IMG/VR virus record: IMGVR_UViG_3300011584_000017 | Location: 1 to 35,849 of that record | Length of the DNA stretch: 35,849 bases | From: a virus | Lineage: Duplodnaviria; Heunggongvirae; Uroviricota; Caudoviricetes | Direction: 5' to 3' (one strand) | Translations under genes and position numbers: made by a program | The notes under the pieces: model-generated | The model's input: the letters and a program-made list of their open reading frames with translations, nothing else | Databases searched by the model: none | Told to the model about the DNA's origin: nothing | Shown: positions 1-35,849 of the stretch, piece after piece | Layout of the letters: each line of letters begins with the position of its first letter | Numbering within the stretch: position 1 is the first letter of the stretch

Positions 1-483
1 ATGACGAAGAAAAAAGCACATAAACCTGGTTCAGCGACCATCGCGCTTAACAAGCGCGCCCGTCACGAATACTTTATCGAAGAAGAGTTCGAAGCGGGAC
101 TTGCCCTGCAAGGCTGGGAAGTTAAATCCCTGCGCGCAGGAAAAGCCAATATCAGCGACAGCTACGTCCTTCTGCGTGACGGAGAGGCATTTCTGTTTGG
201 CGCTAACATCACGCCAATGGCCGTGGCCTCCACGCATGTGGTGTGCGACCCTACCCGTACCCGCAAGTTACTTCTCAACCAGCGCGAACTGGACTCATTG
301 TACGGTCGCGTCAATCGAGAAGGCTATACCGTAGTGGCGCTCTCCCTGTACTGGAAAAATGCCTGGTGCAAAGTGAAAATCGGCGTCGCCAAAGGTAAGA
401 AACAGCACGATAAACGTTCAGATATCAAAGAGCGCGAATGGCAGGTAGATAAAGCGCGTATCATGAAAAACGCCCACCGTTAA
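1..483 (+). CDS. smpB: SsrA-binding protein SmpB
   Basis: 160-aa ORF; sequence recognised from memory as enterobacterial SmpB; immediately upstream of the tmRNA gene, the conserved smpB-ssrA arrangement. Confidence 0.96.
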
Positions 484-697
484 ACCTGCACTCCAATTAT
501 TGACCAGTTCCTCACCGCGCCTCCCTCTCCGGCGGCGCGAATGAACATCTTATTGGCTATCACATCCGACACAAATGTTGCCATCCCATTGCTTAATCGA
601 ATAAAAATCAGGCTACATGGGTGCTAAATCTTTAACGATAACGCCATTGAGGCTGGTCATGGCGCTCATAAATCTGGTATACTTACCTTTACACATT

Positions 698-1060
698 GGG
701 GCTGATTCTGGATTCGACGGGATTTGCGAAACCCAAGGTGCATGCCGAGGGGCGGTTGGCCTCGTAAAAAGCCGCAAAAAATAGTCGCAAACGACGAAAA
801 CTACGCTTTAGCAGCTTAATAACCTGCTTAGAGCCCTCTCTCCCTAGCCTCCGCTCTTAGGACGGGGATCAAGAGAGGTCAAACCCAAAAGAGATCGCGT
901 GGAAGCCCTGCCTGGGGTTGAAGCGTTAAAACTTAATCAGGCTAGTTTGTTAGTGGCGTGTCCGTCCGCAGCTGGCAAGCGAATGTAAAGACTGACTAAG
1001 CATGTAGTACCGAGGATGTAGGAATTTCGGACGCGGGTTCAACTCCCGCCAGCTCCACCA
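698..1060 (+). ncRNA. ssrA: tmRNA (transfer-messenger RNA, SsrA)
   Basis: Starts GGGGCTGATTCTGGATTCGACGG (tRNA-like 5' end) and ends ...GGTTCAACTCCCGCCAGCTCCACCA; internal tag reading frame at 787-819 encodes ANDENYALAA followed by TAA; about 363 nt. Confidence 0.96.
787..819 (+). other. tmRNA mRNA-like domain: proteolysis tag reading frame (ANDENYALAA-stop)
   Basis: GCA AAC GAC GAA AAC TAC GCT TTA GCA GCT TAA read directly inside the tmRNA. Confidence 0.9.
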
Positions 1061-1070
1061 AATAAATCAA

Positions 1071-1103
1071 GGGGTTACGTGAAAGCGTAGCCCCTTTTTC
1101 TTT
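1071..1103 (+). terminator. Rho-independent terminator of ssrA
   Basis: Hairpin ggggttacg-tgaaag-cgtagcccc (one G-U pair) followed by TTTTTCTTT, 10 nt after the tmRNA CCA end. Confidence 0.75.
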
Positions 1104-1183
1104 GGTAATGGCGGCAAAATGGCGACAGACTTTTGCGTCCATCTTGCCTGTCGCCATCTTGAAATCATGCAAAGAGGTTTCAC

Positions 1184-1666
1184 ATGGAAGAACTTCACTT
1201 TGTTTACATCAATGCAAATGGTCGTATCGCTGTTCACTCTATACAGAGCATCAGTTATAGCGAAAATCATATACAGGGCATTTGTAAGAACACCGATCGA
1301 ATAAAAACCTTCCGAAAAGACTGCATTCTTAAACAGTACGATTCACCAGAACAAGCCATTCAGGAATGCGCGTCATTCCTCCCCGAAAGCTACTCACATC
1401 TCACTAAGCAGTCTGGTCCGAAAAAAAATACATTCGATGTATGTTTCACCGGATTTAAGAAAGCAGATAAAGAAAGATTGGTTGATAAGGCGAATGAACA
1501 AGGATTAACGGTAAGAACCTCTGTAACCCAAAGCCTTCAGATGCTCTGTTGCGGTTACAATGCAGGCCCATCAAAAGTATCGGCAGCCCGGATGAAAGGC
1601 ACAATCATCATAGATGAGCCTGGCTTTATACATTTTCTTGAAACGGGTGAGATCCCAGATGAATAA
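1184..1666 (+). CDS. Hypothetical protein with C-terminal BRCT-like domain (prophage cargo next to the attachment site)
   Basis: 160-aa ORF, AT-rich, RBS agagg 8 nt before ATG. The C-terminal ~75 aa (VCFTGF...GLTVRTSVTQSLQMLCCGYNAGPSKVSAARMKGTIIIDEPGFIHFL) follows the pattern of the BRCT domain of NAD-dependent DNA ligase; the N-terminal half is possibly WYL/SH3-like (weak). Confidence 0.6.
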   Translation: MEELHFVYINANGRIAVHSIQSISYSENHIQGICKNTDRIKTFRKDCILKQYDSPEQAIQECASFLPESYSHLTKQSGPKKNTFDVCFTGFKKADKERLVDKANEQGLTVRTSVTQSLQMLCCGYNAGPSKVSAARMKGTIIIDEPGFIHFLETGEIPDE

Positions 1667-1690
1667 AAACCTGCCGTAGCAGGTTCTCTT
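1661..1690. terminator. Hairpin terminator between the convergent BRCT-like ORF and ogr (strongest for the minus strand)
   Basis: Stem aacctgc-cgta-gcaggtt at 1668-1685; on the minus strand it is followed by TTTTATT. Confidence 0.5.
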
Positions 1691-1692
1691 TC

Positions 1693-1911
1693 TCAAAAAT
1701 TCATATGCCCCTGACCACCTGGCAATGGATGTGGAGGAGCAGTAGCAATCAGTGCGGGTGTCACAATAAACCGGACCACTGTTTCATGGGTAACAAAAGT
1801 GCTCCCGCAGTTAATATTTTGGCACTGGCAGTAACGCTCTTTGGTGCTTTCAGTTACTTGAAAACTGCTCCTTGTGTGTGCCGCATGACCACACTTTGGA
1901 CAATTCATCAT
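1693..1911 (-). CDS. ogr: Late-gene transcriptional activator Ogr (Cys4 zinc finger)
   Basis: 72-aa product from the internal ATG at 1911 (MMNCPKCGHAAH...CQCQNINC...HPLPGGQ); CxxC...CxxxxC zinc-finger pattern and overall similarity to P2 Ogr; located after D as in P2. Confidence 0.85.
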   Translation of the reverse strand: MMNCPKCGHAAHTRSSFQVTESTKERYCQCQNINCGSTFVTHETVVRFIVTPALIATAPPHPLPGGQGHMNF

Positions 1912-1979
1912 ATCCAGATCCCTACCTTTGCTATCAGAATCATTGTAATGATACACAAAATATCAATATTGAGAACACT

Positions 1980-3080
1980 TTATTCCATTTCAAGATCATC
2001 AATCTTCACTTCGAGTTCAATACTGGTTGTAAAACCGTTATCCGGGCTGACGGTATGTGTCAGAGTCGTAATGGTCCATTCCGCATCATCTATCGGCTGT
2101 TTAAAACCACTGACCTTCACAGGCATTTCCGTGTAGAGATCTGCCCGCCCTTCTGCCAGTTGTAGCGAGAATGACGCAACGCCACGTTGCAGGCGTTCCC
2201 ACTGCATTTTCGCCGCCCGTTCGGCGTTGCTCCGGTTGGCATAGGTGCGATTAAGTACCAGCACGTTTTCATCTGTACCCACCAGGTAATCGCCCTGCTT
2301 CGCTTCCGGCTCTTTCTTCTGCTTCTTAGTCCTGCGCTTACGCTTCACCGTGGTGCTTTCTTTCTTCGCGGGTTCGCGGGTATGCAACCAGCTGGCAATT
2401 ACGCCCGTGTAGGCTCCGCGATCTGCCAGGGTAAAGCGGTGACTGTCGCCGTCCTTACGTGTGATAGTGATAACCGGTAGTGGTTTACCGCTGGCGCTTT
2501 TACCCTGTCCCTGCCGGATGAATAACAGATTGCCATTTTTCACCGACGCAATAGCACCGTACTGGCGCGCCAGCCGCATCAGAAAACTGCCGTCACTCTC
2601 ATTGGTCTGGTCTATATGCTCCACAGGTTTATCCGACAGGTCTTTACCCAGTGCCATCTTCAGTTTGTGCCGCACAGCTATTTCCTTCACCACTTCCCCA
2701 ACGGTGGTCTTGTGCCACGATTTTTCACGGCGGATATTCAGGGTTTCACGAAAATCAGCACTTCGCGCCCGGATAGTCAGGCGGTCCGGTGCGCCAGTGT
2801 GTTCAATCTCGTCCACCGTGAATGCTCCTTTCGGGAAAAGCGACTGCCCCTTCCAGCCCAACGCCAGCGTAATGACCGCACCACGGCGCGGCAGCACGAT
2901 TTTTCCGTCGGCGTCGTCCAGCTCCAGATCAAGCTGGTCCGCTTCAAAGCCCCGATTGTCCGTCAGCGTCAGACTCATCAGGCGGTTATCCAGCACAGTG
3001 GTGATATCCTTACCCTCAATACTGATGCTGAATGCCGGAGTTTTGTTGCCTTTGTTAAGCAGTTCAGAGCTGAAATTCAC
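1980..3080 (-). CDS. D: Tail protein D (late gene D product)
   Basis: 366-aa ORF in the P2 gpD position after U; GTG start overlapping the U stop (GTGA). Confidence 0.85.
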   Translation of the reverse strand: MNFSSELLNKGNKTPAFSISIEGKDITTVLDNRLMSLTLTDNRGFEADQLDLELDDADGKIVLPRRGAVITLALGWKGQSLFPKGAFTVDEIEHTGAPDRLTIRARSADFRETLNIRREKSWHKTTVGEVVKEIAVRHKLKMALGKDLSDKPVEHIDQTNESDGSFLMRLARQYGAIASVKNGNLLFIRQGQGKSASGKPLPVITITRKDGDSHRFTLADRGAYTGVIASWLHTREPAKKESTTVKRKRRTKKQKKEPEAKQGDYLVGTDENVLVLNRTYANRSNAERAAKMQWERLQRGVASFSLQLAEGRADLYTEMPVKVSGFKQPIDDAEWTITTLTHTVSPDNGFTTSIELEVKIDDLEME

Positions 3081-3562
3081 GACAGCAGCCCTCCCACCGT
3101 TTTACTGATATCGCTTAAGGCAGACGTTGTCGTATCCTGCAAATTATTCAGCTGCGCACTGAGATCACCGAACATATCGGACAGGGATTCATCCACCCGT
3201 TTGAGCGACAGGGTGAACTCAATCCGGCGCGGCATACCATCGCGGAAAAACTCCGTTTTAGTCTGATTCAGTCCCTCAATCACATACATGCCGTAAATCG
3301 TGCCGCTGCCTTCAATCAGGGGCCATGCTTTCCCCTGTTCTGCCATCTGCTCCAGTGCCAGCAACGACAGCCTGCCGCCTGTTATTTCCGGCATAAGAAC
3401 ACCGGAAAGCGTCAGCATGTCGTTTTCCGGTCCCAGAAACTGCGTGGACGGACGTCGGTTTACCCGACTGTTTGCCGCATGTCGCCAGCTGCGTTGATAC
3501 TGCAGTTCCTGATACGGAACGGTGCGCAGCATAAACACGTACAATCCCAGCACCATCATCAT
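3077..3562 (-). CDS. U: Tail protein U
   Basis: 161-aa ORF, size and position of P2 gpU between T and D. Confidence 0.85.
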   Translation of the reverse strand: MMMVLGLYVFMLRTVPYQELQYQRSWRHAANSRVNRRPSTQFLGPENDMLTLSGVLMPEITGGRLSLLALEQMAEQGKAWPLIEGSGTIYGMYVIEGLNQTKTEFFRDGMPRRIEFTLSLKRVDESLSDMFGDLSAQLNNLQDTTTSALSDISKTVGGLLS

Positions 3563-6500
3563 GCGTCGTATCCCCCCTGATCGCTGTAGTTACTCCTGGC
3601 TTTTGCCTTCAGCCTGCGTTCACGTTCATCAAGCTGGCGTGCCACCTCCCGCGCAATATCCTGCGCACTTTGTCCTGGCTGCGTCTGAATGATGATCTGC
3701 GTCGGTGCCTCAATCCGTTGAACGAGCGGCACAGTGGCTGCGCGACTCACAATTGCTTCTCCACCTTTCGCGGGAAGTGCCAAAGGGTGCAACGGTGGAA
3801 GCTCTGCTGGCGCGGCAGCAACGCCCATCATTCCGGCAACAACGGCAGCCAGTGCAGCTGTATTTCTCCGGCTGGTCACATTTGCCGGGCCGTTAACAAT
3901 TTCCGGCCCGTTTTCACCGACGATGCCAAACTGCCCGCGCGGGATATCCCCGCCGCTGTCATACATCCCCGCAAAGCCATATCCCCATGATGGAAAACCA
4001 CCCGATGGCATCATCACTTTACCGTCTGCATTCACCGTCGCAGGTTGCTGACGCGTCACTCTTTCCGGCAGTTTCGCCTTTGCAGCCTCTTTACTGACAA
4101 TGCCGAGTTTCTCCAGCAACCAGGAAACGCCGGATTTCAGGGAGTCCAGCGGATGCATGACCATATTCAGCCCTTCCGCCAGTGCCTCCCCGAATCGCCG
4201 CCCCATTGCCGCTGCACTCTGCAGTTCGGCAGAGGTCGACTTAACGGGCGTCAGCAGATCAGTAAACCAGCCCCACAGCGCCTGTACTTTGTCGCCAATC
4301 CACTGGAACACTGGCTTAAGCGGTTCGAATGCTGCACTGACGGGACCTGCCGCCGCTTTGAATCCTTCCACCACGCCACCAAGAAATGCGGTGATGGGTT
4401 GCCAGTATTTCCAGACAACCAGCGCCACGCCCGCCAGTGCAGTAACCACAAGACCTATCGGACTGAGCAGAGCACCTAACAGACCAGATACGGCATACAG
4501 GGCAACGCGCAGCATCGCCAGTGGACCAGATGCCAGTATTCGCAGCACCGTGCCTGCGGAGGCCAGTCCACCGCGCAGTACCGCCAGAGGATTCATAAAC
4601 ATCACAGCAACAGCACGTAAACCGGATAATCCAGACCGCAAAAGTGCAACCGGCGCACCTGCTACAGTTTTCAGGACATTTCCCGTCAGTGATGCCGTGC
4701 GGCGCAAAGACGACAACGGCGCAGTAAGTAAACCTGCGGCGTTGCCCGATGAAGCAAGCCCGCGTCGCAGCAGTGCAAGTGGTGCGCCAGCCAACCAGGA
4801 CAACGCGCTGCTGGTTCGCGTTACTGCTGCCGTAACGGAAGGTAACGTTTTGATACCCAGCACAGAGAATCCCAGACGGATGACTGCCAGCGGCCCCAGC
4901 ACAGCAGCCAACACCACAGCCAGGGTGCCGAGGCCCACAGTAACAGCAGCCACAACCGCTGCTACTTTCATCAGTGTGCCCGTCAGTTCAGGGTTAGCTT
5001 CCACCCAGCGACGCAACGCCCCCGTGATGCTTTTCACCGTGTACAGAATATCCATCAGCGGCTGGCGCAGCGTTTCGCCCAGGCTGCTGAAGGTGTTCTG
5101 CGCTCCGGTTTTGACCAGCAACCACTGCGCAGAAAGTGAGTCCTTGTTAATGTCGGATTCTTTCTGCATCGAACCGAGCGCATCATTGCCCGCTGTCAGT
5201 TTTAGCTGGCGCTGCAGTTCCGGCAGGTTGTTTGCCAGTTTCGCCGCATCATCGCCAAACTCTTTACCAAACAACATGGTCATGGCAGACAGGCGCTTAT
5301 CCTGCGGCAGTGCATTCACCTTCTCCAGTACGCGCTGGATAGTTCCCATCGCATCCTTCGTCATCTGCTTTTCAATCACTTCAGGATTGAGTTTCAGCAG
5401 ATTCATTCCTTCAAAGAAACTCTTGCTTTGCATGGTCGCAATGGACAATTCACGCACCATCGCGTTGGCAGCACTGGCAGCGACCTCCGGCGCAGCACCC
5501 AGTGTCAGGAAGGTGGAACCCAGCGCCGCCGCTTTACGATAATCCAGACGATCAGCCACACCGCCCAGGCGTTGCATGACATCAATGATGTCTGCCCCTT
5601 TCGACATAGCGTTATCATCCAGATAGTTCAGCGCATCACCGAGCTGTTCAATATTGCGGGTTGGTATTTTGTAGAGCTGGGCGATTTTCCCCAGACTTTC
5701 TGACAGTTCATCCGCTGGCAGCTCAAAGGCTGTTGCCGCCTTTGCTGCCGTACTGGCGAAGGCCAGCAGGTCACGTTTCTGGTCCTCCCAGCTGTCGTCA
5801 GGGTTTGCCACATTCATGCGCGCACCACCTTCAACCAGTGCGGCGAAGTCCACAGCACCGTTTTCCATTGGCAGCTGTTCACTGGCAGCTTTGATGGCAT
5901 CCTGCATTTCGTAAAAACGCGCAGTGCGGTTGCCATTATCGTCACGCAGACCATTGACCTGCTTTGCCACACCTTTCATGGCATCTTCCATGCTGGTATA
6001 GCTTTTTACCGCCGCCATCACTGGCGCGCCCATTGCCAGCCCTGCAGCCGTGGTGGTGGCTCCGGCTCCTGCGATGCGATCGCGCACTTCAAGCCGTCTT
6101 GAGTATTGTTCTCTGGCAGCGTTCATCCGTGCCTGTTGTTCACCCAGACGTTTAAGTGCTTTTTGCTGGCCCTCCAGTGCCTGACGAGTTTCTTCGGCAT
6201 TTTTCTTAAGTTCTCGCTGGGCACTACTGAGTTGTCTGGTATCAATCCCTGATTCTTTAAGTGCCTGACGTTGTCTCTGGACCGCCCCCAACAAGCCGTT
6301 ATAGGTCTGCTGAAGTTCCTGTACTCGTGTTTTGGCCTGACTGAATAACTTTGCCTGCGCGGCGGTTGGCCTGTTAGTGGCAGCAAATTGTGTGGCGAGT
6401 TTTGCCGCCTCTTCGCGGGCTGCGTTCAGGTTGTTGGCTGTTATGGCTAGTTGCGAGCGCGTCTTACGAAATTCATCAATTCTGCCAGCCTGCTTATTCA

Positions 6501-6636
6501 GTTCTTTGAGGCTGTTTCGGGTATTCTGAATTGCGCCAGCCAGCTCTTTCGAACTGGCCTGTGCAGCACGGAATGGGCGGGTGAGTTTGTCAACCGCATT
6601 AAGAATGACCTGCAGGCGCAGGTTATTATCACTCAT
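3559..6636 (-). CDS. T: Tail tape measure protein T
   Basis: 1025-aa ORF with Ala/Gln-rich coiled-coil N-terminal half and hydrophobic Gly/Ala-rich segments; immediately downstream of E/E'. Confidence 0.9.
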   Translation of the reverse strand: MSDNNLRLQVILNAVDKLTRPFRAAQASSKELAGAIQNTRNSLKELNKQAGRIDEFRKTRSQLAITANNLNAAREEAAKLATQFAATNRPTAAQAKLFSQAKTRVQELQQTYNGLLGAVQRQRQALKESGIDTRQLSSAQRELKKNAEETRQALEGQQKALKRLGEQQARMNAAREQYSRRLEVRDRIAGAGATTTAAGLAMGAPVMAAVKSYTSMEDAMKGVAKQVNGLRDDNGNRTARFYEMQDAIKAASEQLPMENGAVDFAALVEGGARMNVANPDDSWEDQKRDLLAFASTAAKAATAFELPADELSESLGKIAQLYKIPTRNIEQLGDALNYLDDNAMSKGADIIDVMQRLGGVADRLDYRKAAALGSTFLTLGAAPEVAASAANAMVRELSIATMQSKSFFEGMNLLKLNPEVIEKQMTKDAMGTIQRVLEKVNALPQDKRLSAMTMLFGKEFGDDAAKLANNLPELQRQLKLTAGNDALGSMQKESDINKDSLSAQWLLVKTGAQNTFSSLGETLRQPLMDILYTVKSITGALRRWVEANPELTGTLMKVAAVVAAVTVGLGTLAVVLAAVLGPLAVIRLGFSVLGIKTLPSVTAAVTRTSSALSWLAGAPLALLRRGLASSGNAAGLLTAPLSSLRRTASLTGNVLKTVAGAPVALLRSGLSGLRAVAVMFMNPLAVLRGGLASAGTVLRILASGPLAMLRVALYAVSGLLGALLSPIGLVVTALAGVALVVWKYWQPITAFLGGVVEGFKAAAGPVSAAFEPLKPVFQWIGDKVQALWGWFTDLLTPVKSTSAELQSAAAMGRRFGEALAEGLNMVMHPLDSLKSGVSWLLEKLGIVSKEAAKAKLPERVTRQQPATVNADGKVMMPSGGFPSWGYGFAGMYDSGGDIPRGQFGIVGENGPEIVNGPANVTSRRNTAALAAVVAGMMGVAAAPAELPPLHPLALPAKGGEAIVSRAATVPLVQRIEAPTQIIIQTQPGQSAQDIAREVARQLDERERRLKAKARSNYSDQGGYDA

Positions 6637-7065
6637 CGTTGGCCCCGCTTCTCTGAATCGCTTTATACCGCCATTCCAGCACTTCGGTCAGCGGCATAAC
6701 GTCAGTAACGGATGGCGGCCAGTGAAAGATGGTGGCGATATCAGCCACCAGATCGTCAACCGTCAGGCTGTCGGTAAACCGGCAAGCACCGACTTCTTCA
6801 ACAAAAAAGTGACAACCTCAACCGACATGGCAGTGAGATCTGCCGGGTCCATCTCTGCAATTTCCTGTGCAGTCAGTGCCGGACTGGAGATGCGGGGGAT
6901 CACGGTCATCATCGCGTTCACATCCATATCCATAATGGCCTGCAGGCGTGTACCGCGCAGCGCACCGGACTGCGGTTTACGCAGCACAATTTCGGTGATT
7001 TCTGTTTTACCGCGCTTGATGGGGGTATCCAGTTGAATAGTCTTTTCAGTCTGCTTATCGCTCAT
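6629..7065 (-). CDS. Tail assembly chaperone E+E' (product of programmed -1 ribosomal frameshift)
   Basis: After a -1 slip at TTTTTTG (plus-strand 6802-6808) the reading frame stays open for 58 codons and stops at 6629-6631, overlapping the T start codon (6634-6636), the same layout as P2 E/E'. Confidence 0.6.
6763..7065 (-). CDS. E: Tail assembly chaperone E
   Basis: 100-aa ORF between FII and T, ATG at 7065; contains the slippery heptamer T_TTT_TTG near its 3' end. Confidence 0.85.
   Translation of the reverse strand: MSDKQTEKTIQLDTPIKRGKTEITEIVLRKPQSGALRGTRLQAIMDMDVNAMMTVIPRISSPALTAQEIAEMDPADLTAMSVEVVTFLLKKSVLAGLPTA
6802..6808 (-). promoter_or_regulatory. -1 frameshift slippery site T_TTT_TTG (E to E')
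   Basis: Heptamer in the E zero frame (ACT TTT TTG) 13 codons before the E stop. Confidence 0.6.
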
Positions 7066-7119
7066 TTTGCTGTCCTGTAAATTGGGTTCTGGCGCGGTAT
7101 CCCGCGCCGTTCAGATACA

Positions 7120-7635
7120 TCAGAGGCCGAGGGCGTTGCGGTGCGCTTCCATCAGGTCCACACCGTCCACAATTTCCACCATGTTGATAAGGTCCACTTC
7201 ATAGAGCACCTCACCATTTATAGTCAGCTTCGCGTAGCTGTTGGTACTGGTCACTTTGGTGGTGTTGCTTTCGCCCGTCTTCCACTCGCCGGAATCCACT
7301 TCTTTGTGACGTCCACGCACCACAAGCTCCACGGCCTGCACTTCCCCGGTATCGTCACGCTGGATAGAGCCGGTAAAGCGCAACTGGATACCATCCACCG
7401 TGGCTTTGCCCATCTGCTTAAACAGCAGCAGTTCAGTACCACCAATGGAAAATTCCGTATCCAGTGCGCCGTCATCCAGCCCCAGATCCACATCCACTGC
7501 ACCCGGCATTCCGCCGCCGCGATACTTCTCATATTTGCGGGTAAATTTCGGCAGCGTCAGCGACTCAACGATCCCCTGCCAGTTGTTCCCGTCATTAAAC
7601 AGGTTCAGGTGTTTTAATTTGCGTGGTAAAGCCAT
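7120..7635 (-). CDS. FII: Tail tube protein FII
   Basis: 171-aa ORF, size and position of P2 gpFII. Confidence 0.9.
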   Translation of the reverse strand: MALPRKLKHLNLFNDGNNWQGIVESLTLPKFTRKYEKYRGGGMPGAVDVDLGLDDGALDTEFSIGGTELLLFKQMGKATVDGIQLRFTGSIQRDDTGEVQAVELVVRGRHKEVDSGEWKTGESNTTKVTSTNSYAKLTINGEVLYEVDLINMVEIVDGVDLMEAHRNALGL

Positions 7636-7644
7636 GTTGTCCCC

Positions 7645-8817
7645 TTACGCGCTGACCTGGCTGGAGAAATTCACCAGGTACTGATCGGTGATGCGCTGAC
7701 GCAGCATCAGGTTTTCAAGTGGCGGCACTGGCGTGTAGTCGTAGTCGATGGTGAGTTTTCCGGCTTTCAGCGTGTCTTTGTCGTTCACCGACTCATCCAG
7801 CCAGCAATCACCACCAATGAGATAGCCCTGACTGACCAGGCTGCGCATTTTGGCGCGGATACCCTCGATAATGTCGCGGGCCAGCGACGGATTCAGCGGT
7901 TTATCCACCGCCCACATGTGCGCTTCTGCCATCGTGTCCGTCAGCACCTGCGCCGTGCGGGTGTAGTTTTCGAAGGCAAAGAGCGGGTCATCACTCAGGC
8001 AGCGGGAACCCCAGAAGCGGAAACCGTCTTTACGCACAAGCGTGGTGACGTCGTTCTGGTTCAGCAGACCTGCATCGGTTGCCGGGTCCTGCAGATCCCA
8101 GAACACATCTGCAGAAATTCCGGTGACACCGTTCACGCCCACGTTGGACAGGCTTTTGTGCCATCCGGTCTGCTCGTCAATTTTGGCGCGCAGACCAAGC
8201 GCACGGGCGGTGGCATATGCCGTTGCTTCGGCATTCAGCACCGTGTCCCAGCCAGTAAAGTCAGGCCAGATCAGCATCCCTTCGCGCTGGCTGAAGTTTT
8301 CGCGGTAAGTGATCGCCTCCTGCACTGTCTTGCAGCCATACGCTGACAGGTAAGCAAATCCACGCAGGCTTTGCGCCACGCTCAGCAACTCAGTAGCTAC
8401 CGCCTTGGTGTCGTGGCCTGGCACGCCGAGAATGCGCGGTTTAACGCCGAGCTGTGACTGGGCAGATAACAGGGCTTTCATACCTGTTTTTTTACCTTCA
8501 GCAGTCACTGCGCCGATGATATTGGTCGTGGTTTCGTCTTCCGTTTCACCCTGCGGCACACGCACAACAATGGTCACGGGTTTTGCCTGGTCAGCGATGG
8601 CATCCAGCGAACGGGCCAGAGTACCTGACTCACCCGCTTTACCGCTGGCAGTCAGCACATCAGTGATCAGCACGGGTTTATTAAGAGGAAACATTTTTGC
8701 ATCGGCATCATCGCCCGTGCAGACCATACCCACGATGGCGGTGCTCACCGTGGTAATAGATCGGGTGCCTTCGTTGACTTCAACAACGCGCACCCCGTGG
8801 TGGTAATCCTGAGCCAT
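7645..8817 (-). CDS. FI: Contractile tail sheath protein FI
   Basis: 390-aa ORF, size and position of P2 gpFI; first gene of the F operon. Confidence 0.9.
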
Positions 8818-8893
8818 AGTGGCGAACCTCCTGATTGGATTAGGCTTCGCCCTATGTTGAAGTGATTGTGCCTGACAAACAGCTAAGCGCAGT

Positions 8894-8911
8894 TGTGTCG
8901 TTATTCACACA
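8894..8911 (-). promoter_or_regulatory. Candidate Ogr-dependent late promoter element (TGT-N12-ACA) upstream of FI
   Basis: tgt-gtcgttattcac-aca, centred about 85 bp upstream of the FI start codon; matches the P2 late-promoter activator site consensus. Confidence 0.45.
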
Positions 8912-8959
8912 AAATAACGGTATTTGTCTGCTTGTAGGGATAATCAACATAATGCTGAT

Positions 8960-9526
8960 TCAGGGGGATTCATTGATCTTATTTGCCGGAAATTTTCTAT
9001 AAATGGTAGAAACGCCTACATCAAAAATCAGTGCAATACGCTGTATTGATTCTCCGGCCTCGAGTAAACGCCCAATCTGTGCCCACTGTTCGGTGGTCAA
9101 CTTAGGACGGCGTCCACCTACTCTGCCTTTGGCACGAGCTGCAGCCAGCCCTGCCCTGGTACGTTCAACTATCAGTTCGCGTTCCATTTCAGCCAGGGCA
9201 CCCATGACATGAAAAAAGAAACGGCCCATTGGGGTACTGGTATCAATACTGTCAGTCAGGCTTCTGAAATTCACACCACGCTGGCGCAACTCTTCTATCA
9301 GCGTAACAAGATGCCGCATACTGCGCCCCAACCTGTCCAGCTTCCAGACAACCAGCGTGTCTCCTGCCGATAGTGTCCTGAGTAGTTTTTTCAGCCCCGG
9401 TCTGTCGGACTTAGTGCCACTGATTTTGTCCTCAAAAATCCGCTCACATCCCGCGCAGTTCAGTGCATTACGTTGCAAATCGGTGTTCTGGTCATTTGTT
9501 GACACGCGTACATAGCCAATAAGCAT
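8960..9526 (-). CDS. Site-specific DNA invertase, serine recombinase (Gin/Pin/Cin/Hin family)
   Basis: MLIGYVRVSTNDQNTDLQRNAL...VVWKLDRLGRSM...FFFHVMGALAEMERELI...: near-identical in pattern to Mu Gin; the ORF track start at 9532 adds MI before the likely Gin-like start. Confidence 0.92.
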   Translation of the reverse strand: MLIGYVRVSTNDQNTDLQRNALNCAGCERIFEDKISGTKSDRPGLKKLLRTLSAGDTLVVWKLDRLGRSMRHLVTLIEELRQRGVNFRSLTDSIDTSTPMGRFFFHVMGALAEMERELIVERTRAGLAAARAKGRVGGRRPKLTTEQWAQIGRLLEAGESIQRIALIFDVGVSTIYRKFPANKINESP

Positions 9527-9532
9527 GATCAT

Positions 9533-9608
9533 CCCCCTGAATAAAAACCGGAGATGATGCCAGTTAGCTGTTACCTCTGCATTTTCTTAAACGTTGGTTT
9601 GGGAGAAG
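9533..9608. repeat. Left inverted repeat of the invertible segment (contains the 15-bp core ttggtttgggagaag)
   Basis: Perfect 76-bp reverse-complement match to 11490-11565. Confidence 0.85.
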
Positions 9609-10093
9609 GCTCTGCATTACCTGTTGGTGTCCCTGTTCCGTGGCCTTCAGCCACTCCGCCAACAGGCTGGCTGAAATGCAATGGTGCAGCTTTTTCTGCT
9701 GAAGAATACCCGGAACTGGCAAAAGTTTACCCGACAAATAAATTGCCTGATTTACGTGGTGAGTTTATTCGTGGCTGGGATGACGGGCGGGGGATTGATA
9801 CAGGTCGCTCTATTTTAAGTATTCAGGGATATGCAACGGAGGATCATGCTCATGGATTACCGTCAAGATCCACGATTGTGACTGATGCAACTATTAATTT
9901 CTATTTTGATGAAAGCTGGGTAAATAGTGGCACTGACATTATCAAAAGAGGAAACACAAACGATGCTGGATTACCAGCACCGGATTATGGAACCTTTAAA
10001 ACATATAAACAATCAGTGGCTGGTTTAGGTGCCGCAGCCTCAGAAACGCGTCCGCGTAATATTGCATTTAACTATATCGTGAGGGCAGCCTGA
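9554..10093 (+). CDS. Alternative (silent in this orientation) tail-fibre C-terminal variable segment Sv'
   Basis: ORF shares GLGEGSALPVGVPVPWPSA with the end of the H constant region, then diverges; tail-fibre-like C-terminus; lacks the H constant part in this orientation. Confidence 0.7.
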   Translation: MMPVSCYLCIFLNVGLGEGSALPVGVPVPWPSATPPTGWLKCNGAAFSAEEYPELAKVYPTNKLPDLRGEFIRGWDDGRGIDTGRSILSIQGYATEDHAHGLPSRSTIVTDATINFYFDESWVNSGTDIIKRGNTNDAGLPAPDYGTFKTYKQSVAGLGAAASETRPRNIAFNYIVRAA

Positions 10094-10695
10094 TGCATAA
10101 AGCAATATTAAATAGTGAGCTCATTGCAACAAAGGCAGGGGATGTTACCGTTTATAACTATGATGGTGAAACACGGGAATATATTTCCACTTCAAATGAA
10201 TATCTTGCCGTTGGTGTCGGCATTCCGGCATGTTCCTGTTTAGATGCCCCTGGCACACATAAGGCTGGTTATGCAATCTGCCGTTCTGCAGATTTTAACT
10301 CATGGGAATATGTGCCAGACCATCGCGGTGAAACGGTCTATAGCACCGAAACAGGAGAATCAAAAGAAATCACCGCTCCGGGTGATTACCCTGAAAATAC
10401 AACCACTATCGCCCCATTAACGCCATATGATAAATGGGATGGTGAGAAATGGGTGACGGATACCGAGGCACAGCATAGCGCCGCAGTAGATGCAGCAGAA
10501 GCACAGCGCCAGTCGCTGATTGATACTGCAATGGCTTCCATCAGTCTGATTCAACTGAAATTGCAGGCCGGACGTAAACTGACGCAGGCAGAAACAACCC
10601 GGCTTAACGCTGTGCTGGATTACATTGACGCGGTGACGGCAACAGATACCAGCACCGCGCCGGATGTCATCTGGCCTGAACTGCCGGAGGCGTAG
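10093..10695 (+). CDS. Tail fibre assembly protein (U'-like, partner of Sv')
   Basis: 200-aa ORF with the typical Tfa C-terminus (...LDYIDAVTATDTSTAPDVIWPELPEA). Confidence 0.8.
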   Translation: MHKAILNSELIATKAGDVTVYNYDGETREYISTSNEYLAVGVGIPACSCLDAPGTHKAGYAICRSADFNSWEYVPDHRGETVYSTETGESKEITAPGDYPENTTTIAPLTPYDKWDGEKWVTDTEAQHSAAVDAAEAQRQSLIDTAMASISLIQLKLQAGRKLTQAETTRLNAVLDYIDAVTATDTSTAPDVIWPELPEA

Positions 10696-11119
10696 GCCAT
10701 TCAATATCTGGTGCACTGGAGGTATCAACCAGCTCCAGTGCATCCAGATAATCCAGCCACAAATTATATTGCGCCAGTTCCTCACCTTTCAGACGACCAA
10801 TAGCGGCTTTACCGGGCCATTGCTTACTGTTCATGTATTCGTTGGCCTGGTTAATTAGTAGCTGTCTTTCTGATTCAGTAATTTCAATAAGCTCTTCATG
10901 CGTGGGTGGAGGAGTATCTGCCCACGCAGGCAGCCCATCATCTCCGGCAATACGGATTTTTCCTTGTGGCGGTTCAGCCATAAACTCACTGATAATATTT
11001 TGATTTACTTCCTTAGCGTCTGATAAATCCCATCCCTCTGATTTATATTTATCAATCATATCCACAGGGAAAAAAGCATTATGCCTTGCGCTATAAACAT
11101 ATTCGTTCATATAAATCAC
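10667..11119 (-). CDS. Tail fibre assembly protein (U-like, partner of the expressed Sv)
   Basis: 150-aa ORF with Tfa-like C-terminus (...LDYLDALELVDTSSAPDIEWPTPP); convergent with its paralogue. Confidence 0.8.
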   Translation of the reverse strand: MIYMNEYVYSARHNAFFPVDMIDKYKSEGWDLSDAKEVNQNIISEFMAEPPQGKIRIAGDDGLPAWADTPPPTHEELIEITESERQLLINQANEYMNSKQWPGKAAIGRLKGEELAQYNLWLDYLDALELVDTSSAPDIEWPTPPAVQAR

Positions 11120-11130
11120 CCTGAATAAAA

Positions 11131-11544
11131 TTACTCACCAACAGCCCACCAACTGTAATTCATCGATACCGTGTCGCTGGTTGATGACGTTCTGTAAGCA
11201 GAATTAAAGCCGGTTAACGTTGGGCCTTCTGCAGTCATCACGAACCCTCGCCCAGCGCCTAAAGGCGCACCGCCATCACCAGAATGAGTAAGCATGGCGC
11301 AGTCCGCTTTTTTGGGGAAAGGGATGCTGAATGTAATTCTCATTGTTTGCGTCGATAATGTCGGCGTAACCGCACCACGACCATATTGCAGGATTTTCCC
11401 GTTGGGTAATTTCATCCATCCATCACCACTGGCAAAAGAGGCCATGTCCGGTATCTGATTTTCCCCTGTCCCCACATCCCGTTTTGCCGCTTCTCCCAAA
11501 CCAACGTTTAAGAAAATGCAGAGGTAACAGCTAACTGGCATCAT
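11131..11544 (-). CDS. Tail-fibre C-terminal variable segment Sv (the one joined to H in the assembled orientation)
   Basis: Variable region begins right after the 15-bp core (GLGE-AAKRDVGTGENQ...); the N-terminal MMPVSCYLCIFLNV of the ORF call is repeat-derived and probably not translated as such. Confidence 0.7.
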   Translation of the reverse strand: MMPVSCYLCIFLNVGLGEAAKRDVGTGENQIPDMASFASGDGWMKLPNGKILQYGRGAVTPTLSTQTMRITFSIPFPKKADCAMLTHSGDGGAPLGAGRGFVMTAEGPTLTGFNSAYRTSSTSDTVSMNYSWWAVGE

Positions 11545-11565
11545 CTCCGGTTTTTATTCAGGGGG
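11490..11565. repeat. Right inverted repeat of the invertible segment
   Basis: Perfect reverse complement of 9533-9608; abuts the N gap. Confidence 0.85.
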
Positions 11566-12683
11566 NNNNNNNNNNTGGCTGAAGGCCACGGAACAGGGAC
11601 ACCAACAGGTAATGCAGAGCCTTCTCCCAAACCAAGGTATGTGAGAAGACCAGCTACATCCTTTCCACTCAAATTGGTAAGCGTATTGTCCAGCGGTTGT
11701 TTACCTGCCAGCGCATTAAGCATTGTCGTGGCAAAGTTCGGATCATTCCCCAGTGCCGCCGCCAGTTCGTTCAGTGTATCCAGTGCAGCAGGTGCAGAAC
11801 CCACCATTCCTGCAATCGCCGATTTCACAAAAGCCGTAGTGGCAATCTGTGTATTGTTGACCGACTGCGCCGCCGTGGGGGCTGTTGGCGTTCCGGTGAG
11901 TGCCGGACTCGACAACGGTGCTTTTAGTGCCAGCGCATTGTTAATGGTGGTACTGAAATTCGGATCATTGTTAATGGCTGCGGCTATTTCTTTCAGCGTG
12001 TCCAGCGTGGCTGGCGCACCATTAATAAGGGCCGTCAGTGCCGCCTGTACAAACGCAGTGGTCGCAACCTGCGTGGTATTATTCCCCGCCGCTGGCGTTG
12101 GCGCTTTGGGGGTTCCGGTAAATGTCGGGCTGGCTTTTGGCGCGTACTGTGAATGCGGGTCCGGTGCGGCAAGATGTTTTGCCATCTGATCATCCGCGTA
12201 CACCTTCAGCTCCAGTGCCTTGTCATCCACATACTTGCGGGTTGCCAGCACTACAGCAGGGTCGATTTTCAGGGTGATATTGTCCGTGCTGCTGGTAATC
12301 AGCACCATGCGCACGGTCTGAGTGCGCCCGCTACCTTCAGCCAGTTGCGGCTTATAGCTTTCCGGGCAGTTGCCCACGGCAATCAATGCCCCGGACTCAT
12401 CAAACAAGCCCACTTCACGTATCCACCAACCGCCCTCGTTTTCAGGGATCACCTGTTCGGCAATAATCTGGCTGCTGTTCTGCGGGTCGATATAAAGCAT
12501 ATTCAGCGCAGCCCGGCGTTTCTCATTTACCAGTGCCGTCTGCTTTGCGTCCGGCGTTGGCAATACTCCACCGCCATCGCCCACCGCCATATGGGTAATT
12601 TTTAGCGGCACACCGAGCGCGGCGGCGCTGGCAAGTTTCGCCGCGCCAATATCCGTCAGCAGGGTATAAAATTTTGTGCTCAT
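11541..12683 (-). CDS. H: Tail fibre protein H (constant N-terminal part; C-terminus interrupted by the gap)
   Basis: 380-aa ORF with Ala/Thr-rich repeats (TAFV..A, NDPNF motifs) typical of P2 gpH; its 3' end runs into the inverted repeat and the N gap. Confidence 0.8.
   Translation of the reverse strand: MSTKFYTLLTDIGAAKLASAAALGVPLKITHMAVGDGGGVLPTPDAKQTALVNEKRRAALNMLYIDPQNSSQIIAEQVIPENEGGWWIREVGLFDESGALIAVGNCPESYKPQLAEGSGRTQTVRMVLITSSTDNITLKIDPAVVLATRKYVDDKALELKVYADDQMAKHLAAPDPHSQYAPKASPTFTGTPKAPTPAAGNNTTQVATTAFVQAALTALINGAPATLDTLKEIAAAINNDPNFSTTINNALALKAPLSSPALTGTPTAPTAAQSVNNTQIATTAFVKSAIAGMVGSAPAALDTLNELAAALGNDPNFATTMLNALAGKQPLDNTLTNLSGKDVAGLLTYLGLGEGSALPVGVPVPWPSAXXXXPLNKNRR
11566..11575. 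other. Assembly gap (10 N) inside the inversion crossover region
   Basis: Run of N; flanking sequence is a mosaic of both segment orientations. Confidence 0.95.
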
Positions 12684-13285
12684 GGATTCACTCTCATTGT
12701 GTCAATAACATGGACCGCCCCGCCTTCATGCGCGGTGCCACCGGAAATAATCGTTTCGTTGATATACGGATAGATCGTGATTTCTTCGCCAAGATAGCTG
12801 GCGGCTCCCACCCAATGCGGGCCGCTGGTCTGCAGATTGATGGACATGCCGATCATGTGGCGGCTACATGGTTTGGCATCGCTTATCAGTCGCTCAAGTT
12901 CCAGATAGGTATCTTCAGTGATGCCCTGGTCCTGCACGCCGATATCCAGGCGAAACGTGCCCGGTGTTTCTCCGGTCTGCCACCACTCAATAATGCGGAT
13001 CAGGAATCCGAACGGCTCCACCACCCGCCGCACGGCACTGGTGGTCCCTTTATGCTGATGAATATAAAAAGCATCCTTCACCACCTGGCGCTTGACGCTT
13101 TCTGTCCAGCCCTCGTCCCAGCGATCCACAGAGAACGCCCAGGCGAGATAAGGCAGGAAACTGACCGGACAGGTTGCCGGATTCCACAAGTCACGAAGCG
13201 GCACCTGCAGATCAGAAATCCCGCTGCAGGTTTGCGCCAGTCGGCGCTCCAGTGGTGTTGAACCCGGTGGCAGCAGACTATTCAT
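12680..13285 (-). CDS. I: Baseplate assembly protein I
   Basis: 201-aa ORF (MNSLLPPGSTPLERRLAQ...) in the P2 gpI position. Confidence 0.85.
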   Translation of the reverse strand: MNSLLPPGSTPLERRLAQTCSGISDLQVPLRDLWNPATCPVSFLPYLAWAFSVDRWDEGWTESVKRQVVKDAFYIHQHKGTTSAVRRVVEPFGFLIRIIEWWQTGETPGTFRLDIGVQDQGITEDTYLELERLISDAKPCSRHMIGMSINLQTSGPHWVGAASYLGEEITIYPYINETIISGGTAHEGGAVHVIDTMRVNP

Positions 13286-14186
13286 CCGTTCCTCCGTTGG
13301 TTACGCTCCACTGCGTACATGATGCCGCCTGTGTTTTGTTCAGGACCACATCCGCCAGAGGAGAAGCCAGCTCCACACGCTGCACCCCCTCAACATGCAG
13401 GGCGGCAAAGATGGCGCTACGGCGAATATCCCGACCAAGACGCGTCTGACTGGCGATGTACTTCTGCAGGCTGGCTTTTGCCGCTGCCATTACCGGCTCT
13501 GCTTCCGGTCCAGGATAGAGAAAAATGGTGGCTTCCACGCGATACGGGATGATTTCTGCGCTGCGAACCGTAAGACGGTCAGCCACCGGGCGGACGTTCT
13601 CACTGTTCAGAGCTTTTTCCACCACGTCCAGCAGGTCTTTTTCTGCAGTTCCATCGCCTTCGCGGCTAAGGACAGTCAGCACCACCTCTGCAGGTGCCGG
13701 GCTGGTTGCACTGGCATCCGCCACCCGACCGTCGGCGCTTCGGGCATGAAATTCATAAGCTGCAGTTGGCCCCGCAACAGAAAGCCCTTCAAAGGCTGCA
13801 GGCACACGCAGGCGCAACGCTTCATCGCTTTCCATCACAGCTGCAACGGGCGGCACAGCATCATTATCAGCAGGCGTCACCGTCAGGCGTGTCACGTTGT
13901 AGTTGGCAGCGAGCTGGTCAAGATCGCCGCCCATCGCGTAAGCCACCATCACCGCCTGCGCGGCTTCGTTAATGCGCTGGCGCAGAAGCAACTCACGGTA
14001 AGCGTTCTCCTGCAACAATTTAGTGGCGGGTTCAGATTCCAGTTCCAGCGTGCGGATCACTGCTTCCTGCTCATCTTTCGGATGAAGCGCCACAAATTCT
14101 GCCTTGCGTTCGGCAAGCAGCGTCTCAAAGTCCGGCACATCCACAATCTGCGGTGCAGGCAACTGCGAAAGGTCAATCACTGCCAT
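13278..14186 (-). CDS. J: Baseplate assembly protein J
   Basis: Start moved to the internal ATG at 14186 (MAVIDLSQLPAPQIV...), giving 302 aa like P2 gpJ and a short overlap with W. Confidence 0.85.
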   Translation of the reverse strand: MAVIDLSQLPAPQIVDVPDFETLLAERKAEFVALHPKDEQEAVIRTLELESEPATKLLQENAYRELLLRQRINEAAQAVMVAYAMGGDLDQLAANYNVTRLTVTPADNDAVPPVAAVMESDEALRLRVPAAFEGLSVAGPTAAYEFHARSADGRVADASATSPAPAEVVLTVLSREGDGTAEKDLLDVVEKALNSENVRPVADRLTVRSAEIIPYRVEATIFLYPGPEAEPVMAAAKASLQKYIASQTRLGRDIRRSAIFAALHVEGVQRVELASPLADVVLNKTQAASCTQWSVTNGGTDE

Positions 14187-14532
14187 TCTCTGCTCCTGTT
14201 GATACGGAAAGGGACACAGGCACACCGTTATTCCGCCGCCCGGTCAGCTCCACCACCATTGAACCGTCAAAATTGCTGTTGATGGTGATGGAATCCAGCG
14301 TCAACCGTGGCTCCCAGCGACTCAGCGCCACATACACTGCCGACATGACCTGCAGGCGTAATGCCGGATTTTGTGGCTGATCTATCAGTGCCGACAGCAG
14401 GGAACCATATTCCCGGCGGGCAATACGGCTACCCTGCGGTGTCAGCAGAATGTCCCGCACCGACTGGCGCAGATGATCAATATCAGTAATGACTTTGCCG
14501 CTGGTATTGTTCATCCCGCTATAAAGCGTCAT
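14173..14532 (-). CDS. W: Baseplate wedge protein W
   Basis: 119-aa ORF in the gpW position. Confidence 0.85.
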   Translation of the reverse strand: MTLYSGMNNTSGKVITDIDHLRQSVRDILLTPQGSRIARREYGSLLSALIDQPQNPALRLQVMSAVYVALSRWEPRLTLDSITINSNFDGSMVVELTGRRNNGVPVSLSVSTGAENGSD

Positions 14533-15107
14533 ACCGGGCCTCCGGTTGTATCGCCGCCTTTCAGGACGCCAGTATGCTGATGCGCATCAACCACGATCCC
14601 GTTAGAACTCATCGCTCCGCCGCCCTGGGTAACGCCACCATTGATCACCACTTCGCTGTTAATGCGCGTGCGGTCAGCCTCCAGTACAAACTCACTGGTT
14701 TTCATGGTGATGTTGTCAGCAGCCTCAATGACCATTGATTTGATGCCCCTGACATACCAGCGCCCGGTGGCGGGTTCGTATTCAAACCAGCCACCGTCAG
14801 GATGTTCTGTCACGCAGGCGTCCGCCGACGTCGACGGTGGTGCGAACTGATTCGAATAGACAGCGGGCAGCGCAAAGGCGGTTTCCAGATTGCCGCCCAG
14901 ACTCAGCAGCACCACCTGCTCACCTTCCGATGGTCGCCACCATGTACGGGCATTCCCGGCACGCAGCGTCAGCCAGCTGATCCAGTTGGTTTCAAGCTCG
15001 CCCGTTTTCACCCGGCAAAGCCAGTTTTCCCTGTCCACTTCGGTGACTACCCCTGTGCGGATCAGGTTGGTGATAAGGCGCATGATTTCGGTTAATTGTG
15101 CGTTCAT
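14529..15107 (-). CDS. V: Baseplate spike / assembly protein V
   Basis: 192-aa ORF in the gpV position; preceded by a TGT-N12-ACA element. Confidence 0.85.
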   Translation of the reverse strand: MNAQLTEIMRLITNLIRTGVVTEVDRENWLCRVKTGELETNWISWLTLRAGNARTWWRPSEGEQVVLLSLGGNLETAFALPAVYSNQFAPPSTSADACVTEHPDGGWFEYEPATGRWYVRGIKSMVIEAADNITMKTSEFVLEADRTRINSEVVINGGVTQGGGAMSSNGIVVDAHQHTGVLKGGDTTGGPV

Positions 15108-15153
15108 AGGGAAAGGTTGCCATCAGGGGAAGAAAGGCGGCAGTGCTGCAACT

Positions 15154-15171
15154 TGTATCAGTGCTGATACA
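15154..15171 (-). promoter_or_regulatory. Candidate Ogr-dependent late promoter element upstream of V
   Basis: tgtatcag-tg-ctgataca: an 18-bp near-perfect palindrome of TGT-N12-ACA form in the S-V intergenic region. Confidence 0.5.
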
Positions 15172-15175
15172 AAGA

Positions 15176-15622
15176 TCACCCCGCCAGCCATTGCAGAATC
15201 ATGTCGCGGGTCATTGCCTCAACATCATCATTTACACCCAGAAGGCGACGCTCTGCGTAACGCACCTCCGGTCCCTTACGACTGACGCGATCTCGCAGGC
15301 CGTAATGGTGAACGCTGGCAATGCGCTGCACCTTGCCTTCAAACTGCACGCTGGCAGAGTCGGTGCTGGCGGCAGTTTTCAGGTATTTTGTGGTGCGCAG
15401 CTTTGCAAACATCTGACGTTTGATACGGCCTTTTTTACTGCGTGCTGTTACCCGTCGCGGTTCATAGCTGCTGCCGTCAGGGTTGCGCTGCATCCTGATA
15501 TTCTGCTGCTGTGTCCGGCGAAGTTCCTGCGCCAGCTGGCGCATCATGCGGCTTCTCGAGGCTGGTTCCAGATTCGCCAGCAAGGCACTCAGCCAGTCGT
15601 CCACCTTCTGCAGTTCAGCCAC
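15176..15622 (-). CDS. S: Tail completion protein S
   Basis: 148-aa ORF in the gpS position; GTG start in the ORF track. Confidence 0.8.
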   Translation of the reverse strand: MAELQKVDDWLSALLANLEPASRSRMMRQLAQELRRTQQQNIRMQRNPDGSSYEPRRVTARSKKGRIKRQMFAKLRTTKYLKTAASTDSASVQFEGKVQRIASVHHYGLRDRVSRKGPEVRYAERRLLGVNDDVEAMTRDMILQWLAG

Positions 15623-16067
15623 GTTTCACCGTCCACATTTCTTCAGGTGCATCAGGTTCCGCTATAGCTTCAACGCTCGACACACTGCCGTCAGTGCTGA
15701 CCAGCACACGTTCCGTCAGTTGCAGGTTCAGGCTGATATCACAGACATCGTTGCGCAGAATATCCACCTCAAAGGTGAATAGCTTTTCCCGTAACGCCGG
15801 GTTATTGATGGCATCGGGCTGGTTATCCCTCAGCCACAGCAAAACCGGGGCCATCAGCAGATTCTGGTCGCCGCTGAAATCCTCAATCACCGCGTTCAGT
15901 GTGTAACGGTACTCCCACGACATGGAGCTGGCCCCCGTGGCAACCAGCGAACCGTTATCCACAAACAGATGCAGTTTGTCCGGGTTATTGCGGACATAAG
16001 GCACCGCTTTATTGAGGGCGTGGCGCAGGGATTGTGGTTTGTTCACTGTTTCGCTCCTGACACGCAA
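15615..16067 (-). CDS. R: Tail completion protein R
   Basis: 150-aa ORF in the gpR position; TTG start in the ORF track, true start uncertain. Confidence 0.8.
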   Translation of the reverse strand: MRVRSETVNKPQSLRHALNKAVPYVRNNPDKLHLFVDNGSLVATGASSMSWEYRYTLNAVIEDFSGDQNLLMAPVLLWLRDNQPDAINNPALREKLFTFEVDILRNDVCDISLNLQLTERVLVSTDGSVSSVEAIAEPDAPEEMWTVKRG

Positions 16068-16299
16068 TAATCATGTCCACTTTGTCTGCACAGACCGCCC
16101 AGGCGGCCTCCGTTTCATCCAGCAACGCGTTCAGATCACCGTTAGTGCGCGGCGTTGCCTGATCCAGCCGACACGGCGTCACTCGCGGACAACCACTGAC
16201 GGTAAGCCATACCTCCGGTGAGTGCCGGACGTTTCCGCAGCCGGATAATGTCAGCAGGCAAAGGAGTATCAGCCCAGCGGCGTAAATCCTCGTTCTCAC
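16009..16299 (-). CDS. lysC: LysC (Rz1-like outer-membrane lipoprotein spanin component), out of frame across the lysB/R junction
   Basis: 96-aa ORF with lipoprotein signal and lipobox (LTLSGC); overlaps the 3' end of lysB and the 5' end of R in another frame, as P2 lysC does. Confidence 0.6.
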   Translation of the reverse strand: MRTRIYAAGLILLCLLTLSGCGNVRHSPEVWLTVSGCPRVTPCRLDQATPRTNGDLNALLDETEAAWAVCADKVDMIIACQERNSEQTTIPAPRPQ

Positions 16300-16570
16300 G
16301 TTTCAGTTCCTCGATCCGGTGTTGTCGTTGTCTCAGCAGCGTGCTGGTCTGTTCTGCTTCGGCATAGAGCCGCGCCTGCTCCCGGTTATTGGTTTCAGTC
16401 AGAATGGACAGGCTGATAAGCTGGCTATTGCTCTTTGCCAGTGCCTGGCTTTTGCTCTGCAGCTCGTCTGCCTGCGTGCTGATGGTCTGGCTGGCATCAG
16501 CCAGCCGCCACGTCTGCCAGCCCAGCGCCGCCAGTAATAACGTCAGCACAACCAGCAGCAACCGGTTCAT
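16142..16570 (-). CDS. lysB: LysB (Rz-like inner-membrane spanin component)
   Basis: 142-aa ORF with N-terminal TM segment and coiled-coil periplasmic region. Confidence 0.7.
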   Translation of the reverse strand: MNRLLLVVLTLLLAALGWQTWRLADASQTISTQADELQSKSQALAKSNSQLISLSILTETNNREQARLYAEAEQTSTLLRQRQHRIEELKRENEDLRRWADTPLPADIIRLRKRPALTGGMAYRQWLSASDAVSAGSGNAAH

Positions 16571-16944
16571 GCTGCTACCTGTTGCGCCATCTGATTACGG
16601 GTGATCCAGAAGGCAATAACGGTCAGTAGATAAAAGACCAGGGTAATAGCCCACCCCGTCCAGGCGAGACTTACAACAATCAGCAATCGCATCACCCAAC
16701 TGGTAAATACGTTTTCTTTTCGGGTAATTGTCTTCAGCAAAGATGCCCTTAACTCCTGCCAGAGCGGGCCATTCTTAATTAACGCAGCCAGTGCTACCGG
16801 AATTACCGCCCATGTCAGCAAACAGGCTACCCAAACGCCGGACGCTGCCAGTACCGGAAAAATCCCCTGCGGATACACCATTGCTGCGATTAACAGCGCC
16901 ATCCATAACATCAGAAACAGTCCGCTGATTAATTTCTTTTTCAT
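16567..16944 (-). CDS. lysA: LysA-like lysis-timing membrane protein
   Basis: Multi-TM small protein between K and lysB; start set at the internal MKKKLISGLF ATG, which abuts the K stop. Confidence 0.6.
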   Translation of the reverse strand: MKKKLISGLFLMLWMALLIAAMVYPQGIFPVLAASGVWVACLLTWAVIPVALAALIKNGPLWQELRASLLKTITRKENVFTSWVMRLLIVVSLAWTGWAITLVFYLLTVIAFWITRNQMAQQVAA

Positions 16945-16945
16945 T

Positions 16946-17458
16946 TCAGTTTGCTCCCTGTAAACACCAGGCCATCTCCCGCGCACGGCGGTTATCCAGC
17001 CCCTGATTAAAAACACCTTTCACATAAACCCAGCGCGGCAACTGTCGGCATGCATCCGCCCAGCGCCGCTGATTGAGCAATTTCACCAGCGTGGAACTAC
17101 AGGCATTGCCCGTCCCCACGTTGAAGGCAAACGACACCGTAGCGTCATACACCTTCTGCGGCGGCTGTTGCTTCACACACCTTTCCAGCGCCCGCTCCAC
17201 TCGTAGCACGTTGGAGATCAGCCCTTCAGCTGCCTGTCGTTCCGTAATAATTTTGCCGGGAATGACGCCCGACGTATTACCAATGCCGTCGGTCCAGACA
17301 CCCGCGCTGCACTGATACGGCTGCAGACGACAGCCTTCATAATCGGCGATCAGTTTCAGTCCCTCCTCGGAGGTGTGAAGCTGCTGAAACCCCGGCAGCG
17401 TGGCAGCAATAGCCAGCACGGCCCCGACAAGGCAGCGTTTAACGATTGATGGATTCAT
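16946..17458 (-). CDS. K: Endolysin K, lysozyme with N-terminal SAR-type signal-anchor
   Basis: 170-aa ORF; Ala/Gly-rich hydrophobic N-terminus followed by a lysozyme-like catalytic region (EGLKLIADYEG...VWTDGIGNT...FNVGTGN), resembling P21-type SAR endolysins. Confidence 0.8.
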   Translation of the reverse strand: MNPSIVKRCLVGAVLAIAATLPGFQQLHTSEEGLKLIADYEGCRLQPYQCSAGVWTDGIGNTSGVIPGKIITERQAAEGLISNVLRVERALERCVKQQPPQKVYDATVSFAFNVGTGNACSSTLVKLLNQRRWADACRQLPRWVYVKGVFNQGLDNRRAREMAWCLQGAN

Positions 17459-17654
17459 AGTCCTCCCGCGAGATCTGCCCGTCGCGCAGAAGCTGGTAGG
17501 CTTTGTGTTTGTAGTACCAGTTGATAGCCAGCATCAGCACACCGATCATCAGGCCGCCCAGCGTTGAGGCATCCTTGATGGACAAATCGCCCAGCCAGGC
17601 CAGCACGACGGCGATGCAATACGTGATAAAGGCGCTGATTCGCTCAAGCGTCAT
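17439..17654 (-). CDS. Y: Holin (2-TM, pinholin-like) Y
   Basis: 71-aa ORF with two hydrophobic helices and a charged C-terminus, directly upstream of the endolysin. Confidence 0.65.
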   Translation of the reverse strand: MTLERISAFITYCIAVVLAWLGDLSIKDASTLGGLMIGVLMLAINWYYKHKAYQLLRDGQISREDYESINR

Positions 17655-17657
17655 AAT

Positions 17658-17861
17658 TCAGTCCCATAGCTGGACGGTCTGCACGGTGGTGGTTGTCGGA
17701 ATGTCCGGCAGCTCCACCTGCAGCCCGTGAGGTAAAAAGGGGCCGTATTCGGCAAGCCCCGGATTTGCCTTCAGTACCTGCTCCGTGACACCCTGCGTGC
17801 GCCCGTAATGACGCCAGCAAAGTGCGTCCACCGTGTCATACTGATGCGCACGCACTTTCAT
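17658..17861 (-). CDS. X: Tail protein X
   Basis: 67-aa ORF, size and position of P2 gpX. Confidence 0.75.
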   Translation of the reverse strand: MKVRAHQYDTVDALCWRHYGRTQGVTEQVLKANPGLAEYGPFLPHGLQVELPDIPTTTTVQTVQLWD

Positions 17862-18325
17862 CAGATAAGCTCCACTGTGCAGTGCGGCGCATCCTGCACC
17901 CGGCTGATGGCCCAGCGGGCGTCACGCCATAAATCACCGCTTGCTTCCGCCAGTTCCTCGCCTCGCTTCGCACCGGATGCCGTGGCGTCATAGTCCTGGT
18001 AACGTTCGTTGAGCATGGCGCGTGCCCAGCAGTAAACCGCGTTGAAATAGTGCTGAATGCGCTCGCTTTTGCCGTCCAGTTGTTCCGCCGGGACTTCTGC
18101 CAGCGAGGCATACCCCAGCATCTGCTGGCGTCTGCGAAACTCATACAGCTCTGCGTTGACCTCCGAAATTGCCGACAGGGCAACCTGTTTTAAACGCGGC
18201 TGCGTCACCGTGCCGTCAGTGCGCATCACACTGCGAAACTCCGACAGGTCCACATCAGGCCAGAACGGCGTATTCCTGATGATTTCCGCCTGTTCCGGTG
18301 CCTGTTCTGGCGCAACAAACTTCAT
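17861..18325 (-). CDS. L: Capsid completion protein L
   Basis: In the gpL position; start set at ATG 18325 (MKFVAPEQ..., preceded by AGGAGA) rather than the track's GTG at 18388. Confidence 0.75.
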   Translation of the reverse strand: MKFVAPEQAPEQAEIIRNTPFWPDVDLSEFRSVMRTDGTVTQPRLKQVALSAISEVNAELYEFRRRQQMLGYASLAEVPAEQLDGKSERIQHYFNAVYCWARAMLNERYQDYDATASGAKRGEELAEASGDLWRDARWAISRVQDAPHCTVELI

Positions 18326-18420
18326 GCTGCTTTCTCCTGAAATAGAGGGCGGTGGACGGGGTTTTGATGTGGCAGTGCCTTTCGCCACCCCGTGCCGCCC
18401 GTGCGCGGGGGCACGTTCTG

Positions 18421-19071
18421 TCAGCGGCTGTCATTGCGCAGTCTGCGCTCCAGCTGCTGTTTGTCTTTTTTCACGCCACAGCGGGGATCGAGCTGTAACG
18501 CATGGTTGAGATGATTAAGGGCAGACGCCGGATTTCTTTCACTCAGGACAGCGCCAATCGCTTTATGCAGACGCGCCCGTGACTGGTCCGGCATATCCAT
18601 ACCGTCTGTCAGCTCCAGGGTCTGCAGCAACAGATCAGCATCAAAGCCGGTGGCGGCAAGCATTGCGCTCTGGGCTGCATCTGCCATTTCCTCTGCCAGC
18701 ACGGTCTGCACGTTGCGGTTACCTAACGGCATCACCCAGCCATGACGCAGGGCGTGACGCCCGATCTCCAGCGCCCCGGCATAATCTCCGGCATCAATGC
18801 GCCACAGCATCACGTACATCAGCACGTCATCCTGTTGAGCGCCTCCGGCAGCCAGGACACCCTCCGCCCAGGCGGCGTACTTCGGCAGCAGCTCCACCTT
18901 GATTTCCGCTTTTTTGACCGTGGACTGAACGCCCTTGAGACGGCGGCGGTCTTCCGCCAGTTGCAGCAGCATCAGGTCATAGCCCGACGCGTGGCGAACG
19001 CTGCCGCCCTCGCGGGCGGCCTGTTCAGCCTGAACGCGCAGGCGATGCTGCCGTGCGGGACTCAGGCTCAT
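18421..19071 (-). CDS. M: Terminase endonuclease (small) subunit M
   Basis: 216-aa ORF in the gpM position between N and L. Confidence 0.8.
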   Translation of the reverse strand: MSLSPARQHRLRVQAEQAAREGGSVRHASGYDLMLLQLAEDRRRLKGVQSTVKKAEIKVELLPKYAAWAEGVLAAGGAQQDDVLMYVMLWRIDAGDYAGALEIGRHALRHGWVMPLGNRNVQTVLAEEMADAAQSAMLAATGFDADLLLQTLELTDGMDMPDQSRARLHKAIGAVLSERNPASALNHLNHALQLDPRCGVKKDKQQLERRLRNDSR

Positions 19072-19074
19072 GAA

Positions 19075-20133
19075 TTACGCTCCGGTTTCTGCTGCTGCGG
19101 CGCTGAAGTCGCCAATCTGGATGTTTTCCACCAGTGCGGCGCAGCGGTAGTCCTCAACCACATAGGCTTCGTTAACGGATTCAAAGTTTTCAATCCGGTC
19201 ACGTTTCGGGTTGTCGATAACTGAGCGGCGGCGGGTGTCTTCCTGCCAGTAGATGGACAGGTTATCCAGACGGGTGATCAGCAGTGCATTCGGCGGGAAG
19301 AACGGCGCACGCACGGCCTGCAGGCCACCCATGCGTTTCTGACTGATGATCATATCGGCAGCCAGTTTTTCACTGTTTTCCTGCTCTTTGTTGACCAGCG
19401 GGAAATACTTGTCAGACAGCAGTTCACGACCGCAAATCACCACCAGATCGTCATCGTCCTGGTAGACCACATCGATAAGCTCATTGACGGCATCCATCAC
19501 CACGGCGTCCAGGTTGGCATATTCGCCACCTTTCCCGACTTTCACCGCACCCGGTGTGGTTTCACCGCCCGTGGTGGTGCTGCCCATGACGTGATCCGGT
19601 GCATCTTCACGGATTTTCTGCAGCCAGCCTTTGTTCACATCCTGCAGCAGCGGGTTTTCGCTACGGTTGGAGGTTTTCGCACGCTTCACGCCGTTAAAGC
19701 CGATCATGATGCGGTCCAGTGCCTGACGTTTCACGATGGCGTCACGGATACGCACCTGGAAATCCTGAAATTTCGCCCACAGGTCCAGCTTCGCGTAGGT
19801 CAGCACCGTATCAAAGTTGGTCTGCTCGCATTTGTATTCCACATCGACCATCAGCGTCGGATCGACAGGCTCACGCTCTTTCGCGGTGGTGTCAGTGGTT
19901 CCGGCAATGGTGCTGCCAACACCCAGCCCCAGCAGCTGACCGGACTGCTCAGTCACTGGCGTGACGTTAATCAGCGTCAGGAAAGCGGCGGACTGCTGGA
20001 TCTGGTCTTCCAGCGTCTGCTGCACAGACGGCTCCACGGTGAACTTGCTGGACAGTTCTTCAACTGCCACACCGTTCAGACGCGCCAGCTGCTGCAGGTA
20101 AGCGTTAAAAGCAAAGCGGGTATTCTTCTTCAT
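19075..20133 (-). CDS. N: Major capsid protein N
   Basis: 352-aa ORF, size and position of P2 gpN. Confidence 0.9.
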   Translation of the reverse strand: MKKNTRFAFNAYLQQLARLNGVAVEELSSKFTVEPSVQQTLEDQIQQSAAFLTLINVTPVTEQSGQLLGLGVGSTIAGTTDTTAKEREPVDPTLMVDVEYKCEQTNFDTVLTYAKLDLWAKFQDFQVRIRDAIVKRQALDRIMIGFNGVKRAKTSNRSENPLLQDVNKGWLQKIREDAPDHVMGSTTTGGETTPGAVKVGKGGEYANLDAVVMDAVNELIDVVYQDDDDLVVICGRELLSDKYFPLVNKEQENSEKLAADMIISQKRMGGLQAVRAPFFPPNALLITRLDNLSIYWQEDTRRRSVIDNPKRDRIENFESVNEAYVVEDYRCAALVENIQIGDFSAAAAETGA

Positions 20134-20149
20134 CGGGTTTTGTGCTCCA

Positions 20150-20983
20150 TCAGCAATTGGTCAGAGTGTCAACGGGGGCGTTACCGCCTGTTGCACGCTG
20201 GCGGTAGTCCTGGCGGCTGTCTTCATGACTCAGCTTGTCCACCAGTTCGTTAAAGGCGGTTTGCTGTGCCTGCAGGGCTGTCTCCAGCTCAGACAGGCGT
20301 TCTTCCTGCTCAGACAGGGATTTTTCGGTGCGTGCGCTCAGGTTCTGCTGCTCAGTGGCGACCAGCTCCACGGCCTTATGCACATCAGAGAACCGGGCGT
20401 CATCGGACTGCTCTTTTTTGGTAAACAGCGCCGTGACACGGGCAAACAGGGACGGTTTATCGTCCTGGATTTCTTCCAGTTCGATCACCGTTTCCTCTGC
20501 AGCGGTAAAGAGATTGGCAGGATTCTGCTTGCGGTTTGCCAGTGGGTTATGGGCTGCACTGGCGCTGAATGTCAGCATTTCCGTACCCAGACTGGCAGGG
20601 TCATCAGTGGCAGCCAGGCCAACCAGGTAGGCTTTGCCCGTATCAGCGAACTTCGGGCTGACTTCCATAGAGGTGAATAATTTCTGGCCTTTTTTCACCA
20701 ATTCCACCAGGGATTCCGTTGGCTCAACGTCGGCATACAGCGCCATCTTGCCAGCCAGCGGACCTTCCGTGATTTCTTCAGCAAACAGCGCCGTCACCTT
20801 GCCGTAGCGGTTAAAGGTGCTGTCCGGCAAATAAGACTTGATGTGCTCAAGGTTAATCAGCGCGGTATACACCGCCGGGTTGTAGCTGGCTGCCATCTGT
20901 TCCAGCCATTCACGCTGGATTTCACGTCCGTCGGTAGTGGCACCTTCCACCCCGATGCGAAAACGCTTTGCTTTCACTGTCAT
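20150..20983 (-). CDS. O: Capsid scaffolding protein O
   Basis: 277-aa ORF with coiled-coil C-terminal half; divergent from P. Confidence 0.85.
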   Translation of the reverse strand: MTVKAKRFRIGVEGATTDGREIQREWLEQMAASYNPAVYTALINLEHIKSYLPDSTFNRYGKVTALFAEEITEGPLAGKMALYADVEPTESLVELVKKGQKLFTSMEVSPKFADTGKAYLVGLAATDDPASLGTEMLTFSASAAHNPLANRKQNPANLFTAAEETVIELEEIQDDKPSLFARVTALFTKKEQSDDARFSDVHKAVELVATEQQNLSARTEKSLSEQEERLSELETALQAQQTAFNELVDKLSHEDSRQDYRQRATGGNAPVDTLTNC

Positions 20984-21061
20984 GAGCCGTGCTCCGTTAG
21001 AAAAAACTTACTGGAGCCTTATGGTTGCGGTGATGGGGGCAGTGAAACAATGCGCGCCGCT

Positions 21062-21079
21062 TGTACCGACAACCACACA
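21062..21079. promoter_or_regulatory. Candidate Ogr-dependent late promoter element in the divergent O/P intergenic region
   Basis: tgt-accgacaaccac-aca (TGT-N12-ACA); spacing fits the O promoter better than P. Confidence 0.45.
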
Positions 21080-21125
21080 AACCGCAGGCGGGGAAAGCCT
21101 TCTTTCAAGGCTGTAGGTTTGTGCC

Positions 21126-22892
21126 ATGAACACCACACTGACACCCGCAGATCTCGATCCCCGTCGGCAGGCCATGCTGCTGTACTTTCAGGGATACCGC
21201 GTAGCCCGCATTGCTGAAATGCTGGGCGAGAAAGTTGCAACCGTTCACAGCTGGAAAAAACGCGACAAGTGGGGTGACTATGGGCCGCTGGATCAGATGC
21301 AGCTCACCACCGCCGCACGCTACTGCCAGCTCATTATGAAGGAGCACAAAGAAGGGAAAGATTTCAAAGAGATTGACCTGCTGGCGCGCCAGTCGGAGCG
21401 CCACGCGCGGATCGGCAAGTTTAACAATGGCGGCAACGAAGCCGACTTAAACCCTAACGTCGCCAACCGCAACAAAGGCCCGCGTCGTCAGCCGGAAAAG
21501 AACGTTTTCACCGATGAACAGATTGAGAAGCTGGAAGAAATCTTCCATTCCTCCATGTTCAACTACCAGCGCCACTGGTGGGAAGCCGGAAAAACCAACC
21601 GCATCCGCAACCTGCTAAAGTCACGCCAGATCGGCGCGACCTTCTATTTTGCCCGTGAAGCCCTGATTGACGCCCTGCTTACCGGACGTAACCAGATTTT
21701 CCTTTCTGCCAGTAAGGCACAGGCTCACGTCTTTAAGCAGTACATCATCGATTTTGCCAAAGAAGTCGAGGTGGAGCTGAAAGGTGATCCGATGGTGCTT
21801 CCTAACGGGGCCACGCTTTACTTCCTCGGCACCAATGCCCGCACTGCCCAGAGTTACCACGGCAACCTGTATCTGGATGAATATTTCTGGATCCCGAAAT
21901 TCCAGGAGCTGCGCAAAGTGGCTTCCGGTATGGCTATTCACAAAAAATGGCGACAAACCTATTTTTCCACGCCATCCAGCCTGACCCACAGTGCTTATCC
22001 GTTCTGGTCCGGTGCGCTGTTCAACCGTGGGCGCAACAAAGCCGACAAGGTGGACATCGACCTGTCCCATAACAATCTGGCCCCCGGCCTGCTGTGCGCA
22101 GACGGGCAATACCGCCAGATAGTCACCGTGGAAGATGCGGTGCACGGCGGCTGTAACCTGTTCGACCTCGACCAGTTGCGCATGGAGTACAGCCCGGACG
22201 AATACCAGAACCTGCTGATGTGTGAGTTCGTGGACGATCTCGCGTCCGTGTTCCCGCTCAGCGAGCTGCAGGCGTGCATGGTGGACAGCTGGGAAGTCTG
22301 GACCGACTTCCATGCACTGGCGCTGCGCCCGTTTGGCTGGCGCGAAGTATGGATTGGTTATGACCCGGCAAAAGGTACGCAGAACGGCGACAGCGCCGGA
22401 TGCGTGGTGGTGGCACCGCCAGCCGTACCGGGCGGCAAGTTCCGCATTCTTGAACGTCACCAGTGGCGCGGGATGGACTTCCGCGCCCAGGCTGATGCCA
22501 TCAAAAAACTGACCGAACAGTACAACGTGACGTACATCGGTATTGACTCGACCGGCGTCGGTCACGGGGTTTACGAGAACGTGAAAGCGTTCTTTCCAGC
22601 CGTCCGGGAGTTTGTCTATAACCCCAATGTTAAAAACGCCCTGGTACTCAAGGCCTACGACATTATCAGCCACCGCCGTCTGGAGTTTGACGCCGGGCAC
22701 ACCGACATTGCGCAGTCATTCATGGCAATCCGTCGCGCAACCACCGCCAGTGGCAACCGCCCAACCTATGAAGCCAGCCGCAGCGAAGAAGCCAGCCACG
22801 CCGATCTGGCCTGGGCAACAATGCACGCACTGTTTAACGAACCACTGCAGGGCGAGTCCGCCAATACCAGTAATATTGTGGAGATTTTTTGA
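21126..22892 (+). CDS. P: Terminase ATPase (large) subunit P
   Basis: 588-aa ORF, size and position of P2 gpP, divergent from the O operon. Confidence 0.93.
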   Translation: MNTTLTPADLDPRRQAMLLYFQGYRVARIAEMLGEKVATVHSWKKRDKWGDYGPLDQMQLTTAARYCQLIMKEHKEGKDFKEIDLLARQSERHARIGKFNNGGNEADLNPNVANRNKGPRRQPEKNVFTDEQIEKLEEIFHSSMFNYQRHWWEAGKTNRIRNLLKSRQIGATFYFAREALIDALLTGRNQIFLSASKAQAHVFKQYIIDFAKEVEVELKGDPMVLPNGATLYFLGTNARTAQSYHGNLYLDEYFWIPKFQELRKVASGMAIHKKWRQTYFSTPSSLTHSAYPFWSGALFNRGRNKADKVDIDLSHNNLAPGLLCADGQYRQIVTVEDAVHGGCNLFDLDQLRMEYSPDEYQNLLMCEFVDDLASVFPLSELQACMVDSWEVWTDFHALALRPFGWREVWIGYDPAKGTQNGDSAGCVVVAPPAVPGGKFRILERHQWRGMDFRAQADAIKKLTEQYNVTYIGIDSTGVGHGVYENVKAFFPAVREFVYNPNVKNALVLKAYDIISHRRLEFDAGHTDIAQSFMAIRRATTASGNRPTYEASRSEEASHADLAWATMHALFNEPLQGESANTSNIVEIF

Positions 22893-23917
22893 TGGGAAAG
22901 AGTAAGAAGAACCGCGCTGCGTCGACGAACCAGATCCAGCATAAAAGTCAAACTACAGCCGAAGCATTCAGCTTCGGTGATCCCGTTCCTGTTCTGGACC
23001 GCCGCGAACTACTGGACTATGTGGAATGCGTACAGACAGATCGCTGGTATGACCCGCCAGTGAGTTTTGACGGACTGGCGCGTACCTTTCGCGCCGCCGT
23101 GCACCACAGCTCACCGATTGCAGTGAAATGCAACATTCTGACCAGCACCTACATCCCTCACCCGCTGCTCAGCCAGCAGGCTTTTTCACGTTTTGTGCAG
23201 GACTATCTGGTTTTTGGTAACGCCTACCTGGAGAAACGCACGAACCGGTTCGGTGAAGTTATCGCCCTTGAGCCTGCTCTGGCAAAATACACCCGACGCG
23301 GATTAGACCTGGATACCTACTGGTTTGTGCAATACGGCATGACTACGCAGCCGTATCAGTTCACAAAAGGCAGCATTTTTCATCTGATGGAACCGGACAT
23401 CAACCAGGAGATCTACGGCCTGCCCGGTTATCTTTCTGCCATTCCGTCAGCCCTGCTCAACGAGTCCGCCACGCTGTTCCGCCGTAAGTATTACATTAAC
23501 GGCAGCCATGCAGGCTTCATCATGTACATGACCGATGCCGCGCAGAACCAGGAGGACGTGAACAACCTCCGCAATGCGATGAAAAGCGCCAAAGGTCCTG
23601 GCAACTTCCGCAACCTGTTTATGTACTCGCCTAACGGCAAAAAGGACGGGCTTCAGATTATCCCGTTGTCAGAGGTCGCAGCGAAGGATGAGTTTTTGAA
23701 TATCAAGAACGTGAGCCGGGATGACATGATGGCGGCGCATCGTGTGCCGCCGCAAATGATGGGGATTATGCCTAATAATGTTGGGGGGTTTGGGGATGTA
23801 GAGAAAGCCAGTTGCGTTTTTGTTCGTAACGAATTGATGCCGCTACAGAAACGGCTACAGGAACTAAATAGATGGTTGAAAGATGAAATTATCCGTTTTG
23901 CGACATACTCATTATGA
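22889..23917 (+). CDS. Q: Portal protein Q
   Basis: 342-aa ORF, size and position of P2 gpQ; followed by a terminator hairpin and the cos-proximal region. Confidence 0.9.
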   Translation: MMGKSKKNRAASTNQIQHKSQTTAEAFSFGDPVPVLDRRELLDYVECVQTDRWYDPPVSFDGLARTFRAAVHHSSPIAVKCNILTSTYIPHPLLSQQAFSRFVQDYLVFGNAYLEKRTNRFGEVIALEPALAKYTRRGLDLDTYWFVQYGMTTQPYQFTKGSIFHLMEPDINQEIYGLPGYLSAIPSALLNESATLFRRKYYINGSHAGFIMYMTDAAQNQEDVNNLRNAMKSAKGPGNFRNLFMYSPNGKKDGLQIIPLSEVAAKDEFLNIKNVSRDDMMAAHRVPPQMMGIMPNNVGGFGDVEKASCVFVRNELMPLQKRLQELNRWLKDEIIRFATYSL

Positions 23918-23950
23918 CGACAATATGTTCGCTGAACAGTAAAATATCAA

Positions 23951-23976
23951 GAAGGCCTCTTACAAGGCCTTCTTTT
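23951..23976. terminator. Bidirectional hairpin terminator between the convergent Q and AIPR-like genes
   Basis: gaaggcct-cttaca-aggccttc followed by TTTT on the plus strand; it lies 2 nt before the stop of the minus-strand gene. Confidence 0.6.
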
Positions 23977-23978
23977 AG

Positions 23979-25721
23979 TTAGAATGCGGATTTGATTTTT
24001 TTCTCAAATGCCTCATATACAGGCTGGTTCATTTGGGCCGTTGCAGTAATAAGCTGTGAAAAATTTGATATACAATCTTTAACTTTTGTAGGACTTTTCA
24101 ACCCTCCTTCAACCAGTGCAGGCAGCAACTGATTACTTAAAGCCAGACACACATCTACAATTGGCTCCCAAATACTTTCAGCCTGAGAAGGAGAGACCGC
24201 ACTTCCAAACGAAACTCTAAATAAATTAGGAACGGGACGGCCCAAAAAGTTTTCCAAACATTCGGCAATAGCCGAGCACAATAAAGGTATTGAACCACGA
24301 TGCCTGAGATATCCCAATTGAGCGCCATCATTTTTTGAAAGAGTATCTTTCTTTGCCAAAGCTATTTTCTTGTTCTCAATACACCGCATGAGAGAATACG
24401 CACAAACAATATGTGAAGCTTTTGTACTGTCATTAAAAATCTTAGAATAATGAGAGTCATTAGTCCAAATTGCAGATCGCTGATTATAAGCTACCGTCGG
24501 CTCTCCATGGAAACTCATCAAAGCTTGACCAACAGTATAAGAAGGCAGTAGATTAGTTTTTCGACGAATGACACTTTCAGCACCTCCTCGTCTTCCTCCA
24601 TCATATTCAGCATCAGGAATAGAAGCAAATTCATTTTTAAGTCGTTTTTGAATTTTGTCTGTGCTTCTGAAATCAGATGCTTCAACTTTATTCTGACTGT
24701 TATTATACTGAATTATATTCTGAATTAGATCAGCATCCGCATCTTTGACTTTTATAAATCTAGCTTGGACTTTAACTGATTCTGGAGGTAATCGTGGCAG
24801 CGTTCCTAAAGCACCTGTTGTCTGTGCTCCATTAACTATTGACATCCCTCTGATTTTAAGATTCTTTGATGCTTCATTGAATTTATATTCATGAACCAAA
24901 ACAGTTACGCCATTATTGTATGCCCAAAATTCTGATGCTGAATTTTCCGCACTGTTACGGATACCATTATTGATATTTGAATCAGATGACCTTGATCCAA
25001 GGTAGTCTCTAACATTTGCTGAAAATATTTTTAATTTATGCTTTTTGTACGCTCTAGCTAAATCTCTTCCCTGAATGGTAGTACAGAATGCATTCCAATT
25101 ATCTCCTTTTATTTCGTAGCCACCATCACTGACTTTAATATTAAAAATATCATCAACCAGTATTGGTGATAGTGATTCACTATACCATTCCGTCAACTTT
25201 TCAGTGCCTACTTCCATTGCATGCACTTGTATTTTAGCATCTTCAAAATCATGTTTTAAAATAGTTGTTGCTGTCTGCTGAACCGTAATTAGCTCTTGAG
25301 CCACATTTGTTGAAGATGGTAAGTTATGAACATACCAAACGTACAGAGTTTTAATTTTCCCTTGTTTGATTGATGTCCGTATCTGTTGAGCAGAAGATTT
25401 TATTCTATCGGGTACATCATGCAAATCTCTTTGCAGAAGCCATGCTAAAGCAATATTAAGATCACTCGCTTTATTTGCTGGAGCTTCCTGTCTATCTTTG
25501 CTTGAGAAATAGCATTGAGCAAGTACAGCAAATTCTTCTTCTTCATTAATATACACAAGGTCACATTTCTTATCGTTATGTCCATCGGTAATGGACTCTG
25601 CTGCGACACTATCAATGTCATCAATTCTAAAATGTAATGCTAACGCAAACAAAGCCAGTCCATTATCACCATACGATTTCAAATCTTCTCTTGCAGAATA
25701 GGCTTGGTTCCAGGTACTCAT
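23979..25721 (-). CDS. AIPR-like protein (candidate abortive-infection / anti-phage defence protein); prophage cargo
   Basis: 580 aa from ATG 25721, which has a strong RBS (AAGGAG 5 nt upstream); visibly AT-rich relative to the phage core; no Walker A; motifs TDGHNDKKCDLVYIN and IVNGAQTTG that I associate from memory with the AIPR family; sits between Q and cos. Confidence 0.6.
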   Translation of the reverse strand: MSTWNQAYSAREDLKSYGDNGLALFALALHFRIDDIDSVAAESITDGHNDKKCDLVYINEEEEFAVLAQCYFSSKDRQEAPANKASDLNIALAWLLQRDLHDVPDRIKSSAQQIRTSIKQGKIKTLYVWYVHNLPSSTNVAQELITVQQTATTILKHDFEDAKIQVHAMEVGTEKLTEWYSESLSPILVDDIFNIKVSDGGYEIKGDNWNAFCTTIQGRDLARAYKKHKLKIFSANVRDYLGSRSSDSNINNGIRNSAENSASEFWAYNNGVTVLVHEYKFNEASKNLKIRGMSIVNGAQTTGALGTLPRLPPESVKVQARFIKVKDADADLIQNIIQYNNSQNKVEASDFRSTDKIQKRLKNEFASIPDAEYDGGRRGGAESVIRRKTNLLPSYTVGQALMSFHGEPTVAYNQRSAIWTNDSHYSKIFNDSTKASHIVCAYSLMRCIENKKIALAKKDTLSKNDGAQLGYLRHRGSIPLLCSAIAECLENFLGRPVPNLFRVSFGSAVSPSQAESIWEPIVDVCLALSNQLLPALVEGGLKSPTKVKDCISNFSQLITATAQMNQPVYEAFEKKIKSAF

Positions 25722-25804
25722 TATCACTCCTTAGTAATAAAGTTTTAGCGAAGGTTATCTCTAAGAAGGTACATTTTCAATTCCATTTATCCCTCCAGCG
25801 CGCG

Positions 25805-25823
25805 CTCGTATCCCCGCCACGCC
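25805..25823 (-). other. Putative cos site (cohesive-end sequence)
   Basis: Minus strand reads GGCGTGGCGGGGATACGAG followed by CGCGCGCTGGAGGG, closely resembling the remembered P2/186 cohesive ends (GGCG[A/T]GGCGGGGAAAGCA...). Confidence 0.45.
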
Positions 25824-25867
25824 TGCCCGCTTTATGTAGTGGTTTTCATGCACCTGCATGATCTACG

Positions 25868-25892
25868 CAAAAGCCCGCCAGAACTGGCGGGC
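25868..25892 (-). terminator. Rho-independent terminator downstream of the lipoprotein gene
   Basis: gcccgccag-aa-ctggcgggc hairpin followed by UUUU on the minus strand. Confidence 0.5.
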
Positions 25893-25996
25893 CTTAACAC
25901 AAAAGATCCTCAAACGATCATGCGATCTCATGCAGCATAGACATGCGCGCTTATGCAGAATGTGCAAAATCGTAACATACTCAGTAAGCGTGAAAC

Positions 25997-26674
25997 CTAG
26001 AACGTGACAGCCTTGTCAAAGCCAGAAATAATTGTATAAGAAATAGACGAGTTATCAGCCTTGTTCACTTTGAACTTGGCACCTTTGTAAGCGATAACGT
26101 CACTTCCCTTAGAATCTACAGAAAAATCTGTTGTAAATGCTGCACGAGCCATATCGTTTGCAAATTCACGATAGGTGAACTTCATTACACCGCCTGCATT
26201 TCCATTGTATTCGATAGTCTTAACCAATGAGTTACTAACTCGACACAGCCCATCAGGAACACGTTTGATAGAAATTTCTGATGCAGTATAAGAAGTACCA
26301 TTTGGCGGTGATATCTCATTTTTTGCAGCATCGTAACTAACATAATCAACATAGTTACCGATTTGCCCATAGAGATTTTTTAACGCAACAGCTTGAGGGT
26401 TATGATAATTGCGGTAAATTCCATTCCCCTCACTGCAATATGTACCAGCAGCGATAGAAGACAATGCACCATTAGCCGCACCAAGTTCTAGTACGTCCGT
26501 TTTAAATCCAGTAGCAGATGTGATAATGGGATCGCCCATGTAGGCGGTAGCACTTTGCCCAATAGCAGGCTTCACCACTTCAATAGCAGTGATATTTCGG
26601 TTAGAAGCATGTGGCACGCAACCAGTTAGGATTACAGCAAGAGATATTGGTAACGCTACATTATTAATTTTCAT
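25997..26674 (-). CDS. Putative lipoprotein (candidate superinfection-exclusion / surface protein); prophage cargo
   Basis: 225 aa from ATG 26674; signal peptide with lipobox MKINNVALPISLAVILTGC; Gly/Ser/Thr/Tyr/Asn-rich mature part ending in a C-terminal Phe; AT-rich; flanked by its own terminators. Confidence 0.7.
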   Translation of the reverse strand: MKINNVALPISLAVILTGCVPHASNRNITAIEVVKPAIGQSATAYMGDPIITSATGFKTDVLELGAANGALSSIAAGTYCSEGNGIYRNYHNPQAVALKNLYGQIGNYVDYVSYDAAKNEISPPNGTSYTASEISIKRVPDGLCRVSNSLVKTIEYNGNAGGVMKFTYREFANDMARAAFTTDFSVDSKGSDVIAYKGAKFKVNKADNSSISYTIISGFDKAVTF

Positions 26675-26695
26675 TTTTAGCCTATTATTCTTTTC

Positions 26696-26733
26696 TTGAC
26701 AAAAAACAAGGCGATATCTGATTGACATCGCCT
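26696..26733 (-). terminator. Terminator of the SOS-regulated tum/DinI-like operon
   Basis: Hairpin aggcgat...atcgcct followed by a U-run (UGUUUUUUG) on the minus strand. Confidence 0.45.
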
Positions 26734-26787
26734 CTCACTCATATGTAACCCTTTTTGATTAGTAAAAACAAGCGTCTATTGACAAAA

Positions 26788-27021
26788 TCAATGCAGCCAG
26801 CTGTCGTCTTCCCACACCTTCTGCATAATTTTCATCACTTGTTTTCTTTCTTCGTCCAGTTGCAGTCCGGTCAGTTCCACACCGTTAGAGCTACCTTTAC
26901 GGATACGGATTACCGTTTTGGGATACAGGGGGCGCAGATTGCGGTAAAGCTCGGATTCAAGGGCGTCCAGGGTAGACTGGCTAATCTTCTGCTCTTTATC
27001 GATCATTATTTCAATGCGCAT
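26788..27021 (-). CDS. DinI-family protein (Tum C-terminal-domain-like, SOS-induced)
   Basis: 77 aa from ATG 27021 (MRIEIMIDKEQKISQSTLDALESELYRNL...VWEDDSWLH), clear DinI-like sequence; RBS GAGGTG 6 nt upstream; the longer track ORF from 27093 is an artefactual extension. Confidence 0.8.
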   Translation of the reverse strand: MRIEIMIDKEQKISQSTLDALESELYRNLRPLYPKTVIRIRKGSSNGVELTGLQLDEERKQVMKIMQKVWEDDSWLH

Positions 27022-27031
27022 AAAAGTCACC

Positions 27032-27220
27032 TCAGCTGATGACATCCATTGAGCGGTTGTATTCGTGGCTTCTGATTTTTGCCATGAGTTCATCAGTCAA
27101 TTCAGAAACCCACTGCAGAGCCAGCTCCTTCTCTTCATCACTACACTCACTAGCCGCTACAAGCTTAAGAAAAAAATCAATGCGCTGGAGCTTCAAAGAC
27201 TCCAAAAAATAGTCCTGCAT
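27032..27220 (-). CDS. Small acidic protein, first gene of the LexA-controlled operon (candidate antirepressor/Tum N-terminal-like)
   Basis: 62-aa ORF with RBS GGAGG; its stop TGA lies inside the RBS of the DinI-like gene (translational coupling). Confidence 0.55.
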   Translation of the reverse strand: MQDYFLESLKLQRIDFFLKLVAASECSDEEKELALQWVSELTDELMAKIRSHEYNRSMDVIS

Positions 27221-27263
27221 CTTTCCTCCTATGACACCACACGCAATGCTGTATGTATAACCA

Positions 27264-27279
27264 CTGTTTATATTTACAG
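27264..27279 (-). promoter_or_regulatory. LexA box (SOS box) overlapping the promoter of the tum/DinI-like operon
   Basis: CTGT-ttatattt-ACAG, exact CTGT-N8-ACAG with AT-rich spacer, 44-59 bp upstream of the 62-aa ORF start. Confidence 0.7.
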
Positions 27280-27374
27280 TATATAATAATCTTACTGATG
27301 TAAAACGTTTTTTTTACGCTTATCAGCCTGATATGCCTAGTATTATTAAGAGCACGAATTGTTAACCAGCGTAA

Positions 27375-29789
27375 TTAATACAGGTTCCGCCACTTATCAT
27401 CTTCCTGCAAACGCTGGTTCCGATAGAAGATACGCAGGCCTGCTCCTGACGGAATACTGCCGCCGCGAAGGAGTAAATCGACCTCTTTCTCGCTGCCATC
27501 AAATCCTCTGGATTTCAGTTCATAGACGAGCTGCTGTCGTTGATGGTCTGTAATTCGCTGTTTGTAGTCTCTACGCCGTTTCGGTTTCACCAGACGTAAC
27601 CTTGCAGCCAGTTCCCGGCGCCCCTTTTTGTTCATACTGTGCAGGTAATCGTGCAACTCCTTGTCATCCATGCGGGTAAAGTCCGTTCTGGGGCCCCCAT
27701 CAGCTGATTTATCTTTCTCCTGTTGGTTCAAATTTTCAGCAAGGGGACAGTTATTGCCACGAGTCCAAGGGGCGCAAGCGCCCTGGTCGGCTGCCGCCTC
27801 CTGAACGTCAACGGCCTTACGAACCATTTTCCACTTCACTGCATGAGTGCAGATCTTGCCCTCTGCAATGGGTGACCAGATGCCATAAATACGAATACCG
27901 TGATCGCCATAGGCGGTCGGCTCTTCGTTGATTTCATAAGCGGTTCTGATGAGGTGATATTTACGGGGAACCAGTACGCCGCCCTGCTTCATGATGTAGG
28001 TGGCATAGCAACCAGCATCAGCTGCAGCCAGAATGGCATCAAGGCGCGGGTTATCCAGTACCGGCGCACCTGCTTTTTTGTCACCCTGTTGCCTTGCCGC
28101 CTGACCAGCCAGCAATCGCAGTTCACGATAAGCCTGACGCCCCGGAATGCCAAAGAAGCGGAATTGCTGAACACGATGCAGAGACGCCCAGGCATTAACG
28201 TATTCAGCGTTATCACGCAGGGATTTACCCGTTTCCTTGCTGATCTCGCCAGCCAGACCACGCCCGTCAATGTTCTTACTGATGTATTTCGCGATGTAGC
28301 TTGTCGGCGTTCCTTTGCGCGGGTTTATCAGCTCAGATTTAAAGCGTGGACCAGTGTTATTACCCAGTTCCTCGCGGTCTTCACGGATGGCAAATTTACG
28401 CAACAATGCAGTAATGGCGCGGCGGTCTTTTTTGCGCATGAAACACAACAGGTGCCAGTGAACTGTACCGTCATGATGCGGCTCAGCCACCCGCACGCCA
28501 TACCAGCGCAACCCGGCTTTGTGCATCGCCTTACGAAATGCAGCAAACATGCCGACCAGATAATCGCTGCTTTGTCTTACCGTCGCATTTGTCCAGGTTG
28601 GGTTTGGTCTGCCGTTATTGAGCGTGGAATGGAAACGTGACGGACAGGTAATGGTGTAGAAAACGGCGCAGTCACCGCGCATTTCCGCGATAAGCTCCAG
28701 ACCTTTAACACAGGCCATCATCTCATTGCGGCGGTGCGCCGGGTTGCTGCTGCTGGCGTTTACCACGTCTTCCATATCCAGCGTGTCGCCCTCTTCGTTC
28801 ACCAGTTCATGAGAACGGAAAAACTCCAGTGACTTGCGGCGCTGCTCACGTTTATGCATCACGGCTTCATAGCTGACATAGGGAGATGCTTTTTTGCTGA
28901 CCAGGCAGACAGCACGCAACTGCTCTTCCCGCCATTCGCAACGCATTTTCCATAATTTCCGGTACCACCAGTCGGCGCACAACATACGCGCCAGCGAACC
29001 CGGAATGAGTTCATAGGGCACGGGTTTACGGCGGTTTCTTTTCCGACGGAGTTGCTCAAACGCAGGCGGGATGACATCCAGACGCAGGGTTTCCGCTGCC
29101 ACCTTTTCCCATGTCTTGCGGATTTCTTCTGGCTTAACGTCATCGGTGGCATACAAATCACCACAAGCTGCATCAAGGCACATGCTCATATGCGCAGCGA
29201 CAAGGGTAGACAGGCGTTTCACCTGATCCTGACTCATTTCAGGCAGGATCAGCAGGCCGTCCAGCCCTACATGGCTTGCCATAAAACGAAAAGATGCAGA
29301 TAGCTGGCTGTCGCGTACATGCTCCAGTCGTTCCAGACATGGCTTAATCGTCTCACGTAAATAGCGGGAATAAGCCTTTGGCCTGCCCAGGCTGCTGAAG
29401 TATTCAATACGTTGCATCAGCGGCTTGCTGATATGAGAAGGCTGGGCGTTGACGTCCGCCAGAATGACCATATCCGGATTAAAACGCTGCTGCTCATGCG
29501 CCAGCTTTGCCCGGCTAATGAGCTTATCCTGCTCCATTTCGTGCTGGACAGGATCACGTGATTCATTAAAAAAATAACGCTCCCAGACCTGATCACTCAG
29601 TGCCTCGCGGCGCAACTGTTCCTGCTCGTTATCGGCAGCGTACAGAGTGATCAGGTTTGAAAGCGCAGAAACCGGCGCAACTTCCGCCGGGTCCAGATAA
29701 GGGTTAATGGCCTTTTTCGGGCTGTTCCATGAGAACGCTGCGGCAACCTCGTTAAAGCCGTAGCAGTTGTTCATATCGGCATGGCTCAT
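27375..29789 (-). CDS. A: Replication initiation protein A (rolling-circle initiator)
   Basis: 804-aa ORF in the gpA position at the end of the early operon; ATGA overlap with the upstream methylase gene. Confidence 0.88.
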
Positions 29790-30643
29790 GCACGTACTCC
29801 GTACACGGCAGAACTATCCACGCCACGCGAATAATCAAATCCCACCCAGCAGCGCGGCCCGGAAACAGCAATGATTTCTGTTGCTGATTTACCCTCGCCA
29901 GCTGCCACACCGATGCTGCGTTTTACCTTGATATAGTGGTGAGTAAAATTGCGATACAGCGAACGGATCAGGGATGTGTCACTGTTAGAAACAATGACCG
30001 GATGTCCTTCTGATGACCGATGTTCAAGAACGGATGCCAGGTGATACTGGTCATCTTCAGTGAAACCATCAGTGTGATAGCCGGAAAACGTACCGTCATA
30101 CGGCGGATCGCAATACACCACATCCCCCGCCTTCAACATCGCCAGCGTTTCATCAAAGCTGGCGCAGATAAACGTTGCTCGCTGGGCTTTTTCTGCAAAT
30201 GCGCGAATTTCTTTTTCAGGGAAATACGGATTTTTATAATTACCGTAGGGAATGTTGAAATGCCCGCTCTTGTTATAGCGACATAAACCACGGTAACCGT
30301 GACGATTGAGATACAGAAAATATACCGCTTTCATGAAATCAGTAATTTCAGTGGAGTAATTAAACTCCTGCCTTATGTTGTAATAAGCCACCTCTCTGTT
30401 TGCTTCCTCAAATAAAGCTCTGGCACGAGATATAAACGCCTCACAATCAGCAGCAACCTTTTTATAGAGGTTGATTAAATCAGGATTAATATCCGCAACA
30501 AGATAGCTGGGGTAATCCGTCTCCATCATCACTGCACAGGAACCCGCGAAAGGTTCAACCAGTCGCGGACCAGCAGGAAGATGTTTTTTCAGTTCGAACA
30601 TAATGGCGGTTTTATTTCCCGCCCATTTCAGGATGGTGCTCAT
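29786..30643 (-). CDS. dam: DNA adenine methyltransferase (Dam family, orphan)
   Basis: 285 aa from ATG 30643 ([12 protein letters not shown]...FAGSCAV...DPPY): SAM-binding and DPPY catalytic motifs of N6-adenine MTases; no adjacent restriction endonuclease gene. Confidence 0.88.
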
Positions 30644-30867
30644 ACAGTACCTCCGTTGTAATGTTTGCCTTTCAGCTCTGCGATTTCCTGACAGGTAATG
30701 CAAAGTTGCACACCCGGAATGGCACGGCGGCGTGCTGGCGGAATTGGCGCTTCACACTCAACGCAAAGCACGCGGGACACGCCCGGCGTTTTGGCACGGG
30801 CAGCACGGATGTGGCGCTGGCGTTCTTCTTCAACGCGCTGCTGTACGAGATCCATTGCATCAGCCAT
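30640..30867 (-). CDS. TraR/DksA-family C4 zinc-finger protein (P2 Orf82-like)
   Basis: 75 aa with CVEC...CITC zinc-finger; ATGA overlap with dam. Confidence 0.7.
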   Translation of the reverse strand: MADAMDLVQQRVEEERQRHIRAARAKTPGVSRVLCVECEAPIPPARRRAIPGVQLCITCQEIAELKGKHYNGGTV

Positions 30868-31100
30868 TAGTGGATCTCCTGCGCTTCGTTCTGGATTGCT
30901 TCAGCGGTCACACGCAGCAGTTCTGCTACTTCGACGTGGTTTAGCTGGCGGGATGAGATATGACACGCCAGGCTATCAAGGCGAGCTGCCATTGCTTCAG
31001 CCCTTGCCCGGCGTTCTTCCAGACGAGCCTCTGTCAGTAAAATATTAAGCCCTGCATCATCCGGTCCGGTTTTAGTCGTGAGGGTTTCAATATTACGCAT
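30867..31100 (-). CDS. Hypothetical early protein
   Basis: ORF in the early operon; start set at ATG 31100 with RBS GGAG. Confidence 0.5.
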   Translation of the reverse strand: MRNIETLTTKTGPDDAGLNILLTEARLEERRARAEAMAARLDSLACHISSRQLNHVEVAELLRVTAEAIQNEAQEIH

Positions 31101-31167
31101 AATCAATTCTCCTGAATTTAGATAAAGGGATGCCCGGCGGGTTTACGCCATTGATTTCATTAGTTGG

Positions 31168-31509
31168 TTAATTCGGCATGGTTAGCCGTCTGGGAAATAA
31201 GCTCACCACTGCACGAAAATGATTCATTGCTTTAATCAGCTCCCGCTTTTCGTCAGTGGTCAGCTCATTAATGCTGATGCTATGACGTTCAGCTGGAATT
31301 TTTGCCATAAAGAATATAGCAGCCAGTGCCCGTTTATTTTGTTCATTATTGATATCCCGTGGATCACGCATATCTTTAATAAACCGCTCAAGCTCTGACT
31401 CAATATTCAGGCCAAATACTTTCGCCCTTAACTCCGCAATGTGATTAAGTCCATTCAGGCGTTCGCCGGGGCTTAATGGAACAGTCGCCGCAGCGCCTTC
31501 AATAGCCAT
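31168..31509 (-). CDS. Hypothetical early protein
   Basis: 113-aa ORF in operon orientation, ATG start. Confidence 0.5.
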   Translation of the reverse strand: MAIEGAAATVPLSPGERLNGLNHIAELRAKVFGLNIESELERFIKDMRDPRDINNEQNKRALAAIFFMAKIPAERHSISINELTTDEKRELIKAMNHFRAVVSLFPRRLTMPN

Positions 31510-31590
31510 TTATGCATCCCACAACACATCTACTAAAAATTTTTTGATATGATCCATTACCAACATATTGATAGCTAGAAGGAATCATCA

Positions 31591-31839
31591 ATGTTGAACC
31601 CGGTTGAAAGAGAGCGTTTAGAGCAACTTGAAAACGAGATCTCCAGTCTTCGCGATGAGCTTGCTGTTCAACGAATTCTTGTTTCAGGTCTGATCCACTC
31701 CTTATTTCGAACTGACTCAGCAAATCAATCTGCATTTTTTGAGCTCCTCCGCGAAGAATTAAACAAACTTCCTTTAGGTTCGGTTAAACAACAAGAATTC
31801 ACTCATCTGATACAGACACTGATAGATCGTTACCGATAA
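31591..31839 (+). CDS. Hypothetical small coiled-coil protein encoded opposite to the early operon
   Basis: 82-aa ORF with RBS GAAGGAA 6 nt before ATG; protein-like composition; overlaps a less convincing minus-strand ORF (31499-31735). Confidence 0.45.
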   Translation: MLNPVERERLEQLENEISSLRDELAVQRILVSGLIHSLFRTDSANQSAFFELLREELNKLPLGSVKQQEFTHLIQTLIDRYR

Positions 31840-32069
31840 ATATTTCGCCGATAACGTTCAAGAGGTGATGTCTTTATACGCATCACTTCTTGTACTTTTT
31901 CACCACGTATAAAGGTTCCATCCTTTAGCGTGAAAAAGTAGCTACCATCGCCCGACAACGACGGATAGCAACAGAGCAAATCATCTTCAGGTACTGAATA
32001 ACTCTCCCCTCTGTAACGAAACTGATAAACCACTTCACTTTCTGCCGCATACATTTGGACTTTCTCCAT
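31830..32069 (-). CDS. Hypothetical early protein
   Basis: 79-aa ORF, ATG at 32069 with GAGG just upstream; overlaps another frame (see 31925-32221). Confidence 0.4.
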   Translation of the reverse strand: MEKVQMYAAESEVVYQFRYRGESYSVPEDDLLCCYPSLSGDGSYFFTLKDGTFIRGEKVQEVMRIKTSPLERYRRNIYR

Positions 32070-32221
32070 TTCCTCGTGGTCAATTCAGACAGCAATTCAT
32101 CTTGTGAATGACATGGATGCCAGCGTTTACCATCCTCTCCCATGATCCAGCCGTGACCGTAGTGCATTGCCGGGCTTTGTTTAACCAGCAGCGATGCAAA
32201 TGATGGTTCTTTCGTAAGCAT
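31925..32221 (-). CDS. Hypothetical early ORF overlapping the previous one (possible frameshifted single gene)
   Basis: ATG 32221 with GAGGTG upstream, 5 nt after the stop of the CII-like gene; the N-terminal ~50 codons look coding, the rest overlaps 31830-32069 out of frame. Confidence 0.3.
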   Translation of the reverse strand: MLTKEPSFASLLVKQSPAMHYGHGWIMGEDGKRWHPCHSQDELLSELTTRKWRKSKCMRQKVKWFISFVTEGRVIQYLKMICSVAIRRCRAMVATFSR

Positions 32222-32228
32222 AAGCACC

Positions 32229-32738
32229 TCACAGCAAACCGAATGAAGCACCAAGGCCAGTCACGGTATCAACTGCACTCGCCATCGCAGGGTTAGCCTG
32301 TAAACGAGCCTGCAATGAAACAGCAGCCAGCGCCATCAGTCGTGTTACAGAGTTAATACTGCTGATAGCATCACGACGACCTGCACTGGTTTTTACATCG
32401 CCAGATACCGCACCAGCAGCAACACGCCCGATCTCTGCGGTTGCACTCATGACGTAATGTGGCAGTTTCTCTTTTGCCACCTCATTAATCGGAACACATG
32501 GCAGACAATGAATCTGTGCCAGAAAACCATCTACCAGCGTTGAATCTTCAGTCAGATCGGTAAGCAACCAAATTTCTGGTGCGGTTAATAAATGAGGCTG
32601 AGCTGGGTTCAGCTTGTTCCGCAGAATCTGCACATTCATGCCTGCACGTTCTGCCAGTTGCACCAGGTTGTGACGCAGTGCAAAAGCCCTACAGGCTTCA
32701 TCGAAATGCGGATGTTTGGAAATCTTGTAATCAAACAT
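32229..32738 (-). CDS. CII-like early regulatory protein (phage 186 CII / P2 B position)
   Basis: 169-aa ORF with an HTH-like segment ([19 protein letters not shown]); second gene of the lytic operon. Confidence 0.6.
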
Positions 32739-32770
32739 GGTGCCCCCTTAGAAAGTTCCCATAATTGAAC

Positions 32771-33013
32771 TTACTTACCAACAATGACGCGGAAGTTGGA
32801 ATGACCGAGGGATTCACGGACCTGATCAGTTTTGTACATCAGATAACGAAGGCTTACGCGGCCTTTATTTTTTTCTTTCTTGACCATGTACTTAGCAAGT
32901 TGACCATGGTGAATTTTTTGGTAAACAGAGCCACGGGAAATGCCCTCCCACTCTGCGAACTCTGCAGGCGTAGCCATCTCTTTTGGTACACGAATTGAAA
33001 TATCAGTACTCAT
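32771..33013 (-). CDS. Apl/Cox-like excisionase and lytic-operon regulator
   Basis: 80-aa HTH-containing ORF, first gene divergent from the repressor gene. Confidence 0.6.
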   Translation of the reverse strand: MSTDISIRVPKEMATPAEFAEWEGISRGSVYQKIHHGQLAKYMVKKEKNKGRVSLRYLMYKTDQVRESLGHSNFRVIVGK

Positions 33014-33100
33014 AGTGCAGTATCTCTTACTTTGTGTGCGTGTTAGTTCGTTTTAGCCCGTCTCTTTAACTCTCATATCAAGAGACATGAAGACATTACG

Positions 33101-33115
33101 ATCTTGATTCAAGAT
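33101..33115. promoter_or_regulatory. Palindromic candidate operator in the immunity switch region
   Basis: atcttga-t-tcaagat perfect 15-bp palindrome 20 bp upstream of the repressor start; nearby direct repeats of agacat. Confidence 0.4.
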
Positions 33116-33134
33116 TGTCAAATGGAGATTACCA

Positions 33135-33767
33135 ATGTTAAACATCAGAATGGGTTCCGATACGGGAGGTAAGGCAGCTATTGAGAGGCTGCTTAAGGCT
33201 TATGGATTCACAACTAAGCAGGCATTAAGCGAGCACCTGAATGTCTCAAAAAGTACTATGGCAAACAGAGTGTTACGTGACAGCTTTCCTGCTGACTGGA
33301 TAATTCAGTGTGCACTAGAAACCGGTGTTTCGTTACTTTGGTTAGCCACAGGACAGGGAAGCATGAAAGAAGGATACGAGTCTGAGAAAAGATCTCATAA
33401 CGAGAACAAACAAGCAATTAAACCGTTATCCAAACTCATAACTCCATCTATTCCTAAAGGAACCTTGGAAAATGGGCAACTCAGTATTGATGAAGAGATT
33501 TTCCTAGACCACAGCATATTACCTGCAGATTATGAAGAATCGATGTTCTTAGAAACCCCTACTGATTGTTATCTCATCGATAAATCAGTTAAACAAGTCA
33601 GCAATGGATTCTGGCTTATCAATATTGATGGAATGATTATTATTGCAAAAATCATGCGGATTCCCGGCAATAAAATTGTAGTAAATCAAGATGAAGCGTC
33701 TTTCGAGTGCTCTGCTGATGATGTGGAAGTTATTGGGCGTGCAGTCAAAGTAATAAAGAGTATCTAA
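33135..33767 (+). CDS. cI: Immunity repressor CI (phage 186 CI type, no LexA-like autocleavage domain seen)
   Basis: 210-aa ORF with N-terminal HTH (TTKQALSEHLNVSKSTMANRV); no G-x-S-M peptidase motif; co-directional with int and ends 2 nt before it. Confidence 0.82.
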   Translation: MLNIRMGSDTGGKAAIERLLKAYGFTTKQALSEHLNVSKSTMANRVLRDSFPADWIIQCALETGVSLLWLATGQGSMKEGYESEKRSHNENKQAIKPLSKLITPSIPKGTLENGQLSIDEEIFLDHSILPADYEESMFLETPTDCYLIDKSVKQVSNGFWLINIDGMIIIAKIMRIPGNKIVVNQDEASFECSADDVEVIGRAVKVIKSI

Positions 33768-33769
33768 AC

Positions 33770-34786
33770 ATGACTGTCAGAAAACAGCCAAACGGTAAAT
33801 GGTTGTGCGAGTGCTATCCCAATGGACGCAATGGCAAGCGCGTGCGTAAGCAATTTGCTACGAAAGGCGAAGCCATTGCTTTTGAAAGCTTCACAATGGA
33901 AGAAGTGAACAAAAAACCATGGCTGGGGGAAAAGGAAGATCGGCGACACCTATCGGAATTAATTGAGCAGTGGTATTCCCTGTATGGTCAAACACTCGCA
34001 GACCCCAAGCGCCTCATGGCGAAACTTAGAATTATCTGTAATGGTCTAGGCGATCCCATCGCCTCAGAACTGACAGCTGGTGACTTTACGAAATACCGTG
34101 AAGCACGGTTAAAAGGTGAAGTAAGAAATGAAGATGGCACGCTTATGTCGCCCGTTAAGCCCCGCACGGTAAACCTTGAACAGCGCAATCTATCATCGGT
34201 GTTCGGTACATTAAAAAAACTAGGACACTGGTCAGCACCAAACCCGCTGGCAGGACTTCCGACCTTCAAAATTGCCGAAGGTGAGCTAGCTTTTCTTTCC
34301 GCGGACGAAATCAAACGCCTGCTTAATGCCTGCGCCGAATCTCAAAATGCCAGCCTACTAATGATTGCAAAAATATGTTTGGCTACTGGTGCACGATGGA
34401 GTGAAGCAGAAAACCTGCAGGGTCACCAAATATCGAAATACCGAATTACTTATACAAAGACCAAAGGCAAGAAAAACAGAACAGTACCGATATCACAGGA
34501 ACTGTATGACGAACTCCCGAAGAACAGAGGGAAGTTATTCACGCCATGTAGAAAAGCCTTTGAACGAGCAGTAAAGCGAGCCGGCATCGAGTTGCCAGAG
34601 GGCCAGTGCACCCACGTACTGCGCCATACATTCGCCAGCCATTTTATGATGAACGGCGGAAATATACTGGTACTGCGAGATATTCTTGGTCATGCTGACA
34701 TAAAAATGACGATGGTTTACGCTCACTTTTCTCCGGATCATCTTGAAGATGCTGTAACAAAAAACCCTTTGTATACTTTGGTTTAA
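33770..34786 (+). CDS. int: Tyrosine integrase (P2 Int family)
   Basis: 338-aa ORF with C-terminal catalytic region (...HVLRHTFASHFMMNGGNILVLRDILGHADIKMTMVYAHF) containing the R-H-R-Y signature. Confidence 0.95.
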   Translation: MTVRKQPNGKWLCECYPNGRNGKRVRKQFATKGEAIAFESFTMEEVNKKPWLGEKEDRRHLSELIEQWYSLYGQTLADPKRLMAKLRIICNGLGDPIASELTAGDFTKYREARLKGEVRNEDGTLMSPVKPRTVNLEQRNLSSVFGTLKKLGHWSAPNPLAGLPTFKIAEGELAFLSADEIKRLLNACAESQNASLLMIAKICLATGARWSEAENLQGHQISKYRITYTKTKGKKNRTVPISQELYDELPKNRGKLFTPCRKAFERAVKRAGIELPEGQCTHVLRHTFASHFMMNGGNILVLRDILGHADIKMTMVYAHFSPDHLEDAVTKNPLYTLV

Positions 34787-34790
34787 CAAA

Positions 34791-35849
34791 ATGAAAATTA
34801 AACTAACATCAATCATTGCCTATACCATTATATCTATTATTATTGCACTAGGTTTAGTGTATACCAATAGACCAAGAATCTTTGTTTTATTTAGCATATT
34901 TCATATCCTTGGTGTGGTTGTTATATTCTATTATTTCAACTGGTTAAAACTTAATGAGAAAAACCTATTAAAGCAGCCATTATTTATAGCTTCAATTATC
35001 ATACCGTTAGAAATGTTTATTTTGTATGGCCTTTGGGCATGGAAAGGTCACAGTTTAGATTTTACGTCAGAAGGCTTTAATCAATTCTTAGATATCTCTA
35101 AATTACCATTGTTAATTTTAGCTTCTTCTGTTCCTCTTGCATCAATAGTAAATAATATACACAGAACAACTCAGACAGAGAATCAGATTGAAAAAACACA
35201 AAAACAAATCAATCTTGTAATTGAAAAGAATAAAACTGATTCTTATTACTCACATCTAAAAAGTTACGCGGATATTTTTAAAACACTACCGGCTTTTAAA
35301 ATATCAAGATTAAACAAAAATGATGGAAGCACGGAATACATTGAATTATCTGTCGTTCATCCTTACACTCTCTACAAAAATATATTCAAATCATCTTCAA
35401 TCGATAATGGATATAGCACCACGGTCGAAGATGGCTTCATAAAAAAAACAAAACACCTTTATAACAAAATAAACAAAAGCCTTACATCAAAAAATACTAC
35501 TCATGATATCCAATTATCTAATCTGCAACTAATAGAATCACACATAATTGAACTATGCCGATTACTTGGGATTGACTATAAATACCAAGAACATCTATTT
35601 CTAATAATTTTTGAGAATCCCAAACATAATATAGAATCAATAACTATCTCATATAGTGATGAAAAACAACTTAAGCAAATGCTTTGGGGGCTAAGAAACA
35701 TTCTCATTGAACTATATATTTTAATTGACGAAGACCCCAATATTTTTCTAGCAAGCAAAAATACTGGTAACGTCATCCCTGATTATGCCCTATATTTTGA
35801 AAATCTGTTTACACACATTCTCCCTATCTCAAATAAAATGCGTATGTGA
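34791..35849 (+). CDS. Hypothetical membrane protein (about 4 N-terminal TM helices plus Lys/Asn/Ile-rich soluble domain); candidate prophage-expressed exclusion/defence factor
   Basis: 352-aa ORF starting 4 nt after the int stop, ending with TGA at the last window base; extremely AT-rich compared with the phage core; weak RBS. Confidence 0.6.
   Translation: MKIKLTSIIAYTIISIIIALGLVYTNRPRIFVLFSIFHILGVVVIFYYFNWLKLNEKNLLKQPLFIASIIIPLEMFILYGLWAWKGHSLDFTSEGFNQFLDISKLPLLILASSVPLASIVNNIHRTTQTENQIEKTQKQINLVIEKNKTDSYYSHLKSYADIFKTLPAFKISRLNKNDGSTEYIELSVVHPYTLYKNIFKSSSIDNGYSTTVEDGFIKKTKHLYNKINKSLTSKNTTHDIQLSNLQLIESHIIELCRLLGIDYKYQEHLFLIIFENPKHNIESITISYSDEKQLKQMLWGLRNILIELYILIDEDPNIFLASKNTGNVIPDYALYFENLFTHILPISNKMRM

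What the first reader, a model, noticed from the sequence alone, without database searches (positions are those of the whole stretch)
1184..1666. Small BRCT-domain protein as attachment-site-proximal prophage cargo
A 160-aa AT-rich ORF lies between ssrA and ogr, where P2 has no gene. Its C-terminal half matches the BRCT fold pattern of NAD-dependent ligase; the N-terminal half is possibly a WYL/SH3-like ligand-binding module. A stand-alone BRCT protein in a phage is unusual; it could bind phosphorylated targets or DNA ends and act as a moron (defence, anti-defence or host-modulating). The gene is convergent with ogr and they share a hairpin.
Basis: partly seen in the sequence, partly recalled or inferred. 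Interest (0 to 1): 0.45.

Follow-up and report, generated by a model that had tools for sequence, protein, structure and literature searches.

The report
Phage WYL–BRCT lysogeny-module accessory protein
This is a real, conserved but uncharacterised phage gene whose small protein joins a ligand/single-strand-DNA-sensing WYL barrel to a ligase-type, DNA-end-binding BRCT domain; it is a regular member of the lysogeny control region of P2-like phages rather than a rare oddity, and what it does is still untested.

Summary
The ORF at 1184-1666 (+, 160 aa, 41.7% GC) lies between ssrA and ogr. It is phage DNA, is under purifying selection, and ends in a hairpin shared with convergent ogr.

- Residues 84-154 form a single BRCT of the LigA/RFC1 type, with an invariant TG...K pocket.
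- Residues 3-52 form a WYL (Sm-like) barrel whose best structural matches are PafBC, CapW, BrxR and DriD.

The framing as a rare stand-alone BRCT moron is not supported. The protein is a WYL-BRCT fusion belonging to phrog_2561 (mislabelled "DNA ligase"). A profile search found 2609 clusters at 50% identity.

In P2-like prophages of many genera the gene sits directly after the cI repressor, often in the order cI, WYL-BRCT, variable defence cargo, int. In this enterobacterial lineage it lies across attP from int, so integration places it next to ssrA. That junction is contiguous in 165 of the 170 E. coli genomes that carry the gene.

The protein has no catalytic or HTH domain. About 30% of the closest family representatives are membrane-anchored.

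My best guess, which is inferred and not shown, is a non-enzymatic binder of ssDNA and 5'-phosphate DNA ends that protects the lysogen. This copy carries a private R47C change in the WYL signature motif.

The parts
698..1060 (+). ssrA (tmRNA) gene. Its 3' end holds the attL core.
   Evidence: ARAGORN tmRNA with tag ANDENYALAA.
1016..1060 (.). att common core, the stretch shared by ssrA and phage attP. The crossover lies somewhere inside it.
   Evidence: Alignment with the attP regions of phages Cartapus and MLG42. Identity starts at window 1016 and continues rightward into phage DNA.
1069..1096 (+). Phage-supplied intrinsic terminator for ssrA. It sits between ssrA and the ORF.
   Evidence: 12-bp stem plus T-run. 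The same sequence is present in the phage attP regions.
1109..1127 (+). Two direct repeats, TGGCGGCA and TGGCGACA, 11 bp start-to-start. Probable Int arm-type binding sites.
   Evidence: Conserved in orthologous prophages, including ones integrated at other tRNA genes. Analogous to the annotated P2 arm repeats TGTGGACA x2. The assignment is inferred.
1149..1156 (-). Inverted third copy of the repeat (TGTCGCCA). Present only in the E. coli lineage.
   Evidence: Read.
1173..1177 (+). Shine-Dalgarno-like AGAGG, 6 nt before the ATG.
   Evidence: Sequence. AAAGGTG/AGAGG is conserved in orthologues.
1184..1666 (+). WYL-BRCT protein gene (160 aa plus stop).
1190..1402 (+). WYL domain: five-stranded Sm-like barrel (residues 3-52) plus two helices (to residue 73). 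Signature residues are Y8 and T42-F43-R44-x-D46-(R47)-I48.
1322..1324 (+). Codon 47, TGC (Cys). A private R47C substitution in the WYL signature motif of this copy.
   Evidence: 55 of 55 other E. coli-type alleles and 46 of 54 family members have Arg.
1433..1645 (+). Single BRCT domain (residues 84-154) of the LigA/RFC1 type. T89, G90, F91 and K131 are invariant; K96 is nearly so.
1668..1685 (.). Bidirectional terminator hairpin shared with convergent ogr.
   Evidence: + strand. The T-run on the - strand was read.
1693..1911 (-). ogr (late-gene activator), convergent neighbour.
   Evidence: ogr/Delta-like zinc finger.
33135..34786 (+). cI (33135-33767, 186-type) and int (33770-34786). These are the lysogeny genes from which this gene is separated by integration. 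In the circular phage the order is cI, int, cargo, attP, WYL-BRCT.
   Evidence: Pfam Phage_CI_repr and Phage_CI_C. Gene order in Cartapus and MLG42.

Best explanation
SHOWN.
- The ORF is a genuine gene of a P2-like (Elveevirus/186-type) prophage.
- It encodes a two-domain protein with no enzymatic or HTH domain. The N-terminal half is a WYL barrel. The C-terminal half is a single BRCT of the LigA/RFC1 'ligase-homology' type with an invariant T-G...K pocket.
- It belongs to a large uncharacterised family that is a conserved accessory gene of the lysogeny module of P2-like phages. The gene normally starts within about 2-20 nt of the end of the cI repressor gene, on the same strand, and lies upstream of int.
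- In this enterobacterial lineage it lies on the far side of attP. Integration into ssrA therefore makes it the first prophage gene.

INFERRED mechanism.
- The WYL domain binds a short single-stranded nucleic-acid ligand, as in CapW, DriD and PafBC.
- The BRCT domain binds a 5'-phosphorylated DNA end or junction, as the isolated RFC1 BRCT does.
- The protein would then recognise and occupy, without catalysis, a DNA structure that combines ssDNA with a 5'-phosphate end: a gap, a resected end or a cohesive end.

INFERRED payoff.
- The gene rides with the repressor.
- It lies next to slots filled by defence candidates.
- About 30% of its closest relatives are membrane-anchored.
- The most likely benefit is therefore protection of the lysogen, by capturing or capping the DNA ends or replication intermediates of incoming foreign DNA.
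For: Gene reality and phage origin.

Architecture:
- BRCT.
- WYL.
- Conserved residues Y8, T42, F43, R44, T89, G90, F91, K96 and K131.
- T89-G90 and K131 align with the TG and GP(K/S)K of yeast RFC1 and T. filiformis LigA BRCT.

Functions of the parent domains (from papers):
- The isolated RFC1 BRCT binds recessed 5'-phosphate DNA with Kd about 10 nM (Kobayashi 2006/2010, as cited in PMC9293004).
- WYL domains of CapW and DriD bind ssDNA (PMC11662680; PMC9186387).

Lysogeny-module context:
- PHL101: cI then gene, 3-nt gap.
- Burkholderia phage: repressor, one gene, then this gene.
- L010: cI, gene, int.
- L011: repressor, Flk_N, gene, YebY, int.
- Of 49 species-level genome loci, 11 lie directly after a 186-type CI and 2 more have one gene between.
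- 14 of 30 close co-oriented upstream neighbours are repressor-like.
- This holds for distant relatives too: membrane-anchored P0181 after an S24 repressor, and the 405-aa P0157 between repressor and int.

Neighbouring cargo: genes between this gene and int are defence candidates, namely KAP NTPase/PDC-S20 and PDC-S39.

Membrane anchoring: 45 of the best 150 family representatives have TM-like segments, 43 of them among the 63 proteins longer than 200 aa.
Against: - No binding or phenotype data exist for any family member (literature searches found none).
- The two arginines that flank the WYL motif and contact ssDNA in CapW (RWHVR) are not conserved here (H-I-Q-G-I-C). The ligand may therefore not be ssDNA.
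- In full RFC the BRCT contributes little to 5'-P discrimination.
- No consensus sigma-70 promoter lies between the ssrA terminator and the ATG. Expression in this lysogen is therefore unproven.
- PADLOC gives only a BRCT-local match (PDC-S48, E=2e-7), not a system-level one.
- This copy carries R47C at a conserved WYL residue and could be impaired.
- A position in the lysogeny operon is equally compatible with a role in the switch or in establishing lysogeny.
Confidence: 0.4

Rival explanations
1. DNA-damage sensor or modulator of the lysis-lysogeny switch. The WYL domain senses ssDNA produced by damage. The BRCT domain then contacts CI, or the RecA-loading junction. The outcome would be either SOS-independent induction, or damping of spontaneous SOS and induction. 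The gene order would parallel repressor, anti-repressor, int (immR-immA-int) in ICEBs1; that parallel is from my own knowledge.
For: - Tight, operon-like coupling to cI in many P2-like prophages: gaps of 2-20 nt.
- Characterised WYL proteins are DNA-damage or ssDNA sensors.
- A recessed 5' end next to ssDNA is also the RecFOR loading substrate (established knowledge).
Against: - This prophage already encodes a DinI/Tum-like protein at 26788-27093, the 186-type route to induction.
- Relatives are also paired with S24 self-cleaving repressors, which need no extra sensor.
- About 30% of relatives are membrane-anchored, which is odd for an anti-repressor.
- In the E. coli lineage the gene is detached from cI by integration.
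- No known BRCT-CI contact.
Confidence: 0.2
2. Helper for the phage's own DNA transactions when lysogeny is established. Examples: protecting or aligning the 5'-phosphorylated cohesive ends, or recruiting host LigA or the clamp to seal them. It would be transcribed with cI-int from the circular genome, before integration separates the genes.
For: - In the circular phage map the gene lies downstream of cI-int on the same strand.
- The BRCT is of the ligase type.
- P2-like phages have 5'-protruding cos ends (established knowledge).
Against: - The phage-borne copy of the ssrA terminator lies between int and the gene in the circular form too.
- P2 itself lacks the gene, so it is not needed for the basic cycle.
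- The protein could only be made after the incoming DNA has already entered and, most likely, circularised.
- The membrane-anchored relatives are not explained.
Confidence: 0.15
3. Ligand-sensing adaptor that regulates the neighbouring variable cargo (defence) genes or their products. The BRCT domain would act as a phospho-protein or protein-binding module rather than a DNA binder.
For: - Defence candidates sit immediately next to the gene in several prophages.
- In the circular form of this phage the int-proximal cargo gene is its upstream neighbour across attP.
- WYL proteins commonly control defence systems.
Against: - The neighbouring cargo differs from phage to phage or is absent, while this gene stays constant.
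- There is no HTH for transcriptional control.
- The BRCT is closest to the DNA-binding LigA/RFC1 subgroup, not to tandem phosphopeptide-binding BRCTs.
Confidence: 0.1
4. The database labels are correct: it is a DNA ligase (PHROG, RefSeq) or an exonuclease (Cartapus annotation).
For: phrog_2561 is labelled 'DNA ligase'. There are weak NCBIfam hits to LigA and to a DEDDh exonuclease.
Against: All such matches cover only the terminal BRCT of those enzymes: LigA positions 584-650 of 652, and exonuclease positions 229-307 of 331. Scores are 13-26 bits against cutoffs of 369-1051. At 160 aa there is no room for an adenylation, OB, Zn, HhH or DEDD domain.
Confidence: 0.01
5. It is host DNA, or a chance or decaying ORF with no function.
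For: Low GC. One nonsense allele (L091) and one frameshifted copy (CP019275) exist. This copy carries R47C.
Against: - Present in packaged phage genomes.
- Absent from 97% of E. coli genomes, although all have ssrA.
- dN/dS 0.14-0.21, and 50 of 51 copies intact.
- Confident two-domain fold.
- Conserved from Enterobacteriaceae to Burkholderia and Pasteurellaceae.
Confidence: 0.02

Closest known systems
BRCT domains of bacterial NAD+-dependent DNA ligase (LigA) and of the RFC large subunit (RFC1 'ligase homology region')
   Different: It is not attached to a ligase or clamp-loader core. The partner domain is a WYL barrel. DNA binding has not been tested.
WYL-domain regulators (wHTH-WYL-WCX: CapW, BrxR, PafBC, DriD)
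   Different: No wHTH and no WCX. The Arg residues flanking the WYL motif that contact ssDNA in CapW are absent. The output module is a BRCT rather than a DNA-binding HTH.
phrog_2561 ('DNA ligase'), UniRef/PGAP 'BRCT domain-containing protein', and Mannheimia phage PHL101 ORF34
   Same: Full-length match (E=6e-76, residues 1-159). PHL101 ORF34 is 33% identical over 97% of the length. Same architecture.
   Different: Nothing structural; this is the same family. The 'DNA ligase' name is an annotation artefact of the BRCT match.
Superinfection-exclusion and host-protecting genes carried in lysogeny modules: lambda rexAB after cI, lactococcal Sie2009 between repressor and int, P2 tin and old (from my own knowledge, plus PMC9122126 for tin and old)
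   Same: Positioned with the repressor and int genes. Small, non-essential for the phage (absent from P2). Many relatives are membrane-anchored. Neighbouring slots hold defence candidates.
   Different: No sequence or fold relationship. No phenotype has been shown. The known P2 hotspots are elsewhere: gpA-portal, tail genes, int-att.
PADLOC candidate PDC-S48
   Same: Its C-terminal approximately 70 residues match the BRCT here (E=2e-7).
   Different: The match is BRCT-only (profile positions 336-406 of 411). The rest of PDC-S48 has no counterpart, so this is not a member.

Membership tests
BRCT domain (LigA/RFC1 single-BRCT subgroup) | beta-alpha-beta-beta-alpha-beta-alpha BRCT fold | tested here: met
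BRCT domain (LigA/RFC1 single-BRCT subgroup) | Significant sequence-profile match | tested here: met
   This copy alone scores 19.6 bits, under the 21.3 cutoff. However, 37 of 54 family members match, and the family profile hits RFC1 and LigA BRCTs at about 6e-5.
BRCT domain (LigA/RFC1 single-BRCT subgroup) | Phosphate-pocket residues (T/S-G after beta1, and Lys in alpha2) | tested here: met
   T89, G90 and K131 are invariant in 54 of 54 sequences and align with the TG and K of RFC1 and LigA.
BRCT domain (LigA/RFC1 single-BRCT subgroup) | Binding of 5'-phosphorylated DNA ends | not testable with these tools
   Needs EMSA or anisotropy. Known only for the isolated RFC1 BRCT.
WYL domain | Five-stranded Sm-like barrel most similar to solved WYL domains | tested here: met
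WYL domain | Pfam PF13280 match | tested here: inconclusive
   No hit for this copy. It matches 4 of 54 close and 22 of 55 longer relatives, best E=1.2e-8. The N-terminal profile against PDB sequences is not significant (PafBC E=2.3).
WYL domain | ssDNA-contacting residues as in CapW and DriD | tested here: inconclusive
   R44 and the FRxDRI signature are conserved, but the two Arg residues flanking the WYL strand are replaced (H-I-Q-G-I-C). This copy also has R47C.
wHTH-WYL-WCX transcription regulators (BrxR, CapW, PafBC, DriD) | N-terminal winged HTH and C-terminal WCX domain | tested here: not met
   No HTH match. The protein starts with the WYL barrel, which is followed by a BRCT.
NAD+-dependent DNA ligase (database label) | Adenylation (KxDG), OB, Zn-finger and HhH domains | tested here: not met
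   Only the terminal BRCT aligns: 13-19 bits against cutoffs of 369-1051. The whole protein is 160 aa.
DEDDh exonuclease (Cartapus label) | DEDD exonuclease domain | tested here: not met
   The match covers only positions 229-307 of 331, the C-terminal BRCT: 25.8 bits against a cutoff of 389.
Known or candidate anti-phage defence systems (PADLOC) | Full-length match to a system component | tested here: not met
   Only BRCT-local matches to PDC-S48 and SspE.
Variable prophage hotspot cargo (moron) | Presence or absence, or replacement, among otherwise similar prophages | tested here: not met
   Linked to its ogr/att module in 170-176 of about 185 genomes. 165 genomes have the contiguous ssrA junction. 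It holds a fixed position after cI across genera. Low GC is the only moron-like trait.
Lysogeny (cI-int) operon gene of P2-like phages | Same strand as, and adjacent to, the repressor or int gene | tested here: met
   In this lineage it is separated from int by cargo and attP.
Lysogeny (cI-int) operon gene of P2-like phages | Expression in the lysogen | not testable with these tools
   No consensus promoter was found. Needs RNA-seq or 5'RACE.

The most novel reading that the evidence does not exclude
WYL-BRCT proteins are a new, effector-less class of lysogen-protecting factor conserved across P2-like phages. They would recognise the ssDNA/5'-phosphate ends of incoming or replicating foreign DNA, at the membrane in the anchored forms, and block its circularisation, ligation or replication simply by occupying it. 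In the enterobacterial lineage, expression would be rewired by integration: the gene would be read through from the very strongly transcribed ssrA gene only in the prophage state.
Probability: 0.2. Interest if true: 0.7.

Novelty: new variant of a known kind. Interest (0 to 1): 0.42.

Why it matters
P2-like prophages are present in about a quarter of E. coli genomes (gpD-like sequence in 1311 of 5426). They are a recognised reservoir of anti-phage genes. The work I read has focused on variable hotspots. This gene is different: it is a conserved, unstudied partner of the repressor gene, found across Enterobacteriaceae, Pasteurellaceae, Vibrionaceae, Pseudomonas and Burkholderia.

Its domain logic couples a WYL sensor to a ligase-type BRCT, instead of to an HTH or an enzyme. 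That predicts a defined and cheaply testable ligand: ssDNA next to a 5'-phosphate end.

If it proves to be an exclusion factor or a switch component, it would add a new output type to WYL signalling. It would also give the first function for a stand-alone bacterial or phage BRCT module. A practical gain is already available: the 'DNA ligase' and 'exonuclease' annotations attached to this family should be corrected.

Tried and rejected
- Pfam, NCBIfam and PADLOC on the single sequence gave only sub-threshold or BRCT-local hits. Family-level scans were needed.
- A search for attR or direct repeats of the att core in the window found nothing. The window ends in the cargo gene after int, before attR.
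- The promoter scan found no sigma-70 consensus between 1097 and 1183. Inspecting orthologous upstream regions by eye found no conserved -35/-10 and no Ogr-type TGT-N12-ACA element.
- Literature searches for BRCT with prophage, P2-like, anti-phage, WYL, or the protein accessions found no study of the family. The two P2 hotspot papers do not mention it.
- The Kobayashi 2010 paper on RFC1 BRCT residues is not held. Residue equivalence therefore rests on the alignment.
- The afdb50 fold library was unavailable.
- The idea that the protein replaces a Tum-type anti-repressor was weakened by finding a DinI/Tum-like gene in this same prophage.

Full report
**What is there**

The window starts with smpB (1-483) and an intact tmRNA gene (698-1060). 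A 160-aa ORF runs from 1184 to 1666 on the + strand, with AGAGG 6 nt before the ATG. It converges on ogr, which is 1693-1911(-) as annotated in identical E. coli loci. After ogr come gpD, gpU and the tape-measure gene of a P2-like prophage. The two convergent genes share the hairpin at 1668-1685. The ORF has 41.7% GC, against 53.5% for gpD and 50.7% for the window. P2 itself has no gene at this position: its ogr terminator is followed directly by the Int P arm, the IHF site and the attP core.

**It is phage DNA, and a real gene**

I aligned the ssrA-to-ORF interval with the int-proximal regions of the sequenced phages Cartapus and Yersinia MLG42. Identity begins inside ssrA at window 1016 and continues rightward. 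So 1016-1060 is the att core, and the strong terminator at 1069-1096 and everything beyond it are phage-supplied. The ORF is present in packaged phage genomes: 500465-1, Cartapus and MLG42.

All 5426 complete E. coli genomes have ssrA, but only 176 carry the ORF. Of the 170 with at least 80% of it, 165 show the contiguous ssrA-ORF junction. All four loci that I inspected have the same layout.

dN/dS is 0.14 against Cartapus and 0.21 on average among 22 E. coli-type alleles. Of 51 IMG/VR copies, 50 are intact. The refutation condition of "conserved host sequence" is not met.

**Domain architecture**

The protein is a WYL-BRCT fusion with no HTH and no catalytic domain. The "DNA ligase" (PHROG, RefSeq) and "exonuclease" (Cartapus) labels come only from the BRCT match.

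**The family is large and has a characteristic home**

The protein matches phrog_2561 over its full length (E=6e-76). A word-indexed search gave 122 homologues. An exhaustive profile search gave 2609 clusters at 50% identity with E<=1e-3, of which 203 have E<=1e-30. The WYL+BRCT combination was listed in passing by Makarova et al. 2014 (PMC4012209). I found no experimental work on it.

Its genomic context is consistent:
- Mannheimia phage PHL101: it starts 3 nt after the cI-like repressor gene.
- A Burkholderia P2-like phage: the order is repressor, one gene, this gene, then convergent gpD.
- Metagenomic P2-like contigs: the order is cI, gene, int, or repressor, Flk_N, gene, YebY, int.
- 49 species-dereplicated genome loci: six enteric ones are ssrA (or a tRNA), gene, then convergent ogr/gpD. 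Eleven have it directly after a 186-type CI, and two more have one gene between.
- 14 of 30 close co-oriented upstream neighbours are repressor-like, either Phage_CI_repr or HTH_3 with or without Peptidase_S24.
- Distant relatives keep the same slot. The membrane-anchored P0181 follows an S24 repressor in a P2-like prophage. The 405-aa P0157 sits between a repressor and int.

The genes between it and int vary. They include defence candidates: KAP NTPase/PDC-S20 and PDC-S39.

So the gene is a conserved accessory member of the P2-like lysogeny module, next to a cargo slot. It is not variable cargo itself. In E. coli it travels with a specific ogr/att/int module (185 genomes with this ogr allele against 170-176 with the gene), whereas gpD-like sequence occurs in 1311 genomes.

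**What is special about this lineage**

In the circular phage the order is cI, int, cargo, attP, WYL-BRCT, then convergent ogr. Integration therefore moves the gene to the opposite prophage end, next to ssrA.

Its upstream region contains the phage-borne ssrA terminator and two direct repeats, TGGCG(G/A)CA, 11 bp apart (1109-1127). An inverted third copy lies at 1149-1156. The direct repeats are conserved even in orthologous prophages integrated at other tRNA genes. They mirror the annotated TGTGGACA arm repeats of P2, so they are probably Int arm sites.

No consensus sigma-70 promoter lies between the terminator and the ATG. How the gene is transcribed in the lysogen is open. Possibilities are read-through from ssrA, a non-consensus or activated promoter, or expression only from the circular form.

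**Mechanism: shown versus inferred**

Shown: the two folds, their conserved residues, the absence of enzymatic or HTH modules, and the lysogeny-module context.

From the literature:
- The isolated RFC1 BRCT binds recessed 5'-phosphate DNA tightly (Kobayashi 2006/2010, as cited in PMC9293004).
- WYL domains of CapW and DriD bind ssDNA (PMC11662680).

Inferred: the protein recognises a structure that combines ssDNA with a 5'-phosphorylated end (a gap, a resected end or a cohesive end) and acts by occupying it.

Three things make a lysogen-protecting or exclusion role the best single guess, at about 0.3-0.4:
- The gene rides with the repressor.
- It lies beside defence cargo.
- 45 of the 150 best family representatives carry TM-like segments, mostly N-terminal; 43 of these are among the 63 proteins longer than 200 aa.

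Caveats:
- The arginines flanking the WYL strand that contact ssDNA in CapW are not conserved here.
- In whole RFC the BRCT adds little 5'-P specificity.
- Expression is unproven.

**Rivals**

- A damage sensor or modulator of the switch fits the tight coupling to cI. It is weakened by the DinI/Tum-like gene in this same prophage (26788-27093), by pairing with self-cleaving S24 repressors, and by the membrane anchors.
- A helper for the phage's own end-joining or establishment is possible, but P2 lacks the gene.
- An adaptor for neighbouring cargo is weakened because the cargo varies while this gene stays constant.
- A true ligase or exonuclease, and host or junk DNA, are refuted.

**This particular copy**

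Codon 47 is TGC (Cys). All 55 other E. coli-type alleles examined, and 46 of 54 family members, have Arg at this position, within the WYL signature FRxDRI. The copy may be a hypomorph, so experiments should use the R47 allele as reference.

**Verdict**

The "unusual stand-alone BRCT moron" framing should be replaced by [quoted passage not shown]. The sequence family is already in databases, where it is mis-named. The architecture is a new variant among WYL sensors, and no member has a known function. Interest is moderate: a clear, cheap experimental path and a plausible role in phage-phage conflict or switch control, but no evidence yet of anything categorically new.

Noticed in passing
window 1322-1324 (codon 47 of the ORF): This copy has Cys where all 55 other E. 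coli-type alleles and 46 of 54 family members have Arg, inside the WYL signature FRxDRI. It may be a hypomorphic allele.
   Followed up: partly
window 1109-1127 and 1149-1156; L129, L131, L134, L140 upstream regions: Direct repeats TGGCG(G/A)CA spaced 11 bp, with an inverted copy in E. coli, lie between the att-site terminator and the gene. They are conserved even in orthologous prophages integrated at different tRNA genes, so the arm sites stay constant while the core changes.
   Followed up: partly
window 1069-1183: No consensus promoter lies between the phage-supplied ssrA terminator and the ATG. The gene may depend on read-through from the highly transcribed tmRNA gene, which would make its expression specific to the integrated state.
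   Followed up: partly
window 34791-35849: A 352-aa ORF directly after int ends exactly at the window edge. It has no Pfam or PADLOC match. Phage Cartapus carries a different 401-aa gene (annotated as RES/NAD+-binding) in the same int-att slot, which a 2026 preprint lists as a minor P2 defence hotspot.
   Followed up: partly
window 25997-27093: A DinI-domain (Tum-like) ORF lies at 26788-27093, and a 243-aa ORF with no Pfam match at 25997-26728. Both lie beyond gpA, in the region corresponding to the main P2 hotspot.
   Followed up: no
window 29786-30703: A D12-class N6-adenine DNA methyltransferase gene lies in the early operon, next to the replication gene A.
   Followed up: no
L034 7644-9161, L036 6468-7919, L039 6527-8311: In Brenneria, Hafnia and Aeromonas prophages, the slot between the WYL-BRCT gene and int holds defence candidates: KAP-family NTPase (PDC-S20, PifA-like) and PDC-S39 (DUF7380/DUF4209).
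   Followed up: partly
proteins P0130, P0157, P0169, P0182, P0187 (C-terminal) and P0121, P0124, P0127 (N-terminal): Longer relatives share an unannotated domain of about 200 aa (motif RRxxLIAxFxxGYAxGWxFAV...WTQGHxFxFxxGD) fused to the WYL-BRCT module. Others carry tandem modules or extra BRCTs. This probably corresponds to phrog_36782.
   Followed up: no
L009 7366-7866 (Ca. Pseudothioglobus island): Outside P2-like phages, a homologue sits in a small integrative island with an integrase, AlpA, a DNA methylase and a convergent Mrr-type nuclease gene.
   Followed up: no
L091 (IMG/VR) and CP019275.1: Occasional inactivated copies: one nonsense allele (C123*) and one frameshifted copy. Truncated clusters also exist (P0002, P0017, P0047, P0051), some of which may be contig-end artefacts.
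   Followed up: partly
BFVD H9EB15 (Vibrio phage SSP002, 162 aa): A structure-level, full-length match to a 'putative DNA ligase' of a phage outside the P2 group suggests that the architecture is not confined to Peduoviridae.
   Followed up: no

What the first reader, a model, noticed from the sequence alone, without database searches (positions are those of the whole stretch)
8960..11635. Gin-like invertase with an invertible tail-fibre host-range cassette
A serine invertase nearly identical in pattern to Mu Gin sits next to a segment bounded by perfect inverted repeats. The segment carries two alternative tail-fibre C-terminal regions (Sv, Sv'), each with its own assembly chaperone, in opposite orientations. 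Inversion would swap which C-terminus is fused to the constant H part and so switch host range. P2 itself lacks this module. The sequence around the 15-bp core (ttcttaaacgttggtttgggagaag) resembles the imperfectly palindromic gix/hix recombination sites.
Basis: partly seen in the sequence, partly recalled or inferred. Interest (0 to 1): 0.45.

Follow-up and report, generated by a model that had tools for sequence, protein, structure and literature searches.

The report
Invertible tail-fibre switch in P2-like prophage
This is an ordinary, already described phage device: a small enzyme flips a 1.9-kb DNA segment so that the phage tail fibre gets one of two alternative tips. The draft assembly itself carries junctions from both orientations.

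Summary
Window 8960-9526(-) encodes a 188-aa serine DNA invertase of the Gin/Cin/Pin/Hin family. It is closest to PinE of the E. coli cryptic prophage e14 (85% identity), not to Mu Gin (75%).

It sits beside a ~1.9-kb segment bounded by two inverted 26-bp gix/pix-type sites. These share an exact 15-bp core, TTGGTTTGGGAGAAG, identical to the e14 P-segment repeat that has been shown experimentally to invert.

The segment carries two convergent cassettes, each a fibre tip plus a chaperone:
- Sv (Collar domain) with U (TfaE-like)
- Sv' (Gp53-like_C) with U'

Both tips fuse in frame to the constant part of the P2-type fibre gene H, giving proteins of 515 and 473 aa. Reference P2 lacks the module.

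New here: the 76-nt "perfect" inverted repeat is an assembly artefact. Positions 11505-11620 hold a copy of the invertase-side spacer, 10 N, and a copy of the first 45 nt of Sv. Together they are the two junctions of the opposite orientation, flanking a scaffold gap. The window therefore holds three of the four possible junctions, which indicates that both orientations were present in the sequenced DNA. Sister E. coli isolates carry the same prophage in either orientation.

This is a known kind of system, known in P2-like prophages, and of low interest.

The parts
8960..9526 (-). DNA invertase gene (188 aa; an upstream in-frame ATG at 9532 would give 190 aa). Gin/Cin/Pin/Hin family.
   Evidence: Pfam Resolvase 2.9e-53 + HTH_7 6.4e-16. 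Gin structure 3UJ3 E=1.4e-91. Identity: 84.8% to e14 PinE, 76.9% to P1 Cin, 75.1% to Mu Gin. Ser9, K46/K47/R50 and Q150/R153/L154 are present. The RefSeq relative is annotated over the same 567 nt.
9437..9508 (-). Stretch inside the invertase gene (coding nt 19-90) homologous to the annotated recombinational enhancer of P1 cin. It contains two Fis-like 15-mers, GTGTCAACAAATGAC and GCGCGGGATGTGAGC. This is a putative enhancer.
   Evidence: The P1 record annotates the Cin enhancer at cin nt 19-90. Identity over this stretch: 56/72 to P1, 63/72 to e14, 52/72 to Mu. Fis-like 15-mers occur at homologous positions in Mu. A synonymous-site test was not significant, so this part is inferred only.
9533..9581 (.). 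Spacer between the invertase start and the invertase-proximal site. It holds a weak terminator-like hairpin (9546-9565, - strand) and the ATG (9554/9557, + strand) of a short leader that reads into whichever cassette is in the unexpressed position.
   Evidence: Sequence, hairpin scan, leader MMPVSCYLCIFLNV with the same layout as e14 stfE.
9582..9607 (.). Invertase-proximal 26-bp recombination site, TTTTCTTAAACG TT GGTTTGGGAGAA. The central dinucleotide (the crossover point in this family) is at 9594-9595.
   Evidence: It differs by 1 nt from the e14 pin-proximal site TTTTCATAAACG TT GGTTTGGGAGAA. The core equals the e14 P-segment repeat TTGGTTTGGGAGAAGG (PMC12529663).
9609..10093 (+). Sv: alternative fibre C-terminus 1 (Collar domain), here in the unexpressed position next to the invertase.
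   Evidence: Pfam Collar 4.7e-15. 93% identical to the e14 StfE variable part. In frame with Sc through the core, giving a 515-aa fusion.
10093..10695 (+). U: tail-fibre assembly chaperone for Sv (TfaE-like).
   Evidence: Pfam Caudo_TAP 3.5e-33. 97.5% identical to e14 TfaE. RefSeq names it tfaE in relatives.
10667..11119 (-). U': tail-fibre assembly chaperone for Sv'. Its 3' end overlaps the 3' end of U by 29 nt (convergent genes).
   Evidence: Pfam Caudo_TAP 6.4e-31. 54% identical to e14 TfaP.
11131..11489 (-). Sv': alternative fibre C-terminus 2 (Gp53-like C-terminal domain). In the true orientation of this assembly's left junction it is the tip fused to Sc.
   Evidence: Pfam Gp53-like_C 1e-12. 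The 473-aa in-frame fusion is identical in layout to the intact ORF in E. coli GPEC1366.
11490..11504 (.). Core copy (reverse complement) at the Sv' end of the segment. This is the inner half-site plus central dinucleotide of the true Sc-proximal site.
   Evidence: In GPEC1366, window 11504 is followed directly by window 11636, with the 15-bp core shared between the two alignments.
11505..11620 (.). Assembly artefact of 116 nt: a 61-nt exact copy of the invertase-side spacer (11505-11565), 10 N (11566-11575), and a 45-nt exact copy of the start of Sv (11576-11620). These are the two junctions of the opposite orientation (spacer::Sv' and Sc::Sv) on either side of a scaffold gap.
   Evidence: This is the only N run in the window. 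Exact shared lengths are 76, 60 and 15 nt. The 116 nt are absent from the complete genome of GPEC1366. Both stubs are colinear with the flipped state in GPEC1040 and in phage 500465-1.
11622..11647 (.). Sc-proximal 26-bp site as it appears in the window. Its reverse complement reads TTCTCACATACC TT GGTTTGGGAGAA.
   Evidence: The two halves match each other at 10 of 12 positions.
11636..12683 (-). Sc: constant N-terminal part of the P2-type tail-fibre gene H.
   Evidence: Pfam Phage_tail_fib N-terminal 8.1e-65. Followed upstream by the gpI and gpJ homologues. Residues 181-340 are 80% identical to the P1 S constant part.

Best explanation
The window is a P2-family (Peduoviridae, 186/Fels-2/Wadgaonvirus-like) prophage of E. 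coli. It carries a Pin/Gin-type site-specific inversion switch in the place where P2 has fun(Z).

Proposed mechanism:
1. The 188-aa serine invertase binds as dimers to two inverted 26-bp sites, one at the Sc/variable boundary of fibre gene H and one 68 bp upstream of its own start codon.
2. By analogy with Hin, Gin and Cin, it is probably activated by host Fis bound to an enhancer in the first ~90 nt of its own gene.
3. It cleaves at the central TT/AA dinucleotide, rotates one half of the complex by 180 degrees and religates. This flips the ~1.9-kb segment.
4. Late transcription entering from gene H then reads either Sc::Sv' followed by U', or Sc::Sv followed by U. Progeny virions therefore carry one of two receptor-binding tips, each folded by its own chaperone.

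Shown here: the anatomy, the in-frame fusions, family membership of the enzyme and the sites, and the existence of both orientations (in this assembly and in sister genomes).

Inferred: Fis/enhancer dependence, the exact cleavage position, and the host-range consequence.
For: Enzyme:
- Resolvase + HTH_7 domains.
- Identity of 75-85% to Gin, Cin and PinE.
- Ser9 is present, and so are the helix-B basic residues and the DBD Q/R/L residues that PMC3798978 reports as unique to Fis/enhancer-dependent invertases.

Sites:
- 12+2+12 layout, identical inner half and identical central dinucleotide in inverted orientation.
- Three core copies against 0.24 expected by chance.
- The core is identical to the e14 P-segment repeat, which PinE and PinQ invert experimentally.

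Cassettes: Collar or Gp53-like_C tips, each with a Caudo_TAP chaperone, convergent, and both in frame with Sc.

Inversion:
- The window holds spacer::Sv (left end), and spacer::Sv' and Sc::Sv (either side of the 10-N gap). That is three of four junctions, and they cannot all lie on one molecule that has a single copy of each part.
- GPEC1366 is colinear with the window minus 116 nt. GPEC1040 carries the same protein accessions with the segment flipped, and the breakpoints fall inside 9591-9608.
- Phage 500465-1 (99.7% identical in the flanks) is also flipped.
- Among 5426 complete E. coli genomes, the Sc::Sv junction is found at >=80% coverage in 452 and the Sc::Sv' junction in 389.

Context:
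- P2-type gene order: sheath, tube, tape measure, gpD, gpI, gpJ, GPA, CI/CII and integrase.
- P2 itself lacks the module.

Literature:
- Inversions were measured in P2-like prophages of EPEC (PMC4272514).
- Invertases are noted in the Z/fun hotspot of P2-like phages (bioRxiv 10.1101/2024.10.15.618418).
Against: - No reads are available, so heterogeneity in the sequenced sample is deduced only from the scaffold structure. Two prophage copies in opposite states within one genome would give the same picture.
- The enhancer could not be demonstrated independently of coding conservation: the synonymous-site test gave p=0.04-0.8 across pairs.
- No sigma-70-like promoter for the invertase was found in the spacer by the simple scan.
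- The 45-nt Sv stub is shorter than the 61 nt expected if both contig ends were plain k=77 graph edges, so the assembler details are not fully explained.
- The receptors of the two tips, and therefore the host-range effect, are unknown.
Confidence: 0.9

Rival explanations
1. The chimeric scaffold does not reflect switching in the sequenced culture. Instead, two near-identical prophage copies (or a mixed sample) are fixed in opposite orientations, and the assembler collapsed them.
For: E. coli genomes often hold several related loci: a median of 2 and up to 12 places per genome match this 3.8-kb region. A collapsed repeat would yield the same three junctions.
Against: The 35.8-kb window has a single gap and no other sign of collapse or breakage. 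The stubs are 100% identical to the window's own spacer and Sv. Coexisting orientations within clonal cultures are documented for P2-like prophages and for e14.
Confidence: 0.08
2. The module is a frozen relic. The invertase or the sites are no longer active, and the orientation differences among genomes are old events inherited vertically.
For: Activity was not measured. No clear promoter was found. The enhancer is not independently supported.
Against: All catalytic and regulatory hallmark residues are intact. The sites are identical in core to experimentally active e14 sites. Sister chicken isolates sharing identical protein accessions across the locus differ only by the inversion. Junctions of both orientations occur in one assembly.
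Confidence: 0.04
3. The three core copies are real, and the locus is a three-site shufflon-like system, as described for one P2-like prophage of EPEC.
For: There are three copies of the core in the window. Multi-site versions exist in nature (PMC4272514).
Against: The middle copy is followed by an exact 61-nt copy of the invertase-upstream spacer that stops at a 10-N run. The next 45 nt are an exact copy of Sv. Complete genomes 99% identical to the window lack these 116 nt. There is no third cassette.
Confidence: 0.02

Closest known systems
Pin / P-segment inversion system of the E. coli cryptic prophage e14 (pinE, stfP-tfaP / tfaE-stfE)
   Same: - The invertase is 84.8% identical to PinE.
- The gene order is the same: constant fibre part, site, two convergent tip+chaperone cassettes, site, ~60-bp spacer, then an invertase reading away from the segment.
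- The crossover core TTGGTTTGGGAGAAG(G) is identical.
- The invertase-proximal 26-bp site differs by 1 nt.
- One cassette is nearly the same: Sv is 93% identical to StfE and U is 97.5% identical to TfaE.
- A short leader ORF starts in the spacer in both.
   Different: - It sits in an apparently complete P2-family prophage, fused to a P2-type gene H, and not in a decayed prophage.
- The second cassette differs: Sv' is a Gp53-like_C tip with no e14 counterpart, and U' is only 54% identical to TfaP.
Gin / G-segment of phage Mu
   Same: - Same family of enzyme (75.1% identity) and same position and direction of the invertase relative to the segment.
- 26-bp sites with a 12+2+12 layout.
- Two S/U-type cassettes switching host range.
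   Different: - Mu gix sites are identical to each other over 34 bp and have a central TC, whereas here only 15 bp are shared and the centre is TT.
- 17 of 26 site positions match gix.
- No detectable similarity of Sv, U, U' or Sv' to Mu S or U by tblastn at E<=1e-3.
- The segment is 1.9 kb here, against 3 kb in Mu.
Cin / C-segment of phage P1
   Same: - Enzyme 76.9% identical.
- The P1 record annotates the enhancer at cin nt 19-90, and the homologous stretch here is 78% identical.
- Sc residues 181-340 are 80% identical to the P1 S constant part.
   Different: In P1, cin lies on the other side and reads towards the segment, with cixL overlapping its 3' end. The cassettes are unrelated at the sequence level.
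Invertase-carrying P2-like phages and prophages (Escherichia phages 500465-1 and pro483, Cartapus; EPEC P2-like prophages)
   Same: Same module in the same place, between the fibre-assembly gene and the sheath gene, annotated 'DNA invertase' in the public records. Identity to this window is up to 99.7% in the flanks. Inversion was measured in EPEC P2-like prophages. The feature is noted as common in the Z/fun hotspot.
   Different: Only the cassette content varies. For example, 500465-1 carries a different tip next to the invertase.

Membership tests
Fis/enhancer-dependent DNA invertases (Gin/Cin/Pin/Hin) | Small serine recombinase with an N-terminal resolvase catalytic domain, a nucleophilic Ser at position 9/10, and a C-terminal HTH DNA-binding domain | tested here: met
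   Pfam Resolvase 2.9e-53 and HTH_7 6.4e-16. Aligns 1-184 with Gin 3UJ3/4M6F, with Ser9 aligned. Y5, R7, S9, D64, R65 and R68 are visible in the sequence.
Fis/enhancer-dependent DNA invertases (Gin/Cin/Pin/Hin) | Residues reported as uniquely conserved in this subclass: basic helix-B residues (Hin K47, K/R48, K/R51) and DBD helix-1 residues (Hin Q151, R154, L155) | tested here: met
   The window protein has K46, K47, R50 and Q150, R153, L154 (Gin numbering, which is Hin minus 1). See the alignment and the criterion from PMC3798978.
Fis/enhancer-dependent DNA invertases (Gin/Cin/Pin/Hin) | Two 26-bp recombination sites in inverted orientation, each an imperfect palindrome around a 2-bp crossover, with the same central dinucleotide in both | tested here: met
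   The sites are TTTTCTTAAACG TT GGTTTGGGAGAA and TTCTCACATACC TT GGTTTGGGAGAA. The count exceeds chance. They are near-identical to e14 pix and alignable with Mu gix and P1 cix.
Fis/enhancer-dependent DNA invertases (Gin/Cin/Pin/Hin) | Recombinational enhancer with two Fis sites in cis, located in the 5' part of the invertase gene | tested here: inconclusive
   The stretch homologous to the annotated P1 enhancer (cin nt 19-90) is present at 9437-9508, with two G...C 15-mers at positions homologous to those in Mu. The DNA conservation cannot be separated from protein conservation. Fis binding cannot be tested with these tools.
Invertible tail-fibre host-range segments (Mu G, P1 C, e14 P) | Constant 5' part of the fibre gene outside the segment; two alternative 3' parts inside in opposite orientation, each followed by its own assembly chaperone; both fusions in frame | tested here: met
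   Domains. In-frame fusions of 515 and 473 aa. Intact fusion ORFs in relatives.
Invertible tail-fibre host-range segments (Mu G, P1 C, e14 P) | The segment is actually found in both orientations | tested here: met
   Three of four junctions lie in one scaffold. GPEC1366 versus GPEC1040 and phage 500465-1 differ by this inversion. Junction census: 452 versus 389 genomes. This is in-silico evidence only.
Invertible tail-fibre host-range segments (Mu G, P1 C, e14 P) | The two orientations give virions with different host ranges | not testable with these tools
   This needs orientation-locked lysogens and plating on different hosts.
P2-family phages (Peduoviridae) | P2-type late gene order (V W J I H G / FI FII E T U D) and early region (repressor, GPA replication protein, integrase) | tested here: met
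   ORF order and Pfam hits: Phage_GPD, Phage_GPA, CI repressor, CII (CP76) and integrase. 80-82% of 23 kb matches Peduoviridae records at 90-95% identity. Phage 500465-1 is classified as Wadgaonvirus, Peduoviridae.

The most novel reading that the evidence does not exclude
The cassette in the unexpressed position may not be silent. A start codon in the invertase-proximal spacer (ATG 9554/9557, leader MMPVSCYLCIFLNV) is in frame with whichever tip lies next to the invertase. It gives a free 179-aa (Sv) or 137-aa (Sv') receptor-binding fragment. The same layout in e14 was recently reported to yield a chimeric protein, StfE2, that blocks phage T2 adsorption after inversion (PMC12529663). In the lysogen the switch might therefore also act as an invertase-controlled defence or superinfection-exclusion device.
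Probability: 0.08. Interest if true: 0.45.

Novelty: already known. Interest (0 to 1): 0.15.

Why it matters
Biologically it adds little. Gin/Cin/Pin-type fibre switches have been textbook material since the 1980s. Their presence in P2-like prophages has been published and is annotated in public records that are up to 99.7% identical (in the flanks of the module) to this window.

Two practical points are useful:
1. Scaffold gaps with short mirrored stubs at an invertase site are a recognisable signature of an actively switching segment. They can be read as free evidence of phase variation in draft assemblies.
2. Such stubs create spurious long 'perfect' inverted repeats and truncated fibre ORFs, here an H frame running into N and a false stop. 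Annotation pipelines and sequence-only readers can misinterpret these.

Tried and rejected
- Synonymous-site conservation across the presumed enhancer (codons 7-30 against codons 31-178) in the window, Mu, P1 and e14 invertase genes. Not significant in 5 of 6 pairs, so there is no independent support for the enhancer.
- Simple sigma-70 scan of 8800-11760. No promoter-like site in the spacer, and the totals were not above shuffles. The terminator-like hairpin at 9546-9565 is weak.
- blastp and tblastn of Sv, U, U' and Sv' against the Mu S/U, P1 S/U and P2 H/G regions. No matches at E<=1e-3, apart from Sc against the P1 S constant part. The cassettes are therefore not the Mu or P2 ones.
- Reading the three core copies as a real three-site system. 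Rejected, because complete relatives lack the 116 nt and the stubs end at the N run.
- Explaining both stubs as plain k=77 graph edges. The 76-nt stub (61+15) fits k-1, but the 45-nt Sv stub does not (61 nt expected). The assembler inference is therefore tentative.
- Conservation of the spacer leader peptide between the window and e14. There is 1 synonymous change against 5 conservative non-synonymous changes, so there is no evidence of selection on the peptide.
- Johnson's review of serine invertases (PMC4384473) is not held. Criteria were taken from PMC3798978 instead.

Full report
**1. What is in the sequence**

On the minus strand, 8960-9532 is a 190-aa ORF. The second ATG (9526) lies 7 nt after a GGGGGA motif and matches the RefSeq annotation of a 99%-identical relative, so the protein is probably 188 aa. 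It has the Resolvase catalytic domain (2.9e-53) and the HTH_7 domain (6.4e-16). Its best solved-structure match is the Mu Gin invertase (3UJ3, E=1.4e-91, aligned 1-184).

Identity to known invertases:
- e14 PinE: 84.8%
- P1 Cin: 76.9%
- Mu Gin: 75.1%

Ser9 is present. So are the residues that PMC3798978 describes as uniquely conserved in Fis/enhancer-dependent invertases: Hin K47, K/R48, K/R51 and Q151, R154, L155. In the window these are K46, K47, R50 and Q150, R153, L154.

To the right of the gene lies a 61-nt spacer, then the exact core TTGGTTTGGGAGAAG (9594-9608). After the core come:
- Sv, 9609-10093 (+), Collar domain
- U, 10093-10695 (+), Caudo_TAP
- U', 10667-11119 (-), Caudo_TAP
- Sv', 11131-11489 (-), Gp53-like_C
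- the core again, in reverse complement, at 11490-11504

The constant part of a P2-type fibre gene H (Phage_tail_fib, 8.1e-65) runs on the minus strand from 12683 down to a third core copy at 11621-11635. The 14-mer TTCTCCCAAACCAA occurs three times in the window, against 0.24 expected by chance.

**2. The sites**

Read from outside to inside, the two sites are:
- TTTTCTTAAACG TT GGTTTGGGAGAA (invertase side, 9582-9607)
- TTCTCACATACC TT GGTTTGGGAGAA (Sc side, reverse complement of 11622-11647)

This is the 12+2+12 imperfect-palindrome layout of gix, cix, pix and hix. The inner half and the central dinucleotide are identical in both sites, and the outer halves differ. Mu gix reads TTATCCAAAACC TC GGTTTACAGGAA. 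The e14 pin-proximal site is TTTTCATAAACG TT GGTTTGGGAGAA, one nucleotide different from the window. The core equals the e14 P-segment repeat 5'-TTGGTTTGGGAGAAGG-3', at which PinE and PinQ invert DNA experimentally (PMC12529663).

**3. Both fusions are in frame**

Joining Sc plus core to Sv gives a 515-aa protein. Joining it to Sv' gives a 473-aa protein. Each has a single terminal stop. The Sc::Sv' ORF is intact in E. coli GPEC1366. Phage 500465-1 has an annotated 502-aa tail protein in which the segment is flipped so that its H reads Sc::Sv.

**4. The long perfect repeat is an assembly artefact, and an informative one**

The repeat finder reports a 76-nt, 100% inverted repeat (9533-9608 / 11490-11565) and a 72-nt, 93% one (9582-9653 / 11576-11647). 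The window has a single N run, 11566-11575.
- Left of the N run, the sequence is Sv'::core followed by an exact copy of the 61-nt invertase-side spacer.
- Right of the N run, it is an exact copy of the first 45 nt of Sv, followed by core::Sc.

The window therefore contains spacer::Sv (left end), spacer::Sv' and Sc::Sv. That is three of the four possible junctions, and they cannot coexist on one molecule that has single copies of the spacer and of Sv. The fourth junction, Sc::Sv', is the one that must accompany the left end, and it is missing.

The complete genome of GPEC1366 is colinear with the window at 98.8-99.9% identity, except that window 11504 joins directly to 11636 through one shared core. 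It lacks the 116 nt 11505-11620. The complete genome of GPEC1040 carries the same protein accessions for the invertase, both chaperones, the sheath, gpI and gpJ. In that genome the segment is flipped. It is colinear with window 9591-11565 on one strand and with 7410-9608 and 11576-14500 on the other, so both stubs reproduce the flipped state exactly.

My inference is that the scaffold was broken at the recombination site because reads of both orientations were present. Junction sequences longer than the 15-bp shared core cannot be invented by a k-mer assembler, so such molecules must have existed. The 76-nt stub equals k-1 for k=77. The 45-nt stub does not fit that simple picture, so I hold the assembler detail loosely. 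A second prophage copy in the opposite state cannot be excluded without reads.

**5. Both states are common in nature**

In 5426 complete E. coli genomes, a 175-nt Sc::Sv junction query is covered at >=80% in 452 genomes, and the Sc::Sv' query in 389. Some part of the 3.8-kb region matches in 3053 genomes.

**6. Context**

The neighbours are:
- sheath (7645-8817), tube and tape measure on one side
- gpI and gpJ on the other side
- further away, gpD, capsid and terminase genes, GPA, a Dam-type methylase, 186-type CI and CII, and an integrase

Between 80% and 82% of the other 23 kb matches Peduoviridae records at 90-95% identity. Reference P2 has H, G, a terminator, fun(Z) and then FI, with no invertase.

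**7. Mosaic origin of the cassettes**

By tblastn:
- Sv is 93% identical to e14 StfE.
- U is 97.5% identical to e14 TfaE.
- U' is 54% identical to TfaP.
- Sv' has no counterpart in e14, Mu, P1 or P2.
- Sc residues 181-340 are 80% identical to the P1 S constant part.
- None of the cassettes resembles Mu S or U.

Phage 500465-1 carries yet another tip next to the invertase.

**8. Enhancer**

The P1 record annotates the Cin enhancer at cin nt 19-90. The homologous window stretch (9437-9508) is identical at 56/72 positions to P1, 63/72 to e14 and 52/72 to Mu. It contains two G...C 15-mers at positions homologous to those in Mu. Synonymous-site conservation there is not significantly higher than in the rest of the gene. 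The enhancer is therefore inferred by homology only.

**9. Mechanism**

Shown:
- the anatomy and family membership of the enzyme and the sites
- the in-frame alternative fusions
- the existence of both orientations

Inferred from the established behaviour of Hin, Gin and Cin:
- dimers bound at the two sites synapse on a Fis-bound enhancer
- cleavage occurs at the central dinucleotide through Ser9, followed by a 180-degree subunit rotation and religation
- late transcription from the H operon expresses only the cassette joined to Sc
- the two tips recognise different receptors

**10. Comparison and novelty**

The closest known system is e14 Pin / P segment. It shares the core, has near-identical sites, an invertase at 85% identity, and one shared cassette. 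The same module in P2-like phages is already in public records, annotated as DNA invertase (phages 500465-1, pro483, Cartapus). Inversion has been measured in P2-like prophages of EPEC (PMC4272514), and the invertase has been noted as frequent in the P2 Z/fun hotspot. I rate it already known, with interest 0.15.

**11. Residual speculative reading**

An ATG in the spacer (9554/9557) opens a leader, MMPVSCYLCIFLNV, that is in frame with whichever cassette is next to the invertase. e14 stfE has the same layout. A recent paper attributes T2 adsorption blocking to the e14 chimera made by inversion. The leader shows no sign of selection as a peptide, and its ribosome-binding context is poor. I give this reading about 8%.

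Noticed in passing
window 9554-10093 (+) and 11131-11544 (-): An ORF starting in the invertase-proximal spacer (leader MMPVSCYLCIFLNV) reads through the recombination site into whichever tip is in the unexpressed position. e14 'stfE' has the same layout (leader MPFACYFFIFINV). A 2025 paper reports that the e14 chimera formed this way blocks T2 adsorption.
   Followed up: partly
window 11636-12683 (-), residues 181-340 of Sc: The constant part of this P2-type fibre gene is 80% identical at the protein level to the constant part of P1 S, in the region of the P1 repeated elements b1/b2. This shows fibre mosaicism that reaches outside the invertible segment.
   Followed up: partly
window 10667-10695: The two convergent chaperone genes U and U' overlap by 29 nt at their 3' ends. 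The same overlap is annotated in the RefSeq relatives.
   Followed up: no
window 23979-25727 (-) and 25997-26728 (-): A 582-aa AIPR / AbiU-like abortive-infection protein (Pfam AIPR 1.8e-34; PADLOC AbiU 1.9e-34) lies next to a 243-aa ORF with no Pfam or PADLOC match. Both sit beside the portal gene, which is the position of the P2 old/tin defence hotspot.
   Followed up: partly
window 9546-9565 (-) and its artefactual copy at 11533-11552 (+): A weak terminator-like hairpin followed by TTTTTATT lies between the invertible segment and the invertase start. It might insulate the invertase gene from late fibre-operon read-through. Hairpin counts in the region are only modestly above shuffles.
   Followed up: no
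window 34791-35849 (+) and 1184-1666 (+): A 352-aa ORF downstream of the integrase runs to the window end and has no Pfam or PADLOC match. A 160-aa ORF near the left end has only a weak match to a candidate defence family (PDC-S48, 1.9e-07).
   Followed up: partly
L001 (E. coli GPEC1366) 3732-5153 and L005 (GPEC1040) 3034-4580: RefSeq annotation of the fibre gene is inconsistent in close relatives. The intact 473-aa Sc::Sv' ORF is split into a 'partial, missing C-terminus' pseudogene plus a separate gp53-like protein. The Sc::Sv gene in the sister strain is flagged as frameshifted.
   Followed up: partly
window 29786-30703 (-): A D12-class N6-adenine DNA methyltransferase (Pfam 3.4e-76) lies next to the GPA replication gene. 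This is a common accessory of 186/Fels-2-like phages.
   Followed up: no

What the first reader, a model, noticed from the sequence alone, without database searches (positions are those of the whole stretch)
11490..11635. Assembly gap at the inversion crossover with chimeric flanks, evidence that both orientations were sampled
The 10-N gap is flanked on one side by invertase-proximal sequence joined to the core and Sv, and on the other by the H constant region joined to the core and the start of Sv'. Both junctions belong to the opposite orientation from the one assembled at the left end (9533-9653, invertase-core-Sv'). The core ttggtttgggagaag therefore appears twice on the right side. This is what a scaffolder produces when the population is mixed. 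It means the annotated H C-terminus here is unreliable.
Basis: seen in the sequence. Interest (0 to 1): 0.55.

Follow-up and report, generated by a model that had tools for sequence, protein, structure and literature searches.

The report
Scaffold gap at phage tail-fibre switch
The 10-N gap and its odd flanks are an assembly artefact made where a well-known flip-flop DNA switch in a P2-like prophage of E. coli changes the tip of the tail fibre; the switch is real and ordinary, but the duplicated 131 bases are not part of the genome.

Summary
The only N run is 11566-11575. Its left flank (11490-11565) is an exact reverse complement of 9533-9608 (invertase-proximal DNA plus the 15-nt core). Its right flank (11576-11635) is an exact reverse complement of 9594-9653 (core plus the start of Sv').

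Closed E. coli chromosomes 99% identical to the window join Sv to the H constant region through a single core. They lack these 131 nt. Each flank is collinear, up to the base touching the gap, with a closed genome that has the segment flipped.

The locus is a Pin/Gin-type invertible tail-fibre segment (9609-11489) in a P2-like prophage at ssrA:
- The invertase is 86% identical to e14 PinE and 74% to Mu Gin.
- The core is identical to the one in the e14 crossover sites.
- Two alternative H C-termini, each with its own chaperone, fuse in frame to the constant part (473 or 515 aa).

The window contains three of the four possible junctions, so reads of both orientations must have been present. A mixed culture is the most likely source. 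A second prophage copy in the opposite orientation is the main rival.

As assembled, the H C-terminus is chimeric. The system is already known and of low interest.

The parts
8960..9532 (-). Serine DNA invertase gene (Pin/Gin family). The likely true start is the third codon, at 9526 (MLIGYVRVSTNDQ...).
   Evidence: Pfam Resolvase 2.9e-53 and HTH_7 6.4e-16. Mu Gin structures 3UJ3 and 4M6F at 1.5e-91, with the catalytic-serine motif GYVRVSTNDQ conserved. 86% identical to e14 PinE and 74% to Mu Gin.
9533..9593 (+). Invertase-proximal spacer (I), 61 nt, outside the invertible segment. It includes the outer half-site TTTTCTTAAACG at 9582-9593.
   Evidence: Read directly. It is duplicated in reverse complement at 11505-11565.
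9582..9607 (+). Left 26-bp crossover site: TTTTCTTAAACG / TT / GGTTTGGGAGAA. The central dinucleotide is at 9594-9595.
   Evidence: Aligned by eye to the Mu gix site TTATCCAAAACC/TC/GGTTTACAGGAA and to the e14 pin-side site TTTTCATAAACG/TT/GGTTTGGGAGAA.
9609..10093 (+). Sv' cassette, an alternative H C-terminus with a Collar domain. It is silent in the assembled orientation. Fused to Hc it gives a 515-aa H.
   Evidence: In-frame fusion and translation. Pfam Collar 1.4e-14. The 515-aa H is annotated in the closed orientation-2 genome L003.
10093..10695 (+). U' tail-fibre assembly chaperone, the partner of Sv' (TfaE-like).
   Evidence: Pfam Caudo_TAP 3.5e-33. Annotated tfaE in L001. Window 9078-10771 is 92% identical at DNA level to e14 pinE-stfE-tfaE.
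10667..11110 (-). U tail-fibre assembly chaperone, the partner of Sv.
   Evidence: Pfam Caudo_TAP 6e-31. Annotated in L001.
11131..11489 (-). Sv cassette, an alternative H C-terminus with a gp53-like C-terminal domain. Fused to Hc it gives a 473-aa H. This is the expressed form in the scaffold's overall orientation.
   Evidence: In-frame fusion. Pfam Gp53-like_C 2.2e-11. An identical 473-aa open frame is present in closed genome L001.
11490..11504 (-). Core copy at the Sv end of the segment (inner half-site plus the central AA). This is the genuine right-hand core; in the real genome it is followed directly by Hc (11636 onward).
   Evidence: L001 alignment.
11505..11565 (-). ARTEFACT: overhang at the end of contig 1, a reverse-complement copy of the invertase-proximal 61 nt (9533-9593). 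With Sv and the core it forms the orientation-2 junction Sv-core-I'.
   Evidence: 100% inverted repeat. Absent from L001. Collinear with orientation-2 genome L003 up to 11565. This junction is found in 843 complete E. coli genomes. Its natural continuation is the invertase ATG.
11566..11575 (.). 10-N scaffold gap that joins two contig ends. It does not stand for 10 real bases.
   Evidence: The natural continuations of the two flanks (ATGATCATGC... from the left...GTTGGCGGAG into the right) are incompatible with each other.
11576..11620 (-). ARTEFACT: overhang at the start of contig 2, a reverse-complement copy of the first 45 nt of Sv' (9609-9653). With the core and Hc it forms the orientation-2 junction Sv'-core-Hc.
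   Evidence: Exact match. Collinear with L003 from 11576 onward. This junction is found in 357 complete genomes.
11610..11635 (-). Right 26-bp crossover site as assembled; on the minus strand it reads TTCTCACATACC / TT / GGTTTGGGAGAA. The core copy 11621-11635 is redundant with 11490-11504.
11636..12683 (-). H constant region (Hc): the N-terminal roughly 350 aa of the P2-type tail fibre, outside the invertible segment.
   Evidence: Pfam Phage_tail_fib 4.6e-65. 99.9% identical to L001.

Best explanation
The locus is a Pin/Gin-type (Din family) site-specific inversion switch in the tail-fibre operon of a P2-like prophage integrated at ssrA.

A 188-190-aa serine invertase (8960-9532, minus strand) acts on two 26-bp crossover sites in inverted orientation. 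Each site has a 12-bp outer half-site, a central TT/AA and the shared inner half-site GGTTTGGGAGAA. Inversion flips the 1.9-kb segment between them (9609-11489).

The segment holds two alternative tail-fibre C-terminal cassettes, each followed by its own chaperone gene, arranged tail to tail. Whichever cassette faces the constant part of gene H (11636-12683) is fused to it in frame. The result is a 473-aa H (Hc-Sv, plus U) or a 515-aa H (Hc-Sv', plus U'), and presumably a different host range.

The DNA that was sequenced contained both orientations, so a short-read assembly graph had four junctions around a 15-nt shared core. One contig ran invertase-core-Sv'...Sv-core and then 61 nt back into the invertase-proximal sequence. 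The next contig began 45 nt inside Sv', then core, then Hc. A scaffolder joined the two with a placeholder of 10 N.

The scaffold as a whole is in orientation 1. Positions 11505-11635 (131 nt: two orientation-2 overhangs, the gap and one core) are not in the genome.

Shown: the anatomy, the identity of each flank, the absence of the 131 nt from closed genomes, and the in-frame fusions. Inferred: the way the assembler produced the gap, the origin of the two orientations in one mixed culture, the dependence on Fis and an enhancer, and the host-range effect.
For: Duplicated flanks: exact 76-nt and 60-nt inverted duplications abut the only N run. The core occurs 3 times against 0.10 expected by chance.

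Orientation 1: closed genome NZ_CM142775 (99.2% identical) aligns to 8000-11504 and 11621-13500, and the two alignments overlap by the 15-nt core. The window is therefore 131 nt longer.

Orientation 2: closed genome NZ_CM129872 aligns to 10154-11565 and 11576-13500, that is, exactly up to both gap edges. It encodes the predicted 515-aa H.

Junction counts: all four junction types occur full-length in complete E. coli genomes in balanced numbers.
- I-core-Sv': 863 genomes.
- I-core-Sv: 843 genomes.
- Sv-core-Hc: 355 genomes.
- Sv'-core-Hc: 357 genomes.

Left flank: six metagenome contigs with the exact 80-nt left flank all continue into the invertase gene.

Fusions and domains: both fusions are in frame. 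The domains found are Resolvase+HTH_7, Phage_tail_fib, Collar, Gp53-like_C and two Caudo_TAP.

Relation to known systems: the invertase matches Gin structures at 1.5e-91 and is 86% identical to PinE. The e14 crossover sites contain the identical 15-nt core. The Mu gix site has the same 12/2/12 layout.

Inversion in vivo: in the closed chromosome of strain 503440, two copies of the same prophage have 100% identical flanks and a 1836-nt segment inverted exactly at the core.

Published precedent: paired-end sequencing and PCR showed that clonal E. coli cultures hold both orientations of the e14 segment at about 1:1, and of P2-like prophage segments as well (PMC4272514).
Against: No reads are available, so the mixture is inferred from the assembly alone.

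The two overhangs have different lengths (76 and 60 nt including the core). A plain k-mer break would give equal lengths, so the exact assembler behaviour is not explained.

The source contig, and hence the assembler, could not be found.

The search for Fis sites in the 5' part of the invertase gene was inconclusive.
Confidence: 0.85

Rival explanations
1. The artefact is the same, but the two orientations come from two copies of the prophage (or of its tail-fibre switch) in one clonal genome, fixed in or caught in opposite orientations and collapsed by the short-read assembler. There is no mixed population.
For: The closed chromosome of E. coli 503440 has exactly this: tandem copies with 100% identical flanks and the segment inverted. 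Many complete genomes hold more than one place matching the junction queries (2628 places in 1939 genomes, up to 6 per genome).
Against: The window is contiguous from the host gene smpB and ssrA through 11.5 kb on one side of the gap and 24 kb on the other, with only this one gap. A second, non-identical copy should break the contigs at every point of divergence, and an identical tandem copy should break them at the prophage ends. Mixed orientations in clonal cultures are the documented norm for this family (PMC4272514).
Confidence: 0.1
2. The assembled order is real. The locus has three crossover sites, as in multiple-inversion systems (the three-repeat P2-like prophage of EPEC, Min of p15B, shufflons), or it carries a genuine 131-bp duplication left by an aberrant recombination event.
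For: Three exact copies of the core are present. A P2-like prophage with three inverted repeats and four coexisting variants has been described (PMC4272514).
Against: In real three-site systems the extra site is followed by a further C-terminal cassette. Here the DNA between sites 2 and 3 consists only of truncated copies of the sequences flanking site 1, cut off at an N run. None of the close relatives in closed genomes or metagenome contigs has this arrangement. The two flanks cannot be bridged by their natural continuations within 10 nt.
Confidence: 0.03
3. The N run is deliberate masking, or a low-coverage consensus call, of 10 real bases in an otherwise correct sequence.
For: Some collections mask short stretches as N. 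The run is short.
Against: Masking would leave collinear sequence on both sides. Here the two sides are reverse-complement copies of overlapping sequence at 9533-9653 and are absent from 99%-identical closed genomes.
Confidence: 0.02

Closest known systems
Invertible P segment and PinE invertase of the cryptic prophage e14 (E. coli K-12)
   Same: The invertase is 86% identical. The 15-nt core TTGGTTTGGGAGAAG is identical in both crossover sites. The invertase-side outer half-site differs by one base (TTTTCATAAACG against TTTTCTTAAACG). Window 9078-10771 (invertase, Sv', U') is 92% identical at DNA level to pinE-stfE-tfaE. The cassette and chaperone layout is the same.
   Different: The host element is an intact-looking P2-like prophage at ssrA rather than the lambdoid remnant e14. 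The constant region is a P2 H-type tail fibre (Phage_tail_fib), and the second cassette is gp53-like rather than StfP/TfaP.
G segment and Gin invertase of phage Mu (and the C segment and Cin of P1, from general knowledge)
   Same: The invertase is 74% identical to Gin and lies next to the segment. The crossover site has the 12/2/12 layout. A constant S/H N-terminus is fused to one of two C-termini, each with its own chaperone, which switches host range.
   Different: The central dinucleotide is TT/AA here and TC/GA in gix. Identity between the two sites is only 15 nt here against 34 nt in Mu. The segment is 1.9 kb against 3 kb. The phage backbone is P2-like.
Phase-variable tail-fibre inversions in P2-like prophages of E. 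coli detected by whole-genome sequencing (Goldberg et al. 2014, PMC4272514)
   Same: The phenomenon is the same: both orientations coexist in clonal cultures and leave abnormal read pairs at the inverted repeats.
   Different: That work quantified the orientations from reads. Here only the footprint left in a scaffold is visible.

Membership tests
Din-family serine DNA invertase switch (Gin/Cin/Pin/Hin) | A recombinase of about 190 aa with an N-terminal resolvase catalytic domain (serine nucleophile in GYVRVSTxxQ) and a C-terminal HTH_7 DNA-binding domain | tested here: met
   Pfam Resolvase 2.9e-53 and HTH_7 6.4e-16. Alignment to Gin 3UJ3 keeps GYVRVSTNDQ and KLDRLGRS. 86% identical to PinE and 74% to Gin.
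Din-family serine DNA invertase switch (Gin/Cin/Pin/Hin) | Two 26-bp crossover sites in inverted orientation, each made of two imperfect 12-bp half-sites around an identical 2-bp centre | tested here: met
   The sites are TTTTCTTAAACG/TT/GGTTTGGGAGAA (9582-9607) and TTCTCACATACC/TT/GGTTTGGGAGAA (Hc side, minus strand).
Din-family serine DNA invertase switch (Gin/Cin/Pin/Hin) | The invertase gene lies directly next to the invertible segment, outside it | tested here: met
   The start codon at 9526-9532 is 61-67 nt from the central dinucleotide at 9594-9595.
Din-family serine DNA invertase switch (Gin/Cin/Pin/Hin) | The segment carries two opposed C-terminal tail-fibre cassettes with cognate chaperones, each fusing in frame to a constant N-terminal part outside the segment | tested here: met
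   Hc+Sv gives 473 aa and Hc+Sv' gives 515 aa, both open. Domains and two Caudo_TAP chaperones. Both forms are present as open frames in closed genomes.
Din-family serine DNA invertase switch (Gin/Cin/Pin/Hin) | A Fis-bound recombinational enhancer (two Fis sites about 48 bp apart) in cis, within the 5' part of the invertase gene | tested here: inconclusive
   The 5' 260 nt align well with gin and pin, but a loose Fis consensus scan gave only one candidate (position 131), against several in gin. The consensus is too degenerate to decide.
Din-family serine DNA invertase switch (Gin/Cin/Pin/Hin) | The segment really inverts: both orientations are observed with break points at the core | tested here: met
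   Three of the four junctions are in this window. Closed genomes exist in each orientation. The 503440 tandem copies are inverted exactly at the core. The four junctions occur about 1:1 across 5426 genomes. This evidence is comparative, not experimental.
Scaffolding artefact at an unresolved inversion | An N run lies between two contig ends, and each flank is collinear with an authentic junction up to the base next to the N run | tested here: met
Scaffolding artefact at an unresolved inversion | The extra sequence is absent from near-identical finished genomes | tested here: met
   131 nt are absent from NZ_CM142775. All 24 near-full-length complete-genome hits are split in 2-3 pieces.
Scaffolding artefact at an unresolved inversion | Reads support all four junctions, and no read spans the assembled double-core arrangement | not testable with these tools
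   No reads are available and the source record was not found.
Multiple-inversion system (three or more crossover sites: Min, shufflon, three-repeat P2-like prophage of EPEC) | Each additional crossover site is followed by a further distinct C-terminal cassette | tested here: not met
   Between the second and third core lie only 61 nt and 45 nt copies of the sequences flanking the first core, plus 10 N.

The most novel reading that the evidence does not exclude
The double-core arrangement is a real molecule: a rare aberrant product of the invertase (for example exchange between sister chromosomes followed by repair) that left a short inverted duplication of the invertase-side junction between Sv and Hc. 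That would be a direct footprint of off-pathway serine-recombinase chemistry in vivo.
Probability: 0.02. Interest if true: 0.4.

Novelty: already known. Interest (0 to 1): 0.1.

Why it matters
The value is practical rather than conceptual.

- The H (tail-fibre) gene model in this window is wrong as assembled. A gene caller gets a 380-aa ORF with X residues and a spurious 137-aa ORF starting inside the duplicated spacer.
- The correct sequence is obtained by deleting 11505-11635. That restores a 473-aa H. The alternative state gives a 515-aa H.
- Any host-range or receptor-binding prediction made from this record should use these two repaired proteins.
- Exact inverted copies of one junction abutting a short N run, at a 15-nt core beside a serine invertase, are a cheap read-free flag for active inversion switches in draft genomes.

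The biology itself (Pin/Gin-type tail-fibre switching, and coexisting orientations in clonal cultures) has been described for decades.

Tried and rejected
(1) Finding the source record, to learn the assembler and reach the reads. A pattern spanning the gap found nothing in viral contigs. The Sv-core-I' junction gave 7 viral loci, none with N runs or the right length. The exact 80-nt left flank found nothing in genome contigs. It gave 6 metagenome contigs, none of them the source.

(2) Inferring the k-mer size from the overhangs. The lengths 76 and 60 nt are unequal, so no conclusion is possible.

(3) Looking for the Fis enhancer with a loose consensus: inconclusive.

(4) Looking for an att duplication of the ssrA 3' end near the right end of the window. 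No exact repeat of 14 nt or more was found, so the right prophage boundary is probably beyond the window.

(5) Testing directly whether any complete genome has rc(I) next to rc(Sv'). I did not run this search. The tool joins pieces regardless of their order, so orientation-1 genomes would score as false positives. I relied on collinearity with individual closed genomes instead.

(6) Literature searches for the meaning of 10-N gaps in SPAdes scaffolds, and for assembly-graph signatures of invertible segments, gave nothing directly citable. My belief that 10 N is a minimal placeholder rests on memory only.

Full report
OBSERVATION. The window contains a single N run, 11566-11575.

The 76 nt that end at 11565 (11490-11565) are an exact reverse complement of 9533-9608. 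The 60 nt that begin at 11576 (11576-11635) are an exact reverse complement of 9594-9653.

The 15-nt core TTGGTTTGGGAGAAG occurs at 9594-9608 (+), 11490-11504 (-) and 11621-11635 (-). No other site appears at up to two mismatches. Chance would give 0.10 occurrences, and 0 of 100 shuffles reached three.

Read on the minus strand, the right side of the locus is therefore: Hc, core, first 45 nt of Sv', 10 N, 61 nt of invertase-proximal spacer, core, Sv.

WHAT THE LOCUS IS. The window is a P2-like prophage inserted next to smpB and ssrA.
- smpB is at 1-483 and the tmRNA at 698-1060.
- The window aligns at 96-99% identity over most of its length to a prophage at the same site in the E. coli GPEC1366 chromosome. 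That prophage carries the usual P2 gene set: ogr, D, tape measure, tube, sheath, H, I, J, W, V, lysis, capsid, terminase, portal, replication, CI and integrase.

Between the sheath gene and gene H lie the following.
- A 190-aa serine recombinase at 8960-9532 on the minus strand. It has Resolvase plus HTH_7 domains, matches the Mu Gin crystal structures at 1.5e-91 with the catalytic GYVRVSTNDQ motif intact, and is 86% identical to e14 PinE and 74% to Mu Gin.
- A 1.9-kb segment (9609-11489) bounded by the core in inverted orientation.
- Inside the segment, Sv' (Collar domain) and U' (Caudo_TAP) on the plus strand, and U (Caudo_TAP) and Sv (gp53-like C-terminal domain) on the minus strand.

Joined through the core, the constant part of H (11636-12683; Phage_tail_fib N-terminal domain) is in frame with both cassettes. 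Hc-Sv gives 473 aa and Hc-Sv' gives 515 aa.

THE CROSSOVER SITE. I fetched Mu and e14 and compared their sites directly.
- Mu gix is TTATCCAAAACC/TC/GGTTTACAGGAA.
- The window's sites are TTTTCTTAAACG/TT/GGTTTGGGAGAA on the invertase side and TTCTCACATACC/TT/GGTTTGGGAGAA on the Hc side.
- The e14 sites are TTTTCATAAACG/TT/GGTTTGGGAGAA and CTCGAAAACC/TT/GGTTTGGGAGAA.

It is identical to the e14 core. The locus is a Pin-type member of the Din invertase family, carried on a P2 backbone.

IS THE DOUBLE CORE REAL?
- No finished relative has it. The closed chromosome NZ_CM142775 (99.2% identity) aligns to window 8000-11504 and 11621-13500. The two alignments overlap by exactly the 15-nt core, so the window is 131 nt longer. 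In that genome Hc-core-Sv is a continuous 473-aa open frame.
- The closed chromosome NZ_CM129872 has the segment flipped. It aligns to window 10154-11565 and 11576-13500, that is, up to the bases touching the gap on both sides. It encodes the predicted 515-aa H.
- All six metagenome contigs with the exact 80-nt left flank continue with ATGATCATGCTTATTGG..., the invertase gene. None continues into Sv'.
- The sequences that would naturally continue the two flanks into the gap do not agree with each other, so the 10 N are not ten masked bases of a collinear genome.

The 131 nt at 11505-11635 therefore consist of two contig-end overhangs belonging to the flipped orientation, a placeholder gap, and a redundant core.

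WHY IT AROSE. The window holds three of the four possible junctions.
- Present: invertase-core-Sv' (orientation 1), and invertase-core-Sv and Sv'-core-Hc (both orientation 2).
- Missing: Sv-core-Hc (orientation 1).

Because the shared core is only 15 nt, any k-mer used by a modern assembler spans it. Each junction must therefore have been present in reads, and a single-orientation template cannot give both invertase-core-Sv' and invertase-core-Sv.

The most economical path through such a graph matches what is seen. One contig runs X-j1-segment-j2' and stops when it re-enters sequence already used. The second contig starts with j4. Read pairs from orientation-1 molecules link the Sv end to Hc with a non-positive distance, and the scaffolder writes a minimal gap. 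That last step is inference. My recollection that 10 N is the usual minimal placeholder is from memory only.

IS INVERSION ACTIVE? Independent evidence says it is.
- Across 5426 complete E. coli genomes the four junctions occur full-length in balanced numbers: 863 against 843 for the invertase side, and 355 against 357 for the Hc side.
- In the closed genome of strain 503440, two tandem copies of one P2-like prophage have 100% identical flanks and a 1836-nt segment inverted exactly at the core.
- Goldberg et al. (PMC4272514) showed by paired-end sequencing and PCR that clonal E. coli cultures contain both orientations of the e14 segment at about 1:1, and of P2-like prophage segments as well.

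RIVALS.
(a) Two copies in one genome in opposite orientations, collapsed by the assembler. This would give the same graph, and strain 503440 shows that such genomes exist. I give it about 0.1. The window is otherwise gap-free from host DNA through 35 kb, which a second diverged copy would normally fragment. Read depth would settle the question.

(b) A genuine three-site system or a real duplication, about 0.03. The DNA between cores 2 and 3 carries no new cassette, only truncated copies of the sequences flanking core 1, and no relative has this arrangement.

(c) Simple masking, about 0.02. It is excluded by the non-collinear flanks.

CONSEQUENCES.
- The assembled H ORF (11541-12683, 380 aa) ends ...GLGEGSALPVGVPVPWPSA-XXXX-PLNKNRR*, which is a chimera.
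- The 137-aa ORF 11131-11544 starts at an ATG inside the duplicated spacer.
- Deleting 11505-11635 restores orientation 1. Additionally reverse-complementing 9609-11489 gives orientation 2.

UNEXPLAINED. The overhangs are 76 and 60 nt, which is unequal for a plain k-mer break. The assembler is unknown because the source record was not found. The Fis-enhancer scan was inconclusive.

VERDICT. The underlying system is a textbook Pin/Gin-type tail-fibre switch, nearly identical to copies in hundreds of E. coli genomes. It is already known and of low interest. It is useful mainly as a correction to the gene model and as a read-free sign of an active inversion switch.

Noticed in passing
window 23868-26790 (ORFs 23979-25727 minus strand, 25997-26728 minus strand): This stretch does not align to the otherwise 96-99% identical GPEC1366 prophage. 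It encodes a 582-aa AIPR/AbiU-like protein (Pfam PF10592 1.8e-34; PADLOC AbiU 1.9e-34) and a 243-aa ORF with no family hit. It looks like an anti-phage cargo island in the P2 variable hotspot between the portal and replication genes.
   Followed up: partly
window 1133-1982 (ORF 1184-1666 plus strand): A second variable spot, between ssrA and ogr. It holds a 160-aa ORF with no Pfam hit and a weak PADLOC PDC-S48 hit (1.9e-7). GPEC1366 carries a reverse-transcriptase-domain gene at the same position.
   Followed up: partly
L001 5232-6653 and L002 3232-4653 (closed E. coli genomes, orientation 1): RefSeq/PGAP splits the intact 473-aa Hc-Sv open frame into a 'partial, missing C-terminus' pseudogene plus a separate 'gp53-like domain-containing protein', leaving about 620 nt unannotated. 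The orientation-2 form is annotated whole. The annotation of this gene therefore depends on orientation even in finished genomes.
   Followed up: yes
L021 (NZ_CP025881.1 2443000-2490000): E. coli 503440 has two tandem copies of the same P2-like prophage. Their flanks are 100% identical and the 1836-nt tail-fibre segment is inverted exactly at the 15-nt core. One copy also has an IS100 insertion in the replication gene. I did not check whether the tandem arrangement is real or a long-read assembly product.
   Followed up: partly
E. coli complete genomes: The four junction types of this switch occur in nearly equal numbers across 5426 finished genomes (863/843 on the invertase side, 355/357 on the Hc side). 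This is what unbiased flipping sampled at random by assemblers would give.
   Followed up: yes
L008 3149-4681 and L010 8177-9709 (IMG/VR contigs): Some related prophages have the same core at both ends of a shorter segment of about 1.5 kb, and both cassettes start with the Sv-type sequence CGGCAAAACGG... In these the switch alternates between two gp53-like C-termini.
   Followed up: no
window 1 and 35849: The window starts exactly at the smpB start codon and ends at the last base of a 352-aa ORF that is still open (34791-35849; no Pfam or PADLOC hit). This suggests a provirus region cut at gene boundaries from a draft scaffold. No repeat of the ssrA 3' end was found at the right end, so the right attachment site probably lies beyond the window.
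   Followed up: partly
window 11490-11565 against 11576-11635: The contig-end overhangs are unequal, 76 and 60 nt including the core. A simple de Bruijn contig break does not predict this.
   Followed up: no

What the first reader, a model, noticed from the sequence alone, without database searches (positions are those of the whole stretch)
23979..25721. 580-aa AIPR-like gene between the portal gene and cos, the strongest candidate for an uncharacterised single-gene anti-phage system
In P2 the portal gene lies almost directly at cos, and the cos-flanking A-to-Q interval is where P2 carries its exclusion genes old and tin. Here the interval holds an AT-rich 580-aa ORF with a strong RBS, convergent with Q and sharing its terminator hairpin. 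It has no Walker A or other NTPase motif, so it is not an Old homologue despite the similar length. It has the motifs TDGHNDKKCDLVYIN and IVNGAQTTG, which I recall as hallmarks of the poorly characterised AIPR abortive-infection family. Its mechanism and activity would be new information.
Basis: partly seen in the sequence, partly recalled or inferred. Interest (0 to 1): 0.7.

Follow-up and report, generated by a model that had tools for sequence, protein, structure and literature searches.

The report
AIPR/AbiU-type defence gene beside cos
The gene is real and is a catalogued AIPR/AbiU-family candidate anti-phage nuclease carried as cargo next to the packaging site of a P2-like prophage, a known defence hotspot, so it is an ordinary member of a known kind whose mechanism is still untested.

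Summary
There is an intact 580-aa ORF at 23979-25721 (-) with 37% GC against about 55% for the phage backbone. It has an AAGGAG RBS, is convergent with portal gene Q, and shares a bidirectional hairpin with it. It lies between Q and the cos 19-mer at 25805-25823.

It matches Pfam AIPR (E=1.7e-34), PADLOC AbiU (1.8e-34) and PHROG 1841 over its full length (6e-243). RefSeq already names it "AIPR family protein". Near-identical copies sit at the same site in Klebsiella P2-like phages. A distant AIPR (25% identity) occupies the same site in Salmonella phage RE-2010.

The gpA-gpQ cos hotspot, and AIPR/AbiU genes within it, are published (Rousset 2022; Moura de Sousa 2026).

dN/dS is 0.03 and no partner gene is conserved.

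The most likely function is a single-protein, nuclease-based anti-phage system. No defence phenotype exists for this subfamily, and a distant P4 AIPR was not among the validated systems in an eight-phage screen. Interest is low to moderate.

The parts
23979..25721 (-). AIPR-family gene, 580 aa plus stop (RefSeq WP_001748167.1-like)
   Evidence: ORF list. Pfam AIPR 120 bits. PADLOC AbiU 118 bits. PHROG 1841 E=6e-243 over the full length. RefSeq annotation. dN/dS 0.032.
25122..25610 (-). N-terminal PD-(D/E)xK-like (FokI/Mrr/MspJI-like) nuclease domain, about residues 38-200. Conserved residues are D50, D54, Q69-x-Y71, K84, H132 and N133.
24546..25076 (-). AIPR core, residues 216-392, with a ParB/Srx-like fold. 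Motifs: FSANVRDYLG, FWxYNNG, SIVNGAQTTG, NNSQNK..DFRSTD, GGRRG.
23982..24545 (-). C-terminal all-helical domain, residues 393-580, with no recognisable family
   Evidence: The AF2 model is helical here with pLDDT 85-97. No Pfam hit even at E<=10.
25727..25732 (-). Shine-Dalgarno AAGGAG, 5 nt before the ATG
   Evidence: Sequence.
25752..25780 (-). Possible weak promoter: TTGAAA, 17-nt spacer, TAACCT, lying between cos and the gene
   Evidence: Read by eye. It falls below the threshold of the promoter scan. This is inference only.
25805..25823 (-). cos cohesive-end 19-mer GGCGTGGCGGGGATACGAG
   Evidence: Alignment with P2 cosL 1-19 and the RE-2010 cos region. The same motif is upstream of the AIPR gene in L001, L011 and L012.
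25797..25946 (.). Conserved cos block shared with about 1280 E. coli P2-like prophages. The cargo junction is about 9 nt past the 19-mer.
   Evidence: Most E. coli hits cover only query positions 1998-2147, which is window 25797-25946. The window and RE-2010 are identical through CGCGCGCTG and then diverge.
23949..23974 (.). Bidirectional terminator hairpin between the Q stop (23917) and the AIPR stop (23979)
   Evidence: Terminator scan, sequence. P2 has tQ in the equivalent place.
22889..23917 (+). Portal gene Q (context, convergent neighbour)
   Evidence: ORF list. RefSeq 'phage portal protein'.

Best explanation
**What it is.** The gene is a lysogenic-conversion (moron) gene of a P2-like prophage. 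It was inserted about 9 nt past the cos cohesive end on the portal side, inside the known gpA-gpQ defence hotspot. It encodes a stand-alone AIPR/AbiU-superfamily protein.

**Proposed mechanism.** It would act as a single-polypeptide nuclease defence.
- The central ParB/Srx-like AIPR core is the sensing or regulatory module. It would bind nucleic acid or a nucleotide, by analogy with the DUF262 domains of GmrSD, BrxU and SspE.
- The N-terminal Mrr/FokI-like PD-(D/E)xK domain is the effector that cuts nucleic acid early in infection by a competing phage. This would match the delayed phage transcription reported for Lactococcus AbiU1.
- In this subfamily the catalytic Lys of the Q-x-K motif is replaced by Tyr. 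A conserved Lys (K84) on the following helix probably takes over its role.

**Shown versus inferred.** Shown here: family membership, domain folds (predicted), residue conservation, purifying selection, single-gene organisation, hotspot location. Inferred: anti-phage activity, nuclease activity, the role of the ParB-like core, and the target.
For: **Family membership**
- Pfam AIPR, PADLOC AbiU and MzaE, PHROG 1841 'Abi alpha-like'.
- hhalign to the RE-2010 AIPR gives probability 99.8 from residue 38 to 458. That protein matches PADLOC AbiU over nearly its full length.
- hhalign to a bona fide AbiU1-type Lactococcus protein gives probability 99.0 over residues 124-435.

**Folds**
- ParB/Srx proteins dominate the hits of the core domain.
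- Both agree with the literature: AbiUi resembles FokI (PMC13064643), and AbiU1/AIPR/COG1479 is a ParB-superfamily nuclease domain (PMC3632139).

**Conservation**
- D50, D54, Q69, Y71, K84, H132 and N133 are kept in 39-43 of 44 homologues down to 28% identity.
- dN/dS is 0.032.

**Single gene**
- Homologues have different neighbours in E. coli, Pseudomonas and cyanobacteria.
- An allele occurs without the adjacent 243-aa ORF.

**Hotspot**
- Three P2-like lineages carry an AIPR gene right after cos.
- Only 17 of 5426 E. coli genomes carry this cargo at the site, although 1277 carry the cos block.
- The hotspot is published.
Against: - No phenotype exists for this subfamily.
- The only enterobacterial AIPR known to have been tested is the P4-hotspot pFR77 gene, which shares 30% identity over the core only. 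It is listed among 'additional tested systems', not validated ones, in an eight-phage screen.
- Lactococcus AbiU1 gives only a 10- to 100-fold drop in efficiency of plaquing (EOP).
- The canonical catalytic Lys is missing (Y71), so the nuclease domain could be inactive.
- The ParB-like core lacks the GxxR/DGQ(Q/H)R arginine (it reads NGAQT), so NTP binding is not assured.
- No convincing promoter was found.
Confidence: 0.6

Rival explanations
1. It works as a Type IV-like restriction enzyme rather than by abortive infection. The protein would directly recognise and cut invading DNA that carries a modification or a structural feature, as MspJI, AspBHI, Mrr and GmrSD do, and the cell would survive.
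For: - ParB/Srx plus nuclease is the architecture of GmrSD, BrxU and SspE.
- AIPR genes are often linked to R-M loci (PMC2292703 and PMC3506569).
Against: - The founding member was described as abortive infection with delayed transcription.
- No DNA-modification reader domain (SRA or similar) was detected.
- The prophage carries its own Dam-like methylase, which would have to be tolerated.
Confidence: 0.2
2. It does not defend against other phages. It would be a selfish or phage-serving nuclease: an addiction or stabilisation module, an anti-satellite (anti-P4) factor, or a nuclease that promotes exchange of the cos-adjacent cargo.
For: - The cargo junction lies only about 9 nt from the cos cleavage site, and different AIPR genes occupy exactly this junction.
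- Homologues elsewhere sit next to serine recombinases or integrases on islands.
- The P4-borne AIPR showed no validated protection.
Against: - The family is spread across phyla in non-phage contexts, including a stable cyanobacterial chromosomal site.
- No antitoxin-like partner is present.
- The hotspot is strongly enriched in proven defence systems.
Confidence: 0.1
3. The nuclease domain is catalytically dead because K became Y. The protein would be a DNA- or nucleotide-binding regulator, comparable to DndB, and not an effector.
For: - Loss of the canonical Lys.
- DndB has been placed in the same AbiU1/AIPR/COG1479 ParB-like group and acts as a regulator.
Against: - The other acidic and polar site residues, plus a new Lys84, are conserved in 42-43 of 44 sequences. 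That pattern points to a remodelled site rather than a decayed one.
- No dnd, R-M or other operon that it could regulate is adjacent.
Confidence: 0.08
4. It is a non-functional remnant, or an ORF present by chance in AT-rich DNA.
For: None beyond the lack of a strong promoter match.
Against: - The frame is intact at full length.
- dN/dS is 0.032.
- 5494 cluster representatives are related, and the roughly 580-aa architecture is kept down to about 30% identity.
Confidence: 0.01

Closest known systems
AbiU1 (AbiUi) of Lactococcus lactis (Dai et al. 2001), represented here by the 589-aa AIPR protein of L. cremoris plasmid pC42
   Same: - Length is similar (589 against 580 aa).
- It has the AIPR core with N-V-R-D-Y, NNG-I-T, IVNG-x-QT and NN-Q motifs. 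hhalign probability is 99.0 over residues 124-435, with 26% identity over 232-431.
- It has an N-terminal FokI-like nuclease domain (for AbiUi, for the window protein).
- A single gene is sufficient in Lactococcus.
   Different: - The N-terminal 120 residues are not alignable by sequence.
- AbiU1-type proteins have the canonical ...IIQSK... motif, whereas the window family has Q-C-Y plus K84.
- No AbiU2/HEPN-like gene lies downstream here.
- The PADLOC AbiU score is 118 bits against 590 bits.
- The host and mobile element differ.
AIPR protein of Salmonella phage RE-2010 (ADQ92389, annotated 'abortive infection protein, prevents superinfection')
   Same: - It occupies the same site: cos 19-mer, then the AIPR gene, convergent with the portal gene.
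- The architecture is the same. hhalign probability is 99.8 over residues 38-458.
   Different: - Identity is only about 25%.
- It keeps Q-F-K where the window protein has Q-C-Y, and it has Glu where the window protein has K84.
- It is closer to AbiU1 (PADLOC 228 bits, nearly full length).
P4-hotspot AIPR (plasmid pFR77, E. coli E1167; Rousset et al. 2022)
   Same: It is an AIPR single gene placed directly after the cos site of a P2/P4-type element, with 30% identity over the core residues 211-374.
   Different: - The N-terminal domain has the canonical D..QSK motif and is not alignable by BLASTP.
- It is carried by the satellite, not the helper phage.
- It was cloned and tested but is listed under 'additional tested systems', not among the validated ones.
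GmrSD / BrxU / SspE (DUF262 ParB-like NTPase plus DUF1524 nuclease)
   Different: - There is no DUF262 or DUF1524 Pfam hit.
- The nuclease is PD-(D/E)xK-like and N-terminal, not His-Me and C-terminal.
- The DGQQR arginine is replaced (NGAQT).
MzaE of the five-gene Mza system
   Same: It shares the AIPR core (PADLOC MzaE E=4e-16; NCBIfam MzaE 67.6 bits).
   Different: The score is far below the equivalog cutoff of 1050 bits, and no mzaA-D genes are nearby.
P2 Old and Tin
   Same: They are lysogenic-conversion exclusion genes in the same gpA-gpQ cos-flanking interval. Old is of similar length.
   Different: They are not homologous: the window protein has no Walker A, ATPase or TOPRIM signature. 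They lie on the A side of cos, whereas the AIPR gene is on the Q side.

Membership tests
AIPR (Pfam PF10592) | Match to the family HMM above the gathering threshold | tested here: met
   120.3 bits against a cutoff of 25, E=1.7e-34, residues 233-452.
AIPR (Pfam PF10592) | Core motifs N-x-R-x-Y-x-G, NNG-(I/V)-T, IVNG-x-QT and NN-x-QN | tested here: met
   All are present and invariant or nearly so in 32 close and 44 distant homologues. They are shared with pFR77, RE-2010 and Lactococcus AbiU1-type proteins.
AbiU (PADLOC PDLC02357, founded on Lactococcus AbiU1) | Significant similarity to the AbiU model | tested here: met
   E=1.8e-34 and 118 bits, but only HMM positions 125-450 of 537 are covered. 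A true AbiU1-type protein scores 590 bits over positions 1-532.
AbiU (PADLOC PDLC02357, founded on Lactococcus AbiU1) | N-terminal nuclease-like domain with the canonical D...Q-x-K motif | tested here: not met
   A homologous domain is present (hhalign to RE-2010 from residue 38), but the motif is D54...Q69-C-Y71, with Tyr in 39 of 44 family members and Lys moved to position 84.
AbiU (PADLOC PDLC02357, founded on Lactococcus AbiU1) | One gene confers phage resistance and delays phage transcription | not testable with these tools
   This needs plaque and infection assays. The phenotype is known only for Lactococcus.
ParB/Srx superfamily | ParB/Srx fold of the AIPR core | tested here: met
ParB/Srx superfamily | Phosphate-binding GxxR / DGQ(Q/H)R arginine | tested here: not met
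   The motif is N297-G-A-Q-T301, and Thr is invariant in 44 sequences.
PD-(D/E)xK nucleases | Restriction-endonuclease-like fold | tested here: met
PD-(D/E)xK nucleases | Complete catalytic D...(D/E/Q)-x-K triad | tested here: inconclusive
   D54 and Q69 are conserved and Lys is replaced by Y71. A conserved K84 on the next helix may substitute. Activity is unknown.
OLD-family nucleases (P2 Old) | ABC-ATPase Walker A plus TOPRIM domain | tested here: not met
   No Walker A by regex. No ATPase or OLD hits in Pfam, PADLOC or NCBIfam.
Mza system (MzaE) | Equivalog-level match and neighbouring mzaA-D genes | tested here: not met
   67.6 bits against a cutoff of 1050. The neighbours are Q, cos and a lipoprotein-like ORF.
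GmrSD/DUF262-DUF1524 | DUF262 and DUF1524 domains | tested here: not met
   No such Pfam hits, even at E<=10 on separate domains. There is only fold-level resemblance to BrxU.
P2-like cos-proximal (gpA-gpQ) defence hotspot cargo (Rousset 2022) | Variable, compositionally foreign gene between gpA and gpQ, next to cos | tested here: met
   - GC is 37% against about 55%.
- The cargo is present in 17 E. coli genomes, whereas 1277 carry the cos block.
- Different AIPR genes occupy the same junction in RE-2010.
- Arrangements containing AIPR, including one with the window's neighbours WP_001154431 and WP_000700647, are listed in the paper's supplementary file 6.

The most novel reading that the evidence does not exclude
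This roughly 580-aa AIPR subfamily is found from Enterobacteria to cyanobacteria and Bacteroidota. It may be a mechanistically distinct single-protein immune nuclease. In that reading, a ParB/Srx-like core that has lost the nucleotide-binding arginine senses a phage cue and gates a PD-(D/E)xK domain with a rebuilt active site (D50/D54, Q69, Y71 and K84 in place of D...Q-x-K). Its target range or trigger would differ from Lactococcus AbiU1.
Probability: 0.25. Interest if true: 0.6.

Novelty: new member of a known kind. Interest (0 to 1): 0.3.

Why it matters
AIPR/AbiU is one of the older named abortive-infection families. Annotation pipelines find it widely: 5494 clusters at 50% identity are related to this protein. 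Even so, the library searched here holds no biochemical mechanism or solved structure for it.

This copy is a compact, single-gene representative in a genetically tractable E. coli/Klebsiella P2-like prophage. It also has a clear set of candidate catalytic residues. Together these make it a convenient entry point for working out what AIPR proteins do.

As a genome-scan finding it adds little. The gene, its family label and its hotspot are already in public annotation and in the literature.

Tried and rejected
- **Profile search of PDB sequences:** nothing below E=0.28, so no solved relative is detectable by sequence.
- **Pfam on the separated N- and C-terminal parts at E <= 10:** no hits.
- **First cos pattern (GGCGWGGCGGGGAWAGMRY):** it was too strict at its 3' end and found nothing. 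A shorter pattern and an alignment located cos.
- **Literature searches** for 'AIPR' as a whole word and for 'Mza/MzaE' returned almost only unrelated acronyms.
- **Dai et al. 2001 (PMC93294)** is not held, so AbiU1 properties are cited second-hand from the 2026 FEMS review.
- **Old homology** was considered and rejected.
- **MzaE and DUF262 membership** were considered and rejected.
- **Linkage to the neighbouring 243-aa lipoprotein-like ORF** as a two-gene system was rejected, because an AIPR allele occurs without it.
Full report
**1. Observation**

The ORF exists as described. On the minus strand it runs from the ATG at 25721 to the stop at 23979-23981, giving 580 aa. The mechanical ORF list extends it to a GTG at 25727, but that GTG overlaps the Shine-Dalgarno sequence AAGGAG (25727-25732), which lies 5 nt before the ATG. 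RefSeq annotates the same 1743-nt CDS.

The gene is 37% GC. The window averages 51%, and the flanking terminase, portal and replication genes are 52-62% GC.

The portal gene Q (22889-23917, +) and the ORF converge on a hairpin with an 11-bp stem at 23949-23974. The two quoted motifs start at residues 45 and 295, and there is no Walker A motif.

The P2-type cohesive-end sequence GGCGTGGCGGGGATACGAG lies at 25823-25805 on the minus strand, 84 nt upstream of the ATG. In P2 itself, cosL is at 1-19, the terminator tQ at 160-181 and Q at 187-1221. The exclusion genes tin and old sit at the other end of the genome, on the A side of cos. One refinement applies: this gene is a roughly 1.7-kb insertion on the Q side of cos, not in the tin/old position.

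**2. What it is**

Family searches agree.
- Pfam AIPR (PF10592): 120 bits against a cutoff of 25, E=1.7e-34, residues 233-452.
- PADLOC: AbiU E=1.8e-34 and MzaE E=4e-16.
- NCBIfam: only a sub-threshold MzaE match, 68 bits against 1050.
- PHROG 1841 ('Abi alpha-like abortive infection mechanism', moron category): matches over the full length, E=6e-243.

The gene is already in public annotation. PGAP names the 99.7%-identical E. coli copies 'AIPR family protein'. Copies that are 98.8% identical in Klebsiella P2-like phages (Peduoviridae, Kapieceevirus) carry AIPR or abortive-infection labels and sit in the same five-gene arrangement: 62-aa ORF, DinI, 225-aa ORF, AIPR, portal.

The family is large and well conserved.
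- 2091 90%-identity clusters score E <= 1e-3 in the word-indexed search. The best 120 are 53-92% identical and 570-590 aa long, and they come from Proteobacteria, cyanobacteria and Bacteroidota.
- The exhaustive search finds 5494 50%-identity clusters at E <= 1e-3. The roughly 580-aa architecture persists down to about 30% identity.
- dN/dS is 0.032 between the window gene and an 85%-identical allele at the same site in another E. coli prophage.

The gene stands alone.
- In E. coli and Pseudomonas islands, homologues have unrelated neighbours. An integrase and a serine recombinase are nearby.
- In cyanobacteria the gene lies between uvrA and a Uma2 gene.
- The diverged E. coli allele lacks the 243-aa ORF that flanks cos in the window.

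**3. Hotspot context**

Only 17 of 5426 complete E. coli genomes carry this gene at this site. By contrast, 1277 genomes share the 150-bp cos block, window 25797-25946.

Salmonella phage RE-2010 has a cos region identical to the window's up to CGCGCGCTG, 9 nt past the 19-mer. It then diverges into a different AIPR gene (25% identity), which is also convergent with its portal gene. That gene was annotated in 2010 as 'abortive infection protein, prevents superinfection'.

The published record covers this locus.
- Rousset et al. 2022 defined the gpA-gpQ cos-proximal interval of P2-like phages as a defence hotspot, with 1650 arrangements in 18,150 loci. Their table of loci lists AIPR-containing arrangements, including one with the window's neighbours WP_001154431 and WP_000700647.
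- Moura de Sousa et al. 2026 report AbiU in both P2 and P4 elements.
- Rousset et al. also cloned an AIPR gene from the P4 hotspot (pFR77). It appears in Table S2B, 'additional tested systems'. It is not among the seven P4 systems that protected against their eight phages.
- That protein shares only 30% identity with the window protein, and only over the core. The negative result therefore transfers poorly.

**4. Anatomy and likely mechanism**

- ParB/Srx proteins: PadC 5.5, BrxU (DUF262) 5.4, Pnob8 ParB 5.0, sulfiredoxin 4.8.

Both assignments match earlier work. The 2026 lactococcal Abi review reports that an AlphaFold model of AbiUi resembles FokI. Makarova et al. 2013 placed AbiU1/AIPR/COG1479 in the ParB superfamily, often fused to other nucleases and linked to R-M systems.

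The architecture is therefore three parts:
- an N-terminal Mrr/FokI-like nuclease domain;
- a central ParB/Srx-like AIPR core;
- a helical C-terminal domain with no recognisable relatives.

In 44 homologues of 28-47% identity, the N-terminal domain keeps these residues:

| Residue | Kept in (of 44) |
|---|---|
| D50 | 43 |
| D54 | 42 |
| Q69 | 43 |
| Y71 | 39 (plus 2 Phe) |
| K84 | 42 |
| H132 | 43 |
| N133 | 42 |

D54-X14-Q69-x-Y71 has the spacing of the Mrr/MspJI D...Q-x-K motif, with Tyr in place of Lys. Profile alignment to the RE-2010 protein puts its I-F-Q-F-K opposite A-Q-C-Y. It also puts a Glu opposite K84. The Lactococcus AbiU1-type protein and pFR77 both have Q-S-K.

The simplest reading is that the catalytic lysine has moved to the next helix. 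This is inferred from the alignment only and was not checked in three dimensions.

In the core, G271, G292, G298, Q300, T301, N341 and Q343 are invariant. The arginine of the ParB GxxR or DUF262 DGQQR motif is absent, and the motif reads NGAQT. The three loops with the lowest confidence in the model (235-247, 343-351, 377-380) carry the most conserved motifs. That would fit a ligand-ordered pocket.

By analogy with GmrSD, BrxU and SspE, I propose that the AIPR core senses or binds nucleic acid or a nucleotide and controls the N-terminal nuclease. AbiU1 has been reported to delay phage transcription and to lower EOP 10- to 100-fold. Whether the outcome is abortive infection or direct restriction cannot be decided from sequence.

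**5. Comparison and membership**

- The protein is a member of Pfam AIPR.
- It matches the PADLOC AbiU model significantly but only partly: 118 bits over HMM positions 125-450 of 537. A true AbiU1-type protein scores 590 bits and RE-2010 scores 228 bits.
- It lacks the canonical Q-x-K motif.
- It has no AbiU2-like neighbour.
- It is not Old, not MzaE and not DUF262/GmrSD.

It is best filed as a distinct, uncharacterised subfamily of the AIPR/AbiU superfamily.

**6. Verdict**

It is not new, because the gene, its label and the hotspot are all on record.

What remains unknown is whether this subfamily protects against phages, and how. The variant active site is a modest new detail. I rate interest at 0.3.

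Noticed in passing
window 25997-26728 (-); the RefSeq start is equivalent to 26674: An AT-rich 225/243-aa ORF lies on the A side of cos. It has a lipoprotein-type signal peptide (…LAVILTGC). It matches PHROG 1353 (unknown function, E=4e-105) and has no Pfam or PADLOC hit. It is absent from the prophage that carries the diverged AIPR allele (L016). It could be a lysogenic-conversion or surface-exclusion gene.
   Followed up: partly
window about 25796/25797; L012 about 3753: The cargo junction lies only about 9 nt beyond the cos 19-mer. The window and Salmonella phage RE-2010 are identical through ...GATACGAGCGCGCGCTG and then carry unrelated AIPR genes. The P4 hotspot sequences in Rousset's Table S2 also become variable a few nt after the 19-mer.
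   Followed up: partly
L002-L007 (E. coli and Pseudomonas islands): 55-59%-identical homologues of the AIPR gene sit next to a serine recombinase (Pfam Resolvase) gene, close to an integrase, in two unrelated hosts. This hints at a small mobile cassette.
   Followed up: no
window 23979-25721, residues 235-247, 343-351 and 377-380: The three segments with pLDDT below 50 in an otherwise confident model are the most conserved sequence motifs: ANVRDYLGSRSSD, QNKVEASDF and RRGG.
   Followed up: no
window 29786-30703 (-): A Dam-like orphan DNA adenine methyltransferase lies just upstream of the replication gene A (PADLOC oMTase, E=2e-111). The same gene is present in the other AIPR-carrying prophages (L001, L016).
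   Followed up: no
window 1-1060 and 1184-2136: The host genes smpB (1-483) and tmRNA (698-1060) flank the prophage. Two low-GC ORFs follow, at 1184-1666 and 1705-2136. The first has a weak PADLOC hit to the candidate PDC-S48 (E=2e-7) and to the C-terminus of SspE (E=0.002). This may be small att-proximal cargo.
   Followed up: partly
window 34791-35849 (+): An ORF of at least 352 aa starts 5 nt after the integrase gene and runs off the end of the window. Its GC content is 30-37%, and it has no Pfam or PADLOC hit. It may be cargo of the int-att hotspot mentioned in PMC13586616, or a neighbouring island.
   Followed up: no
window 8960-10695: A Hin/Gin-type invertase (8960-9532, -) lies next to oppositely oriented tail-collar and tail-fibre-assembly ORFs (9554-10695, +), in a low-GC stretch. 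This suggests an invertible tail-fibre host-range switch.
   Followed up: no
window 26788-27220 (-): A DinI-like gene (Pfam E=1e-22) and a 62-aa ORF (PHROG 698) lie between gene A and the lipoprotein-like ORF. This pair recurs in many hotspot arrangements listed by Rousset et al.
   Followed up: no

Follow-up and report, generated by a model that had tools for sequence, protein, structure and literature searches.

What kind of gene has settled beside the packaging site of a P2-like prophage, and what might it do for the cell or phage that carries it? The stretch of DNA analysed here (the window, 35,849 nucleotides) opens with smpB and ssrA (tmRNA, 698-1060), followed by a P2-like prophage of the Fels-2/186 type. 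Close to the cos site of this prophage lies a gene that the original prediction, made from the letters of the sequence, described as encoding a stand-alone lipoprotein and as a candidate superinfection-exclusion factor.

Position of the lipoprotein gene

The region around the gene is organized as follows, in minus-strand order:

27375-29789, minus strand: gpA, the first gene in this order
27264..27279, no strand assigned: LexA-box consensus CTGTTTATATTTACAG, which precedes the 62-aa ORF and shares bases with a -10-like TATACT
27032..27220, minus strand: 62-aa ORF in a TumA-like position, first gene of the upstream operon
26788..27021, minus strand: DinI-like, TumB-like gene, at whose stop the homology of other E. 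coli genomes ends
26701..26734, minus strand: 11-bp hairpin and U-run, between the dinI-like gene and the ATG of the lipoprotein gene
26618..26674, minus strand: predicted signal peptide and lipobox L-T-G-C, residues 1-19, as read from the sequence (codon of Cys19 at 26618-26620; Val at +2)
25997..26674, minus strand: prolipoprotein coding sequence, 225 aa, identified by its RefSeq counterpart WP_000700647.1, its match to phrog_1353 and its dN/dS
25869..25892, minus strand: GC-rich hairpin GCCCGCCAG/CTGGCGGGC and UUUU, about 100 nt 3' of the lipoprotein stop, in the conserved cos flank
25797..25960, no strand assigned: cos packaging region, aligned to cosL and cosR of P2 and their flanks
23979..25721, minus strand: AIPR/AbiU-like abortive-infection gene beyond cos, with cosL on one side and the portal gene on the other

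The cos region was located by alignment with P2. The 19-nt cohesive-end sequence GGCGTGGCGGGGATACGAG at 25805-25823 (minus strand) matches GGCGAGGCGGGGAAAGCAC of P2, and the flanking blocks are conserved. By this alignment the lipoprotein gene is the last gene before cosR, exactly in the slot that tin and old occupy in P2, as had been proposed. In both cases the slot, between the replication/tum genes and cosR, holds non-essential accessory cargo. The occupants differ: Old and Tin of P2 are both cytoplasmic, Old being an ATPase-TOPRIM nuclease and Tin acting on T-even phages, whereas the window lipoprotein is predicted to be exported and is unrelated to them in sequence. Their transcription differs as well, as old and tin have a promoter near cos and are read in the opposite direction, whereas the lipoprotein gene is co-oriented with the tum operon. 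The interval from cosL to the portal gene, in which the AIPR gene lies, is free of genes in P2.

The approximately 165 nt that lead from the lipoprotein stop towards cos are about 90% conserved, even beside lipoprotein variants of 79-88% protein identity. This stretch was considered as part of a mobile 'lipoprotein cassette', a reading that we dismissed because the stretch is the cos region, which accounts for its conservation. At the far border, sequences beside different cargo diverge about 10 nt past the cos 19-mer. A role as a spanin or in lysis was also dismissed, the protein being far larger than an o-spanin and the gene lying, by the gene order of P2, far from the late region, in which P2-like phages encode their lysis genes.

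Signal sequence and mature protein

The ORF at 25997..26674 (minus strand) is intact and has 225 codons. An automatic ORF list gives it a longer start, an ATG at 26728, which we dismissed as it falls within the terminator hairpin and as both the homologues and the RefSeq protein begin with MKINN. The 243-aa ORF of the Fels-2 record was set aside on similar grounds: its start, too, lies within the hairpin, and homologues begin with MK.

In the N terminus, MKINNVALPISLAVILTGC, a basic n-region leads into a hydrophobic core and then into the lipobox L-T-G-C, the layout of a canonical lipoprotein signal; this bears out the claim of a 225-aa protein with a canonical LTGC lipobox. Written as MK-INNVALPISLAVI-LTGC, the N terminus conforms to the pattern [LVI][ASTVI][GAS]C found in bacterial lipoproteins, the substrates of Lgt, LspA and Lnt. 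Cys19 is invariant in all 22 close homologues. The proposed check on signal peptide and lipobox, carried out here by reading the sequence, came out positive. In the wider family described below, 248 of 290 scorable members carry a lipobox and approximately 15% have an ordinary signal peptide that lacks one. The residue at +2 is Val here; among the 248 lipobox-bearing members it is mostly A, T, V or S and never Asp. Val thus conforms to the Enterobacterales +2 rule (no Asp at +2, Lol pathway), and under this sorting rule the consistent absence of Asp predicts transfer to the outer membrane.

The mature part is 206 aa long. It had been described as rich in Gly, Ser, Thr, Tyr and Asn with a terminal Phe, and its composition agrees with this (10% Ser, 9% Gly, 8% Asn, 7% Thr and 6% Tyr; C-terminal residue Phe), with Ala making up a further 12%. 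Exactly two cysteines are present in the mature part of 182 of 249 family members. Here these are C80 and C144, both invariant in the close homologue set, and such a conserved pair is compatible with a disulfide formed in the oxidizing periplasm. The protein is thus probably an exported lipoprotein, with a predicted lipid anchor and predicted sorting to the outer membrane.

Conservation and selection

RefSeq WP_000700647.1 has exactly the sequence of this protein, and STM2726 of Fels-2 shares 99% identity with it. WP_000700647.1 is present in 50 of 5,426 complete E. coli genomes, and a protein of 100% identity is found in 24 Klebsiella P2-like phage or prophage records; its Klebsiella carriers include P2-like prophages of carbapenemase-producing ST11, ST258 and ST512 strains. 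The ORF is intact in all 50 carrying E. coli genomes and in all 57 viral contigs. Comparison with natural variants of 93-94% nucleotide identity gives a dN/dS of 0.065-0.068, and comparison with an 82%-identical variant gives 0.056; these ratios mark it as a true gene on which strong purifying selection acts. No arms-race or diversifying signature was seen, the sequence being 100% identical across E. coli and Klebsiella.

The flanking dinI-like gene has a much wider distribution, occurring in about 1,070 of the 5,426 complete E. coli genomes compared with 50 for the lipoprotein gene. About 1,020 further E. coli genomes have a P2-like prophage whose homology with the window ends exactly at the stop codon of the dinI-like gene (26790). 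The lipoprotein gene is also AT-rich, as originally noted, with a GC content of 40.7% against 53-55% for the phage backbone. With its presence in some related phages and absence from others, together with its deviant GC content, the gene has two features of a phage moron in the Hendrix/Juhala sense, a definition that also asks for a promoter and a terminator of the gene's own.

Terminators and expression

The gene had been described as monocistronic and provided with its own terminators, a description that we can confirm only in part. Hairpins with U-runs are indeed found on both sides, and both appear functional. The upstream hairpin (26734-26708) has a folding energy of -16.7 kcal/mol (z -4.7 against shuffled sequence) and the downstream hairpin (25892-25873) one of -23.6 kcal/mol (z -5.3 against shuffled sequence). 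Across five variants, a small sample, 98% of cells in the upstream hairpin are paired and three pairs show compensatory changes, consistent with its being kept as a conserved RNA structure. It is likely to be a terminator or attenuator of the upstream SOS operon. The downstream hairpin is conserved in divergent variants and sits in the conserved cos flank, not in a private cassette of the lipoprotein gene.

Over the 34 nt that separate the ATG from the upstream hairpin, no credible sigma-70 promoter was found; the single hexamer pair that the search returned has a -10 element overlapping the start codon itself. A weak Shine-Dalgarno sequence, AGG, is located 6 nt 5' of the ATG. Expression of the Fels-2 orthologue was recorded by microarray in Salmonella TA100 (Fels-2 positive) exposed to the mutagen MX, where STM2726, STM2727 and STM2728, which are predicted to form one operon, all increased significantly, with changes of 2.6- to 14.8-fold (PMC2225428). 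This rise, taken with the LexA box upstream of the 62-aa ORF, suggests read-through from an SOS-controlled promoter; the LexA box is a single match, and the argument from it is one of position, not of statistics. At least part of the expression of the lipoprotein gene probably comes from transcripts that start at the LexA-controlled tum-like promoter and read through. The STM2726-STM2728 signal would also be produced by general prophage induction. What is doubtful in the monocistronic description is the independence that it implies: no credible promoter of the gene's own was found, STM2726 rises with the two genes upstream of it, and the downstream hairpin belongs to the cos flank.

A stable gene beside a slot of changing defence cargo

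To survey the cargo on the other side of cos, we clustered the content found between the lipoprotein gene and the portal gene in the 57 viral contigs and in the annotated loci that carry the gene. About 25 different cargo arrangements occur beside a lipoprotein of 96-100% identity, and in four loci the slot is empty. Of 20 neighbouring-slot proteins scanned, 14 match models of recognized or candidate defence proteins in PADLOC-DB v2. These matches include several divergent AbiU/AIPR genes (the AIPR representative matches the AbiU model), bSEFIR, ShosA and AbiL with SIR2, as well as PDC-S06, PDC-M03A/B and PDC-S49. Others among them are proteins that resemble PD-T7-4, NsnA, PD-T4-2 and PD-Lambda-3.

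Mapping of cos changes how this region is to be viewed. Rousset et al. regard gpA-gpQ as a single hotspot; in our map cos cuts it in two, and the lipoprotein is always A-proximal. The 'gpA-gpQ hotspot' is then two slots that behave differently: the A-proximal slot holds the lipoprotein in all loci examined, and the Q-proximal slot turns over fast and holds defence systems. Within this two-slot hotspot split by cos, the lipoprotein is the member common to all examined loci.

In the window the AIPR/AbiU-like gene and the lipoprotein gene are adjacent and co-oriented, and their pairing recurs in 8 of about 60 loci, as might be expected of a two-gene defence system. This reading is scarcely credible and is largely refuted by the turnover of the neighbour and by the intervening cos. 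The same lipoprotein is found beside about 25 other cargo sets, or none; AIPR genes occur at the P2 hotspot without the lipoprotein; and distant family members never have an AIPR neighbour in the contexts inspected. That the same lipoprotein stands beside so many cargo sets, or beside an empty slot, argues that it is autonomous and not a partner of AIPR/AbiU. The turnover of cargo and the lack of a conserved partner likewise agree with its original description as a stand-alone gene.

Homology and predicted fold

The gene has already been catalogued, without an assigned function. The protein matches phrog_1353, a family of unknown function, with an E value of 3.1e-105 over residues 1-223 of 225, and only unknown-function families were matched in PHROGs. 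Table S5B of Rousset et al. 2022 (PMC9122126) lists a P2-hotspot 'system #44' that consists of a single gene with 84 occurrences and is marked 'signal peptide: yes'. The sequence given there is a variant of the window protein that differs at a few positions, so that 'system #44', phrog_1353 and the window lipoprotein represent the same protein family. WP_000700647 is among the P2-hotspot loci of Table S5A in the same study, and the sequence of 'system #44' is absent from the table of cloned-and-tested systems (PMC9122126). The P2 hotspot also holds non-defence cargo such as toxins and partition systems (Rousset et al., PMC9122126). Literature searches for the accessions, for STM2726, for the Fels-2 lipoprotein and for integron or prophage lipoproteins in defence found no functional study.

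The original prediction recognized no motif in the protein and proposed homology and structure searches as a check. The searches agree with the lack of a recognized motif. Pfam contains no family that matches the query at E<=1, and none of 73 diverse family members matched at E<=0.01; NCBIfam gave no match for the query; and PADLOC-DB v2 contains no defence-protein model that matches it at E<=1. A sequence-profile search of the PDB returned noise only (E about 1). The AlphaFold2 model, built with 22 homologues, is confident and all-beta, with 17 strands, a mean pLDDT of 80 and a pTM of 0.60. Residues 1-27 are disordered in the model, as expected of a signal peptide and tether. No fold match to the predicted structure was found in the PDB or BFVD. 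Among the conserved polar residues are E170, R177 and D187.

A family carried on mobile elements

A profile search of 1.84 billion representative proteins, clustered at 50% identity, places the lipoprotein in a large family of 2,434 clusters at E<=1e-3, or 1,256 at E<=1e-10. Among the best 150 of the 2,434 matches, length is mostly 205-260 aa. Named members come from Gamma-, Alpha- and Deltaproteobacteria and Opitutales and are all annotated as 'hypothetical' or 'lipoprotein'; marine and environmental members include those of Marinobacter, Pseudoalteromonas, Shewanella and Methylotuvimicrobium. Every family context that we inspected is a mobile element or an accessory region:

Buttiauxella P2-like prophage: the same slot, with a SEFIR/TIR gene next
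Klebsiella pneumoniae islet: a putAbiC gene together with serine recombinases
Pantoea island; end of a Citrobacter prophage: an OLD-like ATPase-TOPRIM gene in both
Klebsiella aerogenes siphovirus prophage; siphoviruses of Acinetobacter and Moraxella: accessory position in the tail module, directly 5' of the tape-measure gene
IncFIB non-mobilizable plasmids, 95-110 kb: probable phage-plasmids that encode a DnaB-like helicase
Marinobacter region: contains insertion sequences as well as an integrase
Vibrio parahaemolyticus chromosomal integron: a single-gene cassette between attC-type repeats

The inspected contexts have no recurrent partner gene in common. At one locus, an 80%-identical copy adjoins a CS1-type fimbrial operon. 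A scan of genome contigs for the family yielded one locus.

Comparison with known envelope lipoproteins

T5 Llp, Cor of phi80 and N15, and TraT of F are outer-membrane lipoproteins that exclude phages or conjugation. Llp, a product of the lytic development of T5, blocks FhuA and so prevents both superinfection and the inactivation of progeny, a logic that would fit the SOS-coupled rise of the Fels-2 orthologue. Llp differs from the window protein in size, with about 60 aa in its mature form against 206 aa, and in location, as it is encoded beside a receptor-binding protein gene and not beside cos. Cor (phi80, N15 and HK022) is the product of a single prophage gene and excludes phages at the receptor or entry step. 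Its length is about 70-80 aa and its gene belongs to the tail-fibre region, whereas the window protein has 225 aa and is encoded beside cos. Profile-level comparison gave no PHROG or Pfam cross-match between the query and Llp or Cor, and at this level the protein is unrelated to them in sequence; it is also, as originally stated, much larger than both.

TraT (F-like plasmids, PF05818), which mediates surface exclusion and serum resistance, is closest in size, with a precursor of about 240 aa, and is likewise a mobile-element outer-membrane lipoprotein that acts alone. The predicted all-beta fold without a PDB relative sets the window lipoprotein apart from TraT, and the TraT Pfam family was matched neither by the query at E<=1 nor by the 73 family members at E<=0.01. 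Lambda Bor/Iss (PF06291) is another prophage accessory outer-membrane lipoprotein encoded in AT-rich foreign DNA bounded by a terminator. Bor comprises 97 aa and confers serum resistance; no homology to Bor/Iss was detected in Pfam at the same thresholds (query E<=1, 73 family members E<=0.01). These comparisons assume that PF05818 and PF06291 are part of the Pfam copy used and that PHROGs contains families for Cor and Llp. By profile comparison, then, the window lipoprotein is not a member of the Llp, Cor, TraT or Bor families.

Candidate functions

Superinfection exclusion at the envelope is our best guess for the lipoprotein, although we hold it tentatively and it may well be wrong. The protein, exported and probably anchored in the outer membrane, would act alone in the cell envelope, binding either a conserved envelope component or a part of the incoming phage. 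Such binding would block the adsorption, DNA entry or re-adsorption of phages, an outcome resembling that of Llp, Cor or TraT, reached via an unrelated protein. Read-through from the LexA-controlled tum-like promoter would raise the protein upon prophage induction, as T5 Llp is raised in lytic growth, and could protect the induced cell and the progeny. The export and anchor signal, the dN/dS of about 0.06, the tin/old slot, the autonomy of the gene, the defence-rich neighbouring slot and the occurrence of the family on mobile elements all argue for this reading. The proposal of an exclusion factor thus retains the predicted exported lipoprotein, its stand-alone gene, the tin/old slot and the adjoining slot in which defence systems are swapped; it did not gain a homologue, a fold, a match to a defence model or a published test for phage resistance.

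Some observations run counter to exclusion. No promoter was found that would express the gene in a lysogen, and selection is strongly purifying, with none of the diversification of an arms race. About 15% of family members have no lipobox, and the integron cassettes and non-phage islands would fit any host-beneficial envelope function equally well.

One such function would be that of a lysogenic-conversion factor for host fitness, providing resistance to serum or complement, antimicrobial peptides, bile or envelope stress, or acting in adhesion, in the manner of Bor or of TraT in serum. We regard this as possible but unlikely. The evidence from export, lipobox and mobile elements applies to it equally; a generic host benefit would be in keeping with the integron cassette and with a sequence that has not diversified and is identical across genera; and both the copy beside the CS1-type fimbrial operon and the non-defence cargo of the P2 hotspot (Rousset et al., PMC9122126) point in the same direction. 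Against it, the protein has no homology to Bor, Iss or TraT, the family extends to marine and environmental bacteria, for which serum is irrelevant, and the sole expression data show induction by DNA damage and not constitutive expression. The protein might instead confer immunity to, or shield the cell from, weapons directed at the envelope, such as a peptidoglycan hydrolase, a lipase, a colicin, a tailocin, a T6SS effector or the tail lysin of an incoming phage. T4 Spackle acts in this way against the tail-associated lysin of an incoming phage, and many known immunity proteins against periplasmic effectors are lipoproteins. A small secreted protein, predicted to be all-beta and disulfide-containing, with conserved polar residues (E170, R177 and D187), would suit such a role, as would an orphan single gene on integron cassettes and islands and a family in which some members are soluble periplasmic forms; we nevertheless consider it improbable.

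That the gene is a hitch-hiker with no function at present, such as a remnant that came along with the cos-proximal region, would be in line with the lack of an assignable function and of a promoter. It is very improbable: strong purifying selection makes a functionless passenger unlikely, with a dN/dS of about 0.06 and an intact ORF in 50 of 50 E. coli genomes and 57 of 57 viral contigs; the lipobox and cysteines are conserved across the family of about 2,400 clusters; and many types of mobile element have captured the gene independently.

Exclusion at the envelope can also be framed for the family as a whole. In a wider and more doubtful form of the proposal, the window lipoprotein would be the founding member of a large unnamed family of envelope lipoproteins of about 220 aa, with a fold that has no PDB representative. 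Members would serve on many mobile elements as a one-gene envelope barrier against phages or other invaders, and in P2-like phages the protein would be raised by the SOS response to protect the induced cell and its progeny. Systematic anti-phage searches mostly target cytoplasmic nucleic-acid or abortive-infection systems, and envelope exclusion factors are short, diverse and poorly catalogued. The lipoprotein offers a clean test case here, being a single gene that is strongly conserved, identical in E. coli and Klebsiella and located in the best-known P2-like defence hotspot. Identification of its target would define either a new class of exclusion protein, which would bear on host range when Klebsiella and E. 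coli are treated by phage therapy, or a new lysogenic-conversion function.

Exclusion of the carrier phage's own kind is unlikely to be involved: P2-like phages adsorb to the LPS core rather than to a protein receptor, and the LPS core would be poorly maskable by a lipoprotein.

Organization of the accessory region around cos

The 'gpA-gpQ hotspot' of P2-like phages, treated as a single region by Rousset et al. 2022, is composed of two slots divided by cos, as follows from the position of cos in the window, where it separates the lipoprotein gene from the AIPR gene (see list). The A-proximal slot is occupied by the lipoprotein gene. The second slot, which runs from cosL to the portal gene, carries rapidly exchanged defence cargo; this slot is empty in P2.

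Features of the window (position, strand, description)
1-483, (+), smpB
698-1060, (+), tmRNA gene ssrA (Rfam, 295.8 bits)
1184-2136, (+), two ORFs (160 aa and 143 aa), located after ssrA and ahead of the first phage late gene that can be recognised
8960-9532, (-), Hin-type serine invertase
23979-25721, (-), AIPR/AbiU-like abortive-infection gene, 580 aa
25797-25960, cos packaging site, with a 19-mer at 25805-25823
26788-27279, (-), probable two-gene operon (62-aa ORF and DinI-like gene), TumA/TumB-like layout
34791-35849, (+), 352-aa ORF directly after the integrase gene

The product of the AIPR/AbiU-like gene matches Pfam AIPR (1.8e-34), PADLOC AbiU (1.9e-34) and phrog_1841 (8.5e-244). At 37% GC the gene is AT-rich, and it belongs to a group of several divergent AbiU-type genes that occupy the same slot among related phages.

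Upstream of the lipoprotein gene, the probable two-gene operon is similar to phage 186's tum antirepressor locus. It is probably under SOS control, with a LexA-box consensus (CTGTTTATATTTACAG) overlapping a -10-like TATACT; a hairpin at the end of the operon is kept through compensatory changes.

Lipoprotein relatives on other elements

In Fels-2 (NC_010463, 5947-6678), the lipoprotein ortholog is annotated with an extra 18 N-terminal codons. We rejected this extended start, as it lies inside a terminator hairpin, and the 225-aa form is favoured by the E. coli records in RefSeq as well as by all homologs.

More distant family members are found outside P2-like phages. One, from Vibrio parahaemolyticus (locus L016, 6791-7803; 32% identity), is a one-gene chromosomal integron cassette flanked on both sides by attC-type repeats, with toxin-antitoxin, acetyltransferase and Mrr-like restriction genes among the neighbouring cassettes. 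Homologs with 37-38% identity are also present on two non-mobilisable E. coli IncFIB plasmids of 95-108 kb (L089 and L090), which look like SSU5/pHCM2-type phage-plasmids; there they are solitary genes in opposite orientation, adjoining a DnaB-like helicase.

Prophage ends and tail-fibre region

smpB and ssrA are located immediately upstream of the prophage, which therefore adjoins ssrA, the integration site of Fels-2. The ORF pair that follows ssrA, in DNA of 43% GC, gave no Pfam match and may constitute an additional accessory locus at the prophage end. Pfam likewise returned no match for the 352-aa ORF, which is located in very AT-rich DNA (30-37% GC) and is either outside the prophage end or another cargo gene.

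Beside the Hin-type invertase, the opposite strand carries an ORF with a tail-collar domain and a gene for tail-fibre assembly, and the region as a whole (8960-10695) resembles an invertible segment for tail fibres and host range.

Follow-up and report, generated by a model that had tools for sequence, protein, structure and literature searches.

A two-gene tumA–tumB operon as the probable SOS induction module of a Fels-2-like prophage next to ssrA in Escherichia coli

The window, as we call the whole stretch of 35,849 nucleotides of viral DNA analysed here, contains a pair of small genes that would constitute the SOS induction module of the prophage harbouring them. In the reading we favour, with a probability of about 0.82, the region is a tumA–tumB SOS induction operon of a Fels-2-like prophage of the P2/186 family residing beside ssrA in E. 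coli, with TumA, a 62-aa protein, as the antirepressor. In the lysogen, the host LexA protein would occupy an SOS box lying over the -10 element of a p95-like promoter and keep the operon off; upon DNA damage, activated RecA would trigger the self-cleavage of LexA and the operon would be transcribed. TumA would then bind the 186-type repressor CI and prevent it from binding its operators, a reversible sequestration that would leave CI uncleaved, after which the early lytic promoter would fire. TumB, made from the same transcript, may bind RecA filaments and tune the SOS signal rather than act as an antirepressor. The binding of LexA, the interaction of TumA with CI and the role of TumB are all extrapolated from published work on 186, PSP3 and Fels-2.

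The window represents a Fels-2-like (Peduoviridae) prophage integrated next to ssrA in an E. coli host: smpB and ssrA, located at its left end, are 99.8% identical to E. coli chromosomes, and the DNA beyond them is a prophage of the P2/186 family. Across the region of the module, sequence identity amounts to 96.8% with Salmonella phage Fels-2 and to 97.7% with Klebsiella phage 4LV2017. The operon is located directly downstream of replication gene A, whose product shares 89% identity with the gpA-like protein of Fels-2 and 35% with the A protein of 186. The same neighbourhood recurs in a comparative set of loci encoding TumA relatives (47 fetched, one genome per species, 45 of them with flanks sufficient for analysis), where a gpA homologue precedes the TumA-like gene in 43 of 45 cases. 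Matches to at least part of the 1.5-kb region were found by megablast in 1143 of 5426 complete E. coli genomes, and in RefSeq tumA is labelled as a 'hypothetical protein' and tumB as a 'DinI-like family protein'. The sequence-only reading of this DNA had placed a terminator after the gene pair, and the predicted structure there indeed combines an 11-bp stem with a U run and folds with a z-score of -2.2. The features discussed are listed in table 1.

Table 1. Position of the tumA–tumB operon and associated features in the window.
Feature	Position	Strand	Basis or remark
smpB	1-483		left end of window
tmRNA gene ssrA	698-1060		left end of window
Intrinsic terminator ending the two-gene operon	26708..26734	-	11-bp stem and U run
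tumB (ORF2), 77 aa, DinI-family	26788..27021	-	Pfam DinI match
tumA–tumB junction	27028..27034	-	tumA TGA 27032-27034; tumB Shine-Dalgarno GAGGTG 27028-27033
tumA (ORF1), 62 aa, acidic	27032..27220	-	homology to N-terminal half of 186 Tum
LexA (SOS) box TACTGTAAATATAAACAGTG	27262..27281	-	first six bases are the putative -10 hexamer
CTGT-N8-ACAG core of SOS box	27264-27279	-	read from sequence
Putative -35 hexamer TTTACA of p95-like SOS promoter	27299..27304	-	analogy with 186 p95
P2 gpA-type replication initiator	27375..29789	-	conserved neighbour upstream of module
cI, 186-type immunity repressor	33135..33767	+	Pfam Phage_CI_repr and Phage_CI_C

The sequence-only reading had raised the possibility that the 62-aa ORF corresponds to the N-terminal part of the 186 protein Tum, and profile comparison bears this out. 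A profile of Fels-2-type TumA sequences aligned with a profile of the N-termini of 186-type Tum proteins with an hhalign probability of 96.7% (E-value 3.7e-10, 48 columns), the homology extending over Tum residues 1-48. The N-terminal half of Tum outside the DinI-like domain, by which a 186-type Tum operon can be recognized, has its homologue in TumA. At the level of individual sequences the similarity appears remote (BLAST aligned TumA and 186 Tum with 26% identity over 35 residues), and a BLAST comparison of TumA from the window with TumA of PSP3 gave no match, the two being linked through profiles only. Independent support for the link between TumA and the Tum N-terminus is provided by shared PHROG families, as the window TumA, residues 1-61 of 186 Tum and the PSP3 TumA each match at least one of phrog_698, phrog_8554 and phrog_1993, all three labelled 'unknown function'. 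In addition, small ORFs from phages of Yersinia, Erwinia, Cronobacter and E. coli bridge the two groups, matching both TumA and 186 Tum as queries and exhibiting the motif L-[EQ]-R-I-x-L-h-x-[RK]-h-x-A-x-x-x-C-x-x-x-[DE]-[RK]-x-h-A-L-x-W-h-[AS]-E-L. STM2728 of Fels-2 is 95% identical to TumA. An AlphaFold2 model of the protein is a helical hairpin (helices 2-23 and 28-61, pLDDT 90), for which a fold search against the PDB returned generic helical hairpins, none at an E-value of 0.001 or lower; PDB sequences searched with a TumA profile yielded no match, and no Pfam, NCBIfam or PADLOC model matched the protein.

The second protein, TumB, was assigned to the DinI family and to the C-terminal part of Tum already from the bare sequence, and both assignments hold. 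It matches the Pfam DinI family (PF06183) over its full length (E-value 6.6e-23, 81 bits compared with a cut-off of 24) and the solved structure of DinI (PDB 1ghh) with an E-value of 2.7e-6, and it is 41% identical to residues 70-146 of 186 Tum, 78% identical to TumB of PSP3 and 100% identical to STM2726.1 of Fels-2. Its score against the NCBIfam equivalog model for the chromosomal DinI, 42.7 bits, falls below the cut-off of 111 bits, so that TumB is to be viewed as a paralogue and not as DinI itself. Membership in the DinI family is also what suggests that TumB may bind RecA filaments.

Upstream of tumA lies the 20-mer TACTGTAAATATAAACAGTG, which differs from the LexA-box consensus TACTGTATATATATACAGTA at three positions, all of them outside the CTGT and ACAG cores. 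The earlier description of a consensus SOS box overlapping the promoter stands as far as the core is concerned; the term consensus applies to the core only, and the promoter is proposed by analogy. The bare 16-nt pattern does not prove anything by itself, since 0.6 matches to it are expected per window (at least one match occurred in 45 of 100 shuffled sequences); the 20-mer, when three mismatches at most were allowed, was matched once in the window and in none of 100 shuffles. Stronger evidence than the window alone can offer comes from the comparison of the 45 loci, each from a different species. In 34 of them, the 150 nt that precede the TumA-like gene contain a perfect CTGT-N8-ACAG, and about nine further loci have a box with a single mismatch in the core. 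The density of boxes in these 150-nt segments amounts to 5.0 per kb, compared with 0.04 per kb over the remainder of these loci, i.e. a roughly 127-fold enrichment over the flanking DNA. Five divergent phage loci, too, have exactly one box each, just upstream of the small ORF. In phages of the Fels-2 type the perfect box lies about 14 nt further upstream than in 186 and PSP3, and only the right half-site is left where the 186 box aligns.

The case for a promoter overlapping the box is built on its layout, TTTACA-17 nt-TACTGT, which matches that of the annotated p95 promoter of 186, TTCACA-18 nt-TACTGT; a scan for consensus promoters did not call it, as the hexamers fall under the threshold of the scan. 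By this analogy, a p95-like promoter would overlap the SOS box, to which LexA would bind in this E. coli prophage. At the sequence level, the operon then has a LexA box over its putative promoter, as a 186-type Tum SOS operon does.

The repressor that TumA would have to counteract is of the 186 type. CI matches Pfam models for the N-terminal helix-turn-helix domain (Phage_CI_repr, E-value 1.3e-30) and for the C-terminal oligomerization domain (Phage_CI_C, E-value 7.2e-31) that together define this type, is 31% identical to 186 CI over the full length (E-value 1e-35), and finds the crystal structure of 186 CI (2fjr) with an E-value of 1e-26 and that of its C-terminal domain (2fkd) with an E-value of 1e-12. 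In agreement with the earlier remark that CI shows no LexA-like peptidase motif, the Peptidase_S24 model of Pfam gave no match to it at E-values up to 0.1. A self-cleaving repressor of the LexA or lambda-CI kind was rejected on these grounds, the C-terminal domain being of the unrelated 186 CI type. Hence the sequence-only reading was right, at the sequence level, in recognizing here the logic of 186, in which induction proceeds through an antirepressor under LexA control and the repressor is not cleaved, and the order of gene A, LexA box and tum is likewise that of 186.

Which of the two proteins counteracts CI is a separate matter. It might be TumB, or the two might be needed together as a complex, TumA then being an accessory protein or a chaperone. 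Such a joint function is conceivable given that both parts are borne by one polypeptide in 186, and tumB stays closely linked to tumA, with purifying selection of the same strength acting on it. We nevertheless consider TumB improbable as the antirepressor, as 28 of the 45 genomic loci, as well as five phage genera, keep a LexA box and a TumA-like gene without any DinI gene. Since 34 TumA-like genes are preceded by a perfect box and only 17 are followed by a DinI gene, TumA appears to be the conserved core of the module and is probably the antirepressor of CI. TumB, for its part, is conserved between PSP3 and the window (78% identity) despite very different TumA and CI proteins, which fits a host target, namely RecA, better than a phage-specific one. 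In the Gifsy prophages, DinI homologues accompany unrelated antirepressors, and induction there proved unaffected when the dinI homologue was deleted (Lemire et al. 2011, PMC3121763). The same authors ascribe the antirepressor activity in PSP3 to the upstream one of its two genes, citing a personal communication (PMC3121763).

A different view would be that the operon is an SOS-induced 'moron' serving the host, in which a DinI-like modulator of RecA is combined with an unrelated small protein, and that the prophage is either non-inducible or induced in some other way. No phage of the related Salmonella prophage BTP5, which has a tum homologue, could be detected whether mitomycin C was added or not, and TumA occurs next to a wide variety of CI alleles, as would suit such a view. 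We deem it quite improbable, more so than an antirepressor function of TumB, given that TumA is homologous to precisely that part of 186 Tum that lies outside the DinI-like domain, and that the position and regulation of the operon match those of the experimentally dissected 186 operon. Moreover, the title of the paper by Bunny, Liu and Roth (2002) reportedly names the Fels-2 prophage as the reason why lexA null mutations are lethal in Salmonella; this paper is also cited by Lemire et al. for the split of tum in Fels-2 and PSP3.

Comparison of phages carrying a Fels-2-type TumA revealed an uneven pattern of divergence. Near-identical TumA proteins (85-98%) adjoin CI proteins that are 39-60% identical to CI of the window, and in the same phages the neighbouring cII and A stay 82-100% identical. 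The identity of CI in phages with this type of TumA ranges from 64 to 75% in the N-terminal helix-turn-helix domain and from 26 to 60% in the C-terminal oligomerization domain. Where two phages have TumA proteins of 85% identity or more, their CI proteins share a median of 70% identity in the N-terminal and 33% in the C-terminal domain. The identity of TumA correlates with that of the N-terminal domain of CI with a Spearman coefficient of 0.79, compared with 0.21 for the C-terminal domain, as calculated from 136 non-independent pairs formed by 17 phages, with ancestry partly controlled through the use of two domains of one gene.

If an antirepressor has to match its repressor closely, near-identity of TumA beside diverse CI proteins is unexpected, and in this respect it counts against the model with TumA as the antirepressor. 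A tentative way out, which we rate as rather unlikely, would be that TumA recognizes the N-terminal DNA-binding domain of CI and not the C-terminal one, so that a single TumA type could serve, also in trans, many CI alleles whose remaining sequence differs strongly. The difference between the two domains is only a hint of TumA action on the DNA-binding domain, and much of the pattern could stem from common ancestry and from immunity cassettes that recombine. Were TumA indeed to act on the N-terminal domain of many CI alleles, SOS induction of a Fels-2-like prophage could derepress co-resident, nominally different prophages of the P2/186 family. Action on co-resident prophages is known for the Gifsy antirepressors.

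The operon does not encode a single 146-aa polypeptide joining an antirepressor and a DinI-like part, the hallmark of a 186-type Tum. As tumA and tumB occupy different reading frames and are each provided with a separate Shine-Dalgarno sequence (AGGAGG four nt ahead of the tumA ATG, GAGGTG six nt ahead of that of tumB), the module is a split tumA/tumB variant rather than a strict orthologue of Tum. It shares with PSP3 and Fels-2 the arrangement of a homologue of the Tum N-terminus followed by a DinI homologue behind one LexA box. The sequence-only reading had correctly located the stop of the first ORF within the ribosome-binding site of the DinI-like gene: the GAGGTG of tumB overlaps the TGA of tumA, and 13 nt separate the T of this stop codon from the A of the tumB start codon. 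Translational coupling of the two genes is plausible in view of this overlap. A hairpin at the junction that would enforce the coupling was considered and dropped, as shuffled sequence folds just as well (z-score 0.16).

Both tumA and tumB are real genes under purifying selection. Between diverged copies, dN/dS is 0.01-0.13 for TumA and 0.03-0.11 for TumB, with dS of about 1, i.e. near saturation. The two-ORF split also occurs in Fels-2, RE2010, SEN8, many Klebsiella phages and an E. coli plasmid-form phage, and a DinI gene stands downstream of the TumA-like gene in the genomes of 17 of the 45 species. The suspicion that the two ORFs are one tum gene broken by a frameshift, a nonsense mutation or a sequencing error, voiced as an alternative in the sequence-only reading, may draw on the single 146-aa Tum of 186 and on the PSP3 ORFs, which lie in the same frame with a stop and one codon between them, but it is exceedingly improbable and is refuted by the comparative sequence data, namely by the identical frame offset and the own GAGGTG in Fels-2, RE2010, SEN8 and many Klebsiella phages, by the two-ORF split in 17 species' genomes, by dN/dS of no more than 0.13 for both halves with synonymous sites near saturation, and by the tail of TumA (residues 49-62), which is unlike the linker of 186 Tum.

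LexA-controlled induction by an antirepressor is textbook knowledge for 186. The split form is not new either, contrary to what the sequence-only reading implied: tumA and tumB are annotated in PSP3, the Fels-2 record refers to TumB, and Lemire et al. (2011, PMC3121763) state that tum is split. With the arrangement already described for Fels-2 and PSP3, the tumA–tumB operon of the window is real but ordinary; it carries little weight as a discovery, and the remaining uncertainty is experimental rather than conceptual. It does have some practical use. There is no Pfam or NCBIfam model for TumA-type antirepressors, and four PHROG families containing them are labelled 'unknown function'. A LexA box and a TumA-like gene after gene A would make a simple predictor of SOS-inducible P2-like prophages, and such a prediction bears on the induction of prophages by DNA-damaging antibiotics.

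Among the closest known systems is Fels-2, which has the same LexA box, the same position after gene A, the same terminator and the same downstream 243-aa ORF as the window; it, too, integrates at ssrA. In the Fels-2 record, STM2726.1 is described as a DinI-family protein similar to TumB of PSP3, and the 62-aa STM2728 as hypothetical. The two prophages differ in their hosts (Salmonella for Fels-2, E. coli for the window), in the cargo gene adjoining the module, which is AIPR/AbiU-like in the window, and in CI, which is 60% identical between them (74% in the N-terminal and 60% in the C-terminal domain). The downstream 243-aa ORF belongs to phrog_1353, whose function label is unknown, and gave no match in PADLOC; it was rejected as a homologue of orf97 of 186 (BLASTP E-value 4.5), which it resembles in position and, by coincidence, in length.

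PSP3, too, has a gene pair that follows gene A and is preceded by a LexA box, with the upstream gene corresponding to the Tum N-terminus as in the window. They are annotated as tumA ('similar to 5' end 186 tum; UV induction of prophage') and tumB ('similar to dinI and 3' end of 186 tum'); a literature search on the names TumA and TumB returned unrelated words alone. Unlike in the window, the PSP3 ORFs are in frame, TumA falls into PHROG family 1993 (698 for the window protein), and CI has a duplicated N-terminal domain.

In 186 itself, Tum reportedly binds CI and keeps it from its operators (Shearwin et al. 1998). Tum has been described as an anti-CI factor that is expressed from the LexA-regulated promoter p95 and acts by sequestering CI (PMC7708051). 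The first hexamer of the LexA site of p95 doubles as the -10 element (TACTGT), and the same overlap is seen in the window, whereas the distance from the box to the start codon is about 40 nt in the window and 18 nt in 186. The 186 operon continues after gene A with p95, the 146-aa tum, a partial terminator and orf97. Its tum contains in-frame internal starts, one of which gives a truncated, DinI-only product described as a 'modulator' of induction, whereas the window has two separate genes. The CI protein of 186, non-cleavable and inactivated by sequestration, is of the same type as that of the window.

A more distant parallel is offered by the dinI-gfoA/gftA operons of Gifsy-1, -2 and -3, which follow the same logic as the operon of the window: behind a LexA box, a small antirepressor is encoded together with a DinI homologue, and its target is a repressor that is not cleaved (PMC3121763). 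They differ in having dinI first, i.e. in the reverse order, and in belonging to lambdoid phages with a repressor of another family. Lemire et al. (2011, PMC3121763) remarked that Tum resembles an antirepressor fused to DinI and that in Fels-2 and PSP3 tum is split in two, and the tumA–tumB operon of the window has this latter form.

The repressor region and the genes around it were compared among Fels-2-like phages. When the window (CI at 33135-33767) was aligned with the compared phage records L001 and L009-L017, CI identity amounted to 39-60% and Apl identity ranged from 19 to 100%, whereas the flanking cII, A and tumA were 82-100% identical; CI and Apl are thus much less conserved than their neighbours. 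The divergence within CI is uneven, with the N-terminal helix-turn-helix (HTH) domain being 64-75% identical in these same phages and the C-terminal oligomerisation domain only 26-60%. The type of TumA, the homologue of the N-terminal half of 186 Tum, correlates with the N-terminal domain of CI (Spearman 0.79) and hardly with the C-terminal domain (0.21 only), both values being calculated from 136 non-independent pairs of 17 phages. Alignment further revealed that CI of three phages, namely 4LV2017, ST11-OXA48phi15.3 and PSP3, consists of two tandem N-terminal HTH domains followed by a single C-terminal domain, the length of these proteins being 286-313 aa.

TumA itself (27032-27220, minus strand) is not covered by any family in Pfam or NCBIfam, and four PHROGs that include TumA or Tum-N proteins (698, 8554, 1993 and 37919) are labelled "unknown function". 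Gene calls in databases (entries P0001-P0120) often give it 84-106 aa, because an in-frame GTG or TTG upstream was picked as the start; the conserved product has 62 aa. The position of the operon's LexA box also differs between phages. An alignment of window positions 27221-27261 (minus strand) with the boxes of 186 (L002, 7545-7564) and PSP3 (L003, 7595-7614) places the perfect box of the Fels-2 type approximately 14 nt upstream of the site corresponding to the 186 and PSP3 box, at which just the right half-site ACAG is left. In the more distant TumA classes, the box lies 14-21 nt from the start codon.

Coordinates of the features discussed (window unless a phage record is named).
Feature	Record	Position	Strand	Remark
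smpB (host)	window	1-483		left end of window
ssrA, tmRNA gene (host)	window	698-1060		tag ANDENYALAA
Serine recombinase/invertase	window	8960-9532	-	Resolvase and HTH_7 domains
AIPR-domain protein, 582 aa	window	23979-25727	-	Pfam E 1.8e-34; PADLOC AbiU E 1.9e-34
243-aa ORF	window	25997-26728	-	immediately past tumB terminator; phrog_1353 (unknown function)
ORF of at least 352 aa	window	34791-35849	+	starts directly past integrase gene; open at window end
CI, PSP3	L003	1719-2579		two N-terminal HTH copies
CI, Klebsiella phage 4LV2017	L009	1504-2445		two N-terminal HTH copies
CI, Klebsiella phage ST11-OXA48phi15.3	L015	6192-7127		two N-terminal HTH copies

The left flank (window 1-1060) matches E. 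coli chromosomes at 99.8% identity, and the prophage starts immediately past ssrA. At the opposite end, the ORF of at least 352 aa has no match in Pfam or PADLOC; RE2010 and ST258-KPC3phi16.1 carry an uncharacterised gene at the equivalent position. Between the portal gene and the tum operon lies the AIPR-domain gene, which is likely abortive-infection cargo and occupies the region that varies among P2-like phages. The 243-aa ORF is conserved in Fels-2 (STM2726). Translation probably begins at an internal position, MKINNVALPISLAVILTGC, a stretch resembling a lipoprotein signal that includes a lipobox. The ORF equals 186 orf97 in length and occupies the equivalent slot; homology to orf97 was ruled out (E 4.5). 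Finally, the invertase gene adjoins two genes on the opposite strand, one for a protein with a tail-collar domain and one for tail-fibre assembly. The whole region (8960-10695) resembles a Gin/Cin/Hin-type switch, in which inversion of tail-fibre DNA alters the host range.

Follow-up and report, generated by a model that had tools for sequence, protein, structure and literature searches.

A lysogeny-linked membrane protein in the int-att cargo slot of a 186/P2-like prophage, a candidate for a new phage-defence protein

Is the AT-rich open reading frame (ORF) that follows the integrase gene of this Caudoviricetes prophage a real gene, does it belong to the prophage, and what might its product do for the lysogen? 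The window analyzed here is the whole stretch of 35,849 nt of IMG/VR record IMGVR_UViG_3300011584_000017, and the ORF occupies its 3′ end, directly behind a repressor and an integrase gene:

33135–33767, plus strand: CI repressor of the 186 type (Phage_CI_repr and Phage_CI_C)
33770–34786, plus strand: tyrosine integrase gene int (Int_N and Phage_integrase)
34787–34790, plus strand: spacer of 4 nt (CAAA) between the int stop and the ORF start
34791–35849, plus strand: target ORF, complete, 352 codons, the single-gene cargo cassette of the int-att slot

A preliminary description of this DNA had placed the ORF start 4 nt past the int stop on the same strand, and had seen the ORF fill the window to its last base with a composition far more AT-rich than the phage core, all of which is borne out. 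The window closes with the stop codon (TGA, 35847–35849), whose final A doubles as base 1 of the first Int arm-type repeat (ATGGCGACA). The GC content of the ORF is 29.6% (GC3 25.8%), compared to 50.7% for the whole window, 46.3% for int and 39.8% for cI. The target ORF is a real gene under purifying selection, since 352 open codons would be expected by chance with a probability of ~7e-13 at the base composition of the ORF itself, the best homologues of its product reach E = 6e-171 at 76% identity, and dN/dS is 0.13 against an 82%-identical allele. The encoded protein contains isoleucine (13.9%), leucine (13.1%), lysine (8.2%), serine (8.2%) and asparagine (7.4%), in line with the Lys/Asn/Ile-rich character attributed beforehand to its soluble domain.

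The opposite end of the window holds the integration site and one arm of the attachment region:

698–1060, plus strand: complete host ssrA gene (tmRNA), identified with ARAGORN
1035–1060, plus strand: att core at the ssrA 3′ end (GGGTTCAACTCCCGCCAGCTCCACCA), the left prophage border
1108–1157, no strand assigned: three ATGGCGRCA repeats, putative Int arm-type sites just inside the left border

Integration took place at ssrA, as shown by the complete tmRNA gene at 698–1060 and by smpB, which opens the window. The motif ATGGCGRCA has five matches across the window (1.03 expected), three of them clustered at 1108–1157, and these repeats are taken to be the putative Int arm-type sites of the other att arm. 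The window is cut at gene boundaries, and attR is not visible in it, as had been remarked in the preliminary description; judging from a genome identical over the compared stretch, it begins 132 nt past the last base. Positions 33700–35849 are 100% identical in Escherichia coli MFDS1016424 and 99.9% identical in four other complete genomes. In MFDS1016424, ATGGCGACAAAATGGCGACAG stands directly 3′ of the ORF stop, and a second copy of the ssrA core (GGGTTCAACTCCCGCCAGCTCCACCA) lies 132 nt past this stop, after two Int arm-type sites. These two repeats, located beyond the window, complete a 3 + 2 layout of arm-type sites. The second core copy is likewise placed in 99.9%- and 82%-identical relatives (the latter being KE58), the same order of ORF, arm sites and ssrA core is found in a phage with a different cargo gene, and a partial ssrA is annotated by PGAP directly behind another allele of the family. 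Differing downstream flanks were considered as a sign of different integration sites and this was rejected, all of them being ssrA with different neighbouring islands.

Flanked by ssrA core copies at 1035–1060 and 132 nt past the ORF stop, the 186/P2-like prophage includes the target gene, which separates the int stop from the Int arm-type sites of one att arm. The preliminary description had allowed for a gene just outside the prophage and had pointed to attR as the way to decide. Such a placement, in a host or foreign island beyond attR, or else a non-functional reading frame, would be compatible with an attR that is out of sight in the window and with a composition sharply unlike that of the phage core, but it is refuted by the data. 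The att core was found downstream of the gene and not on its int side, where the spacer measures just 4 nt. Near-full-length copies number 12 among 5,426 complete E. coli genomes, and every one of them is located directly behind cI-int, as are three distant copies that we inspected. A dN/dS of 0.13 and a family of 917 clusters likewise argue against a non-functional frame.

The interval between int and att was surveyed in 80 IMG/VR viral loci whose integrase is 89–96% identical to that of the window, by measuring how far the ssrA core lies from the int stop. Fifteen of these 80 loci have an empty slot, in which 136 bp separate the int stop from the core and the arm repeats come right behind the int stop; Fels-2 has an empty slot too. 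In other loci the distance is 783–2794 bp, and the non-empty loci among the 80 hold at least eight unrelated cargo families, including the following occupants:

21 ORFs: a RES-like family of 395–414 aa (phrog_7835), a putative RES protein in the annotation of phage Cartapus
19 ORFs: the target family
8 ORFs: GapS1 (NF047931), also in Klebsiella phage ST437-OXA245phi4.1
3 ORFs, on the opposite strand: anti-phage dCTP deaminase (NF041025, PADLOC dCTPase)
2 ORFs: a 220-aa membrane protein
2 loci: a pair of dCTP-deaminase-like and ThyX genes
1 ORF: an SMEK_N protein

One of two uncharacterized families is present in about 40 of the 80 loci. Slot co-occupants are single-gene, AT-rich cargo. Of 58 first cargo ORFs, 54 share the strand of int, and for 45 of these 54 the start falls between −8 and +14 nt relative to the int stop. 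The final ~16 nt of int vary with the type of cargo, which places the left cassette junction inside the 3′ end of int. The target family and the RES-like gene are stacked in tandem in Klebsiella and E. coli, and the genomes recorded for phages Cartapus and RE-2010 contain slot cargo of a family other than the target family. The int-att interval is thus a variable cargo slot behind a near-identical integrase, polymorphic both by presence or absence and by replacement, with GapS1 and the anti-phage dCTP deaminase in sister phages. GapS1, the deaminase and the RES-like family share with the target gene the cassette position, mostly the strand, and the tight junction with int. They are, however, soluble proteins unrelated to the target, and an assignment to an anti-phage family exists only for GapS1 and the deaminase.

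These empty and replaced states bear directly on whether the gene could be a module for the integration, excision or maintenance of the prophage itself, modulating Int or stabilizing lysogeny. Its position is suggestive in this respect, with a start 4 nt past int, an end on the first arm-type site, and alleles whose reading frame crosses both arm sites. Yet 15 of 80 sister phages, as well as Fels-2, have nothing in the slot and others have unrelated proteins there, and its content is therefore dispensable for recombination. A multi-pass membrane protein is also unlikely as a recombination factor, and the family occurs away from any integrase as well, so that we consider a role in integration very improbable. 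The C-terminal GDxLAAEH tail seen in many family members was considered as a protein motif and rejected, because it corresponds to read-through into the Int arm-type DNA sites; the same tail is also found on an unrelated 222-aa cargo protein.

The main text of a recent paper (PMC13586616, NAR 2026) lists the integrase-att interval of P2-like phages as a minor defence hotspot with 3% of P2 systems, a count that covers DefenseFinder- and PADLOC-recognized systems only. As presented there, this hotspot resembles the slot described here in both the interval concerned and the mobilization of cargo within the att sites. The target family is neither named, tested nor tool-recognized in that main text, and the int-att interval is not mentioned in the searched passages of the original hotspot paper (PMC9122126). 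The genetic context of the target gene is hence a known kind of locus, combining the post-int position of phage 186 with a recently listed minor P2 defence hotspot. This slot had been described before; the protein family itself is uncharacterized, fairly large and without structural assignment. Hotspots carry non-defence genes too, a counterpoint to any reading of their cargo as defence.

The arrangement of the locus also provides indications on expression. No terminator-like site was detected between cI and the att core, the first plus-strand terminator-like hairpin being located ~50 nt past the core, and promoter-like matches were no higher than shuffled expectation. No Shine-Dalgarno-like sequence was found ahead of the ORF ATG and many family alleles overlap the int stop by 4 nt, from which we infer that translation is probably coupled to int or occurs by re-initiation. 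Phage 186 presents a similar layout, with Orf69 (CP69) in the same position and on the same strand (cI, int, ORF, Int arm-type sites, att core). In the phage 186 record, the lysogenic operon, transcribed from pL and from pE during establishment, spans cI, int and Orf69, and a terminator is predicted beyond attP. This record also includes 3 + 2 arm-type sites around attP, as here, and their consensus YAYCGCCAYTY is matched at nine of 11 positions by the repeats of the present phage read on the other strand. The two loci differ in their cargo, as 186 Orf69, a repetitive peptide of 83 aa, does not resemble the target protein (hhalign probability 0.1%), and in their integration site, a tRNA-Ile gene for 186 and ssrA here. 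Based on the common strand, the 4-nt spacer, the absence of an intervening terminator-like site and the layout of phage 186, the target gene would be the last gene of a presumed lysogenic operon cI-int-ORF, made in every lysogen and during establishment. The co-transcription with cI and int that had been suggested for this gene is thus supported by the architecture of the locus. A gene with 29.6% GC in E. coli could be silenced by H-NS.

Searches against reference collections offered little guidance on function. The target protein had no match to Pfam at E up to 1, including no GtrA, glycosyltransferase or acyltransferase domain, to NCBIfam 20.0 at E up to 0.1, or to PADLOC-DB 2.0 at E up to 10, consistent with the lack of any recognizable motif reported earlier. 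The same PADLOC and NCBIfam searches did recognize the slot neighbours GapS1 and dCTP deaminase. Across the profile collections searched, the only match was phrog_17460 (PHROGs v4, E = 1.7e-47, residues 34–307), a PHROG without functional annotation. The family profile yielded chance matches only (E > 1) against PDB sequences, and the fold search identified no significant structural neighbour in PDB or BFVD (for Foldseek against BFVD, none at E ≤ 0.001). The conserved Rx4-6H catalytic motif that HEPN RNases such as AbiV carry in a four-helix domain was not found in the target protein. No mention of the family accessions or of phrog_17460 was found in our literature search, and the family accessions are absent from the DefensePredictor supplements.

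The protein itself displays a clear two-part organization. Both a hydropathy scan and an AlphaFold model (54 homologues as input, pLDDT 82, pTM 0.65) agree with the about four N-terminal transmembrane (TM) helices and the soluble domain initially described:

34794–35156, plus strand: N-terminal membrane region, residues 2–122 (hydropathy scan and AlphaFold model)
34794–34862, plus strand: TM1
34872–34934, plus strand: TM2
34977–35042, plus strand: TM3
35100–35156, plus strand: TM4, which continues as a 60-residue helix
34941–35270, plus strand: conserved family core, residues 51–160 (conservation, allele identity, dN/dS 0.05)
35271–35846, plus strand: C-terminal alpha/beta domain, residues 161–352, fast-evolving and predicted cytoplasmic

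Four hydrophobic segments were detected by the scan (residues ~5–25, 29–49, 63–83 and 103–122), and the model places helices at residues 2–24, 28–48, 63–84 and 104–163, followed by the alpha/beta domain up to residue ~334. Judging from gap fractions, TM1 is missing in about 40% of family members. Conservation peaks at residues 97–132 (35079–35186), i.e., TM4 and the juxtamembrane motif NNIHRTxQTExQI, with a column entropy of 0.3–0.9 bits at residues 97–128 (TM4 and NNIHRTxQ), and of 2.3–2.9 bits in TM1–2 and the C-terminal domain. Invariant residues of the family include H124, R125, Q128, Q132, N147 and K157, and the only family-wide conserved residues of the C-terminal domain are P191, L194 and Y195. 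Among alleles located behind near-identical integrases, identity to the window protein is 45–90% for core residues 51–160 and 15–71% for the C-terminal domain. In the comparison with the 82%-identical allele, the core has a dN/dS of 0.05, the C-terminal domain one of 0.19, and int one of 0.04. Since dN/dS stays below 1 throughout the target gene, positive selection is not directly indicated.

The C-terminal domains of three divergent clades are homologous (hhalign 96%, E 2e-9), and by this profile comparison the domain diverges across clades and is not replaced. Counts of lysine and arginine identify the loop at residues 49–62 and the segment past TM4 as the more positive sides of the membrane region, and the C-terminal domain is therefore predicted to be cytoplasmic. 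Only one sizeable loop (residues 85–103) is predicted on the periplasmic side; it is short, and it is conserved, G95 and F99 being invariant.

Considered jointly, a single-gene, promoter-less cassette located where other phages carry anti-phage genes, likely expression in the lysogen, an invariant membrane hairpin and juxtamembrane helix, and a rapidly diverging, predicted cytoplasmic domain lead us to propose that the target gene encodes a lysogen-expressed sensor-effector membrane defence protein, probably acting through abortive infection. We advance this reading tentatively, as one whose probability falls somewhat short of even. The target protein would be an anti-phage protein made of one polypeptide, in which the conserved TM3–TM4 hairpin and the juxtamembrane helix (NNIHRTxQTExQI) would form a membrane-acting module, and the fast-evolving cytoplasmic C-terminal domain a specificity or sensor module recognizing a component of the infecting phage. 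Upon recognition, the membrane module would permeabilize or depolarize the inner membrane, and the infection would be aborted. This assignment of effector and sensor roles is drawn from the conservation pattern, there being no sequence match and no structural neighbour to draw on. The preliminary description had suggested an exclusion or abortive-infection factor, and the presence of GapS1 and of the anti-phage dCTP deaminase in the same slot of near-identical phages speaks for this idea, which finds no counterpart in homology or structural links to defence. The target gene is in our view a good candidate for a new phage-defence protein, although this finding will not surprise a specialist.

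In phage lambda, RexB is a four-TM membrane protein coupled to the cytoplasmic sensor RexA, and the pair causes abortive infection by membrane depolarization. In function, the target protein would be a single-chain counterpart of lambda RexA/RexB, though not a homologue, its family profile having matched neither RexA (hhalign probability 0.2%) nor RexB (0.1%). The two would follow the same logic, and RexA and RexB are made in the lysogen from the repressor operon cI-rexA-rexB. They differ in that the lambda system consists of two polypeptides and the present one of a single polypeptide, with a mechanism that is proposed.

The topology of the protein also bears on the main mechanistic rival to abortive infection, namely superinfection exclusion at the envelope, where an inner-membrane protein blocks DNA entry or an early membrane step without killing the cell. 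P22 SieA, T4 Imm and HK97 gp15 are proteins of this kind, encoded by phages, located in the inner membrane and shielding the cell from other phages. An inner-membrane protein from a probable lysogenic operon would fit this role, the hotspot context is equally applicable to it, and exclusion was among the functions initially suggested for the gene. Contact with varied phage parts should, however, give variation on the outside of the membrane, whereas in the predicted topology the fast-evolving part is cytoplasmic and the sole sizeable periplasmic loop (85–103) is short and conserved. SieA, Imm and gp15 are moreover small and act on DNA entry, whereas the target has a variable domain of 190 residues predicted inside the cell. 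This comparison is made by description, its sequence side consisting of the negative Pfam and PHROG function searches. Exclusion at DNA entry appears quite unlikely on these grounds.

A lysogenic-conversion or accessory gene unrelated to defence seems a less remote alternative, unlikely in our assessment but still appreciable. The gene could then act in envelope modification, in stress or colonization fitness, or in interference with satellites, plasmids or bacteriocins. The gtr and oac genes of Shigella and Salmonella phages are examples of conversion genes adjacent to int/att, and this neighbourhood is the classical place for such genes in other temperate phages. The target gene is also AT-rich and horizontally mobile, and in the absence of defence homology, context is all that ties its family to defence. 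No enzyme or transporter domain and no GtrA or acyltransferase match was found in it, though, and where the slot of a sister phage has an identifiable occupant, this is an anti-phage gene. One domain also diverges to an extreme degree among alleles that follow near-identical integrases, which fits an arms race better than a housekeeping-type conversion function.

If the target is indeed a defence gene, a sizeable unannotated family (917 clusters at 50% identity) would join the anti-phage repertoire, with a layout that is simple to dissect: one polypeptide combining a conserved membrane module with a swappable recognition domain. The int-att slot of 186-like phages would then be a far richer reservoir than suggested by counts of known systems. 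The allelic series behind near-identical integrases is a ready resource for mapping specificity determinants. Should the gene have no phage phenotype, it would be one more prophage moron.

The family extends well beyond this prophage. A word-seeded search returned 77 homologues, all labelled hypothetical, and those with a species name were all from Enterobacterales. A full HMM scan of 1.84 billion cluster representatives then delineated a family of 917 representatives (50% identity) at E ≤ 1e-3, of which 176 at E ≤ 1e-30, with hosts in Enterobacterales, Vibrio and Pseudomonas. Among the 5,426 complete E. coli genomes, 42 carry a copy detectable at the DNA level, in each case a single and chromosomal one, and no family copy was found on a plasmid. 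Members located directly after cI-int were observed in Klebsiella (K. aerogenes), Citrobacter, Lelliottia, other E. coli prophages and metagenomic contigs, and a Kosakonia member stands behind an integrase fragment.

Other contexts depart from this arrangement to varying degrees. A Vibrio member is found directly after a LexA-like repressor gene at the end of a Vinavirales prophage, a Dickeya member inside an ICE-like island, and a Pseudomonas chlororaphis member downstream of umuDC. On a P2-like contig, the family member is not in the int-att slot and lies just downstream of the portal gene and an Ogr/Delta-type gene, possibly the classical gpA-portal hotspot. A bolder proposal, which we regard as conceivable though doubtful, is that the family represents a new class of single-chain membrane immune receptor. 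Direct binding of a phage protein to its hypervariable cytoplasmic domain would gate a pore made of the invariant TM4 and juxtamembrane helix (H124, R125, Q128, Q132), in a fold without solved relative. Its gene would be a promoter-less cassette able to plug into the repressor operons of unrelated temperate elements, such as 186-like myoviruses and Vibrio tectivirus-like prophages.

A 37-kb circular "plasmid" record with a family member was considered as an excised phage and rejected, as the presence of recN, bamE and frameshifted genes indicates a chimeric assembly. Among phage records, the family was matched only by one from a Klebsiella phage (38% identity, covering 57% of the protein), by four Vibrio prophage records with weak matches and by a chimeric assembly.

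The gpA-to-portal interval, the classical P2 hotspot, is occupied in the window by two proteins, and its GC content (35-43%) marks it as AT-rich.

23979-25727, minus strand: AIPR/AbiU-like protein, 582 aa (Pfam AIPR, 1.8e-34; PADLOC AbiU, 1.9e-34)
25997-26728, minus strand: 243-aa protein without a match
27375-29789: gpA

We compared this hotspot (window 23600-27700) with that of E. coli MFDS1016424 (NZ_CP106924.1, locus L103), where the AIPR protein gives way to a protein of the reverse-transcriptase family and a pair of hypothetical ones. Across the compared stretch 33700-35849, which includes the cargo gene between int and att, the two sequences are identical but their gpA-portal cargo differs, and therefore the gpA-portal and int-att cargo slots of one phage lineage exchange independently.

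Within the int-att slot, two cassettes are stacked at five comparison loci (L009-L011, L018, and L113; K. aerogenes, Citrobacter, and E. coli ZYS9073), in the order target-family member (a homologue of the window's AT-rich membrane protein), then a 397-aa RES-like gene. Because a relic arm-like repeat sits where the first gene ends at L009-L011 and L018, with the full repeat pair following the second, the arrangement suggests that cassettes join the slot by recombination at the integrase (Int) arm-type repeats. The final five to ten codons of int also vary with downstream content (window 34771-34786; int 3' ends in loci L001-L003 and L035), reading ...PLYTLV where the target family comes next, ...PLFNLK before the RES-like gene, and ...NLNWHR where the slot is empty. 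Judging from these endings, the C-terminal tail of int appears to move together with the cassette.

At five further loci (L049, L057, L068, L086, and L100), slot cargo ORFs lack their own stop codon. Their reading frames continue across the two Int arm-type sites (tggcgacaa.ttggcggcagagcattaa), and as a result they have the tail G(G/D)xLAAEH in common. This tail is also present on an unrelated 222-aa membrane protein, and we rejected it as a protein motif: it is a DNA-level artefact of translated arm-type sites.

The same slot is filled in the type phage, 186, by a predicted 83-aa chain of LAPDGTYVGG-like repeats, and a distant member of the target family was found in a Vibrio phage.

L111 (phage 186) 2658-2909, minus strand: Orf69, occupant of the int-att slot
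L008 (Vibrio phage 10N.286.52.F6_PE001) 3317-4996: region of the distant homologue, 29% identity

The Vibrio homologue starts 1 nt past a LexA/S24-type repressor gene. Its prophage, a member of the Vinavirales 15 kb in length, also codes for a P2 gpA-like replication protein, and the homologue sits at the extreme end of it. The repressor-coupled layout is the same as in the window, in a virus of an unrelated type.

A further integrase-bearing island, also at ssrA, frequently follows directly on the right att core of the prophage; ssrA is a site of tandem islands.

L001 10474-12158: island beyond the right att core
L108/L109 6391-7654: island beyond the right att core
L011 8740-9981: island beyond the right att core

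Recognisable defence genes occur in some of these islands, namely a Hachiman-like HamA/helicase pair and retron Ec48-type genes.

Two small ORFs lie elsewhere in the window.

1184-1666, plus strand: 160-aa ORF, weak PADLOC match to candidate PDC-S48 (1.9e-07), no Pfam match
31591-31839, plus strand: 82-aa ORF, hypothetical according to the matching genome's annotation

The first is flanked by the left att arm sites and the ogr-like gene, a second border-adjacent position; phage Cartapus has an equally long ORF there, annotated as a putative exonuclease. The second, within the early lytic operon region on the opposite strand, may be another small moron.
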